A stretch of DNA of 64,000 bases, from NCBI GenBank assembly GCA_019744995.1, contig JAIETQ010000022.1:3543-67542 (forward strand), in the 5' to 3' direction. The notes under the pieces were generated by a model. That model was given only the letters and a program-made list of their open reading frames with translations. It ran no database searches and was not told the origin of the DNA. Positions 1 to 64,000 of the stretch are shown here, piece by piece; within the stretch, counting starts at the first letter, position 1; the number at the start of each line of letters is the position of its first letter. The position numbers and the translations under genes were made by a program. The DNA is from Amoebophilaceae bacterium. GTDB lineage: Bacteria; Bacteroidota; Bacteroidia; Cytophagales; Amoebophilaceae.

Positions 1-8
1 ATTTACTC

Positions 9-365
9 ATGAATCAATTAATAAAATATGTTGAATCCGTTTGCCATCCGCAATCGGAAGAAAAATTTCCTTCTTTTAAAGCTGGAGATACCATTAATGT
101 ACATGTAAAAATACAGGAAGGCAGTAAAGTACGTATTCAGCAGTTCCAAGGCGCTGTTATTCAGCGAAAAAACAGAAATACAGCTGGAGAAACCTTTACG
201 GTGCGTAAAGTGATCAAAGAGGTAGGCGTAGAACGCATTTTTCCTTTGAATTCACCTAGCATTGACAAAATAGATGTTAAAAGCCGAGGACGTGTGCGTA
301 GAGCTAGGATCTATTACCTAAGAGGTAAACAAGGTAGAGCTGCACGTATCAAAGAATTACGATAA
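9..365 (+). CDS. rplS: 50S ribosomal protein L19
   Basis: 118-aa ORF. It has the L19 hallmark stretch FKAGDT..V.VKI.EG.K.RIQ.F.G.VI....N...ETFTVRK...GVERIFP..SP.I..I.V...G.VRRA..YYLR. Confidence 0.9.
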   Translation: MNQLIKYVESVCHPQSEEKFPSFKAGDTINVHVKIQEGSKVRIQQFQGAVIQRKNRNTAGETFTVRKVIKEVGVERIFPLNSPSIDKIDVKSRGRVRRARIYYLRGKQGRAARIKELR

Positions 366-391
366 AAAGAGCCTAATTGTATCGCCTTATT

Positions 392-464
392 GCCTCCTTA
401 GCTCAATTGGCAGAGCAACTGATTTGTAATCAGTAGGTTGCTGGTTCGATTCCGGCAGGGGGCA
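392..464 (+). tRNA. tRNA-Thr (anticodon UGU)
   Basis: Cloverleaf read by eye. Acceptor GCCTCCT pairs with AGGGGGC. The anticodon stem is actga/tcagt with loop tttgtaa, giving UGU. The T-arm is GGTTCGATTCC. Confidence 0.85.
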
Positions 465-481
465 CGTTTTATCTTCTTTTT

Positions 482-1723
482 ATGGTACACACTAAAAAGC
501 CAAGACTATCCCCTAAACATTTTTCCCTATTATTGACCAATGCCATCATTTATTTTGATAGTGTGCTGTATTGTTATCTAGTTCCTATCCTAGCCCCTCT
601 TTTCTTCCCTAATCAAACAGGTATGCTTCAAATGATCTGCGGGTATAGCGTGCTTGCTACCTCTTGCTTAGCCAAACCTTTAGGCGTACTTTTTTTTAGC
701 CATATGGCCCAACACAAAAAGGAAGGCCTAACCTTACGCATGACCCTGCTAGGGGTAAGCATAGGATTACTCGCTATCAGTTGTTTACCTACCGGTCAAA
801 CAGGATGGAAATACGGTGCTTTAGGGTTACTGGTGGCCAGAATGATCATGGATGCATCTGCAGCTGGTGAACATGCCATCGCTAAACTATACCTCATAGA
901 AAACGCCTCCACTAGATGGGCAAAAAAGCTTTCTACCTGGTATGAAATGTCTAGCATGGTAGGTATTATACTGGCAGGAGCGGTTGGCTCTTTATTTGCA
1001 TCGGCTAACCATTGGAGACCTTACTGGCGTCTGCCGTTTATCCTAGCAGGCATATTGACCTTATTGCTTATTTTCCTCAGAATGGGAAATTGCTGCACTA
1101 CACCAGACACACCTACTAAGGTTTTATTTTCTACAAGAGAAATTATGCTACACCTTTGGAAAGAACGTAGAGCCATCATACGTATAGCCATAGTAACAGG
1201 ATTTAGCTACGTTACTTATTCCATTCCCTTTGTATTTATGAACAGCTTTGTTCCACTGGTAACCAACCTATCCTATGCATCTATGATGCAGCAGAATACT
1301 CCTTTAATGATCATGGATCTATGTTTGTTGAGTGTGCTGGGAAAAGTATTACCAAAATACAACCATAACAACATCATGGCACTAGCTAGTGGCTTAATTG
1401 TTGTTTCTATAATCCCTTTATTTATAGGACTACAGGGAGCTTCTATGGTTTATATTACCTTGTTACGTTGTTGGCTCTTTGTTTTAGGGGTAATATTTTG
1501 TTCCTCTTTAACCGTTTGGTGTAAAGAACAAGTAGCACCCCATAATAGTTATTTAACCATAGGATTAGCTACGGTATTGGGTGGTAGCTTATTGGGAAAA
1601 TCGGCCCCTGCTATTTGTTTGGCTTTGTTTTATGGGTCTAATGATCTCCTCTTTCCTGCCCTTTATATAGCAGTATTAGCCTTTATGGCCACATTGGTTA
1701 TGGCTAATTCTACTTCGGAATAA
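482..1723 (+). CDS. MFS transporter (metabolite:H+ symporter / ProP-like family)
   Basis: 413-aa polytopic membrane ORF with about 12 hydrophobic segments. The N-terminal half resembles MHS/ProP-type carriers. Substrate unknown. Confidence 0.6.
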   Translation: MVHTKKPRLSPKHFSLLLTNAIIYFDSVLYCYLVPILAPLFFPNQTGMLQMICGYSVLATSCLAKPLGVLFFSHMAQHKKEGLTLRMTLLGVSIGLLAISCLPTGQTGWKYGALGLLVARMIMDASAAGEHAIAKLYLIENASTRWAKKLSTWYEMSSMVGIILAGAVGSLFASANHWRPYWRLPFILAGILTLLLIFLRMGNCCTTPDTPTKVLFSTREIMLHLWKERRAIIRIAIVTGFSYVTYSIPFVFMNSFVPLVTNLSYASMMQQNTPLMIMDLCLLSVLGKVLPKYNHNNIMALASGLIVVSIIPLFIGLQGASMVYITLLRCWLFVLGVIFCSSLTVWCKEQVAPHNSYLTIGLATVLGGSLLGKSAPAICLALFYGSNDLLFPALYIAVLAFMATLVMANSTSE

Positions 1724-1791
1724 AATCAGCATAGCAGCTATTTATTTTTAATATCAGTTAATTTTTCTTAAATTAGATATCTATAATTTAT

Positions 1792-1866
1792 GGTGAATGT
1801 AGCTCAGTTGGTTAGAGTATTGGTTTGTGGTACCAAAGGTCGCGGGTTCGAATCCCGTCTTTCACC
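1792..1866 (+). tRNA. tRNA-His (anticodon GUG)
   Basis: Has the extra 5' G(-1) typical of tRNA-His. The anticodon stem is ttggt/accaa with loop ttgtggt, giving GUG. The T-arm is GGTTCGAATCC and the discriminator is C. Confidence 0.85.
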
Positions 1867-1960
1867 CTCTTTTCTTCCTTTCTTTCGTCTAACCTTAACT
1901 TGGATTAGTGGTACTTTATTAGCTGTATATCTCCCGCTCGCCCCTTCCAATTACTTCATC

Positions 1961-3823
1961 TTGCTGGGTATACTCCTCATTAGTATAGGCTATATGGCTT
2001 GTTTTTTGCTTAAAAAAAGCAACCACCCCTCTTTTTTAGGTAGCCTAGGGCTTGTGTTACTGCTTTTAATCAGCTACGGCAGCGTATGGTTGCATAACGC
2101 TTGCGCAGCAAAAGAAAACTTTGCGCTATGGCTAGAAGATAGAGGGGGCATAACTGCATACGCCGCAACAGTTGAAAAGGTTTATAAGACAGCCCCTAAC
2201 GGAGCTACCTGCAGAGCCGCTGTAACCCACATAAAAAACCATTCCGAATGGTATGCTACTAACGGATCAACCTATCTTTGTTTGGCTCAAAAAAAAGCCT
2301 ATAGTCCTAAACCAGGAGATCAACTACTGATTCGTGGTCAGCCGAATAAAAACAGCCCTACACTGATGGAGGGTTGGGATTTTATCGCTTTGAAGCCACC
2401 CTTAGGCTGTTGGCAATCTCATAGAGCGATCCAACAGTGGTGTATAAAACAAATAGCAATATATGTAAAGCATTCATCTGCTATCGCGTTGATAGAAGCC
2501 TTGTTGTTTAATGACAAAGAACAGCTGCATCCTACTTTACGTGCAGCTTATGCAAAAACTGGCACCATACATGCCTTAGCTGTTTCTGGCTTGCATGTAG
2601 GTATGCTTTATATCATATTGCATACCCCCCTACGATGGTTGTTTAACCAGATCAGATGGTCTATCTCCCCTACCCTTTTTGTACTTCTTTTGCTATGGTA
2701 TTATACTTGGTTGTGCCAATATGGTCCTCCGGTACTACGTGCTACGATTATGACTACTATGGCTAAATGTGGATGGATAATGGGGAGGGCAACCAGTTCG
2801 TATCATACTATTTTTGTTTCCGCTTTTTTACTGTTAGTTTGGGATCCATGGCTATTGTTCAGTTGTAGCTTCCAACTTTCTTATGTGGCTACTTTGGCTA
2901 TACTATACCTACACCCCCACCTCTACCGTGCTATAACGATACCAAATTATGGGTTACAAAAATTATGGCATGCTACTTCTTTATCCATTGCTGCACAAGT
3001 AGGTACGATGCCCCTGATGCTATACTATTTTAAACAATTTCCGCTCTATTTTATCTTGGCTAATTGGATCGTGGTGCCTTCTATTTTTGTGATACTTATA
3101 TTGAGTTTAATCTTAATAATCAGCAGTCCTATGCCACTGATAAGCCAGCTAATAGGCTACTTATTAGATAGACTTATTCTATTAACCAATAGCTTTGTGC
3201 ATTGGGTTGCTTCGTGGCCCTTAAGTATAATAGAAACAGATGGGGTAGATCGTTTTTCAGTCGGCTTACTATATGGCTTACTTATAGCTACCTATCTTTT
3301 TTTTACGTACAAGCAACTCCTATATGGCTGCATGGTAAGTCTATTTATCGGCTTACATGCTTTAAAACAGATCCTATCCATACGATCAACCCAATACAGC
3401 GCTCAGTTGATTTGCTATAACAACCAAGGTTTAACCTTCACATTAAAAGATGCTACCACCACTATACACGCCCCAGATGATTTACAGCAACAGCTTGCCT
3501 ACATAAGGCATAGCCCGGAATGGACAACCGCAGCTTGGCATGGAAAGCTGCTGGTTGCTGTTAATAAGCTCTCTCCTGATTGGTATGGATGGAATAGCCA
3601 ACCACTATCGGCAGATTATCTCTTAATCCCAGAAGATCTCTTAAAAGATATAGAAATACTCACCAAGGTTTTTAAGGTTAAAACCTTGGTAGTATATGGA
3701 AAAGAAGCAAGAAGATTAACTCCTACTTGCAAGAAGATGGTTACTCAACTGGCTATAGCTATCATTTGGTTAAAACCTAATGAACAGCAAGTAAGCTGTT
3801 GGAAAATAGAGGAATTTTTGTAG
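1961..3823 (+). CDS. comEC: ComEC/Rec2-family competence (DNA internalisation) membrane protein
   Basis: Polytopic ORF with the ComEC competence-domain motif HALAVSGLHVG. The ORF-track start at 1790 lies inside tRNA-His, so the real start must be downstream. Candidates are TTG 1961 and ATG 1994. The start is unresolved. Confidence 0.7.
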   Translation: MLGILLISIGYMACFLLKKSNHPSFLGSLGLVLLLLISYGSVWLHNACAAKENFALWLEDRGGITAYAATVEKVYKTAPNGATCRAAVTHIKNHSEWYATNGSTYLCLAQKKAYSPKPGDQLLIRGQPNKNSPTLMEGWDFIALKPPLGCWQSHRAIQQWCIKQIAIYVKHSSAIALIEALLFNDKEQLHPTLRAAYAKTGTIHALAVSGLHVGMLYIILHTPLRWLFNQIRWSISPTLFVLLLLWYYTWLCQYGPPVLRATIMTTMAKCGWIMGRATSSYHTIFVSAFLLLVWDPWLLFSCSFQLSYVATLAILYLHPHLYRAITIPNYGLQKLWHATSLSIAAQVGTMPLMLYYFKQFPLYFILANWIVVPSIFVILILSLILIISSPMPLISQLIGYLLDRLILLTNSFVHWVASWPLSIIETDGVDRFSVGLLYGLLIATYLFFTYKQLLYGCMVSLFIGLHALKQILSIRSTQYSAQLICYNNQGLTFTLKDATTTIHAPDDLQQQLAYIRHSPEWTTAAWHGKLLVAVNKLSPDWYGWNSQPLSADYLLIPEDLLKDIEILTKVFKVKTLVVYGKEARRLTPTCKKMVTQLAIAIIWLKPNEQQVSCWKIEEFL

Positions 3824-3958
3824 TGGCAGACTACTCCTTCCAATAGGTAGTAATAATAAATAATTTATCTCCTCTTTGACAAGTAATAACGCATAACTGT
3901 TTATTGGACAAGAAGCCTTCTATCGGAATAATAGTTAATTGATCTAGCAGGTGGGTAT

Positions 3959-5530
3959 CTATAGGATATGCCTTGGTATTAGATAGCAGTAGATCAACCA
4001 TTTGTTTTTTACGAATAGACCTTTGCTGCATGCGCGCTCTGGCATGTTTTGTAATAAATAAACGTTTACCATAGATCTTAGATAAGCTACTATCCTGTGA
4101 TTTAGCCGCTTAGCCGCAATAAATTCTTGTAGGTCATCTAAAAAGAACAGAATTGCTAACATAGCTAATGCATAGGCTTCTAACGTAGCATACAAACCTT
4201 GATGGGCTTTTACCTTAGCTAAACATAATACTTCATAAACCTCTGGTAAACGAATGTCAAAGGATTGAAGCTTTTTAACCATCAATGCAGCGGCTTCTAG
4301 CTGATTATGGTGTGTCGCATACCATAAAACACCATGGTTGTATTTATCTTGCGCTAATAAAGCAGAGCCATTAGGGATAAGTAAACCAATCAAATCTATA
4401 CTGACATACCCTAAACTTAACGCATATAATAAAGGGGTGAGGTTTTTGCCACCAAGTAATCGACTAAGATCTGCTCCGGCTTCTATTAAATCTTGGACAA
4501 TGGCTGTATGATTCTTTTCTATCGCATAAGATAGGGGATTCTTTCTTTCATGATCTAGCTGATTGATCTCATCTGGTGTAGCTCTTGCTAGCAAGAGTGC
4601 TAAAATTTCTCGATTTCCTGTTGCTACAGCAGTAGATAAAGGAATAGCCATAACAGCTTTTTGTTGCATGCATAAGCGCACAATGGCTACATGACCAGAT
4701 TCTACAGCATGGAATAAGCATGTTTTTCCTTGATCATCTGGAATTCCTAAATAATAAGCTAACCGTTGTACTAAATAGTTTGCTGGTTCAGATTGTCCCA
4801 ATTGGGCACATTTATTTTGAATAAACTCAAGTAAGGATGCTCTGTTTTTTTCTCCTTCTTGCATCAAACGTTTAGGAAGACCCATAGCAGGCAATAATTT
4901 ATCAGCAATGGTTTTAGATTTTTTAGCTCTATTCAAAACATACTTGAACAGTTTGATATATTCTTTTAAGGTCAGTGTATCAAGAAAAGGATGCGCCTCC
5001 AGCAACAGCTGAATAGTAACGTAACAAACAACGGGCTGTTGATCCTTGCTATCTAATGTGTGCTCTTCTAGTCTACTCAAAGCAAAAGACAAAAGGGATA
5101 CGCCATGACTGGTCGCATTAACATCAGCACCTGCTTTTATTAATTGTTGAGCGATTTTCAAATGACCTTTTTGAATAGCATAAAATAAAGGCGTTAGGTG
5201 GCTATTGAATGTAGCATCAGGGTCTATCCCATACTTCAATAACTTGGCTACTAAATCTTCATAGCCATATGCTACACAATAAGATAAAAGGGTTCTACCA
5301 TAGGGTTTTATATGATTGATTGCTTGCAGCTCTGAAAAACCTTCTCCTATAATTCTTTTGTTATGATCTGGGATAACTTCCTTCAACCAGATCTCATCGA
5401 TATAAGATAGGGTAGTTCTATCTTTATATCTTTTATGATGAATGTTTTGATTAGATACTAATGCCTCTAGGAAAATAAGTTGTGGTACAACTAAAAAGCT
5501 TCTAGCGATATAAATAAAGTGTATATTCAT
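3959..5530 (-). CDS. ankyrin-repeat protein
   Basis: Multiple ANK repeats (..TPL..A...GH..I...LI.AGAD.N.). Colinear paralog of the 12842-14629 gene. The small overlapping ORF 3831-4031 in another frame suggests a 3' frameshift or a split C-terminus. Confidence 0.8.
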   Translation of the reverse strand: MNIHFIYIARSFLVVPQLIFLEALVSNQNIHHKRYKDRTTLSYIDEIWLKEVIPDHNKRIIGEGFSELQAINHIKPYGRTLLSYCVAYGYEDLVAKLLKYGIDPDATFNSHLTPLFYAIQKGHLKIAQQLIKAGADVNATSHGVSLLSFALSRLEEHTLDSKDQQPVVCYVTIQLLLEAHPFLDTLTLKEYIKLFKYVLNRAKKSKTIADKLLPAMGLPKRLMQEGEKNRASLLEFIQNKCAQLGQSEPANYLVQRLAYYLGIPDDQGKTCLFHAVESGHVAIVRLCMQQKAVMAIPLSTAVATGNREILALLLARATPDEINQLDHERKNPLSYAIEKNHTAIVQDLIEAGADLSRLLGGKNLTPLLYALSLGYVSIDLIGLLIPNGSALLAQDKYNHGVLWYATHHNQLEAAALMVKKLQSFDIRLPEVYEVLCLAKVKAHQGLYATLEAYALAMLAILFFLDDLQEFIAAKRLNHRIVAYLRSMVNVYLLQNMPERACSKGLFVKNKWLIYCYLIPRHIL

Positions 5531-5615
5531 AACTAACGCCTGTTCTAGATTACAGTATGGGCTTTTTCCAAATTTTACTCGCCCCAGTGCCTTATGCTAG
5601 AGCCTTTAAATAGCG

Positions 5616-7019
5616 TTAAGTATCCAAAGGTTTGTAGGCTATGGGAATAGTCTGAGGCCTAATAAACCGCAGCCATAAGATTTGACGGGGCTCTATAGCC
5701 ATTGTTTTAGACATCCTATTTTTTTCTAAAAGCGCAGACAGCCTTATACCATATTTTTGAGCAATACGCCATAAAGTGTCTCCTGATTCTACTACATGGT
5801 AATGAACCATTGCTTTGCTTTCTTTTTGACTAAAATAGTAGACACTTCCAGCCATCAGCTCCTTTTCTTTTTTTATTTCATTGATAAGAAGAAATTTTTC
5901 TACGGTACAATTAGCTAATTTGGCTAATTGCGCTAGCTTATCTCCTTTTTTTGCGACAACAGCCAATTTCCCATTAGCCTTAATTAACCGAGCAGAACGT
6001 GGATCGTTACAAGGGGTAAGCAGCGGAAAGCGGGGGTTGTTTTTAAGGTATTTTTCATAGTTGATGCTATGCTGAGGTAGTTGTTGCTTTTTTTTCGCTA
6101 CAATCCCCGTTTTTTTAGATAGAGGCAATATCCGTTGTAACTTAATAGGCATTTTTAATACAGAAGAGCGATGAAAATGAGCATGTGTATGTAAGAATGG
6201 AACGACTAAAGGACAAGAGACATTATGAGGGATGCTAGCCACCCTAAGCCAACAATTATGCTCTCGCAATAACTTCTCTTCTATTTTTAAATGGTTAGCA
6301 ATATCTTGTAATTTATGACCATGGTAACCTTCGTTGTAGAGACATAATCGCAAAGTTGGATGCTGCTTTTTACCCGCCACCTGTTCAAATGCTATTTTGT
6401 TGGCTAAAACATAGAGGATATAGGGGTCTGTGGTATGATCTAAACGGATCTTCTTTATGCCATGGTATTTTTTAGGAAAGATTCTTGCTGCTCCTCCCCT
6501 ACCCCTATTATAGGCAAGCATAGCGCCTAGCCAACTATTAAAATAGCGATAATTGTCTTTTAAAAAATGGGCAGCGGCTCTAGTAGACTTAATCAGATGC
6601 ATTCTTTCATCTACTGCATCATCTATTTTTAATCGTAAACTTAACGCGGTGATCTTCTGAATTTGCCAATAGCCTAAATCATTGGTATGGCTCAACGCAT
6701 TACCTATGAGCATACTCTCGTGTAAGGCTTGATATTTAAAATCATCCGGAACAGACTCTTCGGCTAATACTTTTTCTATCAGTGGAAAAACAAGGTTCAT
6801 TCTTTCTAATAACCTATCAAACGATTTATTAAATATAGTTAGGTTATTAACCTTCGCCTGTACACGTTTACGTGCCATAGGCGCCAACTCTAACCGTAAA
6901 TCTGCAAAATGAACTACATGGGGAACAATAACTTGTTTTTGTAAACCAGCAGATTTTACCTTATAAGGAAGAGCGTAAATAACAATAAAAAGCAATAAAC
7001 ATTGTATATAATAGATCAT
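5616..7019 (-). CDS. membrane-bound lytic murein transglycosylase (MltD-like) with C-terminal LysM domains
   Basis: N-terminal signal/anchor. SLT-type motifs are present (catalytic ES, GYWQI, AYN.G). Two LysM-like segments occur, e.g. YHVVESGDTLWRIAQKYGI. Confidence 0.75.
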   Translation of the reverse strand: MIYYIQCLLLFIVIYALPYKVKSAGLQKQVIVPHVVHFADLRLELAPMARKRVQAKVNNLTIFNKSFDRLLERMNLVFPLIEKVLAEESVPDDFKYQALHESMLIGNALSHTNDLGYWQIQKITALSLRLKIDDAVDERMHLIKSTRAAAHFLKDNYRYFNSWLGAMLAYNRGRGGAARIFPKKYHGIKKIRLDHTTDPYILYVLANKIAFEQVAGKKQHPTLRLCLYNEGYHGHKLQDIANHLKIEEKLLREHNCWLRVASIPHNVSCPLVVPFLHTHAHFHRSSVLKMPIKLQRILPLSKKTGIVAKKKQQLPQHSINYEKYLKNNPRFPLLTPCNDPRSARLIKANGKLAVVAKKGDKLAQLAKLANCTVEKFLLINEIKKEKELMAGSVYYFSQKESKAMVHYHVVESGDTLWRIAQKYGIRLSALLEKNRMSKTMAIEPRQILWLRFIRPQTIPIAYKPLDT

Positions 7020-7031
7020 TATCTATGATTT

Positions 7032-9863
7032 TTATAGCTTACGTTGGATTTCTTTTTTTTCAAAACCTGCTATAATATCCCCAACTTCTATGGCATCAAA
7101 ATTTTTGATGTGTATACCACATTCTGAAATCGATTTTACTTGTTTTACCTCCTCCAGTCCATGCTTGATGGTACGAATAAAACCAGTAAATACAATCTCT
7201 TCTTTTCTAATAACATGTATAGGATTTAAAAATTTAATAAAACCTGTTTGTACCTGACAACCGGCAATATTACCTACTTTTGAAATAGGAAAAACTTTCT
7301 TGACCTCAGCACGACCAGTAGGAACCTCTTCTATTATAGGCACTAAAAGCCCTTGTAATACCTCACGTATACCATCTATAGCATCGTATATAATGGCATA
7401 CTGCTTAATTAAGACTCCTTCTCTTTCTGCTAATTTCTTTACCTGTGCAGGTAATTTAATATGAAAAGAGATAATCATTGCATCAGAAGCAGAAGCAGAA
7501 GCAAGCAAGACATCAGACTCAGAAACAGCTCCTACACATTTATGTAGTATATTGATTTGTACCTCTTCATGAGATAGCTTAAGTAATGAATCTGCCAATG
7601 CTTCAATCGAACCATCTACATCTCCTTTGATAATCAGATTCAGCTGCTGAAAGTTTCCTACCGCCAACCTACGTCCAATTTCATCTAGTGTAAGATGTGA
7701 TTTAGTACGTAATGTTTGCTCACGTAATAACTGATGCTTCTTCTGCGCAAGATCTGTCGCCTCTTTGATGCTACTCATCACACGAAACGCATCTCCAGCT
7801 CTAGGTGCACCATTCAATCCCAATAACTGAACAGGTGTTGCGGGAAGTGCGTTGTCACGTGCAAGACCTTGATGATTTAACATCGCCTTCACTTTACCGT
7901 AGTAGATACCAGCCAACACAATATCCCCTACACGCAAGGTGCCATCCTGAACCATTACGGTAGATATATACCCTCTACCTGCATCTAGCAATGAGTCGAT
8001 AACCACCCCTTTTGCTTGTCTAGCAGGGACTGCCTTTAACTCTAATAAAGAAGCCTCTAATAAAATCTTTTCTAAAAGGTCATTAACGCCTTGACCGGTT
8101 TTAGCAGAAATTTCTTGACATTGATACTTTCCTCCCCAATCTTCTACTAAGATATTTTGATTGGCTAATGCTTCTTTTACTTTCTCTGGATTAGCTTGAG
8201 GCTTGTCTATTTTATTTATGGCAATGATAATAGGACAACCCGCTACTTGAGCATGGCTAATAGCCTCCTTAGTCTGAACCATAACCCCATCATCTGCAGC
8301 CACTACAATAATAATGATATCGGTCACTTTAGCACCTCTTGTACGCATAGCAGTAAAAGCTTCATGGCCGGGTGTATCTAAGAATACAACCGTCTTTCCA
8401 CTATCTGTAACGATATCATAGGCACCGATATGTTGGGTAATACCCCCTGCCTCTTTTGCGGTTACTTTTGTGGTACGAATATAGTCCAACAAAGAGGTTT
8501 TCCCATGATCAACATGGCCCATAATCGTCACAATAGGTGGACGCTCTACCTGATCACCACTATAATCGGTTTCTTCGACAGGCTCTCCATCGTGGACATC
8601 GACAAAGGCTACATCATAACCGAACTCATCCGCAACAACGGTAATGGTTTCTGCATCTAATCGTTGATTAATAGATACAATCATCCCCATAGAGATACAA
8701 GCAGAAAGTACCTCATTAACAGGAACCCCCATAAAAGATGCCAATTCATTAGCCGAAATAAATTCGGTTATCTTTAAAACTTTTGAGGCTACTTTTTCTT
8801 CTTCTTTACGTTTATCTTCAGCTTCTAAATTAGCCTTACGCCTATCTTTTTTATACTTAGCACGTGTACTATCTCTACCGGCTTCATTATCTTGATTAAG
8901 CTTTACTAGGGTTTGTTTGATTTGTCTTTCTATTTCCTGAGGAGATATGCCTTCTTTATTTTCAACTACTTTTTTGTTAGGATGTTTGTCTTTACCGGTT
9001 AATAGCCCTACTGGTCTAACTGGTCGATTTTTTTTATTAAACCTACCTACATAATTAGAGCCGGTATTTTTTTCGTTACTTTTTTTTACTACCCCTGTTT
9101 TTGAAGGCGTAACCGGAGCATTGGGCTTCCTTAAAGAAGGGGCTAGCAGATCATATTTTTTAGGAGTCGTATCTTTTGAACTCCGGTTAGAGCTATAGTC
9201 TGGCAAAATGACTTTACCTACTACCGTAAGTTTTTTTAAGTCAGCCAAATGATCAAAGGCTATCTTATTGTCTTTAGCCACTGTCTCCTCTGGAGCTATA
9301 GCTTTATCTTCAGGCTTTGCTGGAACTACAGGCTCATTAGCAGGGGGGCTTAACCTAACAGGGAGCTTATCTTCTACAAGAGAAGCCACCTCAGCGGGCT
9401 TATCTACAACCGGTTTAGCCTTAACTATAACTTTTTTAGCGGTCAAATTAACCTTACCAACTGTCTTTAAACCAGGCAAATCAGGAACATCAGAGGGATA
9501 ATCAATGTATGACTTTGACTTGGAAAGGTTTTGATCTGGAACAGGTGGCTCTTCAACCTCTACCGCTAGATTACTTTTTTCTTTTACAGGATCTACAGAA
9601 GTATCTTCTATTTCATTACCACTGACTGGAGCAAAAAGACTGGCATATGTTTTCCCAATGGTAACATGGGCAGCTTCTTGCTTATCCACACCAGATGAGG
9701 TAAATTCTGCAGCAAGTAATTCAAACTGCTGAATGTTTATCTTTGAGTTAGGATTGTTATCAATAACATAACCTTTCTTGGCTAAGAAAGAAACAATGGT
9801 ATCTGTTGCCACATTTAACTTCCTTGCTACTTGGCTAAGTCGCATATTTTTTTCTTTGTTCAT
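7032..9863 (-). CDS. infB: translation initiation factor IF-2
   Basis: 943 aa. GTPase motifs [13 protein letters not shown] and NKID, preceded by a long low-complexity N-terminal region. Lies downstream of nusA as usual. Confidence 0.95.
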
Positions 9864-9940
9864 AGGTTACTTTTACACTACCTAGAGATATGTTACAGGA
9901 TTGGCAAATAAATTATTTCTTTGTAAAAACTACATCTACA

Positions 9941-11185
9941 TCAGCGATCATGAAGGGATTGATCTAGTATAGCATACATCTGATCGATGACTTCTTTATC
10001 AAGATCAAGATGCGCTTCAACCATTTCTTTAGACGCCTCTAGCACACTTCTAGCGGTATCTAACCCTATTTCGTAACATTTTTCTAAAATTGATTCATCA
10101 ATAACATCACTAAATTCAGCTAAGGGAATATCGTTGTTTTCTAGTGACCTAGATAGATCTCGATACACATCTATCTCTTTACCAAGAAGTTTACCAGCTA
10201 ATTTAATATTTTGGCCCAATTTACCAATAGCCAGTGCCACTTGATCTGCATCTAAATAAACAGAAATTCTTTCATCATGCTGCTCCACACGATTGATACA
10301 GGCAGGACTCAACACACGAGAAATATAAAGCTCCATGTTATGGGTATAATTGACAATATCAATATTCTCAAACTTCAACTCTTTAGTAATGCCATGTATA
10401 CGAGAACCTTTAATACCTACACAAGCCCCAACAGGATCAATTCTATCATTATAAGACTCAACCGCTACTTTTGCACGTACACCTGGCTCTCTTACGACCT
10501 TTTTGATAGCAATAAGACCATCTTGGATTTCAGGAATTTCATGTTCAAACAATCGTTCCAAAAAAAGTGGTGAAGTTCTAGAAAGAATAATTCTAAGCAC
10601 CGCATTATTAAACTCTATTTTATGGATCACCGCACGCACGGGCTCTCCTTTTTTAAAGTGATCTTTAGGGATTTGTTCAGATTTTGGCAGAAAGAGCTCA
10701 TTATTTTCATCATCCAATAAAATAATTTCCCGGCTTAAAATTTGATTCACCTTAGCACAGATCAAACAACCCACTAATACTTCATATTTATTATAAAGTG
10801 CTTCCTTTTCTAATTCTCGGACTTTTTGTATGAGTATTTGCTTGGCAAATTGAACCGTCCTTCTACTAAAAGCAGCTATATTCACTTCTTCAGAAAGTTC
10901 TTCTCCTAATTCAAAATCTTTTTCTATTTTTCTTGCTTCGGAAAGAGCTACTTTACCAGGTGTAGCAACTTCTGGATCATTATCATCTACAATTTCTCGT
11001 AACCGCCATATTTGCAAATCTCCTTTGTCTAGGTTAATAATAATATCACAATTACTCCCACTACCAAATTTATTAAGAATAATAGCGCGAAATACATCTT
11101 CTAAAATACGTATAATAGTAGGCCTATCAACATTTTTAGATCTTACAAAATCTGCGAATGACTTTACTAAATTATTGCTATCCAT
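9941..11185 (-). CDS. nusA: transcription termination/antitermination factor NusA
   Basis: 414 aa with S1 and KH domain signatures (DPVGACVG.KG.RI, ALAIGK.GQN..LA..L). Conserved nusA-infB order. Confidence 0.95.
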   Translation of the reverse strand: MDSNNLVKSFADFVRSKNVDRPTIIRILEDVFRAIILNKFGSGSNCDIIINLDKGDLQIWRLREIVDDNDPEVATPGKVALSEARKIEKDFELGEELSEEVNIAAFSRRTVQFAKQILIQKVRELEKEALYNKYEVLVGCLICAKVNQILSREIILLDDENNELFLPKSEQIPKDHFKKGEPVRAVIHKIEFNNAVLRIILSRTSPLFLERLFEHEIPEIQDGLIAIKKVVREPGVRAKVAVESYNDRIDPVGACVGIKGSRIHGITKELKFENIDIVNYTHNMELYISRVLSPACINRVEQHDERISVYLDADQVALAIGKLGQNIKLAGKLLGKEIDVYRDLSRSLENNDIPLAEFSDVIDESILEKCYEIGLDTARSVLEASKEMVEAHLDLDKEVIDQMYAILDQSLHDR

Positions 11186-11437
11186 CTATCAATAAAACTT
11201 AAGAACTAGTTAACCACTAGTATTAATACAGTAAGAAACCTTACCTAGGCTATATGGGTGATATATCTATAATACCACAACTTAAAAAAATAAGACATAA
11301 AAGCATTATGTATGACCCATTAAAATCGAATAAACAGGCCTACTAATATTATGCAGCTATTTTTAAAATCTTTACAAGCTAAAAGCTGGAGTATGTAGAA
11401 CAGCACAAGATACAAAAAATATTTATCTTACCCACTC

Positions 11438-12607
11438 TTATGCTCTTTTCTTTTTGTATCGATTATAGGGAATGCCAGAAAGTTCTTGCTTCAGCAGTAT
11501 AAATTCTTTATCAATACCCCCTTGACTAACACTTAATAAAATACCCACTCCAACACCTGAAAATAAAAGAGAAGTCCCCCCCATACTGACAAAAGGCAAA
11601 GGCAAACCGGTTACAGGACCAAGCCCAACAGAAACTGCTATATTTAATAAAGCCTGAAATACAATCAAAAGGCTCACGCCTACCGCCAACAGCCCTCCAT
11701 AATAGCTGGTAGCGGTCAGCAGTAATTGAATGGCTCTATAGAGCAAAATTAAATACATAAGTAAAACAAAAATACCCCCTAAAAGGCCATACTCTTCTAT
11801 TAGAATAGCATAAATAAAGTCTGAATAAGGATGGGGTAAAAAATTACGCTGGGTACTATTACCAGGCCCCTTTCCTGTAAGGCCTCCTGTTGTTATGGCA
11901 ATATAAGCTTGTTCTGTCTGAAAAGAAATATTACCCTTCAAGAAACTATCTATACGACTGGCTGCTGTGCCTCCTCTTTGTCCAAAAGCTAAAGCGCCCG
12001 CTCCTGCTAACAGCCCAAATAGTACAACAATAATAAGGTATTTAATAGGGATTCTACCAATATACATCAGTACCAAACAAGTAAGAAACAACAACATAGC
12101 CCCAGAGAAATTGGTCAATGCAATTAAACTACTAATTAAACCAGACCAACCCAACATGGGTAACCAAGAAAATCTACAACACATATTTTTTTTTTGTTGC
12201 TTAGCCAACAAATGAGCCAGCCGTACTATTAAGGAGAGCTGGGCTAAATCTGAGGGTTGGAAAGATTTGTTAACAAATGGAATATGCAGCCACCGAGACG
12301 CTTCGTTTAATTTTAGTCCATACTTCCATGTTATGATAAGCAGGGGAACAGAAATCCAGAGCAGCCCCTTAGCCATCGGCGCATAATAACGGTAGTCAAT
12401 ATGATGTGCCAGCCACATAGCGCAAAAACTTCCAGCTATAAGCATGGTTTGCCGAAACAGATAGTACTCTGTATTGTAGTGCATTTGTCTATAGGCTAGT
12501 GAACTAGAGGCACTATATACGGTTAAAATACTTAAGCTAGATAACAAAAAAACCACCCCCCATATTAGAGGGTCTCCTTTTAACTTGTTTTGTAAAAAAT
12601 GCTTCAT
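11438..12607 (-). CDS. SEDS-family peptidoglycan polymerase (FtsW/RodA/SpoVE)
   Basis: 389-aa polytopic ORF with the family C-terminal motif GLPLPFVSMGGTSLL. It is not in a dcw cluster, so FtsW versus RodA cannot be decided. Confidence 0.85.
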   Translation of the reverse strand: MKHFLQNKLKGDPLIWGVVFLLSSLSILTVYSASSSLAYRQMHYNTEYYLFRQTMLIAGSFCAMWLAHHIDYRYYAPMAKGLLWISVPLLIITWKYGLKLNEASRWLHIPFVNKSFQPSDLAQLSLIVRLAHLLAKQQKKNMCCRFSWLPMLGWSGLISSLIALTNFSGAMLLFLTCLVLMYIGRIPIKYLIIVVLFGLLAGAGALAFGQRGGTAASRIDSFLKGNISFQTEQAYIAITTGGLTGKGPGNSTQRNFLPHPYSDFIYAILIEEYGLLGGIFVLLMYLILLYRAIQLLLTATSYYGGLLAVGVSLLIVFQALLNIAVSVGLGPVTGLPLPFVSMGGTSLLFSGVGVGILLSVSQGGIDKEFILLKQELSGIPYNRYKKKRA

Positions 12608-12841
12608 AAGGGCTTACCCATAATGGTTGACTACTTACTGAATGTGAGCAAAACAGCACTAAATTAGTATAAATAGCCCTGTTTTACAACAACTGTCATC
12701 CTGTATTCAACTTAATTTAGTAATTTAAGTAGTAATTTAAGGTAAATATTGAATCTTATCAAAGCTACATCAAAGTAAAATACAGCTGACCAAAATATTT
12801 CCTATGTAACTATAACTTTTAAACAAAATAATAAAAATGTT

Positions 12842-14629
12842 TTACTGTAACACTAACCGTAACATAGGTAGTAGTAGCGTCGGAAATACAACAAAAAATT
12901 CCACGCACTCGCCCCTAAAGATCGTGCTGCTGGGAGCTACTGGGCAGACCGGAAAGAAGCTGATCCAAAATGCCCCACTTGCTACTAATGCTTTTACCAT
13001 GCTTGTCGCATAGCATATAGAATTCTTTCCTCTATAATCTAGCTGGTTGATATCAGCTGATGTGGCCTTAGCTAGTAACAGTTGGAAGATCTCTTGATCC
13101 CCTTTTTCAATAGCAATAGATAGAGGATTAACAAGAACCTTTTCCTCTCCACAAATAGGAACATTGAGATCAAGCAATGCTTTTACCATATCTTTATTTC
13201 CTCGTCCTACCGCAACTGACAAAGGGGTTTTTTTGTTATAAGATTTGGATAAACAGTCAGTTAAAAGAGCAGCTAAATCAGATGCTCTAGCCAAGGATTC
13301 GTATGCAGCTTTTACCATATCCAGAACCTGATTACCCGCTTCTTTTTCACACATTAAATGTTGATGGATAGCCATAACAGACAATAAGTCTTCAGTAGTA
13401 TCAGGGTATTCTTTTATGCTATGCCATACAAACTGGAACAATTTGAGGTATGATTTTATCGGTAATGAGGCTACAGATGGCTTAATAGATGACTTAGATG
13501 TAAGCAAGATTCGAAGGGTCTCGTGATGCGATTTAGACAACGCATAATATAAAATGTTTTTTCCATTACTTACGGCATTAATATCAGCTCCTTTTGCTAG
13601 CAATTTACGCACAACCTGATCATGGCCGTTTTCTACTGCATAAGATAGGGGAGTACGACTCTTACTTTTACATGATGCATCTGCTGCTATGCCATAGCGT
13701 AATAATTTTTCTACTAAAGTTGTATAGCCATATGCTGAAAAATGAGATAAAAGCGGTCTGCCATCGACAGTGATGTCATTGAGATCACTAAGATCACTAG
13801 GAGATATGTGATTATTGTCAACATAAGCTTGAACCACTAAACCTAGTATGTATGCATCATCTAAGTGATTTGGAAATTTCACGTTGCAAAGTGTATCTTC
13901 ATTACCTTTATAATCTTTTATAACCTTTAAAACCCATTTATCTATACAATCAGCGCTACCATCAGGAACATTTGATCTACCTTTAGGATCGATTAGAAGC
14001 TGTTTATACTTCAACATCCAAATAAAAATCTCCTTAAGTATACTTTTTAGACCATCATGATTACTTTGATAATATTTTATCAAAATAAATGAATACAAAC
14101 GTTGAAAATAAGGACATAAAGCGTCTAACGGATTACTACTGGCTTTTAAAATCTTATCGACTAACCCTGTAGATTTTTCGAGAGGAAGATAAACCAAAGC
14201 ATAATAAAGTGCATTAAGCTTATATACATCTGTTAGTGTCACATCTGCTCCCCTTTGTATAAGCACATCTGCTATACCTATATCTTGCTTAATTAAGGCG
14301 ATCATCAATGGAGTTTGGTAAAATACTTCATCTCTTATATCAAGGTAAGCACCATAGTCTAATAGAAGTTTTACAACCTCCAAATGACGACATTGTACAG
14401 CTACGATCAATGGAACAATAGAATCCTCTTTGATTCCGCTAAAAAACCCATCCGCCATGGCTATCTTAGGATTAATAATCTCATCCAATACCATACCACC
14501 TGACTTAGGGTCTTCTTTTATTTTTTCTAGCAGTAATCTTACGATGTCATGATTTCCATACGCTAATACGCCTAAAAAATTTGTAGAAAAATCTGATAAG
14601 AGCCAGTTATGGCCTACAGCCATAGACAA
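12842..14629 (-). CDS. ankyrin-repeat protein (aberrant C-terminal tail)
   Basis: Many ANK repeats. The last roughly 55 codons read antisense through a foreign gene remnant (next feature). This gives a non-ANK hydrophobic tail. Confidence 0.75.
   Translation of the reverse strand: MSMAVGHNWLLSDFSTNFLGVLAYGNHDIVRLLLEKIKEDPKSGGMVLDEIINPKIAMADGFFSGIKEDSIVPLIVAVQCRHLEVVKLLLDYGAYLDIRDEVFYQTPLMIALIKQDIGIADVLIQRGADVTLTDVYKLNALYYALVYLPLEKSTGLVDKILKASSNPLDALCPYFQRLYSFILIKYYQSNHDGLKSILKEIFIWMLKYKQLLIDPKGRSNVPDGSADCIDKWVLKVIKDYKGNEDTLCNVKFPNHLDDAYILGLVVQAYVDNNHISPSDLSDLNDITVDGRPLLSHFSAYGYTTLVEKLLRYGIAADASCKSKSRTPLSYAVENGHDQVVRKLLAKGADINAVSNGKNILYYALSKSHHETLRILLTSKSSIKPSVASLPIKSYLKLFQFVWHSIKEYPDTTEDLLSVMAIHQHLMCEKEAGNQVLDMVKAAYESLARASDLAALLTDCLSKSYNKKTPLSVAVGRGNKDMVKALLDLNVPICGEEKVLVNPLSIAIEKGDQEIFQLLLAKATSADINQLDYRGKNSICYATSMVKALVASGAFWISFFPVCPVAPSSTIFRGECVEFFVVFPTLLLPMLRLVLQ
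12918..13013 (+). pseudogene. N-terminal remnant of an NAD(P)-binding Rossmann-fold (NmrA/SDR-like) protein
   Basis: The plus-strand frame reads KIVLLGATGQTGKKLIQNA..., the classic GxxGxxG dinucleotide-binding N-terminus. A stop follows after about 30 codons. GC looks locally elevated. Confidence 0.35.
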
Positions 14630-14855
14630 AAACTAATCCAACTCCAAGACCAAAAAATAGTAATGGGTTGAGCGTTGTTACAATGGTTAAACGTTAGCCA
14701 TAGCTAAATAAAGCTAAAAAACTAAATATAACACAAGTATATTCAATTTTTACCTAAAAAAGCACAGGTAATTAAAAATGCATCCATGTTATAAAATATT
14801 TCTATGAATTTGCCTAAATTGTTGGTAAGTTTTCGAGGTTAAAATACAGACTATT

Positions 14856-17800
14856 TTGAAAAAACAGCTACAATATTTTATTAGAAGCAAAAAATGGTGT
14901 TTGAAGACATTACGTAACCTACTGCTGGGTTTCGTTATGTTGTTGGCGACGGCCACCTTATTGCTTCATATCCCTATAGTACAGCGAAAGTTAATCCATA
15001 ATGCTTTTGATTACTTATATCAAAAAACAGGCTATCAGATTACCTATCATGCCATACGGCTAGATGGATTGTGCACGATTTCTATGCTAGGTTTGGAATT
15101 GAAGGATCGTAACCATCAACCCCTAGTGGTTATGAACGAGTGTAGTGGACACATCAACTTATTAGATTTGCTTTTATTAAAACCAAGTCTCCTTGATGCT
15201 ATTATTGTAAATGGAGCAACCTGTTTTCTAGCAGAAAATGCGCAACAAGATTTAAACATCAACCTATTTTATAATCAAGTTATTGCCCCTTTACTGCCTG
15301 AAGAAAGATCCAATTTTTCTATAAAAAAAATTCAACTGCATGGCATCCAGGTCTATTATCATAATCCATCTGACCCTCCTGCTCAATCCAGAGATAGGTA
15401 TGTAGAGGATATACATTTAAACATAGAAAATTTTGTATCTTCCACCCAACCTACCCATTGTTACGCTGGCCTCATTACGAGATTTTCTTATGGTAAAAGC
15501 AGTCTACTACCTATTGTGTTAGACCATTTAAAAACAGCATTTACCATAACATCCACAGATATCCTCCTCCAAGCCTGTCAGCTAGTTACCCCATACAGCT
15601 GCCTACAGGGGGATTTTAATTTAAAACAGCTTATACCCTTTGCACGATCACTGGCTGCCAAAGAAACTACTGAAGCCATGGAACAGCAAATTAAAAATCT
15701 TCAGCTAGAGGCTGTTTTCAAAGAAACCACCCTATCTTCTATAGAATTAAGCCTTTTTATAGATTTTTTTAAAGAGTTAGATCATCTGTATAGACTGGAT
15801 GGAACCTTCTCTTTAACGCATGATGCTATAGCATGGTCAAACGGTAGATTAAAATGGGGTTCATCCGCTAATTACATAGAAAGTAGCGGAAAAGTGCATA
15901 AAACCGCTGCCCATCTAGCAACTCATATCCACCTCCACAAAGGGAGGGTACAGACAATGGATCTCACGCCTTACTTAAAAGGAAGCGTCCATAAGTTAGT
16001 GCCGTATATAGTCCCATTGGATTACATAGCTATCACAGACCTCCAATTTATGAATGATCACAATAGGGCTACCCTGGTAGGGGGTATCATGACCCATGCA
16101 GGTGGCATCCAAACCCACCTAACTTTAGAAGGAGAAAATATAGAGGCATGGCATTACTATGGTAAAATAAAATTAGACAAACTGGCTCTCTATAAGTTTG
16201 TTCCACATACCTTTGCTCAGACCCTTTCCACAACACTTACGATAAACGGAAAAGGCATCCACCCCCATAGCGCGACTATCGAGGCATTAGCCGATGGGGT
16301 AGAGATAGAAACCACTACAGGTTTCTATAACCATATAACCGCTCAATGTACCTTGGCTAACCATATCCTCTCCTTTGGTTTAAAGAGCCAAGACCCAAGT
16401 GCCGATTTTAATTTAGCAGGAAGTTATAATATAGGTAATCAGAAGGATTTAAAAATAGAGGGCATAGTCAATCAATGCCACCTAGCCTCATTTTTTGCTA
16501 CCCAAGATCCGGTAGCTATCAGTACACAGTTTACATTGACTATGCCGCATATTTTTAAAAAAAAGCAAGCCGGTCAACTGATGTTAAGCCAATGTAACGT
16601 AGCCATGTTTAAAGAAAAAATAAGGCTGAAAACACTTAACATAGAGGTGGTTAACCAAGGAGAACAACAACTATTAACCCTAACTTCTCCTGCGCTAGAT
16701 CTTCAACTAAGCGGTTTGTTTACCATAGATAGCCTACGTGATCACCTCAAACAATTTATAAGACAATTTAAACATCCCGAAGAGCAGTTATCCAGGTTAA
16801 CTAAAATTAACCTAATTTATCGATTAACCTGTAAGGAATTTACCCCCCTAGCCTGTTTTTTTAAGGGGCTATACCTAGCCCCAGCAACCACTTTATTGGG
16901 TCATTTTAATTACCATACCAGCTATGATTTTGCTTTACACCTTCCTAACCCATCAAATATTGGGTTTAAACAGTTTCGTTTCGACCATTTAACGATCGAT
17001 TTGGTGGTTAGTCATTTAAATTTTAATAAAAAGAGAGCTATCCAACTCAATATTTCTTCAAAAGAACAACACTGGCATAAAAAACTCAAAACAGATAATT
17101 GGTTTTTTCAGCTGCTTGTAGATCAAGATAACCTTACGATCATGAATAATCTATCCATTTCAGCCCATAACAGCCACCTAGCTATGACTTGTTCAGGAGA
17201 CTTAGTAGGTGATGCCATACAACTTCATCTATTACCTTCAACTTTTAGCACACCTAACAAAATTTGGAAAATCCAGACCAAACAAACTACCATGCTTACT
17301 AAGGATAGTATAAAGATTGGAGATCTATCCATAACTCATGGTAAGCAATCACTTTTTATTGGAGGAGAACTTACATCCGCTGAAACCACTAATCCGCTAC
17401 ATTGTGTTATAGAAAACTTTGGCTTAAACTTTTTTTCAGCAGCCATAGAAGGGAATCTAGCAGGATTATTTGATGCCAATCTTATCCTCCATCGAAGTGG
17501 AAATAATCTTATGGCAACTGGAAAAGCCTCTATTAAAAAATGTCGTGTTAAAGGTATCCCAATAGGTTCTTTTTATACCACTGCAGATTGGAATGTGGCG
17601 GCAAAAAAATTAAGTATAGAAGCTATGTTGCAGAAAAAAGGCCACTATCCGCTACAAGTATATGGGGATTATTATCCATTAAAAACAAGCAACAGCCTAA
17701 ACCTTACTGCACTTTTGAATACCATGGATCTCTCTTTTTTAGATGTGCTAGTAGCACCTACTTTCTCAAAAATAAAAGGAACGCTAAGTGGAAAATTTAT

Positions 17801-19214
17801 GCTAACGGGTACTAGAGCTGATCCTCAACTCAATGGAAGAGGCATCATAGATCAAGGTCAGCTACAAATCGATTATATAAATACCTTATACCAAGTTAAG
17901 GGGGTGATAGAAGCCAAGAAAAACCGATTACACCTGAGCGATTGCCATTGGATGGATCATCAAAATGGCTCAGCCACCTTAACTGGTTCTATGGTATTAG
18001 AAAAAGGATTTCCGTTGATGCTTTCTGGTAGGGTAGAAGATTTGCATCTACTTCATACCACAGTTGAGGAAAATAGTGATTTTTATGGTTCTATATATGC
18101 TACAGGGACCCTGCAATTAGAAGGGCCTATCAAGGATTTGGTTTTAAAAGCAAACTTAACCGCCAACAGAGGGCGATTTACCATTATTTCAGATGATAGA
18201 GCCTACCTAGATGATGCTTCTGTATTGGTCCGTTTTATAGACAAAACCCATCAAAAGCCATTGCCTCATTATACCCCTGAAACAGTTTCAAAAGATGCCA
18301 CAAACTTCAATTTTTTACTTAATTTGACCATATTACCCGTGGTTAAAACCATAGTATTATGGGGGTCCTACAATAGTAAAGATGTTATTAAAGGTTATGG
18401 CAGTGGTATGGTTCAACTAGAAGTAGGTACCAATCGCAAACCCTATATCATGGGTAATTATGTCTTTAATCGGGGCACTTTTATTGTTTCTGTCTACAAT
18501 TTGATTCAAAAGAAATTTACTATTATAAAAAATAGTCAAATCGCTTTTAATGGGTACCCACAAGAAGGTATCGTCCATATTGAAGCCTCGTACACCCAAA
18601 TGGCATCCGTTAAGGAATTAACAGACGAAAATATTCGACCTATTCCGGTAGAAATCGTCCTTACGGCACATGGCGTATTAGCCACCCCTCATATTGACTA
18701 TAGACTTGTATTTCCAGAAAAAAGCACCCATTATCCATTAAATACTAAGTTAGAAACGTGCATGGCAAAAACTTTATTGGATAAAAGTTATCTCAATAAG
18801 CAAATTTTAAGTTTATTGGTAGCTAAAAGATTGTATAACGACAGTGAAATTGATGGTTGGAATGCCATAAGAACCAGTTTGAATGATTTTTTTTCTCAAA
18901 AAATCCAAGGTTGGTTATCAAAAATAGATCAAAATTTAGAAATAGAGACAGATTTTGATATCGGTTATGGAAAACCGCAGCAGGGAGAGTCGCTGAAAAA
19001 AACAAGTATCAAAGTTATTTATAAAACTTTATCAGGACGTCTTAAGCTTTCTAGTACTTTTAGTGAATCTTCTACCTTGCTTAATGATTGGGAAATCTGT
19101 TATACCATTTCAAAAGCAGATGGTATAAGCGCCAAAGTATACCATCAACCTTTCGATCGACAGCCCTCTTTGTTGGGTCTAGGTTTTGTCTATACGAGAA
19201 CATTTAGAAAGTGA
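14856..19214 (+). CDS. TamB-like translocation and assembly module protein (DUF490 family, putative)
   Basis: 1452 aa with a TTG start and one N-terminal TM anchor. The long beta-rich body and C-terminal region fit the TamB/AsmA-like style. Assigned by size and architecture only. Confidence 0.55.
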   Translation: MKKQLQYFIRSKKWCLKTLRNLLLGFVMLLATATLLLHIPIVQRKLIHNAFDYLYQKTGYQITYHAIRLDGLCTISMLGLELKDRNHQPLVVMNECSGHINLLDLLLLKPSLLDAIIVNGATCFLAENAQQDLNINLFYNQVIAPLLPEERSNFSIKKIQLHGIQVYYHNPSDPPAQSRDRYVEDIHLNIENFVSSTQPTHCYAGLITRFSYGKSSLLPIVLDHLKTAFTITSTDILLQACQLVTPYSCLQGDFNLKQLIPFARSLAAKETTEAMEQQIKNLQLEAVFKETTLSSIELSLFIDFFKELDHLYRLDGTFSLTHDAIAWSNGRLKWGSSANYIESSGKVHKTAAHLATHIHLHKGRVQTMDLTPYLKGSVHKLVPYIVPLDYIAITDLQFMNDHNRATLVGGIMTHAGGIQTHLTLEGENIEAWHYYGKIKLDKLALYKFVPHTFAQTLSTTLTINGKGIHPHSATIEALADGVEIETTTGFYNHITAQCTLANHILSFGLKSQDPSADFNLAGSYNIGNQKDLKIEGIVNQCHLASFFATQDPVAISTQFTLTMPHIFKKKQAGQLMLSQCNVAMFKEKIRLKTLNIEVVNQGEQQLLTLTSPALDLQLSGLFTIDSLRDHLKQFIRQFKHPEEQLSRLTKINLIYRLTCKEFTPLACFFKGLYLAPATTLLGHFNYHTSYDFALHLPNPSNIGFKQFRFDHLTIDLVVSHLNFNKKRAIQLNISSKEQHWHKKLKTDNWFFQLLVDQDNLTIMNNLSISAHNSHLAMTCSGDLVGDAIQLHLLPSTFSTPNKIWKIQTKQTTMLTKDSIKIGDLSITHGKQSLFIGGELTSAETTNPLHCVIENFGLNFFSAAIEGNLAGLFDANLILHRSGNNLMATGKASIKKCRVKGIPIGSFYTTADWNVAAKKLSIEAMLQKKGHYPLQVYGDYYPLKTSNSLNLTALLNTMDLSFLDVLVAPTFSKIKGTLSGKFMLTGTRADPQLNGRGIIDQGQLQIDYINTLYQVKGVIEAKKNRLHLSDCHWMDHQNGSATLTGSMVLEKGFPLMLSGRVEDLHLLHTTVEENSDFYGSIYATGTLQLEGPIKDLVLKANLTANRGRFTIISDDRAYLDDASVLVRFIDKTHQKPLPHYTPETVSKDATNFNFLLNLTILPVVKTIVLWGSYNSKDVIKGYGSGMVQLEVGTNRKPYIMGNYVFNRGTFIVSVYNLIQKKFTIIKNSQIAFNGYPQEGIVHIEASYTQMASVKELTDENIRPIPVEIVLTAHGVLATPHIDYRLVFPEKSTHYPLNTKLETCMAKTLLDKSYLNKQILSLLVAKRLYNDSEIDGWNAIRTSLNDFFSQKIQGWLSKIDQNLEIETDFDIGYGKPQQGESLKKTSIKVIYKTLSGRLKLSSTFSESSTLLNDWEICYTISKADGISAKVYHQPFDRQPSLLGLGFVYTRTFRK

Positions 19215-19318
19215 AGTTACATTGTAAATAATTTTTAATAAATTGTGGGGTGATGCACTGTTAGGTGGTAAGGCATAGCATCTCTTTTCGTTAATGATAC
19301 CATATATTCTTATTCAGC

Positions 19319-20623
19319 ATGTCAAAAATTATTGCAGGTCTTGACATAGGTACGAGTAAAATTTCTATAGTTATAGGTACACAAAGCCAATATGATAGCA
19401 ATAAGCTTGAAGTATTAGGGATAGGCCAAGCCGTTGCAGAGGGTATCGTGCGTGGCATGATTGTAAATGTTGATAAAGCCGCTTTTGCTATCAAGCAAGC
19501 GTTACAAGCCGCAGAAGAAGATTCTGGGATCAACATTAATGTGGTTAACGTTGACATCTCTGGGAAGCATCTTGTAGGCACCTGTCATCATGGTAGCATT
19601 ACTAGAGATGCGATAGAAGAAGAAATTACCGTAAAAGATATTCATAAATTGACCAAAGATATGTATCGGATTGTAACACCACCCGGTACAGAAATGATTC
19701 ATGCTATGCCACAAGAGTATACCATAGACTACGACATTGTGACACAAGATCCAGTAGGTATGTCTGGTGTAAAATTGGAGGCCAATTTTCATATTATTAC
19801 GGCTAAAACACATGCCATTCAGCACATACATAAATGTATCAAGAAAGCTGGCGTAGAAGCAGAAGTGGTTATGGCTTCTTCTTTAGCTGCGGGTTTAGCG
19901 GTATTAAGTGAGGAAGAAAAGAAGGCGGGTATTTGTTTAATTGATTTTGGTGCAAGCCTAATTAATTTGGTGATCTTCATTGATTCTATCATTCGGTATA
20001 CGGCTACCATTCCCTTGGGCGGCAGTAACATTACCACTGATATACAGCAAGGTTGTATGGTCATGGATCATCAAGCGGAGTCATTAAAAGTAAAATTTGG
20101 CAGTCTGGAGCCTAAAGCATATACTACACAAGCATTGGTAACGGTTCCTGGTTTACGCAATCGTACATCCAAAGAAATACTTACCAATAATTTGGCGCTT
20201 ATCATTGGCGCACGTGTAGAGGAAATAGCTACATTTACACAAGAAGAGATTTTACGTTCTGGTTTCTATGAGAAATTAGTTGCAGGCATTGTAGTAACAG
20301 GAGGAAGTGCTAATCTAGTAGGCATCAGGGAGTTTTTTCAAAAGTGTATTGGGCTAGATACCCGTATAGGTACACCAGATGAGTATATAGAGCAGGGTAG
20401 TAGTAAAGCATTATCCAACCCAATGTATGCCAGTGCGGTTGGTTTAGCTTTGGCTGGATTTAAGACACTAGATTATAGAGAAGCCTATTATAAAATGACC
20501 CAAGCCAATGATTTAGATGTGTCTAAGAAGAATGTAAAAAAAGAGAAAAAAAGCAGTTTTTCTTTTGCACAGATTATCACAAAGACTAGATCATTTTTGG
20601 TAGATGATTATGATGATAAATAA
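19319..20623 (+). CDS. ftsA: cell division protein FtsA
   Basis: 434-aa actin-fold ATPase (GLDIGTSKI, VVTGGSA). Immediately upstream of ftsZ. Confidence 0.9.
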   Translation: MSKIIAGLDIGTSKISIVIGTQSQYDSNKLEVLGIGQAVAEGIVRGMIVNVDKAAFAIKQALQAAEEDSGININVVNVDISGKHLVGTCHHGSITRDAIEEEITVKDIHKLTKDMYRIVTPPGTEMIHAMPQEYTIDYDIVTQDPVGMSGVKLEANFHIITAKTHAIQHIHKCIKKAGVEAEVVMASSLAAGLAVLSEEEKKAGICLIDFGASLINLVIFIDSIIRYTATIPLGGSNITTDIQQGCMVMDHQAESLKVKFGSLEPKAYTTQALVTVPGLRNRTSKEILTNNLALIIGARVEEIATFTQEEILRSGFYEKLVAGIVVTGGSANLVGIREFFQKCIGLDTRIGTPDEYIEQGSSKALSNPMYASAVGLALAGFKTLDYREAYYKMTQANDLDVSKKNVKKEKKSSFSFAQIITKTRSFLVDDYDDK

Positions 20624-21929
20624 TAATATGAAAGATATCACCTATAAATTTGACTTACCTACACACCATAAGGCTATCATAAAAGTAATAGGTGTAGGAG
20701 GTGGAGGGAGTAATGCGGTTAACAACATGTATAAACGTGGCATAAAAGATGTCTCGTTTATAGTCTGTAATACAGATGCTCAGGCACTGCAAACTAGCCC
20801 TATACAAAATAAATTGCAGATTGGTGCAGCACTTACCGGTGGGCTGGGCGCGGGTGCCAATCCAGAGGTAGGTCGAAATGCTGCATTAGAAAGTAAAGAA
20901 AGCATTAGAGAATTATTAAGTGATGATACAAAAATGCTTTTTGTTACAGCAGGAATGGGAGGGGGAACAGGTACCGGTGCAGCTCCTGTTATTGCTGGTA
21001 TAGCCCGTAAGCAAAATATTCTAACTGTTGGCATTGTAACCCTTCCCTTTTCATTTGAAGGCAAAAAAAAACTTTTACAGGCACAAAGTGGCATCAACGA
21101 ATTACGTAAGCATTGTGATACCGTACTCATCATCTTAAATGATAAAATCCAAGCTACATTGGGAGGACTTTCCATCAGTAAAGCTTTTCTAGAAGCAGAT
21201 AATGTGCTTACAACGGCTGCTAAAAGTATTGCCGAAATTATCACCGTGCCGGGGTATGTCAATGTAGATTTTGAAGATGTAAAAACAGTCGTGCAAAATG
21301 CTGGAGCTGCGGTTATGGGGTCCGGTGAAGCAGAAGGGGAGGATCGGGCACTACATGCCGCTGAATTAGCACTAGCCTCTCCCCTATTGGATAATAATGA
21401 AATTCAGGGGGCAAAAAAAATTCTTTTATCTATTGTTTCTAGTCAAGAGGCTGAACTACAGATGGATGAACTAACGATTATCACCAATTATATCAAAGGA
21501 AAAACTGGAAATGAGTCGGAAATGATTTTTGGTCATGGGTCAGATCCAGCCTTATTGGAAAAAATCCGGGTCACCGTTATTGCAACAGGATTTGATAAAG
21601 GGGAAGTAAACCAAGCTATTTTTGATCGGCTAGAAGAAAAAGTAGAAGCTGATAAGGCAGAAAAAAATACAGATACCAATTATGCTATACAATTACCGTT
21701 ACCTTTTTATGCGGTTCAAGAAAACAATCAACCCAAGCATACGCCCTTGTTACATACCGTAAGTAGGCAGCAAAAAGAACGCATAGAACAAAACATGTGG
21801 AATGATCGCTACATCAAAGAACAGTTAGAAATACCTACTTATCTTAGGAAGAAAATAAATTTATCTATGCCAGCTGTTGATGAAGAGCAACAACGTGCAA
21901 TGGTTCGTTATCAACTGTATGGAGATTAA
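20604..21929 (+). CDS. ftsZ: cell division protein FtsZ
   Basis: Tubulin signature GGGTGTGAAPVIA and GVGGGGSNAVN. The likely true start is ATG 20628 (MKDITYKF...). Confidence 0.95.
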   Translation: MIMMINNNMKDITYKFDLPTHHKAIIKVIGVGGGGSNAVNNMYKRGIKDVSFIVCNTDAQALQTSPIQNKLQIGAALTGGLGAGANPEVGRNAALESKESIRELLSDDTKMLFVTAGMGGGTGTGAAPVIAGIARKQNILTVGIVTLPFSFEGKKKLLQAQSGINELRKHCDTVLIILNDKIQATLGGLSISKAFLEADNVLTTAAKSIAEIITVPGYVNVDFEDVKTVVQNAGAAVMGSGEAEGEDRALHAAELALASPLLDNNEIQGAKKILLSIVSSQEAELQMDELTIITNYIKGKTGNESEMIFGHGSDPALLEKIRVTVIATGFDKGEVNQAIFDRLEEKVEADKAEKNTDTNYAIQLPLPFYAVQENNQPKHTPLLHTVSRQQKERIEQNMWNDRYIKEQLEIPTYLRKKINLSMPAVDEEQQRAMVRYQLYGD

Positions 21930-22013
21930 TACCGCTTAAAAAATAGCTAATACTTGAAAATTTGAAAATTTCCAATAAAAAGCTTATATTAGGTAAATTT
22001 TTGTTTTTTATAG

Positions 22014-22832
22014 GTGCAAATTTTGCCTAGCTCATCAAATTTAGCTTATCATATGAAAGAAAACAATCTGCTATATCATTTCTTTGTTGATCCAATGTCA
22101 CACGGTATGGCCTGTTTAATACTTGCCTATTTACTAGCCCCTACACAATTTGTAAAAGTAGTCTATCAAGAGACCAAACAGCCTTATTTACATATTATTA
22201 AGCAATATCTAGCCGCGAGAAATTTTAAAATTTTTTTTTCAGGGGCTCGTATGTATGCATTGCGTCAATTTATTGCTGCTTTTGCGTTTGGTATTTCCCA
22301 TTGGTTGTATTTGTTTTCAATTAGTTGTTATGCCATCTCCAATATTGTACTTTTAGTGGTTTGGCAAAGCTTTGTAGTAGCGGTAGTAGAGACAGTTATT
22401 ACTATATATACTGAAATGAAAGAAATTGCTGCCAATAAAGGTGATTTAATGAAACGTAAAGAAGCTATTTCAGCTATCATTACCCCCATCTTTTTAAGAA
22501 ATTTTATTGCTGGCTCAGCACCTGTGTTAGCCTGTGAAGTGAGTAAGCAGTTAGCAGTATATGCAATAGTCAAACAGATGGGGGGTATATGTACCAATAC
22601 AGTGGTATGTATCTTAGTTTCAATTGTAATTTCCACCCTAAGTATACCCTTTGATTTGATTGCTACACAAAATTGTGGTTCAGCCGTACCCATGACTTGG
22701 ATAGGTAGATTACGGCATATTATTATGGTAGAAAAAAAATGCATGGTGCTATTTAATGGATTGGGTATGAGAATCATGCAAATTATTCCTTATTCCATTG
22801 CCCATAGTCTTATTATTTTTTTACTAGATTGA
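22014..22832 (+). CDS. six-TM membrane protein, possible degenerate mitochondrial-carrier-family (MCF)-like transporter
   Basis: 272 aa with apparent three-fold internal repeat structure. Degenerate carrier-like motifs are PTQFVKVVYQ...FFSGA and PFDLIATQ...LFNGLG. Start uncertain (GTG 22014 or ATG 22053). Needs a profile search. Confidence 0.4.
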   Translation: MQILPSSSNLAYHMKENNLLYHFFVDPMSHGMACLILAYLLAPTQFVKVVYQETKQPYLHIIKQYLAARNFKIFFSGARMYALRQFIAAFAFGISHWLYLFSISCYAISNIVLLVVWQSFVVAVVETVITIYTEMKEIAANKGDLMKRKEAISAIITPIFLRNFIAGSAPVLACEVSKQLAVYAIVKQMGGICTNTVVCILVSIVISTLSIPFDLIATQNCGSAVPMTWIGRLRHIIMVEKKCMVLFNGLGMRIMQIIPYSIAHSLIIFLLD

Positions 22833-22850
22833 AGACCTTGAGGAGAGCTT

Positions 22851-24356
22851 ATGAATGATCATAAAACATCCATCCCTTCTAGGCTTAAAAAGTTTAGTTC
22901 CTTAATTTGGTCTCTTCAGAAGCATGAATTGCCCAAGTTTTTTGCTATGGCCATTTTAATGTTCCTGATTTTACTCAATCAAAACTTGATTAGAGGAATA
23001 AAAGATAGTCTTATTGTAACCATGATAGGTGTACAAGTGATCAGTTTTATCAAACTATTTGTGGAAATGCCAGTTGGTGTTTTTTTTGTAGTGATTTACA
23101 CGATTATGTGCAATAAGATGTCAACAGAAAAAGCTTTTCGTTGTATTTTACTTTTTTTTCTTTCCTTTTTTATTTTATTTTCCTTATTTCTTTTTCCAAA
23201 CCAAGCCTTATTACATCCTAATCCGGATAGAGTGGCTACCTATATTGCGCTTTACCCGCACTTCAAATGGTTTCTTATGATGTGGGGCAAGTGGATATTG
23301 GTACTTTTTTACATCATGGGTGAGCTCTGGCCTATGATTATTTTCACCCTTTTATATTGGCAGTTGGCCAATAAAATAACCAAACTAGAAGAGGCTGGTC
23401 GATTTTATTTTTTGTTCAACCTAGTTGGACAAAGTAATTTATTGATTTCTAGTAGTATCATGATCTATTTTTCTTCGAGCAACCATTTTTTATACCCACT
23501 TTTAAGTAAGTATAGAGCAGCTGCAGGACTAACCATATCCTCTATTATGGCAATTGTAGTCATGCTTTCTGTTTTTATTTTGCTTATGCATGGTTATATT
23601 GAAAAGTACATTATGTACGATCAGGTGATATCAACGGCAACTCCTAAGCAAAGCAGGTTACAATTGAGCCTATGGGAGAGTATTAAGACCGTTTCAAAAT
23701 CCCATTATTTAGGACTTATTTGCCTATTGATGATTGCTTACTCTATGGTATTGGGTTTAGTAGAGGGACTCTGGTTGCATGAAGCCAATCTGTTGTACCG
23801 TAATGATTCCTCTTGTTTTATGATTTACCAAGGCAAGGTGCTCTTTTGGATAGGTTTTACTACCCTTATTTGCTCTTTTTTAGGTAATCATGTCATTCGA
23901 AAATTAGGGTGGACGGGTACTGCATTATTAACCCCTGTTGTAACAGCTATCATTGGTTCTTGTTTTTTTTTACTGGTCATTACCCATTATTTTAATATCT
24001 TACCCACAACCTTAATGGGTATACCCTCTTTAGCCATTGTTGTGGCTATAGGCAGTTTACAAAATATTCTAATAAAAGGGACTAAGTACTGTTTTTTTGA
24101 TATCACTAAAGAAATGGCCTATATCCCATTAAATAATGAAATGCGTACAAAAGGTAAAGCGGCAGTTGATATATTAGGAGGCAAAATAGGTAAATCATCT
24201 GGAGCTATTGTACAGGTTATTTTTTATACGATTTTTTCTGATGCCAAACCTGATCAATTGGCTCCATTTTTAATGGTTATGTTTCTTTTAATAGCTATCA
24301 TTTGGATTGTGTCTACTAAAAAACTTGCCCAGGAATACCATAAACTCACGCAATAG
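22851..24356 (+). CDS. tlc: ATP/ADP translocase (nucleotide transport protein, Tlc/NTT family)
   Basis: 501 aa. The N-terminal half is colinear with Rickettsia/Chlamydia Tlc as I recall it (W....HE..KF...A.LMF.IL.N....R..KDSL.VT..G, YP.FKWF...GKW, ELW....F.LL.WQ.AN.ITK.EEA.RFY). Confidence 0.85.
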   Translation: MNDHKTSIPSRLKKFSSLIWSLQKHELPKFFAMAILMFLILLNQNLIRGIKDSLIVTMIGVQVISFIKLFVEMPVGVFFVVIYTIMCNKMSTEKAFRCILLFFLSFFILFSLFLFPNQALLHPNPDRVATYIALYPHFKWFLMMWGKWILVLFYIMGELWPMIIFTLLYWQLANKITKLEEAGRFYFLFNLVGQSNLLISSSIMIYFSSSNHFLYPLLSKYRAAAGLTISSIMAIVVMLSVFILLMHGYIEKYIMYDQVISTATPKQSRLQLSLWESIKTVSKSHYLGLICLLMIAYSMVLGLVEGLWLHEANLLYRNDSSCFMIYQGKVLFWIGFTTLICSFLGNHVIRKLGWTGTALLTPVVTAIIGSCFFLLVITHYFNILPTTLMGIPSLAIVVAIGSLQNILIKGTKYCFFDITKEMAYIPLNNEMRTKGKAAVDILGGKIGKSSGAIVQVIFYTIFSDAKPDQLAPFLMVMFLLIAIIWIVSTKKLAQEYHKLTQ

Positions 24357-24397
24357 AAGGCCTTTGTAGACCCCCCGAGGGTTAGTTCATTAAACCC

Positions 24398-24721
24398 CTA
24401 TAGATTTTTAACAAGCTCCTCTATTTCTTTTTTAGAGAGTGAGTCTCTATCTCCTTTATTATAAATAAAAAATAGTACTATCTTATTTTCTTCAATTTTA
24501 ACAAGTGTCATAACTCTTGCACCACCAGACTTCCCTTTGCCTTTAGAAGCAACAGATAAACGAACTTTGTAGATATCATTTCCGAGTAAGGTGCCTTGGA
24601 TAGGATTTTCTTTTAATCTCATAATCATTATTAAAATATCTTTCTTAAGTGAAGGATATTTCTTTATTAAATATTTAACCTAATTATTAAAGCTAAAAGA
24701 GAATACAATGCTATAGCTCAT
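24398..24721 (-). pseudogene. RelE/ParE-superfamily (HigB/Gp49-like) toxin with an in-frame TAG at codon 14
   Basis: From ATG 24721 the frame reads MSYSIVFSFSFNN*VKYLIKKYPSLKKDILIMIMRLKENP...KGKGKSGGARV. The stop is at 24680-24682. No antitoxin ORF is found on either side. Confidence 0.55.
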
Positions 24722-24741
24722 TGAGCTCTTTGATAAAATCT

Positions 24742-25533
24742 ATCAAGGTAGGTAGGCCCTCGCGGGCTTGCCTCCTCACACCACCGTACGTACGGGTCCG
24801 TATACGGCGGTTCAATTAGTTAACTGTTTCACCAAAGATTTTAAGCCTATGGTTGCCAAGTAGGTATTGTCTAGCGCCATATGTATTGTTCTACTATGGC
24901 TCAACCGCCATATTCCTTTTGAACTATATGCAGTTTGTTTGGCTGTAATAGTTGGGATTCCCCTTTCTATCAGACCTTTATATCGTCCAGAATATTTCTT
25001 CCATTGTTAATCTCGTTATAGATAATTCATTTCCCATGGTATCTTACGTACAGGCTTCACCTGACGCGTTCTTTACCTGGCTCGTTTCGACCTTCAAATG
25101 CTCTTTATCCATATGGTATAGTTCTTATTTTGTTTGCTAATTCTTCGGGCCTTCAGGGTTTTTTTTCCCTACTATGCCTTCTGCTGACTTCTATAACACG
25201 GTCGGTTCCTTCTCAGGTTCCCAGTTTTTTCGTAATTCCAAACAACATGTTATAGATCTCCCAGGGTAAGGTACATATCCTTCACTGCACAACTGTCAGA
25301 TATACGTTATTGCCTATTGGCGATAAGGGACTGCGTGTTCAAAAGCACACTCGTCCAGACAATCACGCCTCGTATCTGCTGCTTGTTCATCAGCTCGCAG
25401 TTTTGTTACACACTTCCTTCAGACTATCTCTCACGATTTAGCCCTTGTGTTTCACTAATCCTTCGGCTCGCCAGCCTGGATAAGGGACTTGCACCCTCGA
25501 GATATGTACCATGCCTGGCACACTTTTTCCATA
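24742..25533 (-). mobile_element. ORF-less group II intron (about 790 nt)
   Basis: On the minus strand the 5' end is GTGTGCCAGGCATGG..GGTGCAAGTCCC..GTGAAA..CTGAAGGAAG. Domain V is CCGCCGTAT-ACGGACCCGT-AC-GTACGGTGG (24781-24810) with a CGC triad and a 2-nt bulge. Domain VI is a GNRA-capped stem with a bulged A near 24749. The 3' end is ..GAT near 24742 (plus or minus a few nt). There is no intron-encoded protein ORF. Confidence 0.7.
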
Positions 25534-25687
25534 CTTTTTTTGCGGTCAAAAAAAGCATGAGGCCTGACCGGCGAGGTCGTTTACAGGGATAAAATATGAT
25601 ATTTATAGGTAAGGTTTGCTTGCTATAGATCGGTATAATTGCTATACTTAGTAAGTTATCTCTATATACATTACTTATTATTACATC

Positions 25688-26500
25688 ATGAACTTAAAAT
25701 TAAACAATCCACTTGCTTTTTTAGATTTAGAAACTACAGGTACTGATATCGTACGCGATCGTATCATAGAAATTGCTATTATTAAATTAATGCCCGATGG
25801 AACACGCTTAACGTGGGAAAAAAGAATTCATCCAGAAATAGAAATTCCTAGAGAAGCTAGCCTAATCCATGGCATTTATGATGAAGATATCAAAGACCGA
25901 CCAACTTTTAAACAAATAGCCAAAGAGCTGATGGCTTTTTTAAAAGGAGCAGACTTAGCCGGGTTTAACCTGCTGCGTTTTGATATTCCTATGTTGATAG
26001 AAAGCTTTTTACGTTCAGAATTGGATTTTAAGCTTGACAATAGAAACATTATAGACGTGCAAAAGATTTTCCATTTAATGGAAAAAAGAACCTTAAAAGC
26101 AGCTTATCTATTTTATTGCCAAAAGGAGCTCTCCAATGCACACAACGCCATGGCAGACACAGAAGCTACCTTAGATGTACTGGTAGAACAGGTAAAAAAG
26201 TATGAAGATCAAACAGTTATAGATGCCTTAGGAAATGTTATAGGAACTGTAAAAAATGATGTAAAAACACTACACCAGCTGACCCATACTAAAATGATTG
26301 ATTTTGCAAACAGACTGATCTATAATGACCAAAATGTACCTATCTTTAATTTTGGTAAACATAAGGGCAGGGCGGTATCAGAAGTACTCAAAACAGAGCC
26401 AACCTATTATAATTGGATGATTCAAGGGGATTTTTCATTGGATACCAAACGTAAATTAACCCAAATTAAAATGGGTGTCATGTCAATGGTTGAGCTTTGA
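25688..26500 (+). CDS. DEDD-family 3'-5' exonuclease (DnaQ / Pol III epsilon-like)
   Basis: Exo I motif FLDLETTG. The later H..MAD motif is DEDDh style. 270 aa with a C-terminal extension. Confidence 0.75.
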   Translation: MNLKLNNPLAFLDLETTGTDIVRDRIIEIAIIKLMPDGTRLTWEKRIHPEIEIPREASLIHGIYDEDIKDRPTFKQIAKELMAFLKGADLAGFNLLRFDIPMLIESFLRSELDFKLDNRNIIDVQKIFHLMEKRTLKAAYLFYCQKELSNAHNAMADTEATLDVLVEQVKKYEDQTVIDALGNVIGTVKNDVKTLHQLTHTKMIDFANRLIYNDQNVPIFNFGKHKGRAVSEVLKTEPTYYNWMIQGDFSLDTKRKLTQIKMGVMSMVEL

Positions 26501-28695
26501 ATGCCTCCTTTGTAGATGTGGTGCTGCCTTTACCCTTACATACCTTAACTTATCAGATCCCATCGATTTATGAAGGTAAGTTAAGTGTAGGTAGTGGCGT
26601 ATTGGTTGCTTTACGGAGCAAACCTATACTAGCTATTGTGGTCAGGATGCATACCCAACCACCTCCCTATGCTACAAAACCACTACTGGGTATACTGTAT
26701 GAAACCCCTATACTTGATGTTCAGCAATTGAAATTTCTACAATGGATAGCCCATTACTACTTGTCCTCTTTTGGTGAAACCTTAGCAGTTGCCCTGCCTA
26801 AGGCATTGGGTTTATCTCATAACATTGTGTTTAAACCCAGTAGCCTCAGTAGCCAAACTCCAAAAGAGGAAAAAGAGGTCTTCCTGCTCCAGGCTTTATA
26901 TCTAAAACCCTTAACCTATAGCGCCATCAAACGATTATTGGGTAAAAAAGAAACCAATAAAGTGTTATTGCACCTATTGGAACAAAGTGATATAAAAGCT
27001 CATGCCACAACCATAACCTCTACATCTTATATTGCTCATAAGCAGAAATCCCCTATCCTATTTCCTCTAACGGAAATACAACAAAAGGTACTAGAGGAGC
27101 TTCAAAAGATCTTTGCTAAAAAAGAGGTGGTGTTACTTCACGGGGCTATAGGTAGTGGCAAAACAGTGTTGTATATGCATTGTATACAAGAAGCCTGGCA
27201 ACAACAAAAACAAGTGCTTTTGCTTTTACCAGAAATAGGATTAGCTACCCATATCATGGAACGGATCTATCCATTCTTTGGGGAACATATCGTAGTCTAT
27301 CATTCTAAAAAATCCCATAAAGAACGTTTAAAAATCTGGTTGCAGGTAGCTGCAGCACAACCTTTAATCGTTATAGGTACACGATCGGCACTTTTTTTAC
27401 CTTTTAAACAGTTAAAACTTATTATTATAGATGAAGAGCATGATGCTTCCTATAAACACAGCGACAACCATCCAACCTACCATGCAAGAGAGGCTAGCAT
27501 TATATTAGCCCAGCAACACAAAGCAAAAGTGTTACTGGGTTCAGCTACGCCTGCTATAGAAACCTATTACAATGCCCAGGAGGGAAAATATGGATGGGTA
27601 ACCTTAACGGATAGATTTGGCAAAGCTCAGCCGCCAATATTATCTTTTATTGACCTTACTATAGATAAAAAAAGAAACGCTTTACGAGAAAATTTCTCTT
27701 TTACCCTACTAGATGCCATTAAAAACACGGTAAATTTGGGTAAGCAAGTGATCATCTTTCAAAACCGAAGAGGGTATGCGCAATATTTTTTATGTGCATC
27801 TTGTGGATGGATTCCCCATTGTCTTAACTGTTCCGTTGGTTTAACCTATCATCAATCATCCAATGAGCTGCTTTGTCATTACTGTGGCTATACGGCTCCA
27901 ACTTTTTTGCACTGTAGTTGTTGTGGATCTAGTGGGCTGCATAATGTAGGCTTTGGTACAGAAAAACTAGAAGAAACGCTACAACTTACCTTTCCCAAGC
28001 AAACCGTGGGCCGTATGGATTTAGATAGCACCAAAAGTAAAAATGGCTACAAAACGCTTTTAAAGCAACTATCTTCTGGCTCTATAGCTATTTTAGTAGG
28101 CACACAGATCATTGCAAAAGGATTAGATCTCTCCAATATCCATTTGGTAGGTGTATTGGATATAGATAGATTGCTCCATTTTCCAGATTTTAGATCTAAT
28201 GAAAAATGCTTTCAACTGATGGCTCAGTTGGCAGGCAGAGCAGGCAGAAGGGATGAACAAGGTAGGGTATTGATTCAAACCAGGCAGCCCAACCATCCTA
28301 TATTTCAATACCTCTCCAATCATGACTACCCAGGTATGTATGCATCCGAATTAAAAGAAAGAAAAAATTTTCTATACCCTCCTTATGTTAGAATGGTCCA
28401 TTTACGCTTGAGTTGTCCCACAGAAGCGATTGTACAATCAGGAGCCTTGAAACTAAAAGAAGCTTTAGAAAAAAAATTCCAAGATAAAACCCAAGGGCGT
28501 GTGCTGGGGCCTCAACAGCCCGTAGTGGGTAAAATTAGAAACTTATTTTTATTGAATATACTGGTAAAGATCCCTATTAAAAAGATGCATGAATTAGCTT
28601 TAGTCAAAGCATCTATACAAAAGATAACGCAACAAGTGTTACAGGAAAAAGCTTATCGGACGATTAAGGTGCTATTTGATGTGGATCCTATATAA
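26497..28695 (+). CDS. priA: primosomal protein N' (replication restart helicase PriA)
   Basis: Walker A GAIGSGKT, the DEEH box, and a Cys-rich zinc-binding region (CASCGW...CLNC...CHYCG). TTG start overlapping the upstream gene's stop. Confidence 0.9.
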   Translation: MNASFVDVVLPLPLHTLTYQIPSIYEGKLSVGSGVLVALRSKPILAIVVRMHTQPPPYATKPLLGILYETPILDVQQLKFLQWIAHYYLSSFGETLAVALPKALGLSHNIVFKPSSLSSQTPKEEKEVFLLQALYLKPLTYSAIKRLLGKKETNKVLLHLLEQSDIKAHATTITSTSYIAHKQKSPILFPLTEIQQKVLEELQKIFAKKEVVLLHGAIGSGKTVLYMHCIQEAWQQQKQVLLLLPEIGLATHIMERIYPFFGEHIVVYHSKKSHKERLKIWLQVAAAQPLIVIGTRSALFLPFKQLKLIIIDEEHDASYKHSDNHPTYHAREASIILAQQHKAKVLLGSATPAIETYYNAQEGKYGWVTLTDRFGKAQPPILSFIDLTIDKKRNALRENFSFTLLDAIKNTVNLGKQVIIFQNRRGYAQYFLCASCGWIPHCLNCSVGLTYHQSSNELLCHYCGYTAPTFLHCSCCGSSGLHNVGFGTEKLEETLQLTFPKQTVGRMDLDSTKSKNGYKTLLKQLSSGSIAILVGTQIIAKGLDLSNIHLVGVLDIDRLLHFPDFRSNEKCFQLMAQLAGRAGRRDEQGRVLIQTRQPNHPIFQYLSNHDYPGMYASELKERKNFLYPPYVRMVHLRLSCPTEAIVQSGALKLKEALEKKFQDKTQGRVLGPQQPVVGKIRNLFLLNILVKIPIKKMHELALVKASIQKITQQVLQEKAYRTIKVLFDVDPI

Positions 28696-28707
28696 CGTGT
28701 CCACCCC

Positions 28708-30018
28708 TTAGGCTATCAATCTAGGTACAACCAATCCCTCCCCATTGATATCTTCTAATACTACCTTGCATAACCTATTGGTAAGTCCATGTTGATAAGG
28801 CAGTTGTACCCGAATGTAATTTTCTGTAAATCCTTCGATGGGTTCATCTGCTTCAGCATGCTCAAATAGTACCGTTGCCCTATGCCCTATATGGGTAGTA
28901 TAAAAATCTCTAAGTTTCTTTTCAGAAAGCGTGCGAAGCATTCTAGCCCTTCGTACCCTTTCTTTTTGTGGCACAACCTCCCCCATAGTAGCCGCTTTTG
29001 TACCCGCTCGTTCTGAGTAAGGGAAAACATGTAGATAGGCAACAGGTAACTCATGGAGCAAGTGATAGGTTGCTAAAAAATCTTCTTCAGTTTCTCCTGG
29101 AAATCCAACGATTACATCTGCACCTATACAACAAGAAGGAATTTGTTCTATGATGGTTGCTATACAATCTCTATACAAAGAAGTAACATAACGCCGACGC
29201 ATCAATTGTAAAATCTTATCACTGCCAGATTGCAAAGGAATATGAAAATGAGGCACAAAACGTTTAGCCTGTGCAACAAAGGCAATAATTTCTTTACTGA
29301 GTAAATTGGGTTCAATCGAAGAGATGCGAAACCGTTCTATACCTTCTACCTCATCTAATGCTTGAATAAGTTGCAAGAAACTAGCTTTACGTTCATCTTC
29401 TATAATCCCAAAATCTCCTAAGTTGATCCCTGTTAAAACGATTTCCTTAACCTGTTTAGCTGCAATGGCATGCGCCTGTGTAACTACTGCTTCAATGGTA
29501 CTACTGCGGCTAACTCCGCGAGCTAGGGGTATGGTACAAAAAGAACAGCGGTAGCTGCAACCATCTTGTACTTTAAGAAAGGTTCTTGTTCTATCTCCTA
29601 TAGAGTAAGAGGGTGCAAAGGTAAGCGCTTCTTTGATCGAAGTTACTTGTACGGTAGCCAACTCATCGGCTCTTTTCTTGGTAAAATGGGTAATAAGCTC
29701 CAAGATTTTAAATTTTTCATGGGTGCCCAAGACCGCATCCACACCAGGTATCTGAGAGATTTCTTCAGGTTTTAGCTGGGCGTAACATCCTATAACCACT
29801 ATAAAAGTTTGGGGAGAAATTTTTAAAGCCTCTTTAACCAATTTTCTACATTTATGATCTGCATGTTCCGTTACAGAACAGGTATTGATAACCAAAATAT
29901 GCGGACGTTGGGTTAATTCTACGGTAACAAAACCTTGGGCTGTAAATAGGCGACCAATAGCAGAAGTCTCTGCAAAATTCAGTTTACAGCCTAAAGTATG
30001 AAAAGCCACTTTTTGCAT
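28708..30018 (-). CDS. mtaB: radical-SAM methylthiotransferase, MtaB-like (MiaB family)
   Basis: N-terminal UPF0004 Cys triad (TLGCKLN...NTCSVT...GC). Radical SAM CxxxCxxC motif (CSYRCSFCTIP). C-terminal TRAM-like region. Confidence 0.8.
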   Translation of the reverse strand: MQKVAFHTLGCKLNFAETSAIGRLFTAQGFVTVELTQRPHILVINTCSVTEHADHKCRKLVKEALKISPQTFIVVIGCYAQLKPEEISQIPGVDAVLGTHEKFKILELITHFTKKRADELATVQVTSIKEALTFAPSYSIGDRTRTFLKVQDGCSYRCSFCTIPLARGVSRSSTIEAVVTQAHAIAAKQVKEIVLTGINLGDFGIIEDERKASFLQLIQALDEVEGIERFRISSIEPNLLSKEIIAFVAQAKRFVPHFHIPLQSGSDKILQLMRRRYVTSLYRDCIATIIEQIPSCCIGADVIVGFPGETEEDFLATYHLLHELPVAYLHVFPYSERAGTKAATMGEVVPQKERVRRARMLRTLSEKKLRDFYTTHIGHRATVLFEHAEADEPIEGFTENYIRVQLPYQHGLTNRLCKVVLEDINGEGLVVPRLIA

Positions 30019-30187
30019 GGTTGTATATATAAGGTTCGTTTTGGGATTACTTTACTATAAAATATGAATTTAGCTAAAAATAGAAACATTTTATAGGTAG
30101 AGTCACTTTATAGACTTATAATTTGGTAAAACATATAAATTTTTATAGATTAAGTTAATTTTAAACATAAATCACGCTAACAATACC

Positions 30188-30889
30188 ATGCAAAAAATAA
30201 AATTTATAGTTTTTTCCTCTTTGTTGTTGGTTTTTTTAAACGCCTTGCCCAGAAGTTGGGCCCTAGGCTTGGATTTTATAGAGCGGACCTCCTTTAATAA
30301 GGATGGGTCTGGTTTATTTAGTCTTAATCTTGATTTAGCTAAATCAAAAAAATTAATCAAAGCCATTAAATATTTGAATAAAGATTATGAAAATATTACC
30401 AAATCTATTGGATACAATGCTTTTTGTGGAACTAAACAAGTATTAAAAAAAATAGCAGGTATTGATGACGTACGTATCAGACACGATGAGCGCATGCTTA
30501 CCATTACCCTACGTTTTAACTTTAAAAGTATTCAAGTTTTGAATAAAGCACTCTCTAAAATCAACCAAGAACTAGATCCTATGGGCATTACTTACTTTAG
30601 CCTGAGTGATGAAATCTTTATACGGGAAGATATGCATGGCATTGCAAAAAAATTGATTCATTACCATGATCATGACAACAGCCTCATTAAAAGTTTAAAT
30701 TTAAGCTATTTCTTTCAGCATACTACTTATACTACCATCTATACCTTCGATAAAGAAATAAAAAATGCCAGTAATCCATTAAGTGAAATCACCAAAGATA
30801 AAAAAACCATACGTGTGGTTCATCAGATATTATCGGCAGATGAAGTAGAAGATTCCATAAGAAATCGTGTCCATTTTGTAACCCACTAA
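30188..30889 (+). CDS. hypothetical secreted protein
   Basis: 233-aa ORF with an N-terminal signal-like hydrophobic segment. No family recognised. Confidence 0.5.
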   Translation: MQKIKFIVFSSLLLVFLNALPRSWALGLDFIERTSFNKDGSGLFSLNLDLAKSKKLIKAIKYLNKDYENITKSIGYNAFCGTKQVLKKIAGIDDVRIRHDERMLTITLRFNFKSIQVLNKALSKINQELDPMGITYFSLSDEIFIREDMHGIAKKLIHYHDHDNSLIKSLNLSYFFQHTTYTTIYTFDKEIKNASNPLSEITKDKKTIRVVHQILSADEVEDSIRNRVHFVTH

Positions 30890-30902
30890 AAATTATAATT
30901 GT

Positions 30903-31980
30903 ATGAAAACCCAATACCATATTTTAGGAGCAAGAATCGAGGCTTTAAAAGGCTTTCTTTGACTACGATAGCAAAAAAAAACAATTGCAATTATTGGAGT
31001 CAAAATTAACCTCATCCTCACTTTGGGAAAATGCAGCAGAAGCAGAGCAGGTGATTCGTTCAGTTAACCTATTAAAGTCAAGTATTGCTCCTATTGGTAG
31101 GTTAGAAGAGAAGTGGGAAGAACTCCTAATACTAGAAGAGTTTTTAACTACAGATCCCTGTATTAATCCATCTGATGTAGATCCTTTACTGGTAGAAATA
31201 GATGCCATACTAGAGGAAGTGGAGTTGCAAAAAATGTTGAGTAGCCAGGAAGATTATTTAAACGCAATAGTAGATATAAAACCTGGTGCAGGTGGCACAG
31301 AAAGTCAAGATTGGGCCGCTATGCTTGTACGTATGTATATCATGTGGGCAACCAAACAAAATTATATCGTTAAAACCATTGCCTATCAAGACGGAGATGT
31401 GGTTGGCACTAAATCAGCTACTTTAGAGATCATAGGTCCTTATGCCTATGGGTATATAAAAGCAGAAAGTGGCATCCACCGGTTGGTACGCCTCTCCCCT
31501 TTTGATTCAGCCAATAAACGACATACCTCGTTTGCTTCTATTTATGTAGCGCCTGTTATAGATGATACTATACAGATAGAAATTATACCCGGAGATCTCA
31601 GCTGGGATACCTTTCGATCGGGTGGTGCTGGTGGACAAAATGTAAATAAAGTAGAAACAGCCGTTCGTGTGAAACATAAACCCTCTGGTATTGTAGTAGA
31701 ATGTCAACAAGAGCGTTCTCAATTACAAAATAAAGAGAAAGCTTTACAACTGCTTAAGTCTAAACTCTACCAAATAGCATTAGAGCAAAAAAAAGAAAAA
31801 CAACAAGCAGAAGAAAATAAAAAACAAAAAATTAATTTTGGTTCTCAAATTAGAAACTATGTTTTACATCCCTATAAGGTAATTAAAGATAATCGAACAG
31901 GATACCAGCGTAACGATGTAGAAAATGTACTCAATGGAGACCTCAATGAGTTTATAAAACGTTACTTATTGCAAGTATAA
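30903..31980 (+). CDS. prfB: peptide chain release factor 2 (programmed +1 frameshift)
   Basis: Frame-0 leader ATG 30903 runs to CTT TGA (30957-30962). The +1 frame continues [13 protein letters not shown]... into the 30985-31980 ORF. GGQ and SPF motifs are present. Confidence 0.9.
30957..30963 (+). promoter_or_regulatory. RF2 autoregulatory +1 frameshift site CTT TGA C
   Basis: The sequence ggc ttt CTT TGA CTA CGA matches the canonical prfB slippery/stop context. Confidence 0.85.
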
Positions 31981-32439
31981 ATGGAATTAGACAAAATAGA
32001 CAAGCATATTTTAAATATCCTACAAGTTGATTCAAAAATTACCAATGTTGCACTGGCAGAAAAAATAAACCTCTCTCCTGCTTCTACACTGGAGCGGGTT
32101 AGAAAATTAGAGCAACATAAGATCATTACCCACTATTATGCACAAATTGATCCTTTACAAGTAGGTTTTTCTGTTGAAATCATCTTAGGTGTAAAGCTTC
32201 AGAAAATGACAGCTGAGTCTATAAAGTTATTTAAAACCACGATTGATGCGATCCACTCCATTACAACCTGTTATCAAGTTATTGGAGATTTTGATTTTAT
32301 ATTAATGACCCATTCAAGGAATATCATGCTGTTTCAACAAACGGTAGTGGAAAAGCTTTATGATTTACCTGTGGTTACAACTATAAAGAGCTTATATGTG
32401 GCTCAGTTACTTAAACATAAGCCTATATTTTTAGCATAA
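31981..32439 (+). CDS. Lrp/AsnC-family transcriptional regulator
   Basis: 152 aa. N-terminal HTH (D..D..IL..LQ.DS..TN..LAEK..LS...........LE....I) followed by an RAM/AsnC_trans_reg-like C-terminal half. Confidence 0.8.
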   Translation: MELDKIDKHILNILQVDSKITNVALAEKINLSPASTLERVRKLEQHKIITHYYAQIDPLQVGFSVEIILGVKLQKMTAESIKLFKTTIDAIHSITTCYQVIGDFDFILMTHSRNIMLFQQTVVEKLYDLPVVTTIKSLYVAQLLKHKPIFLA

Positions 32440-32538
32440 ATGGCTAAATGTACATAAGGCTGACTAATTGTCAGTTGTTTATGCTTTCATTCCTATAAGC
32501 TGCCAGTAAGGCTTTACTTTTTTAAAAAATTCCATCAA

Positions 32539-32655
32539 ATGACCAATAAACACCCGAACGCAAGGCGCCGAGGAACGCAGGACCAGAGCATACTATTTGT
32601 ATGTGATGGTTCGAGTACCAGAGGGAACGCAGCGATCGGGATGTTTATTGGTCAT
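32539..32655. repeat. GC-rich palindromic intergenic element, copy A
   Basis: Terminal inverted arms are atgaccaataaacacccga and tcgggatgtttattggtcat. The internal core gcaaggcgccgagg...gagcatac is shared with the reverse complement of copy B (58351-58492). Confidence 0.6.
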
Positions 32656-32781
32656 GTATAACTTGGCACGAAATATGTAGTATTCATTTGAGTACAGAAC
32701 AGCTAACTATAGCTGTTCCTTGTTGAATTCATTATAGGTTATACAAATAATCATTCATCATAATAAAATGAAATAAAAGCT

Positions 32782-33063
32782 ATGCGTAAACTCAATATCA
32801 AACCATTAGCTGATAGAGTGTTAGTAGCACCTGCAGCAACTGAAGAAAAAACAGCTGGCGGCATCTATATCCCTGATACAGCCAAAGAAAAATCACAAAA
32901 AGGAGAAGTAGTTGCCGTAGGTCCAGGTAAAAAAGATGAACCTATGACTATTAAAGTAGGCGACACCGTACTTTATGGCAAATATGGTGGTACAGAAATA
33001 GATTTAAATGGCGAACTCTATATGATTATGAAAGAGTCTGATATTTATGCAATCACTGATTAA
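32782..33063 (+). CDS. groES: co-chaperonin GroES
   Basis: 93 aa with typical motifs (KPL.DRVLV........T.GGI.IPD.AKEK...G.VVAVG.G). Immediately upstream of groEL. Confidence 0.95.
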
Positions 33064-33092
33064 GCATAAATCATTTAACCAAGTCATGATAA

Positions 33093-34760
<1,668 letters not shown>

Positions 34761-34797
34761 AAGAGCCATCCCTTAAATTTAATGTGCTATGACAAAA

Positions 34798-34830
34798 AGC
34801 CAGGTGATCAGTTGCCTGGCTTTTTTATTT
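34798..34830 (+). terminator. rho-independent terminator after groEL
   Basis: Stem aGCCAGG/CCTGGCt (34798-34804 and 34815-34821), followed by TTTTTTATTTT. Confidence 0.7.
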
Positions 34831-34877
34831 TATTTTGCTATTAACCTAAAAATAAGTACATTATAGGTATAGAATAA

Positions 34878-35867
34878 TTAAATTTAACCATTAAACCCAT
34901 ACAAATTATTATACGCTTATTATACCTTATATGCCTATGCTCCCTGTTTACGGGGTGCGATCCTAAATTAAAAATAGAGCAACCTAAGCCACCAACTCCT
35001 GTAGATAAAGTTATTGAAGATGCGGACCTACAAGCAGAAGATACTACAAATCAAGATATAGATTTAGAAGTAATTGCTGCCCCCAAAGATACGTCTGGTG
35101 CTTCAGCGAAGACAAGTACTCCAATACTTATAACGCCCCTAAAAACAGAATTAGGGACTTCTTCTGTGTCTGGTGGATCTAGTGGAAAGCCTCCTTCTAG
35201 CGGTGGAGAGGTTCAGAAACTCCCACCAAAACTTCCTGAAACTCCTAAAACACCTAATAATCCTAGACTAGAGCTGTATCAAGCTGCGCTTAATAGTGAT
35301 AAAGCTGCGCTACAAGCAATAGTAAAAGGGATTGGTCAAGGCCCTGATGATTCAAACACCCTTCCTGATATCGCTAAACATCCAGAAAAACTGCTAGTGC
35401 TGGCTATTTTTGAGGGTCATCAAGAAGCGGTAGATATGTTATTAAAAGAACAGACAATTAATGCTGCTTTAGAGAAGCAAAAAAATGATGCGGGTAAAAC
35501 TATGCTGCATATGGTTGTCGAGCAAAAGAAGGAATGCACAAAATTAGCAGATGTGTTAGCCGTGATATTAACTTTTGGAATTAATATGAATGCAAAAGAG
35601 ACAAATGAGCAGTGCACCGCCCTGCATTTGGCTGCTTGCGATGGCCATGAACAAGTAGTGGAACTATTATTAAATCATGGTGCTACGGTAGATAAACAAG
35701 ACAACCGCAATAACACCGCCCTGCATTACGCTACTAGGGTAGGAAATGAAGAAATAGTGAATATGTTATTAGATAAACATGCTAAGGTGAATAAAATAAA
35801 CGCAGCTGGTGATACCGCCTTCCATATAGGCCATTTCTTCCTTTTGGGGGGAGCTTTTAGACCATAA
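34878..35867 (+). CDS. lipoprotein-type ankyrin-repeat protein (non-canonical start, truncated 3' end)
   Basis: The open frame upstream of the track start reads ..IKPIQIIIRLLYLICLCSLFTGC|D, a lipobox. No ATG, GTG or TTG precedes it. ATT 34890 is the best start candidate. A Pro/Ser-rich linker and then ANK repeats follow. The frame ends abruptly (..GDTAFHIGHFFLLGGAFRP*) where a paralog remnant begins. Confidence 0.55.
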   Translation, partial: LNLTIKPIQIIIRLLYLICLCSLFTGCDPKLKIEQPKPPTPVDKVIEDADLQAEDTTNQDIDLEVIAAPKDTSGASAKTSTPILITPLKTELGTSSVSGGSSGKPPSSGGEVQKLPPKLPETPKTPNNPRLELYQAALNSDKAALQAIVKGIGQGPDDSNTLPDIAKHPEKLLVLAIFEGHQEAVDMLLKEQTINAALEKQKNDAGKTMLHMVVEQKKECTKLADVLAVILTFGINMNAKETNEQCTALHLAACDGHEQVVELLLNHGATVDKQDNRNNTALHYATRVGNEEIVNMLLDKHAKVNKINAAGDTAFHIGHFFLLGGAFRP

Positions 35868-35930
35868 AAAAGCACCTCCAACCATAAAGATGTCGGATGT
35901 TTTTCTTGCACTTGCTGCATAACGTATAAC
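35820..35930 (-). pseudogene. degenerate 3' remnant of a paralog of the 36019-37347 gene
   Basis: The minus strand here (..ttatggttggaggtgc..aaggaagaaatggcctatatggaaggc) aligns with the 3' end of the neighbouring gene (..ttatggctgaacctgc..aaggaagaaatggcctacatggaaggc, encoding KEEMAYMEG). There is an internal deletion. Confidence 0.45.
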
Positions 35931-36018
35931 CTTTAAAAAGGACAAGGAAAATGTATAATAGCCTGTTTAAAATTATTGCATTTCACGGCTTTTTTATTTG
36001 AAAAACAAATCTATCTCA

Positions 36019-37347
36019 TCACCTACCCCGCGGAGGAATAGTCTCATACAAAGTAAAATGGGTTTTTCGAAATTGCCGATAGCCTTCCATGTAGGCCATT
36101 TCTTCCTTGGTGGCCAAGGTGCCGTTTTTGACTTTGCGGGCTATGTCTTTGAGGCCACAAGGGAGGGCAGGTTCAGCCATAAATTTATCTAAAGCTTCTT
36201 GTATAGATTTATCTTTATAGTCTAGAATAAAGAAAGGGTATTTATAAAAGGTAGGAAAGTTACATGTAAATAATTGGTATAAATGCTGTAGAGAAAGGTG
36301 CCCATTTTTATACCATTCCACCGCATTTTCTATCATACAAGCATAACAACCTGAGGACTCTAGCATACCGAATTGCGACATTCCAAAGATAGACATAGAT
36401 TTTTCTTCATTCGTATAACAACCATCTCGTAATGCAGCTATCCCGTCTTTTTTGGTTGAGCTAAGCTCGAAATGAGTTGGATAGTAATTCTGAGGGTGTT
36501 CCATAATTACTAAAAAATAAGGAAAATGCTCTATTCCTCCAAAGGCACTACCCCATTCTTTTGAATATCTTTCATCTCTTACGGCATCAGTAAGGAGATC
36601 ATAAAATGAAAAAAGTTCAGTATAATAATCCAGGTGACCTATTTCTGAGAACATAAGTCTCTGCCACCATATTTCAGGAAAATTATTATGGAGTATAGAT
36701 TGAATATCTCTGTGTAATACACTCTCTTTAGGAATTTCTTGGGTAACCCTTTCTAAGAAGTGAACATCATGGGGGTGTAATGTCTTTAAGGGGTTTTCAT
36801 AACAGTTGCCTGTATGTTTTTGGGCAATAAAATTACCTAAGTGGATGGAAAACGTCCATTCCAGGAGAAGCGCATCAATTTTCTTTTCCTGATACAACTG
36901 ATAACATTTTTTCCATAAATACAAACGTGAGCTTGCATATATAGCAATCTTCTTTTCTTCTAAAGTATGCCGTTCATCTACTAGATAGTCTAAAACAGCA
37001 TCTTTATAATAATCAGGATGTTTATACATCACTAGAAAATCTTTTGAACGGAATAACTCCCTAGGATCTGTAAAGGGACCTACGCGTGCTTGTATCGCTT
37101 CAATTTTTTGTGAAAAAGTTACCCAACTGCCCCAATGACAGCCATTTTTTGTAATATCAGCAGGAAGTTGGTAATCCTTATAACCTGGATGATGAAATAA
37201 ATAAGTAGCCCAAGAAGGCCAATCTACATAACCCCTATTATGAGGGTCATGGGTGGTAGAGATTGTTGAACATAATGGACAATATGAATCCAAAATTAAA
37301 AAAATAATTAAACTAGCTTTTAAAAATCTCATAATATACTTATTCAT
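36019..37347 (-). CDS. hypothetical secreted protein (442 aa)
   Basis: N-terminal signal-like segment. Internal repeated HP.YY-containing modules. No family recognised. Confidence 0.5.
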   Translation of the reverse strand: MNKYIMRFLKASLIIFLILDSYCPLCSTISTTHDPHNRGYVDWPSWATYLFHHPGYKDYQLPADITKNGCHWGSWVTFSQKIEAIQARVGPFTDPRELFRSKDFLVMYKHPDYYKDAVLDYLVDERHTLEEKKIAIYASSRLYLWKKCYQLYQEKKIDALLLEWTFSIHLGNFIAQKHTGNCYENPLKTLHPHDVHFLERVTQEIPKESVLHRDIQSILHNNFPEIWWQRLMFSEIGHLDYYTELFSFYDLLTDAVRDERYSKEWGSAFGGIEHFPYFLVIMEHPQNYYPTHFELSSTKKDGIAALRDGCYTNEEKSMSIFGMSQFGMLESSGCYACMIENAVEWYKNGHLSLQHLYQLFTCNFPTFYKYPFFILDYKDKSIQEALDKFMAEPALPCGLKDIARKVKNGTLATKEEMAYMEGYRQFRKTHFTLYETIPPRGR

Positions 37348-37424
37348 TAATATAATCTGTTAAATGTGTATATGTATTAAAATACACATACACAAAATTA
37401 TCATAAATTTATTAGGCATTACTA

Positions 37425-37937
37425 TCAATCATTATCATAACGTTGTATAGTTCCATCATTAATATCCTTATCCATATAAACCTGTTTGGACCCCGCTGCC
37501 ATAGTATAGGTTTCATCTACGGCTATACCACAATGCGTACCATTAGACCTAATATCTCCCTTTTTTTGCGTAGTTACTTTTGTCCACCCAGGCACAAACC
37601 CAGTCCACATGCTAGCCGTAATAGGCCATTTGCCATTACTATCTAATGATTTACCATCATTAGTCAATGGAGGGGTAATTCCAACATTATAGAGCATATC
37701 ACATATGTATAAATTACACTTTGGTTTACCAGCAGCAAATACATATTCCTCAATTCTAGGATCATTAGGTGCCTTTTCTACATCTTTAGCCCAATCAGTT
37801 TCCCACCTATGGGCCTTTGCTTCGTCAGAAAGTTGATCTCTTTTTCCCATGTCATAGGATAAGTCACTACTACATCCTCCTAATCCTCCTAGCGCCAACA
37901 ACCAGGTTGCGCCTACTACTTTATTGAAATGGATCAT
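37425..37937 (-). CDS. lipoprotein, possible papain-fold cell-wall amidase (Tae4 / NlpC-P60-like)
   Basis: Lipobox LGGLGGC|SS. The candidate catalytic Cys context is KPKCNLYICDMLYNVGITPP and the later His context is GDIRSNGTHCGIAV. This resembles amidase-effector motifs. Weak by-eye call. Confidence 0.35.
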   Translation of the reverse strand: MIHFNKVVGATWLLALGGLGGCSSDLSYDMGKRDQLSDEAKAHRWETDWAKDVEKAPNDPRIEEYVFAAGKPKCNLYICDMLYNVGITPPLTNDGKSLDSNGKWPITASMWTGFVPGWTKVTTQKKGDIRSNGTHCGIAVDETYTMAAGSKQVYMDKDINDGTIQRYDND

Positions 37938-38079
37938 ACTATGCTCAAATTTAAAAGTGTCAAAAAACTGATTAACTTAAAAGTATTTTACGACTTTATT
38001 TTTTCATAAACAAATTTTTACATAAATATCAAAACTTTCAATATAAACATTTCATAATGAAGCCATATATCTTAGAGAC

Positions 38080-38192
38080 AAAATCAGCGATAAGCGTACA
38101 TCCACAAAGAGCCGTATAATGCGAGAGTATCACGTACGGTTCCGTGAGCAGTTGAAGGTTTTAGTAAGTACGATGAGCTTCATTCTTTTATA
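38080..38192 (+). mobile_element. group II intron 3' fragment (domains V-VI only)
   Basis: Near-consensus domain V GAGCCGTATAATGCGAGAGTATCACGTACGGTTC at 38109-38142 (AGC triad, GAGA loop). Upstream sequence is AT-rich and not intron-like, so this is a truncated remnant. Confidence 0.6.
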
Positions 38193-38197
38193 TCCTC

Positions 38198-39982
38198 TTA
38201 ACGATATCTACTGGTTAATGTAACAGGCGTAGCCTGTTTATTTATTAAATCATGCACCGAATAAGCAGCTAAGACTGCTTGACCTGAAAAAGCAATACCT
38301 ACCTCTACGACTGCTGTAAGATAAGGATAGGCCAAGAACTCGGTTCTATAAGCTTGTGCTTGAATTTGTTCAAGTGCAGCACGTGCTGCACTTTCTAGTT
38401 CTTCTTCTTTAGCAACCTGTTTAAATTCCAATAAAAGGGACTGTGTGCCCTTAACTTGGTCTATATCTAATAAAGAGGGCTGTGTCCCCCCTTTAGGGAT
38501 TAACAATACATCATACCGTCCATAGCCACTTTCTCTATTGGACCGCACATAGTGCGTACTACGTAAGCTAGCAATCAGTCCTAATACCAATCCATGGTAA
38601 AATCCCTCGGATTTTTTATGGGTATCATATACACTCACACTTTGTATTAAAAAATCCCTTAATTCTTGAACAAAAAGAGGCACATTACCTGATACTAAAT
38701 GGGCGAGGAAAGATTCATATTGCGTGCGATTGGAGAATTTATCACTCAGCCATTCTTTGAAAAAGCGACTATATAGCCTAACAACTTCCTGATTGGGTAT
38801 ACTAACCAGACAGTCATATAAATCACTGTCAGGACTTAAACTGCTTTTTTCCTGTTTTAAATAACCTGCAAATAATAAAAGACTCCAAAAGGTTGTTTCA
38901 TCTTTATCCAATAGATCAAATGACAAATGCTTATCTATAGGAACAGACAAAGCATGGCCTTGCATCAACTGCTCAAACTTAATTTTTATATCTGGTCCTG
39001 AACAAAATAAAGATCTTTTAATTAAATCATTATTACCTGTATGCACCCAGTAAACATCAAAACAACCTCCTCTATTCATGCACAATAGAATAGACCAAGG
39101 ATTATAGACCACTAAATCTCCTGATTTATATCCATTATACCAGCGCCTTACTTCATCAAAGTCTATAGATAGGCCTTGAAGATCAAAAAGAGTTTTTGAC
39201 TCCTCATCACTAAAACCAAAATGGCTACTATAGGCTTCATCTAGCATAGTATAAGTCTCCAAATTATTTAAACCAGATAACATGCTATCTTTAGAAACAC
39301 GCAATATGCCGGTTAATAACCCCCGTTCTAAGGCATTATTACCTTTTAAACCTGCACTAAATAGGTTACGCATAAATTTTACTAGCGCATTCAAATAGAC
39401 TGGATTTCCATAGGCTTTATTTAATGGGGTATCATATTCATCTATGAGTATATAGACTCTCTGGCCGTGGTGTTTATAAAGGCATTGGCTGAGCAGTTTT
39501 AAAGAAGAGGCTAAGCGTTTCTTGCCAGCAGACTGATCTAATATAGAGCTAAATGCGCTTAATTGTGCGCTACTAATTTTATCGCTATGCAGTAGGTATT
39601 CAAATTCACCAAATAGTAAAAAAATTAACTCATAAATCGCCTCATAAGCTTCTTCAAAATCATCGGCATCGATATCCTTAAAGCTTAACATAATCACAGG
39701 ATACTTACCTTGATGAGTCTTAAGATACTCACCACCACCTATCTTAGCAATAGCCAGCTCATCGAATACACCAACTGTAGGTACTCTATCTACCTCTGCT
39801 GAAAGGAAATATTGCAACATAGACATGTTGAGCGTTTTTCCCCAACGACGAGGACGGGTAATCAGCGTAACCTTCTCTCCTTTACTTAAGAACTCAGCAA
39901 TCATGGCTTTCTTATCACAAAACAGGTAATCACCTGTTACTAATTCTCGAAAGTTATCTACACCTATAGGTACTTTATACAT
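38198..39982 (-). CDS. AAA-ATPase-like / PD-(D/E)XK nuclease-domain protein (PF09820 + PF08011 architecture)
   Basis: 594 aa. The N-terminus G.DNF.EL......Y.DK...I..F......V.LI.RPRRWGKTL is typical of the predicted AAA-ATPase family. The C-terminal ESG.GR.D..L segment is typical of PDDEXK_9. Confidence 0.7.
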   Translation of the reverse strand: MYKVPIGVDNFRELVTGDYLFCDKKAMIAEFLSKGEKVTLITRPRRWGKTLNMSMLQYFLSAEVDRVPTVGVFDELAIAKIGGGEYLKTHQGKYPVIMLSFKDIDADDFEEAYEAIYELIFLLFGEFEYLLHSDKISSAQLSAFSSILDQSAGKKRLASSLKLLSQCLYKHHGQRVYILIDEYDTPLNKAYGNPVYLNALVKFMRNLFSAGLKGNNALERGLLTGILRVSKDSMLSGLNNLETYTMLDEAYSSHFGFSDEESKTLFDLQGLSIDFDEVRRWYNGYKSGDLVVYNPWSILLCMNRGGCFDVYWVHTGNNDLIKRSLFCSGPDIKIKFEQLMQGHALSVPIDKHLSFDLLDKDETTFWSLLLFAGYLKQEKSSLSPDSDLYDCLVSIPNQEVVRLYSRFFKEWLSDKFSNRTQYESFLAHLVSGNVPLFVQELRDFLIQSVSVYDTHKKSEGFYHGLVLGLIASLRSTHYVRSNRESGYGRYDVLLIPKGGTQPSLLDIDQVKGTQSLLLEFKQVAKEEELESAARAALEQIQAQAYRTEFLAYPYLTAVVEVGIAFSGQAVLAAYSVHDLINKQATPVTLTSRYR

Positions 39983-40038
39983 GGTAATATCCAGTTACAA
40001 TCGTTACATCCAAGCCCTATGCTGTTTTCCTATTGTTA

Positions 40039-40257
40039 TTACTTCTCCATAGAGATAAACAATACTGTATCAGGATAGAAAGGGTCTGTATGAAATTTAA
40101 TATTTTTAAAGCCATATTTCTCTAAAACAGTTATGTAAGCTTTTTTTAGTTGACCTTTCTTTAAAATAGTTTTGAAAGCATTTTCTCGTTTATCATCTTT
40201 TTGATGGTACGCACTTCTATAACTTATTTCAAGTGGTCTTGCAATGACATTTTGCAC
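40039..40257 (-). pseudogene. short fragment, possibly the C-terminus of a GNAT acetyltransferase
   Basis: A 72-codon frame ending ..AYITVLEKYGFKNIKF... resembles GNAT C-terminal ..Y.K.GF. There is no plausible full-length N-terminus, because an in-frame TGA lies just upstream. Confidence 0.25.
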
Positions 40258-40395
40258 TTTCCTGGAATTTTTAAATTGTCATGTGGTTTGTGCGTAAGGT
40301 GAGTTATAGAATAAAAATTGTAGGGTACTATGGCTTATTCGGCACTAATTCAGGTTAATTGACTATATAATAAAGTAATTTTTAGAGATAATTTT

Positions 40396-40572
40396 GTGGT
40401 ATATATATTAATTGTTTTAAGTTTGACTACATTAATCTTAGTGCTAGGTGTTGTCTCTATGGCTATTGGCGGGAAAATTGACAAAAAATTTAGTTCCAAG
40501 TTAATGTCGTTACGGGTTATATTTCAAGCATTTGCTGTATGTGTTCTTGCTTTTCTCTATCTTTCAAAATAG
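40396..40572 (+). CDS. HIG1-domain twin-transmembrane-helix small protein (alphaproteobacterial type)
   Basis: Not in the ORF track (under 60 aa). The frame reads ..VVYILIVLSLTTLILVLGVVSMAIGGKIDKKFSSKLMSLRVIFQAFAVCVLAFLYLSK*. GTG 40396 is the candidate start. The motif ..N/S.LM..RV..Q..AV is typical of HIG_1_N. Confidence 0.5.
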   Translation: MVYILIVLSLTTLILVLGVVSMAIGGKIDKKFSSKLMSLRVIFQAFAVCVLAFLYLSK

Positions 40573-40608
40573 TATATTCATCAAAAACTTGTAAGTTAAC
40601 ATCATAAT

Positions 40609-41445
40609 ATGCTTGATCTATTTAGCTTTAATGAAAAGAAGCCCAAAATTAATAATTCGTATACAGCAAAAGATATTGAAGTATTAGAAGGGCTTGAGTC
40701 TGTACGCAAGCGTCCTGGTATGTATATTGGCGGGACGGACGAGAATGCTATGCATCATCTTGTTTCGGAAGTGCTAGATAATGCTATGGATGAAGCTGTT
40801 GCTGGTTTTGCTAGCGTTATCACCATAAAGATGCATGTAAATAATAGTATCACTATCTCTGATAATGGTAGAGGGATTCCTGTTGATAATCATCCCAAAT
40901 TTCCTGATAAATCTGCTCTTGAGGTAATTTTAACTCACCTTCATTCTGGTGGTAAATTTTCAAATAATGTCTATCAAACAGCAGGTGGCTTACATGGAGT
41001 TGGCATTTCGGTTGTTAATGCTTTATCCGACTATTTAGAAATTAAAGTATATAAGCAGGGTAAATTATTCAAGCAATCTTATTCCAAAGGACAAAAATTG
41101 AATGATTTAACCAGTGAAGATATTGCCAAAAAATTAAGGGGAACATCTATCAATTTTCATCCTGACCCAGAAATTTTTGGAGAGAAACCATCCTTTTCAC
41201 CAAAAAGAATATATGAATTAGCCAAATCAAAAGCCTATTTGTATAGAGGGGTAACGATAGAGTGGCAATGTGAAGTTGAAACTAAAAGCGATGTTCCAGC
41301 AACAGCTCTCATCCATTTTCCAGATGGTTTGAAAGATTATTTAATTTCTAAAATAAATTTGGAAGATTTAGTTAGTAGAGAGATTTTTTGTGGTAATATT
41401 GAGTGGGACCAGGATCACATAAAAGTGGAATAGGCAATTGCTTGG
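40609..41445 (+). pseudogene. parE: DNA topoisomerase IV subunit B, N-terminal 274 codons only
   Basis: GHKL ATPase N-terminus (VRKRPGMYIGGTD..AMHHLV.EVLDNAMDEA, GGLHGVG). An in-frame TAG sits at 41431-41433. Four more conserved codons (AIAW) follow, then the reading frame runs into a palindromic element. The remaining roughly 390 codons are absent. Confidence 0.75.
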
Positions 41446-41573
41446 CATATCTGGATTGCTTTGTCGACCTATGGTCTCCTCGCAATGACGGTTTTTCAAT
41501 TATTGTTTTCTTAAACTGATGCTTATGTGCTTCGGTGCGGAATCTAGACCCCGCACCGAAGCAGGGGTGACAT
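41440..41573. repeat. RPE-like palindromic element(s)
   Basis: Contains ctggattgc, cctcgcaatgac, and the palindrome cttcggtgcggaatctagaccccgcaccgaagcaggggtgacat. The last part is related to the element at 44331-44420. Confidence 0.6.
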
Positions 41574-41597
41574 AAAAAGTAAATTGTTTTGGTATTT

Positions 41598-44264
41598 ATG
41601 AACAAATGGATCTATTATTTTGGTACTAAAGGTGGGGATGGTAATGCTCAAATGAAAGACGTGCTTGGCAGTAAAGGAGCTGGTCTTGCCGAGATGTCTA
41701 ACTTAAATTTACCTATTCCTGATGGTTTTACTATTACTACAGAACTCTGTAATTATTTCTATAAAAATAATTACAGTTTGCCTGAGAATTTTAATAATGA
41801 TTTAGTGATAGCTATTAAAAATTTAGAAAATTCTACTGGCAAAATTTTTGGTGATCATAATAATCCATTATTATTATCCGTTCGCTCAGGTTCAAGAGCT
41901 TCAATGCCTGGTATGATGGATACTATACTTAATCTTGGGTATAATGATCAAGTTTGCGATGCACTATCAAATATTACTGGAAATGAGATTTTTGCTCTTG
42001 ATAGCTATCGACGATTCTTAGAAATGTATGGATCAATGGTGCTATCAATTTCAAATGGTTTATTTAAAAATGCATTTGAGATGCATAAGGTTAAATGTAA
42101 TATCTATCAAGAGAAAGAAATTACAGGAGATTTTTTAAGAATAATAGTTGAAGAGTTTAAAAAAATAATTTTTAATCATGGTGAAGAATCTCATGGTAAA
42201 GAATCACTTTTTGACCCATATAAACAATTAGAACAATCAATAAAAGCCGTATTAAAATCTTGGGCAGGGGATAGGGCGGTAACTTATAGAAAGTTACATA
42301 ATATACCCAATAACTGGGGTACAGCGATTAATGTCCAGTCAATGGTTTTTGGTAATCAAGGAAGTAATTCTGCTACAGGCGTAGTATTCTTGCGTTGTCC
42401 TGCAACTGGTGAAAATAAGCTTTTTGGTGAATATTTAATAAATGCTCAAGGTGAGGATGTGGTATCAGGGACAAGAACCCCAAGCCCTATTACCAACGAG
42501 CATGATGTAGATTATTCAATGCAAATAGTTATGCCACAAATATTTGAACAATTACAAGAGATTTGTAAGAAGTTAGAGTTACATTACTTAGACGTACAAG
42601 ATATTGAATTCACCGTACAAAACGGAGTTTTGTATATTTTGCAAACACGTACTGCCAAAAGAACAGCTTTAGCCAGCATTAAAATTGCTACGGATATGGT
42701 GCAAGAAGGGCTGATTTCTAAACAACAAGCAATAATGCGTATAGAGCCGGAATCGTTAACGCAGCTTTTACATACGGCTATTGATTATAGCAATACTCTA
42801 GACCATATCTCTAAAGGGCTACCAGCTTCTCCAGGGGCTGCTACTGGTATAGTAGTTTTTTCTCCTTATGATGCTGAGAAAATGTCGCATCACCATAAAG
42901 TGATTTTGGTACGCCATGATACTAGCCCTGAAGATATAAACGGTATGTATGTTTCAGCCGGTATTCTAACAGCCAGAGGTGGGATGACCTCTCATGCTGC
43001 GGTAGTTGCTAGAGGGTTAGGAAAACCATGTGTTTGCGGGGCAAATGATTTGGTAATAGATGAGAAAAAACAGATATTTAAAATAGGTAATACTATCATC
43101 AACTATGGTGACTTAATAACTATAGATGGCGGAACGGGGAAAATTTTCTTAGGGGAGGTGCCATTGATTCAGCCTACTTTTACTAAGGAATTTCAAACAA
43201 TTCTAGATTGGGCAGATGAATTTGCTACTTTAAAAGTTAGAGCCAATGCCGAAACTATTTTAGATGCAGGTGTTTCCCTAAAATTTGGGGCAAGCGGAAT
43301 TGGCTTATGCAGAACAGAACATATGTTTTTTGACCATGATAAAATACCATTAGTACGAGAAATGATCATTGCTCCTGATCTAGAGAGAAGGAAACATGCG
43401 ATTAGTAAATTATTGCCCTTACAAATTCAAGATTTTAAGGCATTATTTAAAATTATACAGGGTAAACCGATAAATATCAGATTGCTTGACCCGCCTCTAC
43501 ATGAATTCTTACCAACAACAGAGGATGATAAAAGAAACTTAGCAAAGGTGATGAATCTACCGTTAGCTGTTGTGGAGCAACGCTTGCATGCATTATATGA
43601 AGTAAACCCTATGCTTGGACATAGAGGATGTCGCCTCGGTATTTCTTATCCTGAGATTTATCAAATGCAAATAAGGGCAATTTTTACTGCTATCAGAGAG
43701 TTACAAGTTGAAGAAAATATCAATACTATTCTGGAGTTAATGATTCCTTTAATTAGTGATGTTAATGAACTGAAAATCTTAAAAATACACATACAAGATG
43801 TTATTACTAACATGGAAGATATTAACAAATGCAAGTTTGATTTTACTCTTGGTACGATGATTGAGCTACCAAGAGCAGCTTTAAAAGCTGGAGAGATTGC
43901 TGAAGAGCTAGATTATTTTAGTTTTGGTACTAATGATTTGACCCAAACAACATACGGCATTTCTCGAGATGATGTAGCCTCATTTTTCCCGGATTATTTG
44001 GAGAAAAAAATCTTTGCATTTGATCCTTTTAGTAAATTAGATCAGGAAGGGGTAGGGGAGTTAATAAAAATTGCTATAAAACGTGGTTTAAAGAGCAACC
44101 CTACATTAAAACTTGGCGTATGCGGAGAGCATGCTGGTAATCCTCATTCTATAGAGTTCTTTTATAGAGTTGGTTTGCATTATGTATCATGTTCACCATA
44201 CCGCATCCCTATAGCAAGGGTTGCCGCAGCTCAGGCAACAATAAAAGCTGATGATTATATCTGA
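41598..44264 (+). CDS. ppdK: pyruvate, phosphate dikinase
   Basis: About 888 aa from ATG 41598 (MNKWIYYFG..GDGNA.MK..LGSKGAGLAEM). The catalytic His loop GGMTSHAAVVARG and the C-terminal GVCGEHAG motif are present. Appears intact. Confidence 0.9.
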   Translation: MNKWIYYFGTKGGDGNAQMKDVLGSKGAGLAEMSNLNLPIPDGFTITTELCNYFYKNNYSLPENFNNDLVIAIKNLENSTGKIFGDHNNPLLLSVRSGSRASMPGMMDTILNLGYNDQVCDALSNITGNEIFALDSYRRFLEMYGSMVLSISNGLFKNAFEMHKVKCNIYQEKEITGDFLRIIVEEFKKIIFNHGEESHGKESLFDPYKQLEQSIKAVLKSWAGDRAVTYRKLHNIPNNWGTAINVQSMVFGNQGSNSATGVVFLRCPATGENKLFGEYLINAQGEDVVSGTRTPSPITNEHDVDYSMQIVMPQIFEQLQEICKKLELHYLDVQDIEFTVQNGVLYILQTRTAKRTALASIKIATDMVQEGLISKQQAIMRIEPESLTQLLHTAIDYSNTLDHISKGLPASPGAATGIVVFSPYDAEKMSHHHKVILVRHDTSPEDINGMYVSAGILTARGGMTSHAAVVARGLGKPCVCGANDLVIDEKKQIFKIGNTIINYGDLITIDGGTGKIFLGEVPLIQPTFTKEFQTILDWADEFATLKVRANAETILDAGVSLKFGASGIGLCRTEHMFFDHDKIPLVREMIIAPDLERRKHAISKLLPLQIQDFKALFKIIQGKPINIRLLDPPLHEFLPTTEDDKRNLAKVMNLPLAVVEQRLHALYEVNPMLGHRGCRLGISYPEIYQMQIRAIFTAIRELQVEENINTILELMIPLISDVNELKILKIHIQDVITNMEDINKCKFDFTLGTMIELPRAALKAGEIAEELDYFSFGTNDLTQTTYGISRDDVASFFPDYLEKKIFAFDPFSKLDQEGVGELIKIAIKRGLKSNPTLKLGVCGEHAGNPHSIEFFYRVGLHYVSCSPYRIPIARVAAAQATIKADDYI

Positions 44265-44330
44265 CAATTTTTTAAATAATTTGCATATATCTATTAGTGT
44301 AGTTAATTTTTATGATATATTACGATATAT

Positions 44331-44420
44331 GACATTGACTCCCTTGGCATTCCCGCTTCTTCCCTTTGTCATTCCCGCGTAGGCGGGAATCTAAGACCCC
44401 TGCTTACGCAGGGGTGACAC
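44331..44420. repeat. RPE-like palindromic element
   Basis: The sequence gtcattcccgcgtaggcgggaatctaagacccctgcttacgcaggggtgacac forms nested palindromes. I recognise it as a Rickettsia palindromic element type. Confidence 0.65.
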
Positions 44421-44459
44421 TAAGTTGGGTAAGGGTGATATTTGTTATAAGTATTGCTG

Positions 44460-45089
44460 TTATAAAATACGTTTATTTGCTTTCTCATCCCCAGGTAATA
44501 TATAACTAGCTCCTTTCCAACTTGAGGAAAAATCAAATTCTCTATATGGCTGATCAAGTTTAACTGGCTCATATACTACTTTTGCTAGAGTTTCATCATA
44601 TTTAACTTGTACATACCCAGTTAATGGGAAATCTTTTCTAAGAGGATGACCAACAAAATCATAGTCTGTTAGAATGCGGCGAATATCATGGCTCCCAGCA
44701 AAATTTACCCCAAACATATCATATGCTTCACGCTCATACCAGCAGGCAGCACTAAAGATTTTGGTAATTGAAGGAATTATGTCATTTTCTCCAACCTCAA
44801 CTTTGACTAGTATACGTTTATTTAATTTAAGACTTAGTAAATTATACACTACTTCAAACCGTTTCAAACGGTCTAAAAAATCAGCAGCAAATAAATCTGT
44901 CAACACGGTAAAACGTAAATTCTCAGATTGCTTAATTGACGATAAAAATGGCAACAAGCTTTCTATAGTAGATTTATAAGCAGCAAAATGTATATTTGAA
45001 CCATTTGACTGTACAGGTAACACAGCTATTTCAAGCTCTTGATTTTTTATCAATTTATCAATAATCTCTTCCATATTATACACTAGCAC
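44460..45089 (-). CDS. nuoC: NADH-quinone oxidoreductase subunit C
   Basis: About 205 aa. The NuoC motif is [29 protein letters not shown]. The likely start is ATG 45074. Confidence 0.9.
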
Positions 45090-45528
45090 TCTTAAATCTA
45101 GTAGTTCTTTTAATTTTCCTTTGTAATTGCATTAAGCCATAAATCAAAGCCTCAGCCGTCGGAGGACAACCTGGTACATATACGTCTACTGGTACTATTT
45201 GATCACAGCCACGCACTACTGAGTAGGAATAATGATAATAGCCACCACCATTGGCACAGCTTCCCATTGATAGAACCCATTTAGGTTCAGTCATCTGGTC
45301 ATAAACTTTTCTAAGAGCCGGAGCCATCTTATTGGTTAAGGTTCCTGCAACTATCATTAAATCAGATTGACGGGGGCTTGGTCTAAACAACATACCAAAA
45401 CGATCCATATCATAACGGCTGGAAGCAGCTTGCATCATTTCTACTGCACAGCAGGCAAGACCAAAGCTCATAGGCCAAAGTGAATTAGCTCTAGCCCAGC
45501 CTAGCAAATCATCAAGTTTAGTTATCAA
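45076..45528 (-). CDS. nuoB: NADH-quinone oxidoreductase subunit B (N-terminus interrupted by an in-frame TAA)
   Basis: Fe-S ligand motifs [10 protein letters not shown] and C..GGGYY..SY...GCD...PVD.Y.PGCPP. The natural ATG at 45597 is followed by MKAEIDLYDQDKLLAEEI, then TAA (45541-45543), then [13 protein letters not shown]. Confidence 0.8.
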
Positions 45529-45601
45529 GAATCCTCGATTTTAGATTTCTTCTGCAAGTAGCTTGTCTTGATCATATAAATCTATTTCTGCTTTCATGTA
45601 A

Positions 45602-45976
45602 TTACTCCCAATCTAATGCTCCTTTTTTCCATTCATATATAAAACCAACAGTAAGTACAAATAAGCAAAACATCATTGAAAAAAAACCAAATTTACCAAT
45701 TTTCCCAAGCGTAATAGCCCATGGTATCAAAAAAGTTACTTCTAAATCAAAAATAATAAATAAAATAGCTACTAGGTAAAAACGTACATCAAATTTGCTC
45801 CTAGCATCACCGAAAGGGTCAAATCCGCATTCATAACTATCCAGCTTAGCCTTATTATATTTCCGAGGACTCAAAAGCCTCGGTAATGTAACTATTATCA
45901 ACGACAAAACTGATGCTATAGCAAAAAATACCACTATAGGCAAATATTCTTGTAATATGTGCGATGTTTCCAACAT
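45602..45976 (-). CDS. nuoA: NADH-quinone oxidoreductase subunit A
   Basis: 124 aa with three TM segments. Motifs YECGF.PF.DAR..F..RFYLVAILFIIFDLE and the C-terminal EWKKGALDWE. Confidence 0.9.
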   Translation of the reverse strand: MLETSHILQEYLPIVVFFAIASVLSLIIVTLPRLLSPRKYNKAKLDSYECGFDPFGDARSKFDVRFYLVAILFIIFDLEVTFLIPWAITLGKIGKFGFFSMMFCLFVLTVGFIYEWKKGALDWE

Positions 45977-46020
45977 TAGTAATTACCTTAAAAAATATAT
46001 CTTCTAACTTTCAACAGTTG

Positions 46021-46163
46021 GAACCTCACGTTCTCAAGTCGTCATTGCGAGGAGCCGCTAAAAGCGGCGACGCGGCAATCCATAAAAGTAACCAAAGATG
46101 GACTGCCACGACCTACTTGCGTGGTCTCGCAATGACAGAAAACCTATCTAAAACCCGCTTTAC
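46021..46163. repeat. RPE-like palindromic element flanked by a perfect 20-bp direct repeat
   Basis: Arms are gtcattgcgag (46041-46051) and ctcgcaatgac (46126-46136), with an internal gccgctaaaagcggc hairpin. The 20-mer cttctaactttcaacagttg occurs at 46001-46020 and again at 46164-46183. Confidence 0.75.
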
Positions 46164-46201
46164 CTTCTAACTTTCAACAGTTGTAGGGTTAGTTCTAAAG
46201 C

Positions 46202-46531
46202 TTAATACGGTTTAAATGCTTCATTAAACACGCATACTATTTTTTTGCCATGACGTATTGACAATTTGTGAAATACCTGTTCAATAATCACCATATTAGC
46301 ATTATCTTGAGCAAGTCGATAATTTACCATCGATTTTCTAAGAGCTTCATCAACTGCAAAAATAGCTGGTAACTCAGCATTTTTATCTCTAAATTGTAAG
46401 TAAGTATACACTCCATCATCAAAAATTCTAATTGGGGCAATTGATTCATTACCACTTATCGAATAATTAAAATTATATTTCTCCGGATGAGATAAATCAA
46501 GGTTAGCTGAGGATGTAACATAAGTTTGCAA
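46202..46531 (-). pseudogene. VirB9/TrbG-like type IV secretion protein fragment (C-terminal domain only)
   Basis: The 109-aa frame contains NYSISGNESIAPIRIFDDGVYTYLQF...ELPAIFAVD......VNYR........IIEQVF.KL.IR.G, the VirB9 C-terminal pattern. There is no signal peptide or N-terminal domain. An ATG just upstream is in another frame. Confidence 0.55.
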
Positions 46532-46925
46532 ATGACTTCTGATGGCTCATATTTTTTCAATATTTTGTGTTAATATATTTAAGTATATAATATTTTATCG
46601 CTGCACTAAGTGATATAAGAAAAATAATTATAGATTTAAGTTGAAATAACAAATTTCTAGTTGTAACAATATCACGATCTTAATATGGCATTAAAGTTTT
46701 ATAGCAACTTGAGAAAACAAAATACGGGGTTGTAACTTTAATAAATTATTTGCTAGTATTTTAATTTTTAGTTTAGTATACTTTATAATTAAAATAATAT
46801 GGTGGATATTAAAATGGAAAATATTAATGATTGGGAAGCAAAGTATGTAAATTGTAAATATGCTGAATGTAGAGAACATAATACCAACGAACTAGAAGTT
46901 TTGTAATTGCAAATTTAAACATATA

Positions 46926-47183
46926 CTAATCATTGCGTAACTTTTCCAACATTGCAAAATGACGCAGACCAAATCCATATGCCACAAGGAAAGGTACAAA
47001 TAATATTATTATGCCCCAATTACCAAAAGAATCTATTAAATAGATTAGCCCAAAAGACGTAACAATATACATTTTTGCCCGTATCACAGCAAATGAGATA
47101 CTAACACATCTAAAACGTTTAAATACAGGAAATTGCTTATAAAATATTGGTACTGCTGGGAATGTTCCTGTTTTAAGTAGCAA
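46926..47183 (-). pseudogene. C-terminal fragment of a ProP-like MFS transporter
   Basis: The 85-aa frame (..FPVFKRFRCVSISFAVIRAKMYIVTSFGLIYL...) resembles the last two TM helices of the Rickettsia-type proline/betaine transporters as I recall them. There is no N-terminal part. Confidence 0.45.
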
Positions 47184-47220
47184 TATAAAAGGGTTATCAA
47201 CTAATTTTTCCCTATTTACA

Positions 47221-47628
47221 CTAGTTTGTTTGAAAAATTGTGATAAGCATAGGTAGGTTTTTGGTATTAGGATCTAACTGGTCTAAAATATCACTGATAA
47301 CCTGATTGTTGGGTTCAGTATCCTCTGGTTTAGGATCTGGCTCTGGTTTAGGTTTAGGGTTTTCTCCAACCTCTGGCTTAGGGTTTGGTTTAAGAACCTC
47401 TTTAGAGTTTTTGTTTTTAGGTGTAGAAGCTGCCTCTTTAGACCTATTACAAATGACAGCAGGAGGTGGTGTGGCATTATCTATAGGCGTAAATTGCTGA
47501 TTGCTTGCTGGATTTTTTTGTAGATCAGTAGCTATAGTTGTGCTAGGATTAAGCGCTTTTGGTGTGCTGTTTTTTTGTTTATCAGAAGCTAAACAAGTAT
47601 TGGCATTCAGTAAAAAAAGTACTGACAT
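47221..47628 (-). CDS. hypothetical Pro/Lys/Asn-rich secreted protein
   Basis: 135-aa ORF with a short hydrophobic N-terminus and a low-complexity KPxPEP-type region. Start uncertain because the frame stays open upstream. Confidence 0.4.
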   Translation of the reverse strand: MSVLFLLNANTCLASDKQKNSTPKALNPSTTIATDLQKNPASNQQFTPIDNATPPPAVICNRSKEAASTPKNKNSKEVLKPNPKPEVGENPKPKPEPDPKPEDTEPNNQVISDILDQLDPNTKNLPMLITIFQTN

Positions 47629-47783
47629 AACAGCGAAGTAGGTGCGTAATGTGTTCTACATAAGCCTAAAATTGAACGGGTTAATAGATGTTTTACATGT
47701 AATAAAATAGCAAGAGATAATAAACAATAATGCACACGAACATAACAAAAAATAATTAAAGTTTAGTGCTGGTTTTTAGTTTT

Positions 47784-49940
47784 TTAAACCAATATAAAAT
47801 TAATCAACCGTTTGTTTAAGTCACAGCTTTTGACTTTAACTTTTATCAGATCTCCTATGCGGTAGCTTTTTTTGGTATGCTTCCCAGTAAGTTGAAATTT
47901 ATTTTCTTCTAAGCTATATTGATCATCGGTAAGGTCGGATAGTCGAATCATTCCTTCACATCCATTAGCAATAATTTCCACATAGATATTCCACTCTGTG
48001 ATACCACTGATGGTTCCTTCAAATAGTTGATCGCCTAGATTTTTTATAAACTCTACTTGTTTGTACTTTATAGAAGCCCTTTCTGCTTGCATAGCAACAC
48101 GTTCTCTTTCAACAGCATGTTGACATTTTTTTTCATAAGATGCGCTGTTGTACGTTTTTATCCCTTGTAGATATTGTTTCAATAAGCGGTGTACCAGCAA
48201 GTCAGGATACCTCCTAATAGGCGAGGTAAAATGGCTATAATGGCGAAAAGCTAGCGCAAAATGCGGTTTAGGCTCCGTAGTGTAGAGTGCTTTTGCCATA
48301 GCACGAATGGCTAAGGATTGTATCATAGACTCTTCTTGTGTGCCTTGGATGGCTTGTTCTAAATGATGCATGGCTTTAAAGATCGGCCCTTCACCCACAT
48401 TAATCTTGTATCCCAGCTGTTTTACAAATGCAAAAAAATCATTGAGTTTTTCTGGATCAGGATCATCATGTGTTCTGTAAATAAAAGTAGGTGTGGGATC
48501 CTCTTTTGTTTGCTTCATATGGGCTACATAGCTGGCTACTTCTTTATTGGCTAACAACATAAATTCTTCAATCAATTTATGGGTATCCTTACGTACTTTA
48601 GGTATAAGTTGGAGAGGCTTGCCTTCTTCATCTAACTCAAAGAGCAATTCTCTGGTTTCAAAATTTATGGCTCCTTGCTTAATACGTGCGGTACGCAGCT
48701 GTTTAGCTAAACTATTGACTTGGGTAAGTTCTTGATAAAAATCACCATTTTTTGCATCTATAATGGCTTGTGCTTCTTCATAAGAAAACCGTTTATTGGA
48801 ATGGATAACCGTTTCTCCAAACCATCTATTTTGCACTTTACCCGATTCATCCAATTCAAAAACAGCGGAAAAGGTCAATTTATCTTTATCTGGACGTAAA
48901 GAACAGAGGTCATTAGAGAGTAATTCAGGTAACATAGGAATACAGCGATCTACTAAGTAGACAGAGGTGTTGCGCGCATAAGCCTCATCATCCAATAAAG
49001 TGGCAGGCAAAATGTAATGGCTTACATCTGCAATATGAATACCTACTTGATGGCCCCCATTGTCTAATCTTTGATAAGAGAGTGCATCATCAAAATCTTG
49101 TGCATCTGCAGGATCTATGGTAAAGGTGGGTATATGGCGTAGGTCTTTTCTTCTAGCTATTTCCTCATTGGTAATCGTTTGAGCAATAGATTGCATGCTT
49201 TCAATCACCTGATCCGGAAAGGTATCCTTTAAATCAAACTCGGCCATAATGGCATGTATTTCCACTTCATGTATACCAGCGGGGCCTAGGTGTTGGACTA
49301 TCTTACCTTTTAATTGTTGCTGTTCACCGGGAAAAGAAGTTAGTGCAATAATAACCTTATCATTGACCGCTAGGTTTGCTATAGCTTGTCCTTCAATAAG
49401 GACTTCAAAAGAGAGATGTTTTTGTTCTATAATAACTTTTGGTTGATTACCAGCAGCAATGACCAAGCCAATCATGGGTGCTTTATTGCGTTCTAGAATT
49501 TCTACCACTACACCTTCGAGCCGTTTGAAGCCCCTTGTCGGTAGTAGCTGTACTTTTACTAAATCGTTATGTAAAGCACCTGCTAGGTTTTTTTGCCATA
49601 CCAGTACATCTTTAGCCTGGCCTGGAACAACCATATAAGCATATTCAGCGCGCACATAATCTATATGACCTATTAAGTAAGTAGGGGGGCTAGGATATAG
49701 GTAGCGGTCTTTGCTTGTTTTATGAATGATTCCCTCTTTTAAGAGCTGCAGTAAGCTTTCTTTTACACGGGCTTGTTCTGTTTTTTTCTTAAGCTGTAAA
49801 GCAGCATAGAGCTGTTGTCGGGTATACGTAATCTTTGGATCTTGTTGTAAGATGGTTAGAATACGTGGTCTATAGTCTAGTAACGTTCTGTTTTTCTTGA
49901 CTTTTTGTTTTGTTTTAGGTTTAGGCATATAAACTTGCAA
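47784..49940 (-). CDS. rnr: ribonuclease R
   Basis: RNB catalytic domain (TIDP.DA.DFDDA, HFALA...YSHFTSPIRRYPDL.VHR) plus a C-terminal S1 domain. The likely start is ATG 49928. Confidence 0.9.
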   Translation of the reverse strand: MQVYMPKPKTKQKVKKNRTLLDYRPRILTILQQDPKITYTRQQLYAALQLKKKTEQARVKESLLQLLKEGIIHKTSKDRYLYPSPPTYLIGHIDYVRAEYAYMVVPGQAKDVLVWQKNLAGALHNDLVKVQLLPTRGFKRLEGVVVEILERNKAPMIGLVIAAGNQPKVIIEQKHLSFEVLIEGQAIANLAVNDKVIIALTSFPGEQQQLKGKIVQHLGPAGIHEVEIHAIMAEFDLKDTFPDQVIESMQSIAQTITNEEIARRKDLRHIPTFTIDPADAQDFDDALSYQRLDNGGHQVGIHIADVSHYILPATLLDDEAYARNTSVYLVDRCIPMLPELLSNDLCSLRPDKDKLTFSAVFELDESGKVQNRWFGETVIHSNKRFSYEEAQAIIDAKNGDFYQELTQVNSLAKQLRTARIKQGAINFETRELLFELDEEGKPLQLIPKVRKDTHKLIEEFMLLANKEVASYVAHMKQTKEDPTPTFIYRTHDDPDPEKLNDFFAFVKQLGYKINVGEGPIFKAMHHLEQAIQGTQEESMIQSLAIRAMAKALYTTEPKPHFALAFRHYSHFTSPIRRYPDLLVHRLLKQYLQGIKTYNSASYEKKCQHAVERERVAMQAERASIKYKQVEFIKNLGDQLFEGTISGITEWNIYVEIIANGCEGMIRLSDLTDDQYSLEENKFQLTGKHTKKSYRIGDLIKVKVKSCDLNKRLINFILV

Positions 49941-50225
49941 TGAAAGAGGTAATTAGATAGGATCGGCTACATTTTCTACAAAATACCATTAAATTACTTA
50001 AAAATAAATGTTTTAAACTAATATATCTTACATAGAGCCTACTTACTGGGACTGATTATTTTGGTTTATTTTTTATATATTGAATATGATTTAACCTGTA
50101 ATAGGAGCACCAGTTGTCTATGGTGGCTTATATTATTCCCAATAGTTGGTTTGGCCAAACCATTTAGCATTTAATTATTTACAATTATTTACAATTATTT
50201 AAGAGGAATTATTTTTACTTATTTT

Positions 50226-50993
50226 ATGAAAAACCATATAGAAAATTTAGTATTTGCGGGAGGGGGCGTATTAGGCGCTGCCTTTATAGGTTCCTTAGAA
50301 GCAATCGATGAAAAAGTACAATCACTTCATGCTATTAAGCAATTTATAGGTACATCGGTAGGTTCTATTCTAGCAATCTTTAGTGCATTACGCTATACGA
50401 CTACTGAAATAAAAGAAATCATGCTTGATTTAGATTTTAAAAAACTAGCGGATCAAGGTATTTATACGCTTAATTTTGATACATTTAGCATAACAGGTAT
50501 CTATGAAGATATCAAGGATATATATAAGTTGATTCGTAATGAACGAGGAAATTTTGGTCTAAATAGTGGCCATTTTTTAGAAAATTGGATAGAAGGGATT
50601 ATTGCCAAAAAACTAGGAAAAAAGCAGGCTACATTTGCTGATTTACATAATAATCCCACCATGGGGCTGCTGCATATAACAGGTTCCAATTTTAGTGAGC
50701 ATAAAAGTGAAGTTTATAACGTTGAAAATACCCCTCATATGGTTATTTCTAGAGCTGTGCGCATTTCTACTTCTGTTCCTATATTGTTTGGTGTAGTCAA
50801 AGAAGGTAATATTATTAAGGTTGATGGAGGAGTATATAATAATTTCCCCATGGAGTTATTTAGTGACGCGGAAAACCGGAAAACCATAGGGCTAAATTTT
50901 TCTACTAGCCTTACCCACCATCTAGCTAAGCACCATAAAATAACGGTAGAAAACATGGATCAATTTGTATGGGAAAAGTACATGGCCGCCTAG
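50226..50993 (+). CDS. patatin-like phospholipase
   Basis: GGGVLG oxyanion motif, GTSVGS nucleophile elbow and the DGG catalytic Asp motif. The 3' end abuts or overlaps the pyrG remnant. Confidence 0.8.
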   Translation: MKNHIENLVFAGGGVLGAAFIGSLEAIDEKVQSLHAIKQFIGTSVGSILAIFSALRYTTTEIKEIMLDLDFKKLADQGIYTLNFDTFSITGIYEDIKDIYKLIRNERGNFGLNSGHFLENWIEGIIAKKLGKKQATFADLHNNPTMGLLHITGSNFSEHKSEVYNVENTPHMVISRAVRISTSVPILFGVVKEGNIIKVDGGVYNNFPMELFSDAENRKTIGLNFSTSLTHHLAKHHKITVENMDQFVWEKYMAA

Positions 50994-51361
50994 GTGGAAC
51001 CATGCGATTGGGTAGTTATCCATGTACCCTAAAGAAGGATAGCATGGCTTACGCTATTTATCAGCAGACAGAAATTTTCAAAAGGTATAGACATAGGTAT
51101 GGATTTAATGCTTTATTTAGGCAATCATTTGAAGCAGCTGGTATGGTATTTAGTGGTTATACGCTAGATGATGATCGAATTGAGATAGTTGAGTTACAGG
51201 ATCACCCTTACTTTATCGGTGTTCAATTTCATCCAGAACTAAAATCAAGGGTATTTGATCCGCATAAGTTGTTTCTTGCCTTGATCAAGGTTGTTTTAGC
51301 TAGATCTAATAGCAAGTTTTTAGTCGAAAAAAATTATCTTTATGGAACAAAAAGTAACTAA
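50969..51361 (+). pseudogene. pyrG: CTP synthase, C-terminal (glutamine amidotransferase) remnant of about 130 codons
   Basis: LGGTMRLGSYPC......A...Y.......RHRHRY.FN........AG..FSG.......EI.EL..HP.F.GVQFHPE.KSR is the extreme C-terminus of PyrG. The N-terminal roughly 400 codons are absent. Confidence 0.75.
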
Positions 51362-51393
51362 ACTGGTTCGGAAAGATTTAACTGACGTAATGA

Positions 51394-52521
51394 ATGAAAA
51401 AAAGAAAGTTTTTAAACATAGATGCCTGGAATTTGAACGAACTTGTAATGATTTTAAACAGGAATGCAAAAAGTAAACAGGAAGAACCCCAAAAAACATA
51501 TCCTATTATCAATACTGCCCTATCGTTGGCAAAAAAGTTTGAAGTACAATCGGTTACTTATAATTTGATACGTTCTACCCAGGCATCACTAGAAGTAGCT
51601 ATGATTGCCGCTTCAGAAATGTGTTTAGGTATTTCTACGGTTATTGCAGCTATTTTATACCCTATTTTTTTAGCGGATCTTATGAGCAAAATAGAAATCG
51701 AACAACTTTTTGATGTAAGCGTAGTAGCCATATTGGAAGAACTTGCTATGCTAAAGGATTATAAGATTCAAAATGATACCATTCAGAACTATCCCCATCA
51801 TCCAGATATCACATCTCCCCATGTTTTAGCCATTTTATTACAAGTTGCTGATTTTATACGGATATATTGTAGCGGATTGGTTTTAGAACCAGAAGAAGAA
51901 GAAGCGAAAAGTAGGGTATCCAGTTCCCAAATTTTACTACATCTTAAATGTTTTTATATACCCATATCCCATAGACTTTGCTTGTATGATGTACAAACCA
52001 AGTTATCGGATTTTTGGTTAAAGCATGTGGATACCTTAAGCTACTACTATATAACTGCAAAAATTGGTGCAACAAAAATAGAAAGAAAAAGAAAGTTAGA
52101 TCGGATTGTTGAAGAGATTGGGGAAATTATGAAAGTGCATGGCATAAATTTTTTCATTAAAAATCGCATCAAATGCGTCTATTCTATTTGGAATAAAATT
52201 CAAAAACTGAATGTAAACTTCGACAAAATATATGACCTTTCTGCCATTAGAATCATTATAACTGGTACCAAGGATAAAACTATAGAGGAAGAAAAGACAG
52301 CTTGTTGGAAAGTCTTTTCTATTCTAAGTAAACGCTATGAACCTATTTATGCGATTATGAGAGATTGGATTAGTGTCCCTAAACCCAGTGGCTATGAATC
52401 ACTACATATTACCCTGTTAACTAAAGATAACCAACCTTTTGAAGTTCAAATTCGTACCGAACGCATGGATCATATAGCAGAATTTGGCAATGCGGCACAT
52501 TGGAAGTACAAGTCAAACTAA
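51394..52521 (+). CDS. RelA/SpoT-homolog (p)ppGpp synthetase, truncated, with a degenerate hydrolase domain
   Basis: Synthetase motifs are intact (R.K..YSIW.K, D..AIRII, GYESLH, FEVQIRT..M...AE.G.AAHW.YK). The HD-domain His/Asp positions are replaced (..STQASLEVA..., ..ILYP..). The ORF stops right after the synthetase domain with no TGS/ACT regions. Confidence 0.7.
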   Translation: MKKRKFLNIDAWNLNELVMILNRNAKSKQEEPQKTYPIINTALSLAKKFEVQSVTYNLIRSTQASLEVAMIAASEMCLGISTVIAAILYPIFLADLMSKIEIEQLFDVSVVAILEELAMLKDYKIQNDTIQNYPHHPDITSPHVLAILLQVADFIRIYCSGLVLEPEEEEAKSRVSSSQILLHLKCFYIPISHRLCLYDVQTKLSDFWLKHVDTLSYYYITAKIGATKIERKRKLDRIVEEIGEIMKVHGINFFIKNRIKCVYSIWNKIQKLNVNFDKIYDLSAIRIIITGTKDKTIEEEKTACWKVFSILSKRYEPIYAIMRDWISVPKPSGYESLHITLLTKDNQPFEVQIRTERMDHIAEFGNAAHWKYKSN

Positions 52522-52526
52522 GCCGA

Positions 52527-54125
52527 TTATCCCTCTTCTTTCGTGGCTTCTTCGAGTAGTTTTTCGATATCTGCTTTAGTTACCACCTGCTCTTCTAAAT
52601 CGTTAGGTTCTTTTATATGTGCGACATTTTTAATTTTTCCTATACGGAGTTCCAGGTAGTGAGCCATTTGCAAGATAAGTCCAATGGTGCTATGTTTACA
52701 CTGTCTTTCTACTTTTGCTTCAGCACTATCCAAATAAAGTCTTAATAGGATGATAAATCCATCTTTTTTCATGTCATCAAAATGTAATTCTGTTTTTTCT
52801 TGTATTACACAGGATTGACGTTTAGTAATGGCTCTTAAACCTCTTACAAATTTTGATAACACATCTAAGGAGGTGGTATAGTTCAAGGGTATTTCCAGTT
52901 GTATCATTCTTAGATTTCTTTTTCCAAAATTATCAATAGCAGTATCTACTAGTTTTGCATTAGGTATGTAAACCAAAGATCCCTCCTTGGTACGAAGTAA
53001 AGTAGCACGTAATCCAATATCTTCAACCCGACCACGAATGGTTCCAGAGGCAATATCGTCTCCTATCTCAAAAGGTCTATTCATCACAATCATTAAGGAT
53101 CCAAATAGGTTTTTAATCGTATCTTGCGCGGCTAAACCTAGACCAAGTGTACTAAAAGAAAGGATTTTTACCAATGAATCTGTGCCAATCCCAAAATTAT
53201 CAGCCGTTTTTATTAACCCATATACAATAACAATAATTTTGGCTAACATGCTATAAATAGGTAAAACATGCATGGTAAATTTACTATGTAGGTTAGACGA
53301 TTTTATTTTGTATTGTACAATACCTATACACTCGTAATTAAAGTACATAAGCAAAAACGAAATTAAAGATTCTAGTATCCGATTTATAAAAACCTCCCAT
53401 CCAGAGAGTTGTAACATAGGAAATACTAATTTTATAAGCAGGGCGTCTACTAAAGTAAGTAATAGACGTTCTATATTGAATTGTTTTCTCTGTGAAGCAT
53501 TTATAAACCGGTATAATACATACTTGAAAAAATAAGGCATGATTTTATTGATCACCCAAATAATAATGAATAGACTGAAAAATACAATATATTGCCAAAT
53601 AAAAACGTCTAAAATTTTTTGTTTACAAAATTCTTTAGGTAAAAAATTATACAAGAGTTCATCTAGCTTAAAAGAATCTTGATATTCACTGATAAAAATA
53701 ACCGTATCTTCACTATATTTCCATGCATCTCCTTGCTTTACTAAATAAACAAGGGGTAGTCTTTTAGATAAAATATATCGATACTCGTTAACTACCGGAT
53801 CTATGTAGTTAGGATTCGTATCTATAGTGTTAATATTAATGCTATATATTGTTAATAGTTTTTTTAACTTAACAGCTATTTCTCGACTTTCTCCGGGGTA
53901 ATTTTCTTTATACATGAATAAATCTTTTGTGTTTCTTAAAGATTTATTACCAGGACTTAAGAGCATAAAGTGGGTTTGTACGGTGGCCGAAGGAGAACTG
54001 AGATCTAATTTAGAGTCACTGGATCTTCGCATATTATCTGCCTGTAAGCTAGTAGGCCAGAGGATAAGCAGATGGGCGATTAGGGTTAAGTAAACGTTTC
54101 TTTTCATATTTCGTATCTTGAGCAA
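52527..54125 (-). CDS. mechanosensitive ion channel (MscS family)
   Basis: 532 aa with an N-terminal signal and several TM helices. The MscS core is GLAAQDTIKNLFGSLMIVMNRPFEIGD.I......G.VEDIGLR.T.LRT..GSLVYIPN. Confidence 0.8.
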   Translation of the reverse strand: MLKIRNMKRNVYLTLIAHLLILWPTSLQADNMRRSSDSKLDLSSPSATVQTHFMLLSPGNKSLRNTKDLFMYKENYPGESREIAVKLKKLLTIYSININTIDTNPNYIDPVVNEYRYILSKRLPLVYLVKQGDAWKYSEDTVIFISEYQDSFKLDELLYNFLPKEFCKQKILDVFIWQYIVFFSLFIIIWVINKIMPYFFKYVLYRFINASQRKQFNIERLLLTLVDALLIKLVFPMLQLSGWEVFINRILESLISFLLMYFNYECIGIVQYKIKSSNLHSKFTMHVLPIYSMLAKIIVIVYGLIKTADNFGIGTDSLVKILSFSTLGLGLAAQDTIKNLFGSLMIVMNRPFEIGDDIASGTIRGRVEDIGLRATLLRTKEGSLVYIPNAKLVDTAIDNFGKRNLRMIQLEIPLNYTTSLDVLSKFVRGLRAITKRQSCVIQEKTELHFDDMKKDGFIILLRLYLDSAEAKVERQCKHSTIGLILQMAHYLELRIGKIKNVAHIKEPNDLEEQVVTKADIEKLLEEATKEEG

Positions 54126-54249
54126 TCATATAATTTTACTAAATTAGTAAAATAAACTATATTTTTTACTTCTTCTCTTAATTTAATCAACCCTAATGGT
54201 TTATGTTACATTATTTTACTTTAAGCTACTCCGAAAGTTGTAATCTTAT

Positions 54250-57099
54250 ATGCATAGCAAACAAATAGATAGGACTGAGCTGGCTACTAAAGACCATTAT
54301 GGTTTAGATTATGTAGAAGTGTTAGGTGCAAGAACCCATAATTTAAAAAATATTAATGTTGCTTTTCCTCGCAACAAATTAGTGGTTATTACAGGGGTGA
54401 GTGGTAGTGGAAAGTCTTCTTTAGCTTTTGATACCATCAATGCGGAGGGTCAAAGACGGTATAGAGAAAGTTTTAGTGGCTATGCGCGTAGTTTTTTAGG
54501 AAATTTAACTAAACCAGAAGTAGATAAAATTAATGGGTTAAGTCCTGTTATTTCCATCAAGCAAAAAACCACCAGTTATAATGCGCGTTCTACGGTAGGT
54601 ACCATGACCGAAATCTATGATTTTATGCGTTTGTTGTTTGCTAGGATAGCCTATAGCATGGCTGATACGGGGGATAATAGGGTAAAAAAAAGCGAAGAAG
54701 ATATTTTGTCCCATCTGGTACAACAATTTTTGGGTAGAACAATCACCTTTATGGCTCCTCTAATTAAAGGTAAAAAAGGTCACCACCAAGCATTAATTCA
54801 AAAGTTTATAAATTTAGGGTTCCATAAAATCAGGCTTAATGGGGTGATCACTCCATTAGATGCATCGCTTAATCCAGCACGCCATAAAAAACATGATATC
54901 TATTTGATTATAGACCACATCAGTATAGCGCTAGCGGATCAAGATCGTGTAGATCAAGCCATTCAATTGGCTATGAAATATGGGCAGGGCACCCTAGTGG
55001 TCATGGATGACCAACAGAAAGAGTATGCTTTTTCTAAGGTCTTTATCGATGGCAAGCAGAGAGTGGCTTATGACGAACCAGAACCTAGACTGTTTTCTTT
55101 TAATACCCCCTATGGTGCATGTCCTACTTGCCGTGGAGTAGGAGAGGTTACCCAGGTCGATGTAGAGGCTATGATTCCAGATCAAACCATAAGTATTAAA
55201 AAAGGGGCTATTTTGCCATTGGGTTCCTATAAAAAAACATTGCTATTTACAAAAATAGAAGCCCTCCTTACTTGCTGTGGCTATTCCATTACAGATCCGA
55301 TGGGTGAGTTACCCTTACCTATATTGAATTTATTACTATTTGGGAATATAGTAGCCCATTCTGTTGACATTTTTCCTGACTTCCCAGAACCCTTTGAAGG
55401 GATTATTCAGGCGCTTATCAAACAGCAAGAAAGAAAAAAAGGAGAACAAGAGGATTTTCAGTATACCGCCACATGTCCAGATTGTAGCGGGACAAGGCTC
55501 AATAAGGTTGCCAGGTCTTTTAAAATCCATGACAAAAGCATCGCTGAGCTGAGTCATATGAATCTGCGTGAAATGCAGCAATGGCTTATCGAGGTGGCTC
55601 CTTTTTTAACCAAGAAGCAGCAAGCCATTGCCCATGATCTATTTAAGGAGATCCATAAAAGGCTTAATTTTCTTATAGAAGTTGGTTTACACTACTTATC
55701 TCTTGACAGGGGGGTACATACCCTTTCTGGAGGAGAAGCACAACGTATACGGTTGGCTACACAAATAGGCAATCAACTATTAGGGGTGTTATATATTTTA
55801 GACGAGCCCAGTATTGGTTTGCATCAACGAGATAATGCACGTCTTATTGCTGCTTTACAACGTCTTAGAGATATAGGTAATACTGTTTTAGTAGTAGAAC
55901 ATGATAAAGAAATCATGTTAAGTGCTGATTATCTTATTGAAATAGGTCCTGGGGCAGGTCTTTATGGAGGAGAAGTGGTAGCGGCAGGCAATTTAATAGA
56001 ATTTTTGCAACAACCTAGTGCTACGGCTGACTTTTTAACCTATAAGAAAAGATTTTTGACCCCCAGCCTACCTATAAAAGATTCGTATAACTATTTGACC
56101 CTTACGGGCTGTAGGGGACATAATTTAAAAAACATAACCTTAACCATTCCATTAGGCCGCATGGTCTGTATAACTGGTGTTTCTGGCAGTGGAAAATCTT
56201 CTCTTATTCATAAGACCCTGCTGCCAATTCTAAAAAAACAGCTCTATCGCAGTGCTGCTGTCCCGCTAGCTTATGATCAAGCCAGTGGATTAAGTCACAT
56301 CCATAAAGTAGTAGAAGTCAGTCAGGCGCCCATAGGCACTACGCCTCGTTCTAATCCGAGTACCTATACCGGTATGTTTACCGATATTCGAAACTTTTTT
56401 GCCCTCTTGCCAGAGGCTAAAATTCGAGGCTATAAGCCTGCAAGGTTTTCTTTTAACCTTAAAGGAGGCCGATGTAATGCGTGTGAAGGAGCCGGTGTAC
56501 AACGTATAGAGATGGGTTTTTTGCCAGAAGTATATGTAACCTGTGACAGTTGTAAAGGTAAACGTTATAGTCGTGAAACGCTGGAGGTAAAATATAAAGG
56601 GAAGTCTATTGCAGATGTATTAGATATGACCGTATCTCATGCCATTACTTTTTTTAAAGACCACCCTACTATAATTGAAAAACTTTGTACCCTAGCGCAA
56701 GTAGGGCTTGATTACCTGACCTTAGGTCAGCACGCTACCACCTTATCTGGAGGAGAAGCACAACGGGTTAAGTTGGCTGCAGAGCTCTCCAAAAAAAGCA
56801 CAGGGCATACCTTATATGTGCTAGATGAACCCAGTACAGGTCTCCATTTTCAAGATATTTTATACCTTGAAAAGGTATTAAAAAATTTGATAGATCAAGG
56901 AAATTCCGTACTCATTGTAGAACACAATATGGATATTATAAAAATGGCAGATTATATCATCGACCTCGGGCCAGAAGGAGGGGCAGCAGGGGGAGATATT
57001 GTAGCGCAAGGTAGCCCAGCAGAAGTGGCATCGGTATCAGCAAGCTATACCGGATTTTTTTTACAAAAAGAGTTAAATCGTGAGGGGGTTGTTGTATAG
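54250..57099 (+). CDS. uvrA: excinuclease ABC subunit A
   Basis: 949 aa. Two ABC ATPase modules (GVSGSGKSSL twice, LSGGEAQR twice) and zinc-finger Cys clusters. Confidence 0.95.
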   Translation: MHSKQIDRTELATKDHYGLDYVEVLGARTHNLKNINVAFPRNKLVVITGVSGSGKSSLAFDTINAEGQRRYRESFSGYARSFLGNLTKPEVDKINGLSPVISIKQKTTSYNARSTVGTMTEIYDFMRLLFARIAYSMADTGDNRVKKSEEDILSHLVQQFLGRTITFMAPLIKGKKGHHQALIQKFINLGFHKIRLNGVITPLDASLNPARHKKHDIYLIIDHISIALADQDRVDQAIQLAMKYGQGTLVVMDDQQKEYAFSKVFIDGKQRVAYDEPEPRLFSFNTPYGACPTCRGVGEVTQVDVEAMIPDQTISIKKGAILPLGSYKKTLLFTKIEALLTCCGYSITDPMGELPLPILNLLLFGNIVAHSVDIFPDFPEPFEGIIQALIKQQERKKGEQEDFQYTATCPDCSGTRLNKVARSFKIHDKSIAELSHMNLREMQQWLIEVAPFLTKKQQAIAHDLFKEIHKRLNFLIEVGLHYLSLDRGVHTLSGGEAQRIRLATQIGNQLLGVLYILDEPSIGLHQRDNARLIAALQRLRDIGNTVLVVEHDKEIMLSADYLIEIGPGAGLYGGEVVAAGNLIEFLQQPSATADFLTYKKRFLTPSLPIKDSYNYLTLTGCRGHNLKNITLTIPLGRMVCITGVSGSGKSSLIHKTLLPILKKQLYRSAAVPLAYDQASGLSHIHKVVEVSQAPIGTTPRSNPSTYTGMFTDIRNFFALLPEAKIRGYKPARFSFNLKGGRCNACEGAGVQRIEMGFLPEVYVTCDSCKGKRYSRETLEVKYKGKSIADVLDMTVSHAITFFKDHPTIIEKLCTLAQVGLDYLTLGQHATTLSGGEAQRVKLAAELSKKSTGHTLYVLDEPSTGLHFQDILYLEKVLKNLIDQGNSVLIVEHNMDIIKMADYIIDLGPEGGAAGGDIVAQGSPAEVASVSASYTGFFLQKELNREGVVV

Positions 57100-57145
57100 T
57101 CGTTTGTTTAAGATACATAGAGGTATATATATTAGAGGTATATAT

Positions 57146-57640
57146 ATGCTCATACTAGTTGGTCTCATAGGATGTAAAGATTTTAAAAATTGGCAAAGTG
57201 TGTATGGTTCTAAGATCAATGTAACATTTAAACCAGTAATGGATGGGTTAGTTCCAGCTGTGGTTAAGGATTTAAGGAGTGTAAAGCTTAACCAGATGAT
57301 ATTTTATAAACGTATAGGGGGAGGTTCCTGGGAGAATATTTCCTCTTTAAACCCAGCCAAAAGTATAGAAATACCGCTTAAGCCGGGTGAAAATGAAGTA
57401 TCTGTTGAAATACAAGGTCAATCAGGCTATTATCATAAGGTTACTATTCACTACAAAAGTACGCTTTCCCTGATTTCCCCGGAAGCAGGGGGGCTTCAAC
57501 AAAAATATATACTTACCCATGTTGTACTCAGTACCCAACCGGATAAGCAACCTATTTTTAAAAGTCATGAAATTGAAAGCGCTATTCCTCTTAAAACAAA
57601 AGAAGCTGAAAAAACAACACATGTTACGATCTATTATTAA
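57146..57640 (+). CDS. hypothetical lipoprotein
   Basis: ATG 57146 gives MLILVGLIGC|KD, a lipobox. The ORF-track start at 57080 overlaps the uvrA end and is probably spurious. Confidence 0.5.
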   Translation: MLILVGLIGCKDFKNWQSVYGSKINVTFKPVMDGLVPAVVKDLRSVKLNQMIFYKRIGGGSWENISSLNPAKSIEIPLKPGENEVSVEIQGQSGYYHKVTIHYKSTLSLISPEAGGLQQKYILTHVVLSTQPDKQPIFKSHEIESAIPLKTKEAEKTTHVTIYY

Positions 57641-58352
57641 CTCCCTGCTTTTTATGCTGCTTTTGCCACTTGCTGTAAAAAGCACGGTCACCCCTACGGA
57701 ACCTCTTGCTAAAGCAGATGATACTAAAGGAAAGTTACATGCCCTTTGGCCGACTGTTTTGTACCTTGGTGTAGATCTAGCCAAGACCGGTTATGGTTGG
57801 TACCAAAAAATAGGTAGCAGCTATGAATTACATGCCTCTATTCCTGTTAGTGATATATTGTTCTATGGAGATTATGGATGGGGGCAAATTACACGAGATA
57901 AGCGTCAACAACAAGGTTCTTGTTCAGATACTATAGGTAGTTATTTTAAGTTAGGGATAGCTTGTAACTTTTTATCACTCACTAAGCAGCACAATCAATT
58001 CTTTATAGGGCTTGATTATGCTAAGAGTTTTTTTAATTTTCAATTAAATAGCACTAAATTTGAATGCGACCATGAGGCAAGTAAGCCTTGTGAAAAATCA
58101 TGTGAAGCGCCTGAATCTTTGCAGTCACCCGGAGGTGAAGGTATAGCTTCTTGGTGGGAGTTGGTAGTAGGAGGGAAGGTATACCTGATCCCTATGGTGG
58201 CTATGGGTTGTACGGCTCGTTACAAATTTGCAAAAAAAATGACAGATAGTAAGGTGTTGCCATTTGATATTCCCGGTTGGGGGTTAGGAGAAGATACCCA
58301 TGCATTTGGCTATAGTCTATATCTATTGGTGCAAATTCCTTTGGTAAAATGA
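57621..58352 (+). CDS. hypothetical secreted / outer-membrane protein
   Basis: ATG 57621 gives the signal peptide MLRSIINSLLFMLLLPLAVKS. The aromatic-rich alternating pattern is compatible with a beta-barrel. No family recognised. Confidence 0.45.
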   Translation: MLRSIINSLLFMLLLPLAVKSTVTPTEPLAKADDTKGKLHALWPTVLYLGVDLAKTGYGWYQKIGSSYELHASIPVSDILFYGDYGWGQITRDKRQQQGSCSDTIGSYFKLGIACNFLSLTKQHNQFFIGLDYAKSFFNFQLNSTKFECDHEASKPCEKSCEAPESLQSPGGEGIASWWELVVGGKVYLIPMVAMGCTARYKFAKKMTDSKVLPFDIPGWGLGEDTHAFGYSLYLLVQIPLVK

Positions 58353-58492
58353 GGCCACTGCAAAATAACCCAAAGCATCCAAATAGCGACGTTACGTCGG
58401 TGCTCAAATCCTCATATACATGCGTATGCTCCGGTTTTCCGCTCCGAGGCGCCTTGCTCTTTGGCGCTTATTGGCTATTTTGTAACGGCCTC
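58351..58492. repeat. GC-rich palindromic intergenic element, copy B (inverted relative to copy A)
   Basis: Arms are gaggccactgcaaaata and tattttgtaacggcctc. The reverse complement aligns with copy A through ..ccaataa.c.cc..a..gcaaggcgcc..gg...gagcatac... and the right half. Confidence 0.55.
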
Positions 58493-58531
58493 AAAGGGTA
58501 AATTTTTTAAATTAAATAGTAGTTAATTAAT

Positions 58532-59173
58532 ATGAAACGTGGATTAAAATATCTTTTAGTAGTTCTTTGTATCATTCTTGCCGATCAAGGATCTAAGTTG
58601 TGGATTTATCATCATATGGAATTAGATTCGCCTAAACCCATTCATCTTATAGGTAACCTGCTTAAGTTGACCTATGTGTTAAATTATGGGATGGCTTTTA
58701 GCATCCAGTTGGGGTTTAAGTATGGAAAGTTGGTGATAACCCTGGTGCGTATGATTGTTTCTGTATATATTGCTTTTTACATTGTCAAATTATGGAGGAA
58801 GCGGGTTGCTAAACCTTGGATTTGGGGATGGGTGTTGGTTTTAGGTGGTGCCATTGGCAATAGTATAGATAGTATTTTTTATGGCGTATATTTAAAAAAT
58901 GCACCCTACGTTGCCCCTATGAAATGGTTGCATGGACAAGTCATTGATATGATTCATGTTGACCTTTGGTCAGGGCGTATGCCAGATTGGTTACCTATTT
59001 GGGGAGGGTATGACGTATGTGTGTTGCCTATTTTTAATATAGCAGATGTGGCTATTTTTATAGGGATAATTATTATTCTATGTTTTTATAATGAAGTGGC
59101 TGATGGAGCCGAAAAAATCAACAATTCAGCATCGTTGTCAAATGATCAAATAATCCGTACCTTTGTATCATGA
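58532..59173 (+). CDS. lspA: lipoprotein signal peptidase II
   Basis: Motifs DQ.SK, N.G.AFS, GGA.GN..D and FN.AD. Confidence 0.85.
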   Translation: MKRGLKYLLVVLCIILADQGSKLWIYHHMELDSPKPIHLIGNLLKLTYVLNYGMAFSIQLGFKYGKLVITLVRMIVSVYIAFYIVKLWRKRVAKPWIWGWVLVLGGAIGNSIDSIFYGVYLKNAPYVAPMKWLHGQVIDMIHVDLWSGRMPDWLPIWGGYDVCVLPIFNIADVAIFIGIIIILCFYNEVADGAEKINNSASLSNDQIIRTFVS

Positions 59174-59235
59174 ATTATCTAAAGGGTTCGAGAAGGTTCT
59201 CGATATTATATACAATTAAAACGAATTTACAATAA

Positions 59236-59871
59236 ATGAGTAACGTTTTTTATATTAAAAAAGCAACTGAGCGGCTAATTAAGCCGCTAACTGAACCTGT
59301 TTTATGTATAGGTTTTTTTCTATTTACTGGTTGCAGTGGTAGTAGTAGCAATAAGTTAGGAATGGGTATGGACAGTCTAAGAAGTGCATATTCAACTTCT
59401 TCTGAGTTGCTTCAACAAGGAGTTGAATCTTTGTCGGGTGTTAAAGAGGCTGTGGTAGAAGCTGTAGAAGCTGTAGAAGAAGAAAAGTCTACCTATATGG
59501 GTCAAGCTGCGGGTTGGTTAGGTGGGAATATTGGTTTTTATACGGGTAAATGGTTGGGTGTACCAATAACTGCGGCAACCGCTTTGGGAGTTGCTTGGTA
59601 TCTTCCTCTTCCTATTTTAGTAAATGGTGCCATCGGCATAGGTATTGTGCATGGTATAGGGAAATCTTATGCCGAATTGACTACGTCTGCAGAAACTTGT
59701 GGTAAGCATGTTGGTGAATATGCTGGACTTGCTTTGGTAGCGGGTGCAAAAGCCATACCTAGAACCATATATAACTATGGTATAAATCAATATAATCATG
59801 CTGCTAAAGCTGCTGCTACTGCTGACTGGGTAGCCTATATAGAAAAGAACAAGCATTTGCTTTATATATAG
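59236..59871 (+). CDS. hypothetical lipoprotein with Gly-zipper hydrophobic segments
   Basis: Lipobox FFLFTGC|SG and a Glu/Val-rich coil, followed by glycine-rich membrane-like segments. No family recognised. Confidence 0.45.
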   Translation: MSNVFYIKKATERLIKPLTEPVLCIGFFLFTGCSGSSSNKLGMGMDSLRSAYSTSSELLQQGVESLSGVKEAVVEAVEAVEEEKSTYMGQAAGWLGGNIGFYTGKWLGVPITAATALGVAWYLPLPILVNGAIGIGIVHGIGKSYAELTTSAETCGKHVGEYAGLALVAGAKAIPRTIYNYGINQYNHAAKAAATADWVAYIEKNKHLLYI

Positions 59872-59904
59872 GAAGCAACCTAATTTTCTAAAAATCCACT
59901 TTAA

Positions 59905-61011
59905 ATGAGTAAAAAAGGGCGTGTATTGGTCGCTATGAGTGGAGGTATTGATAGTTCTATAGCAGCTGTTATGCTTCATGAGCAAGGTTATGAGGTTGTA
60001 GGCATCACCATGAAAACCTGGAGTTATGCCAATAGTGGGGGTAAAAAAAAAGAAACCGGCTGTTGTAGTTTAGACTCTATTAATGATGCCCGAAATGTAG
60101 CCGTTGAACTAGGTTTCCCACATATTGTTGTAGACATTAGAGAGGAGTTTGGTCGACATGTTATTGATCACTTTAAAACCGAATATTTAGCCGGTAGAAC
60201 CCCAAATCCTTGTGTATTGTGCAACACCCATATTAAGTGGGATGCCCTCCTGGAACGTGCCAATAAATTGAATTGTGACTATTTAGCTACAGGCCATTAT
60301 GCCCATGTTAGACATGAAGCAGGGCGTTATGTTATTTCTAAAGGAGTAGATCTAAAAAAAGATCAATCTTATGCCTTGTGGGGCGTTTCTCAAGAGAGTT
60401 TGAGTAGAACCCTATTGCCATTAGGCGGGCTTACCAAGTCTGCTATTCGTGAGTTTGCTACAGCACGAGGTTTTACAGATTTAGTGCATAAATCGGAATC
60501 TTATGAAATCTGTTTCATTCCCGATAACGACTACCGAGGTTTTCTAAAAAGGCAAGTTCCCGGATTGGAGGAACGTGTGCAAGGCGGAGATTTTGTTTTA
60601 GAAGATGGTACAGTAGTGGGTAACCATCAAGGGTATCCTTTTTACACCATTGGACAACGCAAAGGCTTACAGATTGCCTTAGGTTATCCTGTCTATGTCA
60701 TTGAAATTGACCAACTAAACAATCGAGTAGTATTAGGGACCTTTGATGCGTTGCGTAGAGATGGTATGTATGTGCACAAGCTCAATTTATCTAAATATGA
60801 AAACTTAGCGGGAAGAAAAATAGATGCCCTTACTAAGGTCAGGTACAATGACCAAGGCACTCCTGCGGTTATTGAACAAATAGAGGATCAGATGCTGGTC
60901 TTTTTTGGTTCAGGTGTACATGCGGTTACCCCTGGACAAGCCGCTGTTTTTTATGAGGGCTCAGATGTGATAGGAGGAGGGTGGATTCTTTCTGCTTTTA
61001 AAAATAAATAG
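59905..61011 (+). CDS. mnmA: tRNA-specific 2-thiouridylase
   Basis: PP-loop motif VAMSGGIDSS. Catalytic Cys motifs (NPCV.CN, ATGHYA). Confidence 0.9.
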   Translation: MSKKGRVLVAMSGGIDSSIAAVMLHEQGYEVVGITMKTWSYANSGGKKKETGCCSLDSINDARNVAVELGFPHIVVDIREEFGRHVIDHFKTEYLAGRTPNPCVLCNTHIKWDALLERANKLNCDYLATGHYAHVRHEAGRYVISKGVDLKKDQSYALWGVSQESLSRTLLPLGGLTKSAIREFATARGFTDLVHKSESYEICFIPDNDYRGFLKRQVPGLEERVQGGDFVLEDGTVVGNHQGYPFYTIGQRKGLQIALGYPVYVIEIDQLNNRVVLGTFDALRRDGMYVHKLNLSKYENLAGRKIDALTKVRYNDQGTPAVIEQIEDQMLVFFGSGVHAVTPGQAAVFYEGSDVIGGGWILSAFKNK

Positions 61012-61136
61012 ATATTAAGCAGTTTACTGCTTAATATGCTTGCAAAAATCATTTTTTATACTGACATTTAATAAAAAAAGTGTATAAATACTTGGGCTTA
61101 TACAGTATCCATTCATGATTTAAACCTTTATCTCGT

Positions 61137-61316
61137 ATGAATTACGCTCTATCGCTCTTATTTTTTAGTCTGGGGTGTACGTCCGCCTCATTGAATGTTG
61201 AGGAGGATGTACTGGCTGATAAGGAACAAGTCCAACCCCTGTCTTCTTTGGATCGATTGGAAAAAGTGCTGTTTAAGCGAACCTACCGTTGGGGCATGAA
61301 ACGATATGCTACATGA
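61137..61316 (+). CDS. short lipoprotein-signal ORF, possibly the detached N-terminus of the downstream ankyrin gene
   Basis: 59 codons, MNYALSLLFFSLGC|TS... It ends at TGA 61314-61316 and overlaps the ANK ORF start (61306), which is in the +1 frame. Confidence 0.35.
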   Translation: MNYALSLLFFSLGCTSASLNVEEDVLADKEQVQPLSSLDRLEKVLFKRTYRWGMKRYAT

Positions 61317-62337
61317 TTATTTACTATTAGTTACCGCTCTTGAAGAACCAGATCCCATTTATGACGCTATAGCTTGTCTGCAGAAAACATCGTACATAAA
61401 TGCATATGCTCGGGATGAGGATGGTAATACCCAATTGCATAGGTTATTTAATGACAAAGATATTGAACATGTAAAGCTTGTGTCCATTAATTTATTATTT
61501 GCGTTTTTTAATAAAATGGGATTCATTAACATTAAGAATAAACATGGGGACACATCGTTACATCTTGCACTTAAGGCTAAGGAGGTACAATATGACCTCG
61601 TTAAATGTTTAGTAGCGCAAGGGGAAGATGTATCCATAAGGGATGCTGCTCATTATGCTGCTATAGATTATGCCAGCAAGCAGGGGCATAAGGAAATTGT
61701 TGAATTATCGATTAACCAGCTAAGCAAGCATGCATGTACAGAAATAAGTTGTAACGCTTGCTTGTCCGTCTTGGAATCTGCCTTGGCGTGTGCCATTAGT
61801 GGTGGACATAGCGCTATTATTGAATTGCTTGTTGATAATGATATAGTAAATCTACATACTAACAACAAGATGCTGTTTTATGCCTTTTGTGCCTTGCTTG
61901 AGCTGCCCCCTAATAGCCTTCCTTTTTTTCAGTCGCCTTTTCCTGAAAGTACAGCCCATTTACTGCTGCATAAATTGTTGAATAGCCACTATCTATATAT
62001 AAATCAGAAGGATGATAGTAGCGGTTTTACTGTGTTGCAACTTGCCATTAAGTATGGTCATACAGCAATTGTTGAGTTATTGCTTAAACATTTGGTTCAA
62101 GTGAGTCCTGGAGTAATCAATGAAAAAGGTCCTAAAGGCATGACTGCGTTGCATTTGGCATCCTCAAATGGACATGTCGATGTGGTTAAATGGTTACTTG
62201 ATACCAACTGGATAGATATACAAGCAAGAGATACAGATGGTTATTCAGCCTTGGATCTTGCCAAAAGAGCTAAACATCAGCAGGTGGTTGATTTATTAAG
62301 ACCTTATACTCCATCCTCTTCTTGTACAATTTCATGA
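61306..62337 (+). CDS. ankyrin-repeat protein
   Basis: Several ANK repeats (G.T.LH.A...GH..VV..LL). The C-terminal repeats are near consensus. Confidence 0.8.
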   Translation: MLHDYLLLVTALEEPDPIYDAIACLQKTSYINAYARDEDGNTQLHRLFNDKDIEHVKLVSINLLFAFFNKMGFINIKNKHGDTSLHLALKAKEVQYDLVKCLVAQGEDVSIRDAAHYAAIDYASKQGHKEIVELSINQLSKHACTEISCNACLSVLESALACAISGGHSAIIELLVDNDIVNLHTNNKMLFYAFCALLELPPNSLPFFQSPFPESTAHLLLHKLLNSHYLYINQKDDSSGFTVLQLAIKYGHTAIVELLLKHLVQVSPGVINEKGPKGMTALHLASSNGHVDVVKWLLDTNWIDIQARDTDGYSALDLAKRAKHQQVVDLLRPYTPSSSCTIS

Positions 62338-62477
62338 ACCCCTTGGCATTACATCAGATGGTTTACAAGGATAAAATGATGGATTTGGTTTTTATCTAAA
62401 ATAATATTAATTTAGTTAGTCTATTATTTAGCTAAAAATATTTTTAGTTTTAAAACGTTAACTTTTGTTAAGAATTT

Positions 62478-62792
62478 ATGTATGCCATTGTAGAAATTGC
62501 TGGAAAGCAATTTAAAATTTGTAAAGATCAAAAAGTATATACACCCAAGTTGCCCAATGAGGTAGGTGCTTGTTTTACCCTAGATAAGGTTTTGCTTTTA
62601 GATGATGAAGCAGGAGGAGTAGCTGTTGGTTTGCCTACCTTAGAGGGGGTAACAGTTACCGCTAAAGTGTTGCAGCATGCTAAGGCAGATAAAATAATCG
62701 TTTTTAAGAAAAAACGAAGAAATGGTTATAAAGTAAAACGAGGGCATCGTCAGGATTATACAAAGATTATCATTGAAGATATTATAAAGTAA
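62478..62792 (+). CDS. rplU: 50S ribosomal protein L21
   Basis: 104 aa (MYAIVEI.GKQ.K.......Y..KL). Conserved rplU-rpmA pair. Confidence 0.9.
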
Positions 62793-62802
62793 AGTAACGG
62801 TT

Positions 62803-63057
62803 ATGGCACATAAGAAGGGAGCCGGTAGTTCTAGAAACGGAAGAGATTCAGAAAGTAAACGGCTCGGCATTAAAAAATATGGAGGTGAGCAGGTGCTCGC
62901 TGGCCATATACTGGTTCGACAGCGGGGTACTCGTTATCACCCTGGTCAAAATGTTGGTTTAGGAAGAGATCATACTTTATTTGCTTTGACGAGTGGAGTT
63001 GTTGTTTTTAAAAAAAAGAAAGATAAACGATCTTTTGTTTTGGTTAAAGCTGTTTAA
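62803..63057 (+). CDS. rpmA: 50S ribosomal protein L27
   Basis: [22 protein letters not shown]......I.VRQRGT..HPG.NVG.G.DHTLFA. Confidence 0.95.
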
Positions 63058-63063
63058 GTCTGC

Positions 63064-63080
63064 ACCCCTGCGGGGTTTTC
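63064..63080 (+). terminator. possible short rho-independent terminator after rpmA
   Basis: ACCCC-tgc-GGGGT hairpin followed by TTTC. The stem is short, so this is tentative. Confidence 0.4.
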
Positions 63081-63136
63081 TATACAGTAGTTTGAGAATA
63101 ATAATTGCGAACGAGATTCGCTAAAAAAATAGCATT

Positions 63137-63478
63137 ATGGCAGTAAAAATAAGATTGGCTAGGAGAGGAAGAAAGTATTTAGCAGAGTATGATATTGTTG
63201 TGGCTGATGCAAGAGCTCCACGAGATGGTCGTTTTATAGAAAAAATTGGTAATTATAATCCTAATATCAAGCCCTCATTTATTAAGCTTGATGAAGCAAG
63301 TGCTTTAAAATGGCTTTCCCAAGGGGCTCAGCCTACTGATACGGTAAGAAGTATTTTATCTAAACAAGGGGTAATGTTTAGAAAGCATCTTCAAGTGGGT
63401 GTCCTTAAAAAAGCCATTACGCAGGAGCAAGCAGATGAAAGATTTAATAAATGGAAGGCGGAAAAAGCAGAAAAATAG
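63137..63478 (+). CDS. rpsP: 30S ribosomal protein S16
   Basis: [12 protein letters not shown]....[21 protein letters not shown]. Confidence 0.9.
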
Positions 63479-63510
63479 GGTTAAAATAATATAAATTAAA
63501 TATAGATTGT

Positions 63511-63756
63511 ATGGATAGTGAAGAGATAAAAGTTAGACTACTACCTATTATAGTAGAAAAGTTAAATGTATCTTCTGAAGAGGTAATTCCTAGTGCACAT
63601 TTTTCCAATGACTTAGGTGCAGATTCTTTAGATCAAGTAGAGTTGGTTATGGAATTAGAAAAAGAGTTTAATTTGCACATAGATGATGAGCAAGCTGCTG
63701 CTTTACAAACAGTAGGAAATGTAATGGAGTATCTAGAGAAAGCACTTAACAAGTAA
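63511..63756 (+). CDS. acpP: acyl carrier protein
   Basis: 81 aa with the phosphopantetheine attachment motif LGADSLD.VELVMELE.EF. Confidence 0.9.
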   Translation: MDSEEIKVRLLPIIVEKLNVSSEEVIPSAHFSNDLGADSLDQVELVMELEKEFNLHIDDEQAAALQTVGNVMEYLEKALNK

Positions 63757-63782
63757 AGATTTTCCTCTTTTTCCGAGCAGAT

Positions 63783-64000
63783 ATGTCAGATACTAGAATA
63801 GTTATTACAGGACTAGGTGCCCTTACTCCTATTGGGACTAATGTTCCAGCCTACTGGGAAGGTTTACTTGCTGGTAAGAGTGGCGCAGCTCCTATAACTA
63901 GGTTTGATACCTCTAAACATCAAACAAAATTTGCTTGTGAGCTTAAAGGATATGATGCCTATGCTTACTTTAACCCCAAGGAGGTTAAGCGGATGGATCT
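63783..64000 (+). CDS. fabF: 3-oxoacyl-ACP synthase II (5' partial, runs off the window)
   Basis: R.VITG.G..TP.G......W..L..G.SG...IT.FD.S.......A.E.K.....Y......KRMD follows acpP as usual. Confidence 0.85.
   Translation, partial: MSDTRIVITGLGALTPIGTNVPAYWEGLLAGKSGAAPITRFDTSKHQTKFACELKGYDAYAYFNPKEVKRMD

Follow-up and report, generated by a model that had tools for sequence, protein, structure and literature searches.

A stretch of 64 kb from an Amoebophilaceae bacterium (the window, to which all coordinates below refer) carries on its minus strand, at 25523-24742, a complete group II ribozyme of 782 nt, which starts with GUGUG and ends in ...GAU. The element is a bacterial class C (IIC) intron. 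No intact reverse transcriptase/maturase ORF is present in its domain IV, where 22 N-terminal and 64 C-terminal codons are all that remains of the protein gene. We propose, with a probability of roughly 85%, that a class C intron inserted here under the guidance of a hairpin, then lost its protein gene in place, and survives as a structurally intact, non-autonomous ribozyme. It is, in other words, most likely a stranded copy whose ORF was lost at the site that it now occupies. The first-pass annotation of this DNA had proposed an ORF-less bacterial group II intron, and both the Rfam models and the covariation described below support that proposal.

Identity and boundaries of the intron

All 64 kb of the window were scanned with Rfam at the curated gathering thresholds, and three collinear group II models matched on the minus strand. 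These are RF02001 (group-II-D1D4-3, domain I) at 25440-25271, with 127.4 bits (E 7e-26) over the full model (1-170); RF01998 (group-II-D1D4-1, domains II-III) at 25221-25148, with 44.7 bits, which is above its gathering threshold; and RF00029 (domains V-VI) at 24812-24742, with 46 bits against a threshold of 40. The models are independent, their E-values are 7e-26, 8e-5, and 7e-6, and their order and strand are correct, such that the covariance-model check suggested in the first-pass annotation returns significant matches to domains I, II-III, and V-VI alike. The group II layout is recognizable from end to end, with a GUGYG 5' end, domains I-III, domain V, domain VI with its bulged A, and an AY end. 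The minus-strand motifs singled out earlier are likewise all present, far above chance: GGTGCAAGTCCC lies at intron positions 29-40, GTGAAA at 69-74, and CTGAAGGAAG at 102-111. Compared with shuffled sequences, the fold of the whole intron has a minimum free energy z of -4.6.

Both splice sites are fixed by the covariation of EBS1 with IBS1 and of EBS3 with IBS3, which is presented below. The GUGUG 5' end had been correctly noted, along with a start at 25533 and a length of about 790 nt; the start is instead at 25523, the length is 782 nt, and the 10 bases between the two positions (TATGGAAAAA) belong to the 5' exon.

Relatives of the intron

Relatives were gathered from a genome collection by exact match to the 30-nt domain V. 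The identical 30-mer occurs in more than 119 genomic stretches from many phyla, the hosts among the matches listed including Alphaproteobacteria, Acidobacteriota, Bacillota, Bacteroidota, Planctomycetota, and others. About 50 loci among these listed matches include the intron 5' end. An alignment of domains I-III was built from 34 sequences, and the introns of 33 relatives were used for the exon-pairing and hairpin-spacing counts. Among the matches listed, domain I of the window intron is about 70% identical to that of some 50 introns, and in most relatives the distance from the 5' end to domain V is 1.8-1.87 kb, as against 713 nt in the window intron. The proteins encoded by the relatives are about 462 aa long and combine the RVT_1 and GIIM domains (Pfam), with the endonuclease domain being absent. 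At two of the related loci, L049:5053-5130 and L021 (minus strand, ~7750-7830), a class C intron starts right after the GAU end of another copy, an arrangement that represents tandem intron-after-intron insertion.

Architecture of the ribozyme

RNAalifold applied to the 34 sequences yields 94 consensus pairs in domains I-III, with compensatory changes in 73 of them. The window intron keeps 87 of the 94, and relatives that still encode a protein are similar in this respect (87 in L012 and 85 in L103). Four of the seven missed pairs are in domain II and, judged against the Rfam alignment, look like a local misalignment. In a domain I hairpin with a GNRA cap (25438-25423), A-A and A-G take the place of two further pairs, and these two non-canonical pairs count against reading the ribozyme as intact.

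Domain I (25518-25261), delineated by RF02001 and the RNAalifold consensus, is closed by a helix between intron positions 6-10 and 259-263. Inside it lies the AGGAA-containing motif CUGAAGGAAG (25422-25413); in the slightly longer segment UCUGAAGGAAG (25423-25413), which holds this AGGAA, most columns either do not vary among the 34 sequences or are conserved to 90% or more. Domain II (25260-25186) is formed by a consensus helix between alignment columns 306 and 400 that shows compensatory changes, and RF01998 spans its 3' part. Domain III (25178-25148), supported by RF01998 and the RNAalifold consensus, is preceded by the J2/3 sequence AGAAGUCAGCAGA. Domains I-III together occupy 376 nt. They are followed by domain IV (25147-24811), of about 337 nt, with a basal stem AAUUAG/CUAAUU (25142-25137/24819-24814).

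Domain V, matched by RF00029, reads CCGCCGUAU-ACG-GACC-CGU-AC-GUACGGUGG. Its 30 nt comprise a CCGCCGUAU/GUACGGUGG basal helix that contains a CGC triad, a 2-nt AC bulge, a 3-bp distal stem, and a GACC loop. The first-pass annotation had described it with precision, placing it at exactly 24810-24781 with the CGC triad, the AC bulge, and a short upper stem. Its account of domain VI, as a GNRA-capped stem with a bulged A about 7 nt before the 3' end, is equally accurate. In detail, domain VI (24777-24745) has a GAGG/CCUU base, followed by the bulged A at 24749, an AGG/CCU helix, and a distal GCCC/GGGC helix under a GCGA loop, and the bulged A is 7 nt from the ...GAU end. The two basal helices, which flank this A, covary in a set of 23 distinct domain VI sequences, with variants such as GACA/UGUC, GAGA/UCUC, GGCA/UGCC, GGGA/UCCC, and GAG/CUC. 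Support from homologous copies for the pairings proposed earlier in domains V and VI is therefore of two kinds, namely, covariation in the basal pairs of domain VI and, for domain V, which is invariant by ascertainment, the Rfam match. As modeled, the RNA is predicted to have every structural element that catalysis requires.

Assignment to class C

The traits that distinguish class C, as set out by Toor et al. in 2006, are a small size, a CGC rather than an AGC triad, a domain V distal stem shorter by 2 bp, an AGGAA bulge, an EBS3 like that of IIB introns, an EBS1-IBS1 pairing of 3-4 bp, and the absence of EBS2; their target has a terminator stem-loop or another inverted repeat in place of IBS2 (PMC1702495). 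The window intron displays the CGC triad, a domain V distal stem of 3 bp, AGGAA, a 4-bp EBS1-IBS1 and a 1-bp EBS3-IBS3 pairing, and a stem-loop target. The CGC triad, the shortened domain V, and the presence of a hairpin ahead of the intron all follow from class C membership.

Several parallels are offered by two class C introns, B.h.I1 from Bacillus halodurans and O.i.I1 from Oceanobacillus iheyensis. They have in common with the window intron the CGC triad, the short domain V, AGGAA, an EBS1-IBS1 of 3-4 bp, a single-base EBS3-IBS3, a small ribozyme, and insertion a few nucleotides past a stem-loop, and the RVT_1-GIIM composition of class C proteins, without an endonuclease, is the same in the relatives of the window intron. 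The 5' end and domain V are also, we presume, similar to those of O.i.I1. The window intron differs from both in having no intact protein gene, in its target, which is an A/T-only palindrome with GAAAAA after it and not a terminator that is rich in G+C and has a U-run, and in residing in an A+T-rich intracellular member of the Bacteroidota rather than in a free-living relative of Bacillus.

Exon recognition and the upstream hairpin

EBS1 (UUUU, 25344-25341) consists of the four bases that follow GC in GCUUUUGA, the terminal loop of one of the hairpins in domain I. All four pair with IBS1 (AAAA, 25527-25524), the last 4 nt of the 5' exon, and across the alignment the loop bases of each intron complement the four bases with which its own 5' exon ends. 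In the 33 introns, 109 of 132 positions pair, compared with 56.7 +/- 5.3 upon permutation, and none of 10,000 permutations reaches 109. EBS3 (U at 25302; intron position 222, alignment column 250) pairs with IBS3 (A at 24741), the first base of the 3' exon. This pairing is Watson-Crick in 28 of the 33 introns; the U of the window is rare, being found in one other row, and stands opposite an A that is unique. By virtue of this covariation, the insertion site of the intron can be said to match its own guide sequences.

The 5' exon contains a hairpin with an A/T-rich stem, CATGCTTTTTTT-GACCGC-AAAAAAAGTATG (25558-25529), with 13 predicted pairs, one of them G-T. A DNA fold of 86 nt containing it has a free energy of -12 kcal/mol (z = -2.7). 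A second fold adds one closing pair, in which case the hairpin ends 6 nt upstream of the intron; this gap is precisely the median of the 33 relatives (range, 0-10 nt). The hairpin occupies the position of IBS2. An A/T stem-loop upstream of the intron had been recognized in the first-pass annotation, although placed at about 25541-25562. A search for a second copy of the hairpin in the 64-kb window found none. Nor was a canonical terminator found at the insertion site, and the hairpin is best described as the "other inverted repeat" type of target, an unusual one in that its stem is A/T-only and GAAAAA, not a U-run, comes after it. Exon ligation by B.h.I1 in vitro was abolished when the stem-loop was poor and had no U-run (PMC1702495); hence, the A/T hairpin of the window, itself lacking a U-run, counts against a reading in which the intron is competent to splice.

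Remnants of the protein gene in domain IV

The first-pass annotation was correct that no reverse transcriptase/maturase ORF is present, but it attributed this to a tiny domain IV with no room for one. At about 337 nt, domain IV still contains pieces of the gene for the intron-encoded protein, and the ORF is missing through an internal deletion whose edges are still visible. The N-terminal remnant (25112-25044; MDKEHLKVETSQVKNASGEACT) begins with an ATG at 25112 and stops just past a GGUGAAGCC motif (25061-25053). It resembles the M..DK.Q.N....GEA start of the relatives' proteins, with GGUGAAGCC encoding the GEA tripeptide. The C-terminal remnant (25006-24812; QWKKYSGRYKGL...IGLKSLVKQLTN) is an open frame comprising the last 64 codons and the stop. 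In a blastx comparison, intron positions 518-709 (25006-24815) match residues ~400-462 of the relatives' proteins at 35-45% identity (E 2e-10). Two stops are found in the 15 codons ahead of this remnant, and its frame is open in only 127 of 20,000 shuffles; no Pfam domain is left in it. The sequence at the deletion junction is GAAGCCTGTACGTAAGATACC. Since both ends of the protein are found in domain IV, a single internal deletion of about 1.1 kb (codons ~23 to ~400) explains the ORF-less state, and the fact that the 64-codon remnant is still open suggests that this deletion is probably not ancient.

At least six of the ~50 relatives among the matches listed are also ORF-less (L101, L037, L117, L024, L084, and L092), and these come from different phyla. 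They are like the window intron in their identical domain V, homologous domains I-III (~66-72% identity in domain I), upstream hairpin, and reduced domain IV. They differ in being shorter (620-650 nt in total versus 782 nt, with 550-576 nt from the 5' end to domain V), in having less of the 3' end of the ORF left, and in belonging to other phyla. The GGUGAAGCC motif, at intron positions ~460-477, recurs at the same position in five of the six, where it takes the form GGGTGAA(G/T)CC about 100 nt into domain IV; the sixth, L024, has the variant GGGTGATGCC. Conservation of this motif is plausibly a sign that domain IV has kept its 5' part, where a maturase might well bind.

In a separate observation on the C-terminal remnant, three very large proteins (P0001, P0005, and P0008; 2.0-2.9 kaa) each match its residues 16-52 or 16-54 in 5-8 stretches.

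Genomic context and host

The intron is intergenic, being located between a divergently transcribed exonuclease gene and a relE-like gene. The latter (24722-24398, minus strand; PF06296 RelE, 36.2 bits) has its ATG at 24722, 19 nt past the intron, and a TAG at codon 14. The toxin gene previously placed about 20 nt downstream is therefore indeed there, as a relE-like gene at 19 nt, but the in-frame stop at codon 14 makes it a pseudogene. Between it and the convergent TLC gene there are just 41 nt, which leaves no space for an antitoxin partner gene; the relE-like gene is probably a dead, orphan toxin gene. A scan for sigma-70-like promoters, which does not cover those of Bacteroidota, found none on the minus strand. 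With the intron in an intergenic position, the host has no evident need of its splicing.

The exonuclease gene has its nearest named homologues in Cardinium endosymbionts (73-77% identity) and in a metagenome-assembled genome (MAG) of the Amoebophilaceae. Together with the G+C content of the window (36.8%) and the presence of a TLC ATP/ADP translocase, these homologues identify the host as an intracellular member of the Amoebophilaceae. The translocase gene (22851-24356, plus strand; 448 bits) is directly preceded by an ORF (22014-22832, plus strand) with a weak match to the mitochondrial carrier family (Mito_carr, E 1.8e-5), a pairing that hints at an intracellular bacterium living as an energy parasite. 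An exact-protein look-up of the spurious ORFs of the intron, TLC, and the relE fragment returned no record. A paper on the mobile elements of Amoebophilus asiaticus leaves introns unmentioned. Elsewhere in the window are two tRNA genes, at 392-464 and 1793-1866 (both plus strand; Rfam RF00005, 70.8 and 66.2 bits), and an unrelated second domain V-VI match (38107-38183, plus strand; RF00029, 45 bits), which has an AGC triad and sits in an intergenic gap of 260 nt. Upstream of it, even at E <= 1, no match to domains I-IV was found, and it has the look of a 3' stub left by a further intron, most of which has been deleted.

Of the related contigs, the closest is L121, from an ENA metagenome (89% DNA identity). 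Its collinearity with the window starts at 25615 (L121:1346) and is limited to the sequence on the right, which includes the exonuclease gene and priA. The other side of L121 is unrelated to the hairpin, the intron, relE, or TLC, with the divergence beginning 92 nt upstream of the intron. This break means that the intron adjoins a break in synteny, and the restricted collinearity means that L121 affords no comparison of a filled with an empty site; no empty site was recovered, L121 being the nearest approach. A Logan contig (L001, from SRR15085119) is 100% identical to window positions 25561-27568 and ends 3 nt short of the hairpin; a repeat, the palindrome itself, or low coverage is a possible cause of its ending there.

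Proposed history and present state of the intron

Taking the anatomy of the element as a guide, we envisage an ancestor of about 1.9 kb, composed of the ribozyme and a ~460-aa protein with reverse transcriptase and maturase domains and no endonuclease. It would have inserted a few bases past a DNA stem-loop, guided by the 4-bp EBS1-IBS1 and the 1-bp EBS3-IBS3 pairings. A single internal deletion in domain IV would then have removed codons ~23 to ~400, with the 5' part of domain IV (from the start codon to GGUGAAGCC) and the last 64 codons left over. A transcript of the minus strand, if made, would be expected to fold and to pair its UUUU with the AAAA of the exon, upon which the 5' junction would be cleaved, either by hydrolysis, the usual protein-free route in this class, or by branching at A24749 with a maturase bound. 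Exon ligation would join ...GUAUGGAAAAA to AGAUUUUAUC...; the predicted spliced exon junction thus runs from ...GTATGGAAAAA to AGATTTTATC....

Having no maturase or reverse transcriptase of its own, the intron is immobile by itself. In vitro, hydrolysis is the main route by which class C introns splice themselves, and they branch efficiently only with the help of their protein (PMC4748821, PMC1702495). Given this hydrolytic splicing and the poor stem-loop of the 5' exon, splicing in the cell without a maturase supplied in trans is doubtful, and by analogy with the class the intron probably splices poorly there unless a related protein acts in trans. The two alternatives named in the first-pass annotation, a trans-supplied maturase or an immobile relic, remain the right ones.

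An unlikely alternative that nonetheless deserves consideration is that the intron arrived already ORF-less, as a mini-intron mobilized by a related full-length intron at another genomic locus, which would supply the reverse transcriptase/maturase. The match of EBS1 (4/4) and EBS3 to the window site would agree with this, but it is equally expected if a full-length intron inserted and the deletion came later. Retention of domain IV from its 5' side as far as GGUGAAGCC, here and in five of the six ORF-less relatives (with GGGTGATGCC in the sixth), is what one would expect if a protein-binding site had to stay; ORF-less introns in multiple copies with a full-length partner have been described for B.c.I7 (PMC2504315); and the Logan contig from the same organism, which stops 3 nt short of the hairpin, could mean a repeat. 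On the other side of the ledger, blastn of the intron against the 64-kb window finds only itself, and tblastn with the relatives' proteins finds reverse transcriptase-like sequence nowhere else in it. In a word-indexed collection of 5.8 billion proteins, none has as many as three 5-residue words in common with the 64-aa remnant, and a HMMER search of 1.84 billion cluster representatives gives 72 matches to it, mostly short fragments, of which the best is 55% identical. In a metagenome collection the deletion junction has 0 matches and a protein-guided scan for the remnant gives 600 pattern matches, none of them confirmed. In the search for a full-length parent, viral contigs scanned with the base of domain VI gave 0 matches.

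The preferred reading, loss of the ORF in place, also has to be set against proposals in which no protein is needed. We see a slim chance that the ribozyme is maintained on its own, as an ORF-less class C intron in an endosymbiont whose reduced genome encodes no cognate reverse transcriptase or maturase, and that it splices alone or with a host factor; if true, bacteria would have a second such case after C.te.I1, and class C its first. Slimmer still is the prospect of a protein-independent ribozyme maintained by selection, be it for self-splicing, as proposed for C.te.I1, or for gating the relE-like gene. The full preservation of the structure despite the loss of the ORF, the position of the intron 19 nt upstream of a gene start, and the one bacterial precedent (C.te.I1; PMC4424553) speak for it. 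That gene, though, is a pseudogene without an antitoxin partner, class C introns splice poorly and hydrolytically without protein (PMC4748821, PMC1702495), and the ORF remnant is still open, a sign more of recent deletion than of long upkeep. Finally, membership in another group II class (IIB-like D/E/F, or IIA) or a chance resemblance, which has nothing past the generic GUGYG start and domain V-VI shape in its favor, is a negligible prospect, already refuted by the Rfam and class C tests, i.e., by the E-values of the three models, the CGC triad, 30-nt domain V, short EBS1, and hairpin target, and the ~70% domain I identity to ~50 introns among the matches listed, whose proteins have no endonuclease domain.

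Comparison with known ORF-less introns and implications

ORF-less introns have been called rare in bacteria and are described as usually accompanying a related protein-coding copy (PMC4424553). A close parallel is found in the B.c.I7 copies on pE33L466 of Bacillus cereus E33L, which likewise show an internal deletion, with both ends of the ORF left and the ribozyme intact; they differ in not being class C, in existing as several near-identical copies, and in having a full-length partner in the genome (PMC2504315). The window intron, in comparison, is a single copy within the 64 kb, has no partner there, and has far more of its ORF left (69 + 195 nt). Two known fates of bacterial ORF-less introns are exemplified by C.te.I1 of Clostridium tetani, which is self-sufficient with no protein in the genome (PMC4424553), and by the dnaN introns of Trichodesmium, which are spliced by the maturase of a related intron (PMC12584367). 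Both of these interrupt genes and are not class C, whereas the window intron is intergenic.

ORF-less deletion derivatives of group II introns have thus already been described, and the window intron is one more natural example, from class C. It opens no new mechanism, and its interest is modest in that regard. For the annotation of this genome, the gain is an explanation of 782 "intergenic" bases and the recognition that the flanking relE-like gene is probably dead. More generally, it provides a clean case of a group II retroelement turning non-autonomous, in which a deletion takes the protein gene and spares the ribozyme along with the 5' part of domain IV. As at least six of the ~50 class C relatives among the matches listed are ORF-less too, surveys that depend on reverse transcriptase ORFs may undercount such derivatives, and ORF-less class C introns may be commoner than those surveys imply.

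Follow-up and report, generated by a model that had tools for sequence, protein, structure and literature searches.

Transfer of genes from Rickettsiales to Cardinium, ppdK included, is already documented (PMC3486910, PMC12560110). A biotin operon and other Rickettsia-like genes of Cardinium hertigii cEper1 have been reported to derive from such a transfer (PMC3486910), and for the Cardinium ppdK two or more independent acquisitions from Rickettsiales have been reported (PMC12560110). By and large, gene exchange between obligate intracellular symbionts has been inferred mostly from old, diverged genes, and the study of a spider that harbored both Cardinium and Tisiphia found no recent transfers (PMC9997750).

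The locus described here belongs to an Amoebophilaceae bacterium and lies within a window of 64 kb (i.e., the whole stretch of DNA that was analyzed), in which a block of ~6.96 kb at ~40230–47189 is probably a real and recent insertion of Tisiphia DNA into a Cardinium-like genome. The block had been placed at 40260–47220 by the original prediction and stands as such, each border being moved by ~30 nt; the left border of the foreign DNA is found at about 40228–40233 and the right border at 47189/47190. The flanks had been attributed to a Bacteroidota symbiont and both are indeed Cardinium-like by protein identity, the backbone proteins RNase R, PriA and the adjacent AAA-ATPase being 66–69% identical to Cardinium homologues. 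To the right, the rnr gene (47784–49940, minus strand) encodes an RNase R having 68% identity to that of the Cardinium of Nabis limbatus; its closest non-self matches display 64–69% identity and every named one is Cardinium, the identity to Cardinium proteins being 67–69%. To the left, PriA is 66% identical to the protein of the Nabis limbatus strain of Cardinium, and the backbone gene closest to the junction (38198–39982, minus strand) is an intact gene for a 594-aa protein with AAA-ATPase_like and PDDEXK_9 domains (Pfam), whose top relative (66% identity) belongs to the Cardinium endosymbiont of Dermatophagoides farinae, identity to the Tisiphia homologue in locus L001 being just 38%. The assigned backbone genes nearest to the block are thus this AAA-ATPase, ~250 nt to its left, and rnr, ~590 nt to its right, with 47190–47783 in between.

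The left flank had also been described as a junk zone. Its group II intron is borne out by Rfam, a domain V/VI remnant being recognized at 38107–38183 on the plus strand (RF00029, 45 bits vs a gathering score of 40), so that mobile-element debris lies beside the insert; the AAA-ATPase/PDDEXK gene is likewise present but, being an intact backbone gene, is not junk, and the label “GNAT-like” given to the ORF at 40039–40257 received no support from Pfam. The latter ORF (72 aa, minus strand) crosses the left junction in such a way that Tisiphia repeat DNA provides its first ~8 codons; its Pfam search was empty and clustering returned it as a singleton. The same two results were obtained for the 135-aa ORF of the right flank (47221–47628, minus strand), whose product begins with MSVLFLLNANTCLAS and is proline-rich thereafter. 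Neither the same insert nor an empty site was found in the related genomes compared.

The origin of the block had been given as Rickettsia-type, an assignment that holds at the level of Rickettsiaceae and not for Rickettsia in the strict sense, insofar as both best matches and DNA identity strongly support “Candidatus Tisiphia” (Torix-group Rickettsiaceae), a relative of Rickettsia living in the cells of invertebrates, as the donor. All the alphaproteobacterial genes originally named were recovered by Pfam where they had been placed or close by, and the best matches of PpdK, ParE, NuoA, NuoB, NuoC and of the MFS tail are “Ca. Tisiphia” or Torix-group Rickettsia, the named ones being Tisiphia, Rickettsia or Rickettsiales with the exception of two deposited under the insect Pseudolycoriella hygida. 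At the DNA level, identity to Tisiphia amounts to 97.9% for the truncated HIG1–parE segment (40331–41449), 98.8% for ppdK (41561–44258) and 98.2% for nuoC-nuoB-nuoA (44460–45996). The block was also expected to be more AT-rich than its flanks; the direction is correct and the contrast is small and weak (GC 0.344 vs 0.371 in the rest of the window), the value being nevertheless below those of all 87 equal-sized windows elsewhere, and the tetranucleotide profile turns Tisiphia-like over the block only.

At least five pieces make up the insert, a patchwork of the truncated HIG1–parE segment, ppdK, nuoC-nuoB-nuoA, a virB9 tail and the tail of an MFS transporter; they occupy separate loci in the reference Tisiphia genomes and are here joined at or beside Tisiphia palindromic repeats resembling the Rickettsia palindromic elements (RPE). 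The block is collinear with no Tisiphia locus compared; in Tisiphia OZ034916.1, for instance, parE has HIG1 and ctpA on its two sides and is located at about 506 kb, and ppdK, with different neighbors, at about 892 kb.

At its left end (40228–40330) the foreign DNA starts with a palindromic repeat of which only the terminal ~20 nt (AAGTGGTCTTGCAATGAC) are present, and continues into Tisiphia intergenic sequence that has diverged; this end aligns with the DNA upstream of HIG1 in locus L002 and matches positions 18163–18233 of L007 at 77%. The HIG1-domain gene (40331–40572, ORF 40396–40572, plus strand; Pfam HIG_1_N) adjoins parE within the first segment (40331–41449), as it does in L002, where HIG1 directly precedes parE. 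Of the latter gene only a 5′ fragment of 280 of the 660 codons is present (40609–41449, plus strand), with a reading frame of 274 aa (40609–41433) that encodes a GyrB/ParE-type HATPase_c domain (Pfam) and with 98.9% amino-acid identity to the Tisiphia ParE P0241. Codon 275 (41431–41433) has undergone a TGG → TAG nonsense change, homology to Tisiphia stops inside the gene at codon 280, a breakpoint at which the reference Tisiphia has no repeat, and two substitutions at nearly invariant positions, P31S and G257R, are unique to the window; the parE fragment is a dead gene. The ensuing junction with the ppdK segment (41449–41575) combines one half of a palindromic repeat of the “GTCATTGCGAG” type with a “GGGGTGACA”-type repeat, the latter being found also upstream of ppdK in Tisiphia.

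The ppdK gene (41598–44264, plus strand) encodes an intact pyruvate, phosphate dikinase of 888 aa (Pfam PPDK_N, PEP-utilizers and PEP-utilizers_C) in which the nucleotide-binding, the phospho-histidine swivel and the PEP/pyruvate-binding domains are all in one intact frame. Its identity to the homologue of the Tisiphia endosymbiont of Mystacides longicornis is 98% for the protein and 98.8% for the DNA, and its named top matches are Tisiphia, Rickettsia and other Rickettsiales, with one exception deposited as Pseudolycoriella hygida. Departures from the Tisiphia consensus amount to three residues unique to the window, vs 10 in a Tisiphia copy, and with a pN/pS of 0.20 the gene gives no sign of relaxed selection, a condition that is also compatible with DNA taken from a living Tisiphia. 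Judging from its sequence, ppdK is the sole plausibly functional cargo: it alone is intact and conservatively evolving and is thus the only candidate for a gene in use. That the locus represents a capture of ppdK driven by selection and seen soon after the event, by which a Cardinium-like symbiont repeats the earlier Cardinium gains with the insertion scar still readable, can be proposed only tentatively.

Downstream of ppdK, the nuo genes are all on the minus strand. The nuoC gene (44460–45074) is an intact ORF with 98% identity to that of the Tisiphia endosymbiont of Nemotelus uliginosus; Tisiphia homology is lost at about 44470, in the last ~4 codons of the gene, and the PD-(D/E)XK-type gene that directly follows nuoC in four Tisiphia loci (L003, L005–L007) is missing from the window. 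The nuoB gene (45076–45597) contains a premature stop, codon 19 (45541–45543) being TAA, vs TCA in the five Tisiphia of a multiple DNA alignment, and nuoA (45602–45976) is an intact ORF (Pfam) with 98.4% amino-acid identity to L003. Pfam confirmed the nuoA-nuoB-nuoC piece with no nuoD after it, as originally described. A functional complex I (NADH:quinone oxidoreductase) operon was rejected, given that only three of the 14 nuo genes are present and that nuoB stops at codon 19; Cardinium is reported to be without a respiratory chain (PMC3486910).

The two pieces at the right end are both on the minus strand. The C-terminal fragment of virB9 (46202–46534), corresponding to positions 112–198 of the 198 of Pfam CagX (46202–46531), has its best protein match in P0330 with 68–71% identity and, by this measure, is Rickettsiaceae-like and close to no sampled Tisiphia; virB9 lies directly upstream of nuoA in distant Rickettsiaceae loci (L025, L034). 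The 3′ fragment of the MFS (MHS/ProP-type) transporter gene (46924–47189, ORF 46932–47189), with which the foreign DNA ends, comprises the last 86 codons and displays 86.8% DNA identity to Tisiphia L085–L087; at the protein level identity is 84–85% over 86 residues to P0290 and P0293 and 91% over a shorter stretch of ~77 residues of P0292/P0293. A weak match (70% over 108 nt, E = 0.001) at 46761–46866, collinear with positions 9935–10033 of L085–L087, would be a relic of the DNA downstream of the Tisiphia MFS gene and weakly suggests that the neighboring HD-domain gene was deleted. Since the virB9 and MFS pieces are far less Tisiphia-like than the other three, neither a single donor nor a single event is established.

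A mosaic of many short fragments, derived from organelles or symbionts, is typical of nuclear insertions, and the whole region, Cardinium-like and Tisiphia DNA alike, could by this token be symbiont DNA residing in the nuclear genome of a host, all the more as a Rickettsia-like PpdK and ParE are found on an insect contig of 193 Mb (Pseudolycoriella hygida), so that host assemblies do contain sequences of this kind. Such an explanation is extremely unlikely, since the backbone genes of the 64 kb are long and intact ORFs (e.g., 1452, 949, 943 and 718 aa), gene density is bacterial across this length, where neither eukaryotic sequence nor an intron-like interruption was seen, and disabling mutations were found, among the genes examined, just in those derived from Tisiphia.

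As to the repeats, the three intergenic palindromic elements originally noticed were confirmed, their fold z-scores being −5.5, −3.1 and −4.4 and their relatives lying in Tisiphia loci, and a fourth, partial element is present at the left edge (40228–40306). The element between ppdK and nuoC (44330–44441; z-score −3.1) shares 89% identity with the L001 repeat that precedes ppdK and has more copies in L004 and L007. The full-length element upstream of nuoA (46021–46160 within 45998–46184; z-score −5.5) is bordered by two copies of the 23-nt motif TAyCTTCTAACTTTCAACAGTTG; a related repeat occupies the same place in L007 and L004, and a near-identical motif (CTTCTAACTTGCAACAGTTG) is found also upstream of ppdK in L001. 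When the window was scanned for the two motifs initially taken as diagnostic, exact matches were obtained inside the block only, and just three matches with one mismatch, as chance would give, outside it. Among the loci compared, related copies are present in Tisiphia L001, L002, L004–L007, L085 and L086 and in the Rickettsiaceae MAG L048, and in none of the remaining ones; Rfam holds no family matching them. RPE have been reported in the Torix-group strain RiCNE (PMC5656822), and the elements of the window are called RPE-like on account of their size (100–140 nt), terminal inverted repeats, strong hairpins and many dispersed Tisiphia copies. Within the window they are confined to the imported block and hence show no sign of having spread in the new genome.

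Within 40230–47189 neither the ORF list nor Pfam revealed an integrase, transposase, conjugation or replication gene, and the best match of the block among the PLSDB plasmids reaches at most 73% identity, on housekeeping genes only; a mobile element (ICE/RAGE, IS, prophage or plasmid) was rejected on these grounds. A related proposal is that the patchwork was pre-made in an unsampled Tisiphia, for example in a degraded region (a “graveyard”) or on a mobile element such as a plasmid, and moved as one piece into the Cardinium-like genome. Indeed, the repeats at the joints are those of Tisiphia, some of them at the same places (upstream of ppdK, nuoA and HIG1), the Tisiphia genomes have undergone rearrangement and contain many mobile elements, with resolvase, transposase and PD-(D/E)XK genes beside ppdK/nuoC, the virB9–nuoA adjacency is known from other Rickettsiaceae loci and an MFS tail is convergent to ppdK in L001. 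This course of events is nonetheless rather unlikely, because no joint is present in any Tisiphia locus compared, no PLSDB plasmid matches above 73% identity, the block is without a mobility gene and the cut parE and the broken nuoB would need to be extra copies in the donor.

The original prediction had left the choice between a transfer and a mis-join. The junctions were compared with Logan, a k-mer, unitig-based assembly of run SRR15085119 made with an assembler different from that of the deposited MAG, with which it probably shares this one sequencing run. Logan contig SRR15085119_602660 corresponds to 39916–40841 of the window at 100% identity and spans the left junction, ~314 nt being backbone and ~610 nt Tisiphia DNA, the product of the 72-aa ORF being called on it as well; contig SRR15085119_29217 corresponds to 45691–47242, also at 100%, and comprises nuoA, the repeat and the virB9 and MFS fragments, extending just 53 nt past the right junction at 47189/47190. 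The left junction is thereby confirmed and, with so short an overhang, the right one only provisionally so; the occurrence of both, base for base, in the Logan contigs excludes an error of the assembler and leaves chimeric library molecules as a possible source; the link from the block to rnr beyond 47242 and the inner junctions at 41449–41561 and 44258–44470, which fall outside both Logan contigs, are read from the deposited contig only.

An artefact would imply that DNA of a co-infecting Tisiphia was misjoined into the Cardinium-like contig, the cause being shared repeats that misled the assembler or chimeras formed in library preparation or whole-genome amplification. The source is a draft MAG contig of 87 kb and not a closed genome, and such an origin would account for a block that is 98–99% identical to a living Tisiphia and for a ppdK as conservative as in Tisiphia itself; moreover, the joints of the segments lie at repeats, which assemblers handle badly, and the Logan contigs are short, ending at 40841, 45691 and 47242, as competing paths from a co-resident Tisiphia could explain. 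It would also require, however, that two outer joins and no fewer than three or four inner ones all be artefacts on one molecule, with both outer ones repeated base for base by a unitig-based assembly, and that parE be broken in mid-gene, where the reference Tisiphia has no repeat. Furthermore, the nonsense codons of parE and nuoB are found in no Tisiphia compared and, affecting genes that a living Tisiphia should need, speak against DNA of a co-resident Tisiphia. A chimera consisting of a faithful, collinear and working copy of a co-resident genome was rejected, the pieces being five and non-adjacent and parE and nuoB being broken. Overall, the non-collinearity, the two nonsense codons and the outer junctions seen in Logan favor a transfer, and a chimera is held with lower confidence, as an improbable origin of the block.

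If the insertion is real, Tisiphia would have been a co-resident donor sharing the host cytoplasm, and DNA set free from its cells may have been joined by illegitimate or repeat-assisted recombination, the pieces being put together before integration or in its course. Most of the insert would since have become dead weight whose decay has begun, as suggested by the cut and the nonsense codon of parE and by the nonsense codon of nuoB, and ppdK may possibly be used in the new genome.

A block that is 98–99% donor-like and still contains selfish repeats and hitch-hikers would show newly arrived DNA before selection trims it, as well as the part that survives (i.e., ppdK, reported as repeatedly gained by Cardinium; PMC12560110), and would indicate that such transfers are still under way. 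Should the donor Tisiphia still inhabit this host, both mechanism and rate of inter-phylum DNA exchange between obligate intracellular bacteria could be measured directly in a natural system. A practical warning also follows, in that automated binning and contamination filters would tend to drop such a contig or to flag its Tisiphia genes as contamination.

Compared with the systems known so far, the locus resembles the biotin operon of cEper1 in that multi-gene DNA came from a rickettsial source and in that the transfer is put down to the sharing of host cells (PMC3486910); the cEper1 genes, however, are syntenic with those of the donors, intact, functional-looking and old, whereas the present block consists mostly of fragments and pseudogenes, near-identical in sequence to the donor and non-collinear with it. 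With the ppdK cases of Cardinium it shares a ppdK of Rickettsiales origin in an Amoebophilaceae endosymbiont having little metabolism of its own; the known genes are Midichloria-like in most strains and Rickettsia-like in the nematode strain cPpe (PMC12560110), whereas the donor of the present copy is Tisiphia and the gene still lies among hitch-hiking donor fragments and donor repeats. With 98.8% DNA identity to an extant donor lineage the event would be very recent, unlike the ancient Cardinium gains, and a further acquisition beyond the at least two inferred in the literature. Finally, the head-to-tail arrangement of non-adjacent donor fragments at one site, the lack of a mobility gene and the decay after insertion recall the numts, nupts and Wolbachia inserts; the recipient of these is a eukaryotic nucleus and here it is a bacterium, and end-joining as in the nuclear inserts is only an analogy.

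Every one of the gene calls made in the original prediction for HIG1, GyrB/ParE, PpdK, NuoA/B/C and VirB9 was confirmed by Pfam. The forward strand of the block carries a HIG1-domain ORF (40396-40572), a GyrB/ParE ATPase fragment of 274 aa (40609-41433) and a three-domain pyruvate, phosphate dikinase, PpdK (41598-44264), and the reverse strand carries NuoC, NuoB and NuoA (44460-45976) and a C-terminal piece of CagX/VirB9 (46202-46531). As predicted, nuoD is absent beside nuoABC according to Pfam, and the presumed ProP-like C-terminal fragment corresponds to an 85-aa ORF (46926-47183) that lacks a Pfam match and represents the C-terminal 86 residues of an MFS transporter of the MHS/ProP type. 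Neither the ORF list nor Pfam reveals any integrase, transposase or transfer gene in the block. The block itself stands, but its ends, originally placed at 40260 and 47220, must be shifted; alignment shows that on the left the homology with Tisiphia fades at ~40228-40233, within the terminal ~20 nt of a palindromic repeat also found upstream of HIG1 in Tisiphia, and that on the right the MFS-gene homology ends at 47189.

A homology search indicated that PpdK has 98% protein identity to that of the 'Candidatus Tisiphia' endosymbiont of Mystacides longicornis and that the named matches within the top 120 belong to Tisiphia, Rickettsia and other Rickettsiales, with no Bacteroidota among them and a Pseudolycoriella hygida entry as the sole exception. 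At the DNA level, the 3' part of HIG1 with parE codons 1-280 (segment A, 40331-41449) and ppdK (segment B, 41561-44258) are 97.9% and 98.8% identical, respectively, to the M. longicornis Tisiphia genome, nuoC-B-A (segment C, 44460-45996) is 98.2% identical to the Tisiphia of Nemotelus uliginosus, and the MFS tail (segment E, 46924-47189) is 86.8% identical to Tisiphia MFS genes. The virB9 tail (segment D) displays a protein identity of only 68-71% to its best match, a metagenome protein, and of 56-63% to more distant Rickettsiaceae. A concatenated query returned mainly ParE and MFS matches and almost none for HIG1, NuoA/B/C and VirB9; NuoC was placed by a genome scan and HIG1, NuoA/B and VirB9 via cluster membership. 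The claim of a foreign origin is thereby upheld, the best ppdK matches lying in the Rickettsiales and none in the Bacteroidota, whereas the "Rickettsia-type" label holds as far as Rickettsiaceae are concerned, the closest references of segments A, B and C being Tisiphia (98-99% DNA identity). The PpdK and ParE deposited under P. hygida, a fungus gnat (P0019 and P0326), are Rickettsia-like proteins, 78% and 68% identical, respectively, from a 193-Mb contig, and come either from symbiont DNA inserted into the nucleus or from an assembly in which symbiont sequence ended up in a host chromosome.

The backbone had been attributed to a Bacteroidota symbiont, in agreement with the 66-69% identity of its RNase R, PriA and AAA-ATPase to Cardinium proteins. 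The top non-self matches of RNase R (47784-49940) are 64-69% identical, those named being all Cardinium; RNase R and PriA (26.5-28.7 kb) are 66-68% identical to those of the Cardinium of Nabis limbatus, and the AAA-ATPase, whose gene lies 250 nt to the left of the block, shares 66% identity with a protein from the Dermatophagoides farinae Cardinium endosymbiont, as opposed to only 38% with a Tisiphia homologue. Since all three are closest to Cardinium, the backbone is, judging from these protein comparisons within one NCBI contig of 87,021 nt that encodes all the window proteins, that of a member of the Amoebophilaceae related to, but divergent from, Cardinium. The window also encodes, at 22851-24356 (forward strand; Pfam PF03219, E = 4e-134), a full-length TLC ATP/ADP transporter, a gene for energy parasitism that is characteristic of bacteria with an obligate intracellular life. 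A 130-aa ORF (50969-51361, forward strand), overlapping the end of a patatin-like gene, matches Pfam GATase at positions 100-189 of 190; it represents the C-terminal part only of a class-I glutamine amidotransferase and is probably the relic of a lost biosynthetic gene of the backbone.

The left flank, originally described as a "junk zone", does contain an isolated group II intron domain V/VI remnant (38107-38183, forward strand; Rfam) and, adjoining it, an AAA-ATPase_like/PDDEXK_9 gene, but the latter is intact (38198-39982, reverse strand; Pfam) and the GNAT-like label of the ORF at 40039-40257 found no support, Pfam giving nothing even at E = 10. A larger group II intron with D1-D4 pieces and domain V/VI lies at 24742-25440 (reverse strand; Rfam), and the copies at 24.7-25.4 kb and 38.1 kb indicate that group II introns have been active in the backbone. 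Apart from the copy beside the block, genes of the AAA-ATPase_like/PDDEXK_9 type are found in Tisiphia, at 9 kb from ppdK (locus L001, 1-718), and in Cardinium, near rnr (locus L088, 19860-21701); the family has been described as alphaproteobacteria-like and as expanded to 24 copies in Cardinium cPpe (PMC6232779).

The block was expected to be more AT-rich than its flanks; the direction is correct, its GC content (0.344 vs 0.371 elsewhere in the window) being below that of all 87 equal-sized windows, yet the contrast is small. A tetranucleotide profile was also run, and by correlation the usage is nearer to Tisiphia than to the backbone only in windows overlapping the block. A promoter and terminator scan yielded counts equal to the shuffled-sequence level and was uninformative.

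The palindromic elements, three in the original prediction, are real, but they are now four, located at 40228-40306 (partial), 41449-41575 (in two halves), 44330-44441 and 46021-46160. Strong hairpins were obtained for the three that were folded (z-scores between -5.5 and -3.1). In a scan of the window, exact matches to the two diagnostic motifs are confined to the block, outside of which three 1-mismatch matches only were found. Related copies recur in the fetched Tisiphia loci, some at matching positions (upstream of ppdK, nuoA and HIG1), and a single copy, in a Rickettsiaceae MAG, was found among ~80 other loci. Rickettsia palindromic elements are reported for a genome of the Torix group (PMC5656822); the likeness of the block elements to them is drawn from the hairpins and the Tisiphia copies. 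The element between nuoA and virB9' is bordered on both sides by the 23-nt motif TAyCTTCTAACTTTCAACAGTTG (45998-46020 and 46161-46183). The pair looked like a target-site duplication, but the near-identical motif CTTCTAACTTGCAACAGTTG upstream of ppdK in Tisiphia (L001, ~9860-9885) speaks against it, so that the motif appears to belong to a repeat family, as part of a larger composite repeat, and not to be an insertion duplication.

The genes joined in the block are apart in the donor genus. In Tisiphia OZ034916.1, HIG1-parE-ctpA is found at ~506 kb and ppdK at ~892 kb, flanked by a hypothetical gene and by resolvase/transposase genes; in the block, the parE homology breaks off mid-gene at codon 280, running into half a repeat. 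The block therefore brings together a minimum of five donor pieces. The PD-(D/E)XK-type gene that directly follows nuoC in four Tisiphia loci is missing from the block, and a collinear match, albeit weak, points to deletion of the gene adjoining the MFS transporter. In the nuo locus of the N. uliginosus Tisiphia (L003), nuoD lies 2.8 kb beyond nuoC, past def and lspA-like genes, indicating that the operon was already split in the donor genus; a ~300-aa gene (MTSDKPKHDEIF...) is present there in two near-identical copies (4604-5536 and 10628-11533) bracketing nuoABC.

Could the patchwork be an artefact, due to an assembler mis-join or to chimeric library molecules? The Logan assembly of run SRR15085119 is unitig-based and differs from the method behind the deposited contig. 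Two of its contigs were reached from small ORFs of the window, exact look-ups of the AAA-ATPase, PpdK and RNase R in the contig index having yielded no match. One (926 nt) is 100% identical to window 39916-40841 and extends from the beginning of the AAA-ATPase gene, across the orphan ORF, left junction and HIG1, into parE, of which it contains the first 233 nt, and a second (1552 nt) is 100% identical to 45691-47242, spanning nuoA, the repeat, virB9', MFS' and 53 nt past the right junction. A mis-join is thus excluded at the left outer junction and unlikely at the right one, where the overhang is short and covers 53 nt of the stretch (47190-47783) that separates the junction from rnr; the two inner joints are those of the deposited contig. 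Chimeric library molecules, on the other hand, would need five or six joints plus two nonsense codons. An artefact is improbable, and a real insertion is the reading in which we place considerable confidence. None of the four Logan contig ends coincides with a segment border, and the breaks may reflect either low coverage or competing paths of a co-resident Tisiphia; a presumed partial ParE product (right of 40841) had no recorded match. JGI metagenomes contained no exact copy of the junction strings, and neither the insert nor an empty site was found in the Cardinium of Nabis limbatus or in JGI metagenomes. In this Cardinium rnr and priA are neighbours, as opposed to 20 kb apart in the window, so that synteny is too eroded for an empty-site comparison.

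Decay is evident in two genes. Codon 275 of parE has changed from TGG to TAG, and this gene has two window-unique substitutions at positions nearly invariant among 11 Tisiphia ParE proteins; codon 19 of nuoB is TAA, as opposed to TCA in five Tisiphia genomes, and nuoABC as a whole has no more than eight window-specific substitutions, this one included. Decay of ppdK is rejected by a relative-rate test, the gene being intact and more conservative than the nearest Tisiphia copy (3 vs 10 unique residues), with a pN/pS of 0.20. The divergence of the block from the Tisiphia references is mostly synonymous, implying that the bulk of the 1-2% difference is pre-transfer or reflects an unsampled donor. 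Complex I is represented by three genes, one of which is disrupted, and the described relatives of the lineage are without a respiratory chain (PMC3486910), so that these genes are useless; the parE, virB9 and MFS pieces are fragments, leaving ppdK, on sequence grounds, as the sole candidate for use. Recurrent capture of this gene is plausible, since Cardinium ppdK genes have already been interpreted as Rickettsiales-derived; those of most strains resemble Midichloria, and that of the nematode strain cPpe resembles Rickettsia (PMC12560110).

The block contains no mobility gene, and its lack of resemblance to any PLSDB plasmid leaves a known-plasmid origin unsupported. The simplest explanation would be that Tisiphia cells lysed inside a host cell shared by both symbionts, that the released DNA was joined by illegitimate or repeat-assisted recombination, and that it was then inserted where remains of mobile elements had already accumulated. 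The patchwork may have formed in the donor, in transit or in the recipient; to the donor-side version, in which it then moved into the recipient, we give a minor, though not negligible, weight.

Transfer from Rickettsiales to Cardinium is established for the biotin operon, ppdK and other genes (PMC3486910, PMC12560110, PMC6232779), and in a spider co-infected by Cardinium and Tisiphia no recent transfers were found (PMC9997750). The block is therefore a further case and not a new principle; it is unusual in being fresh (98-99% DNA identity), in being mosaic and mostly non-functional, and in bringing palindromic repeats of the donor into a Bacteroidota genome.
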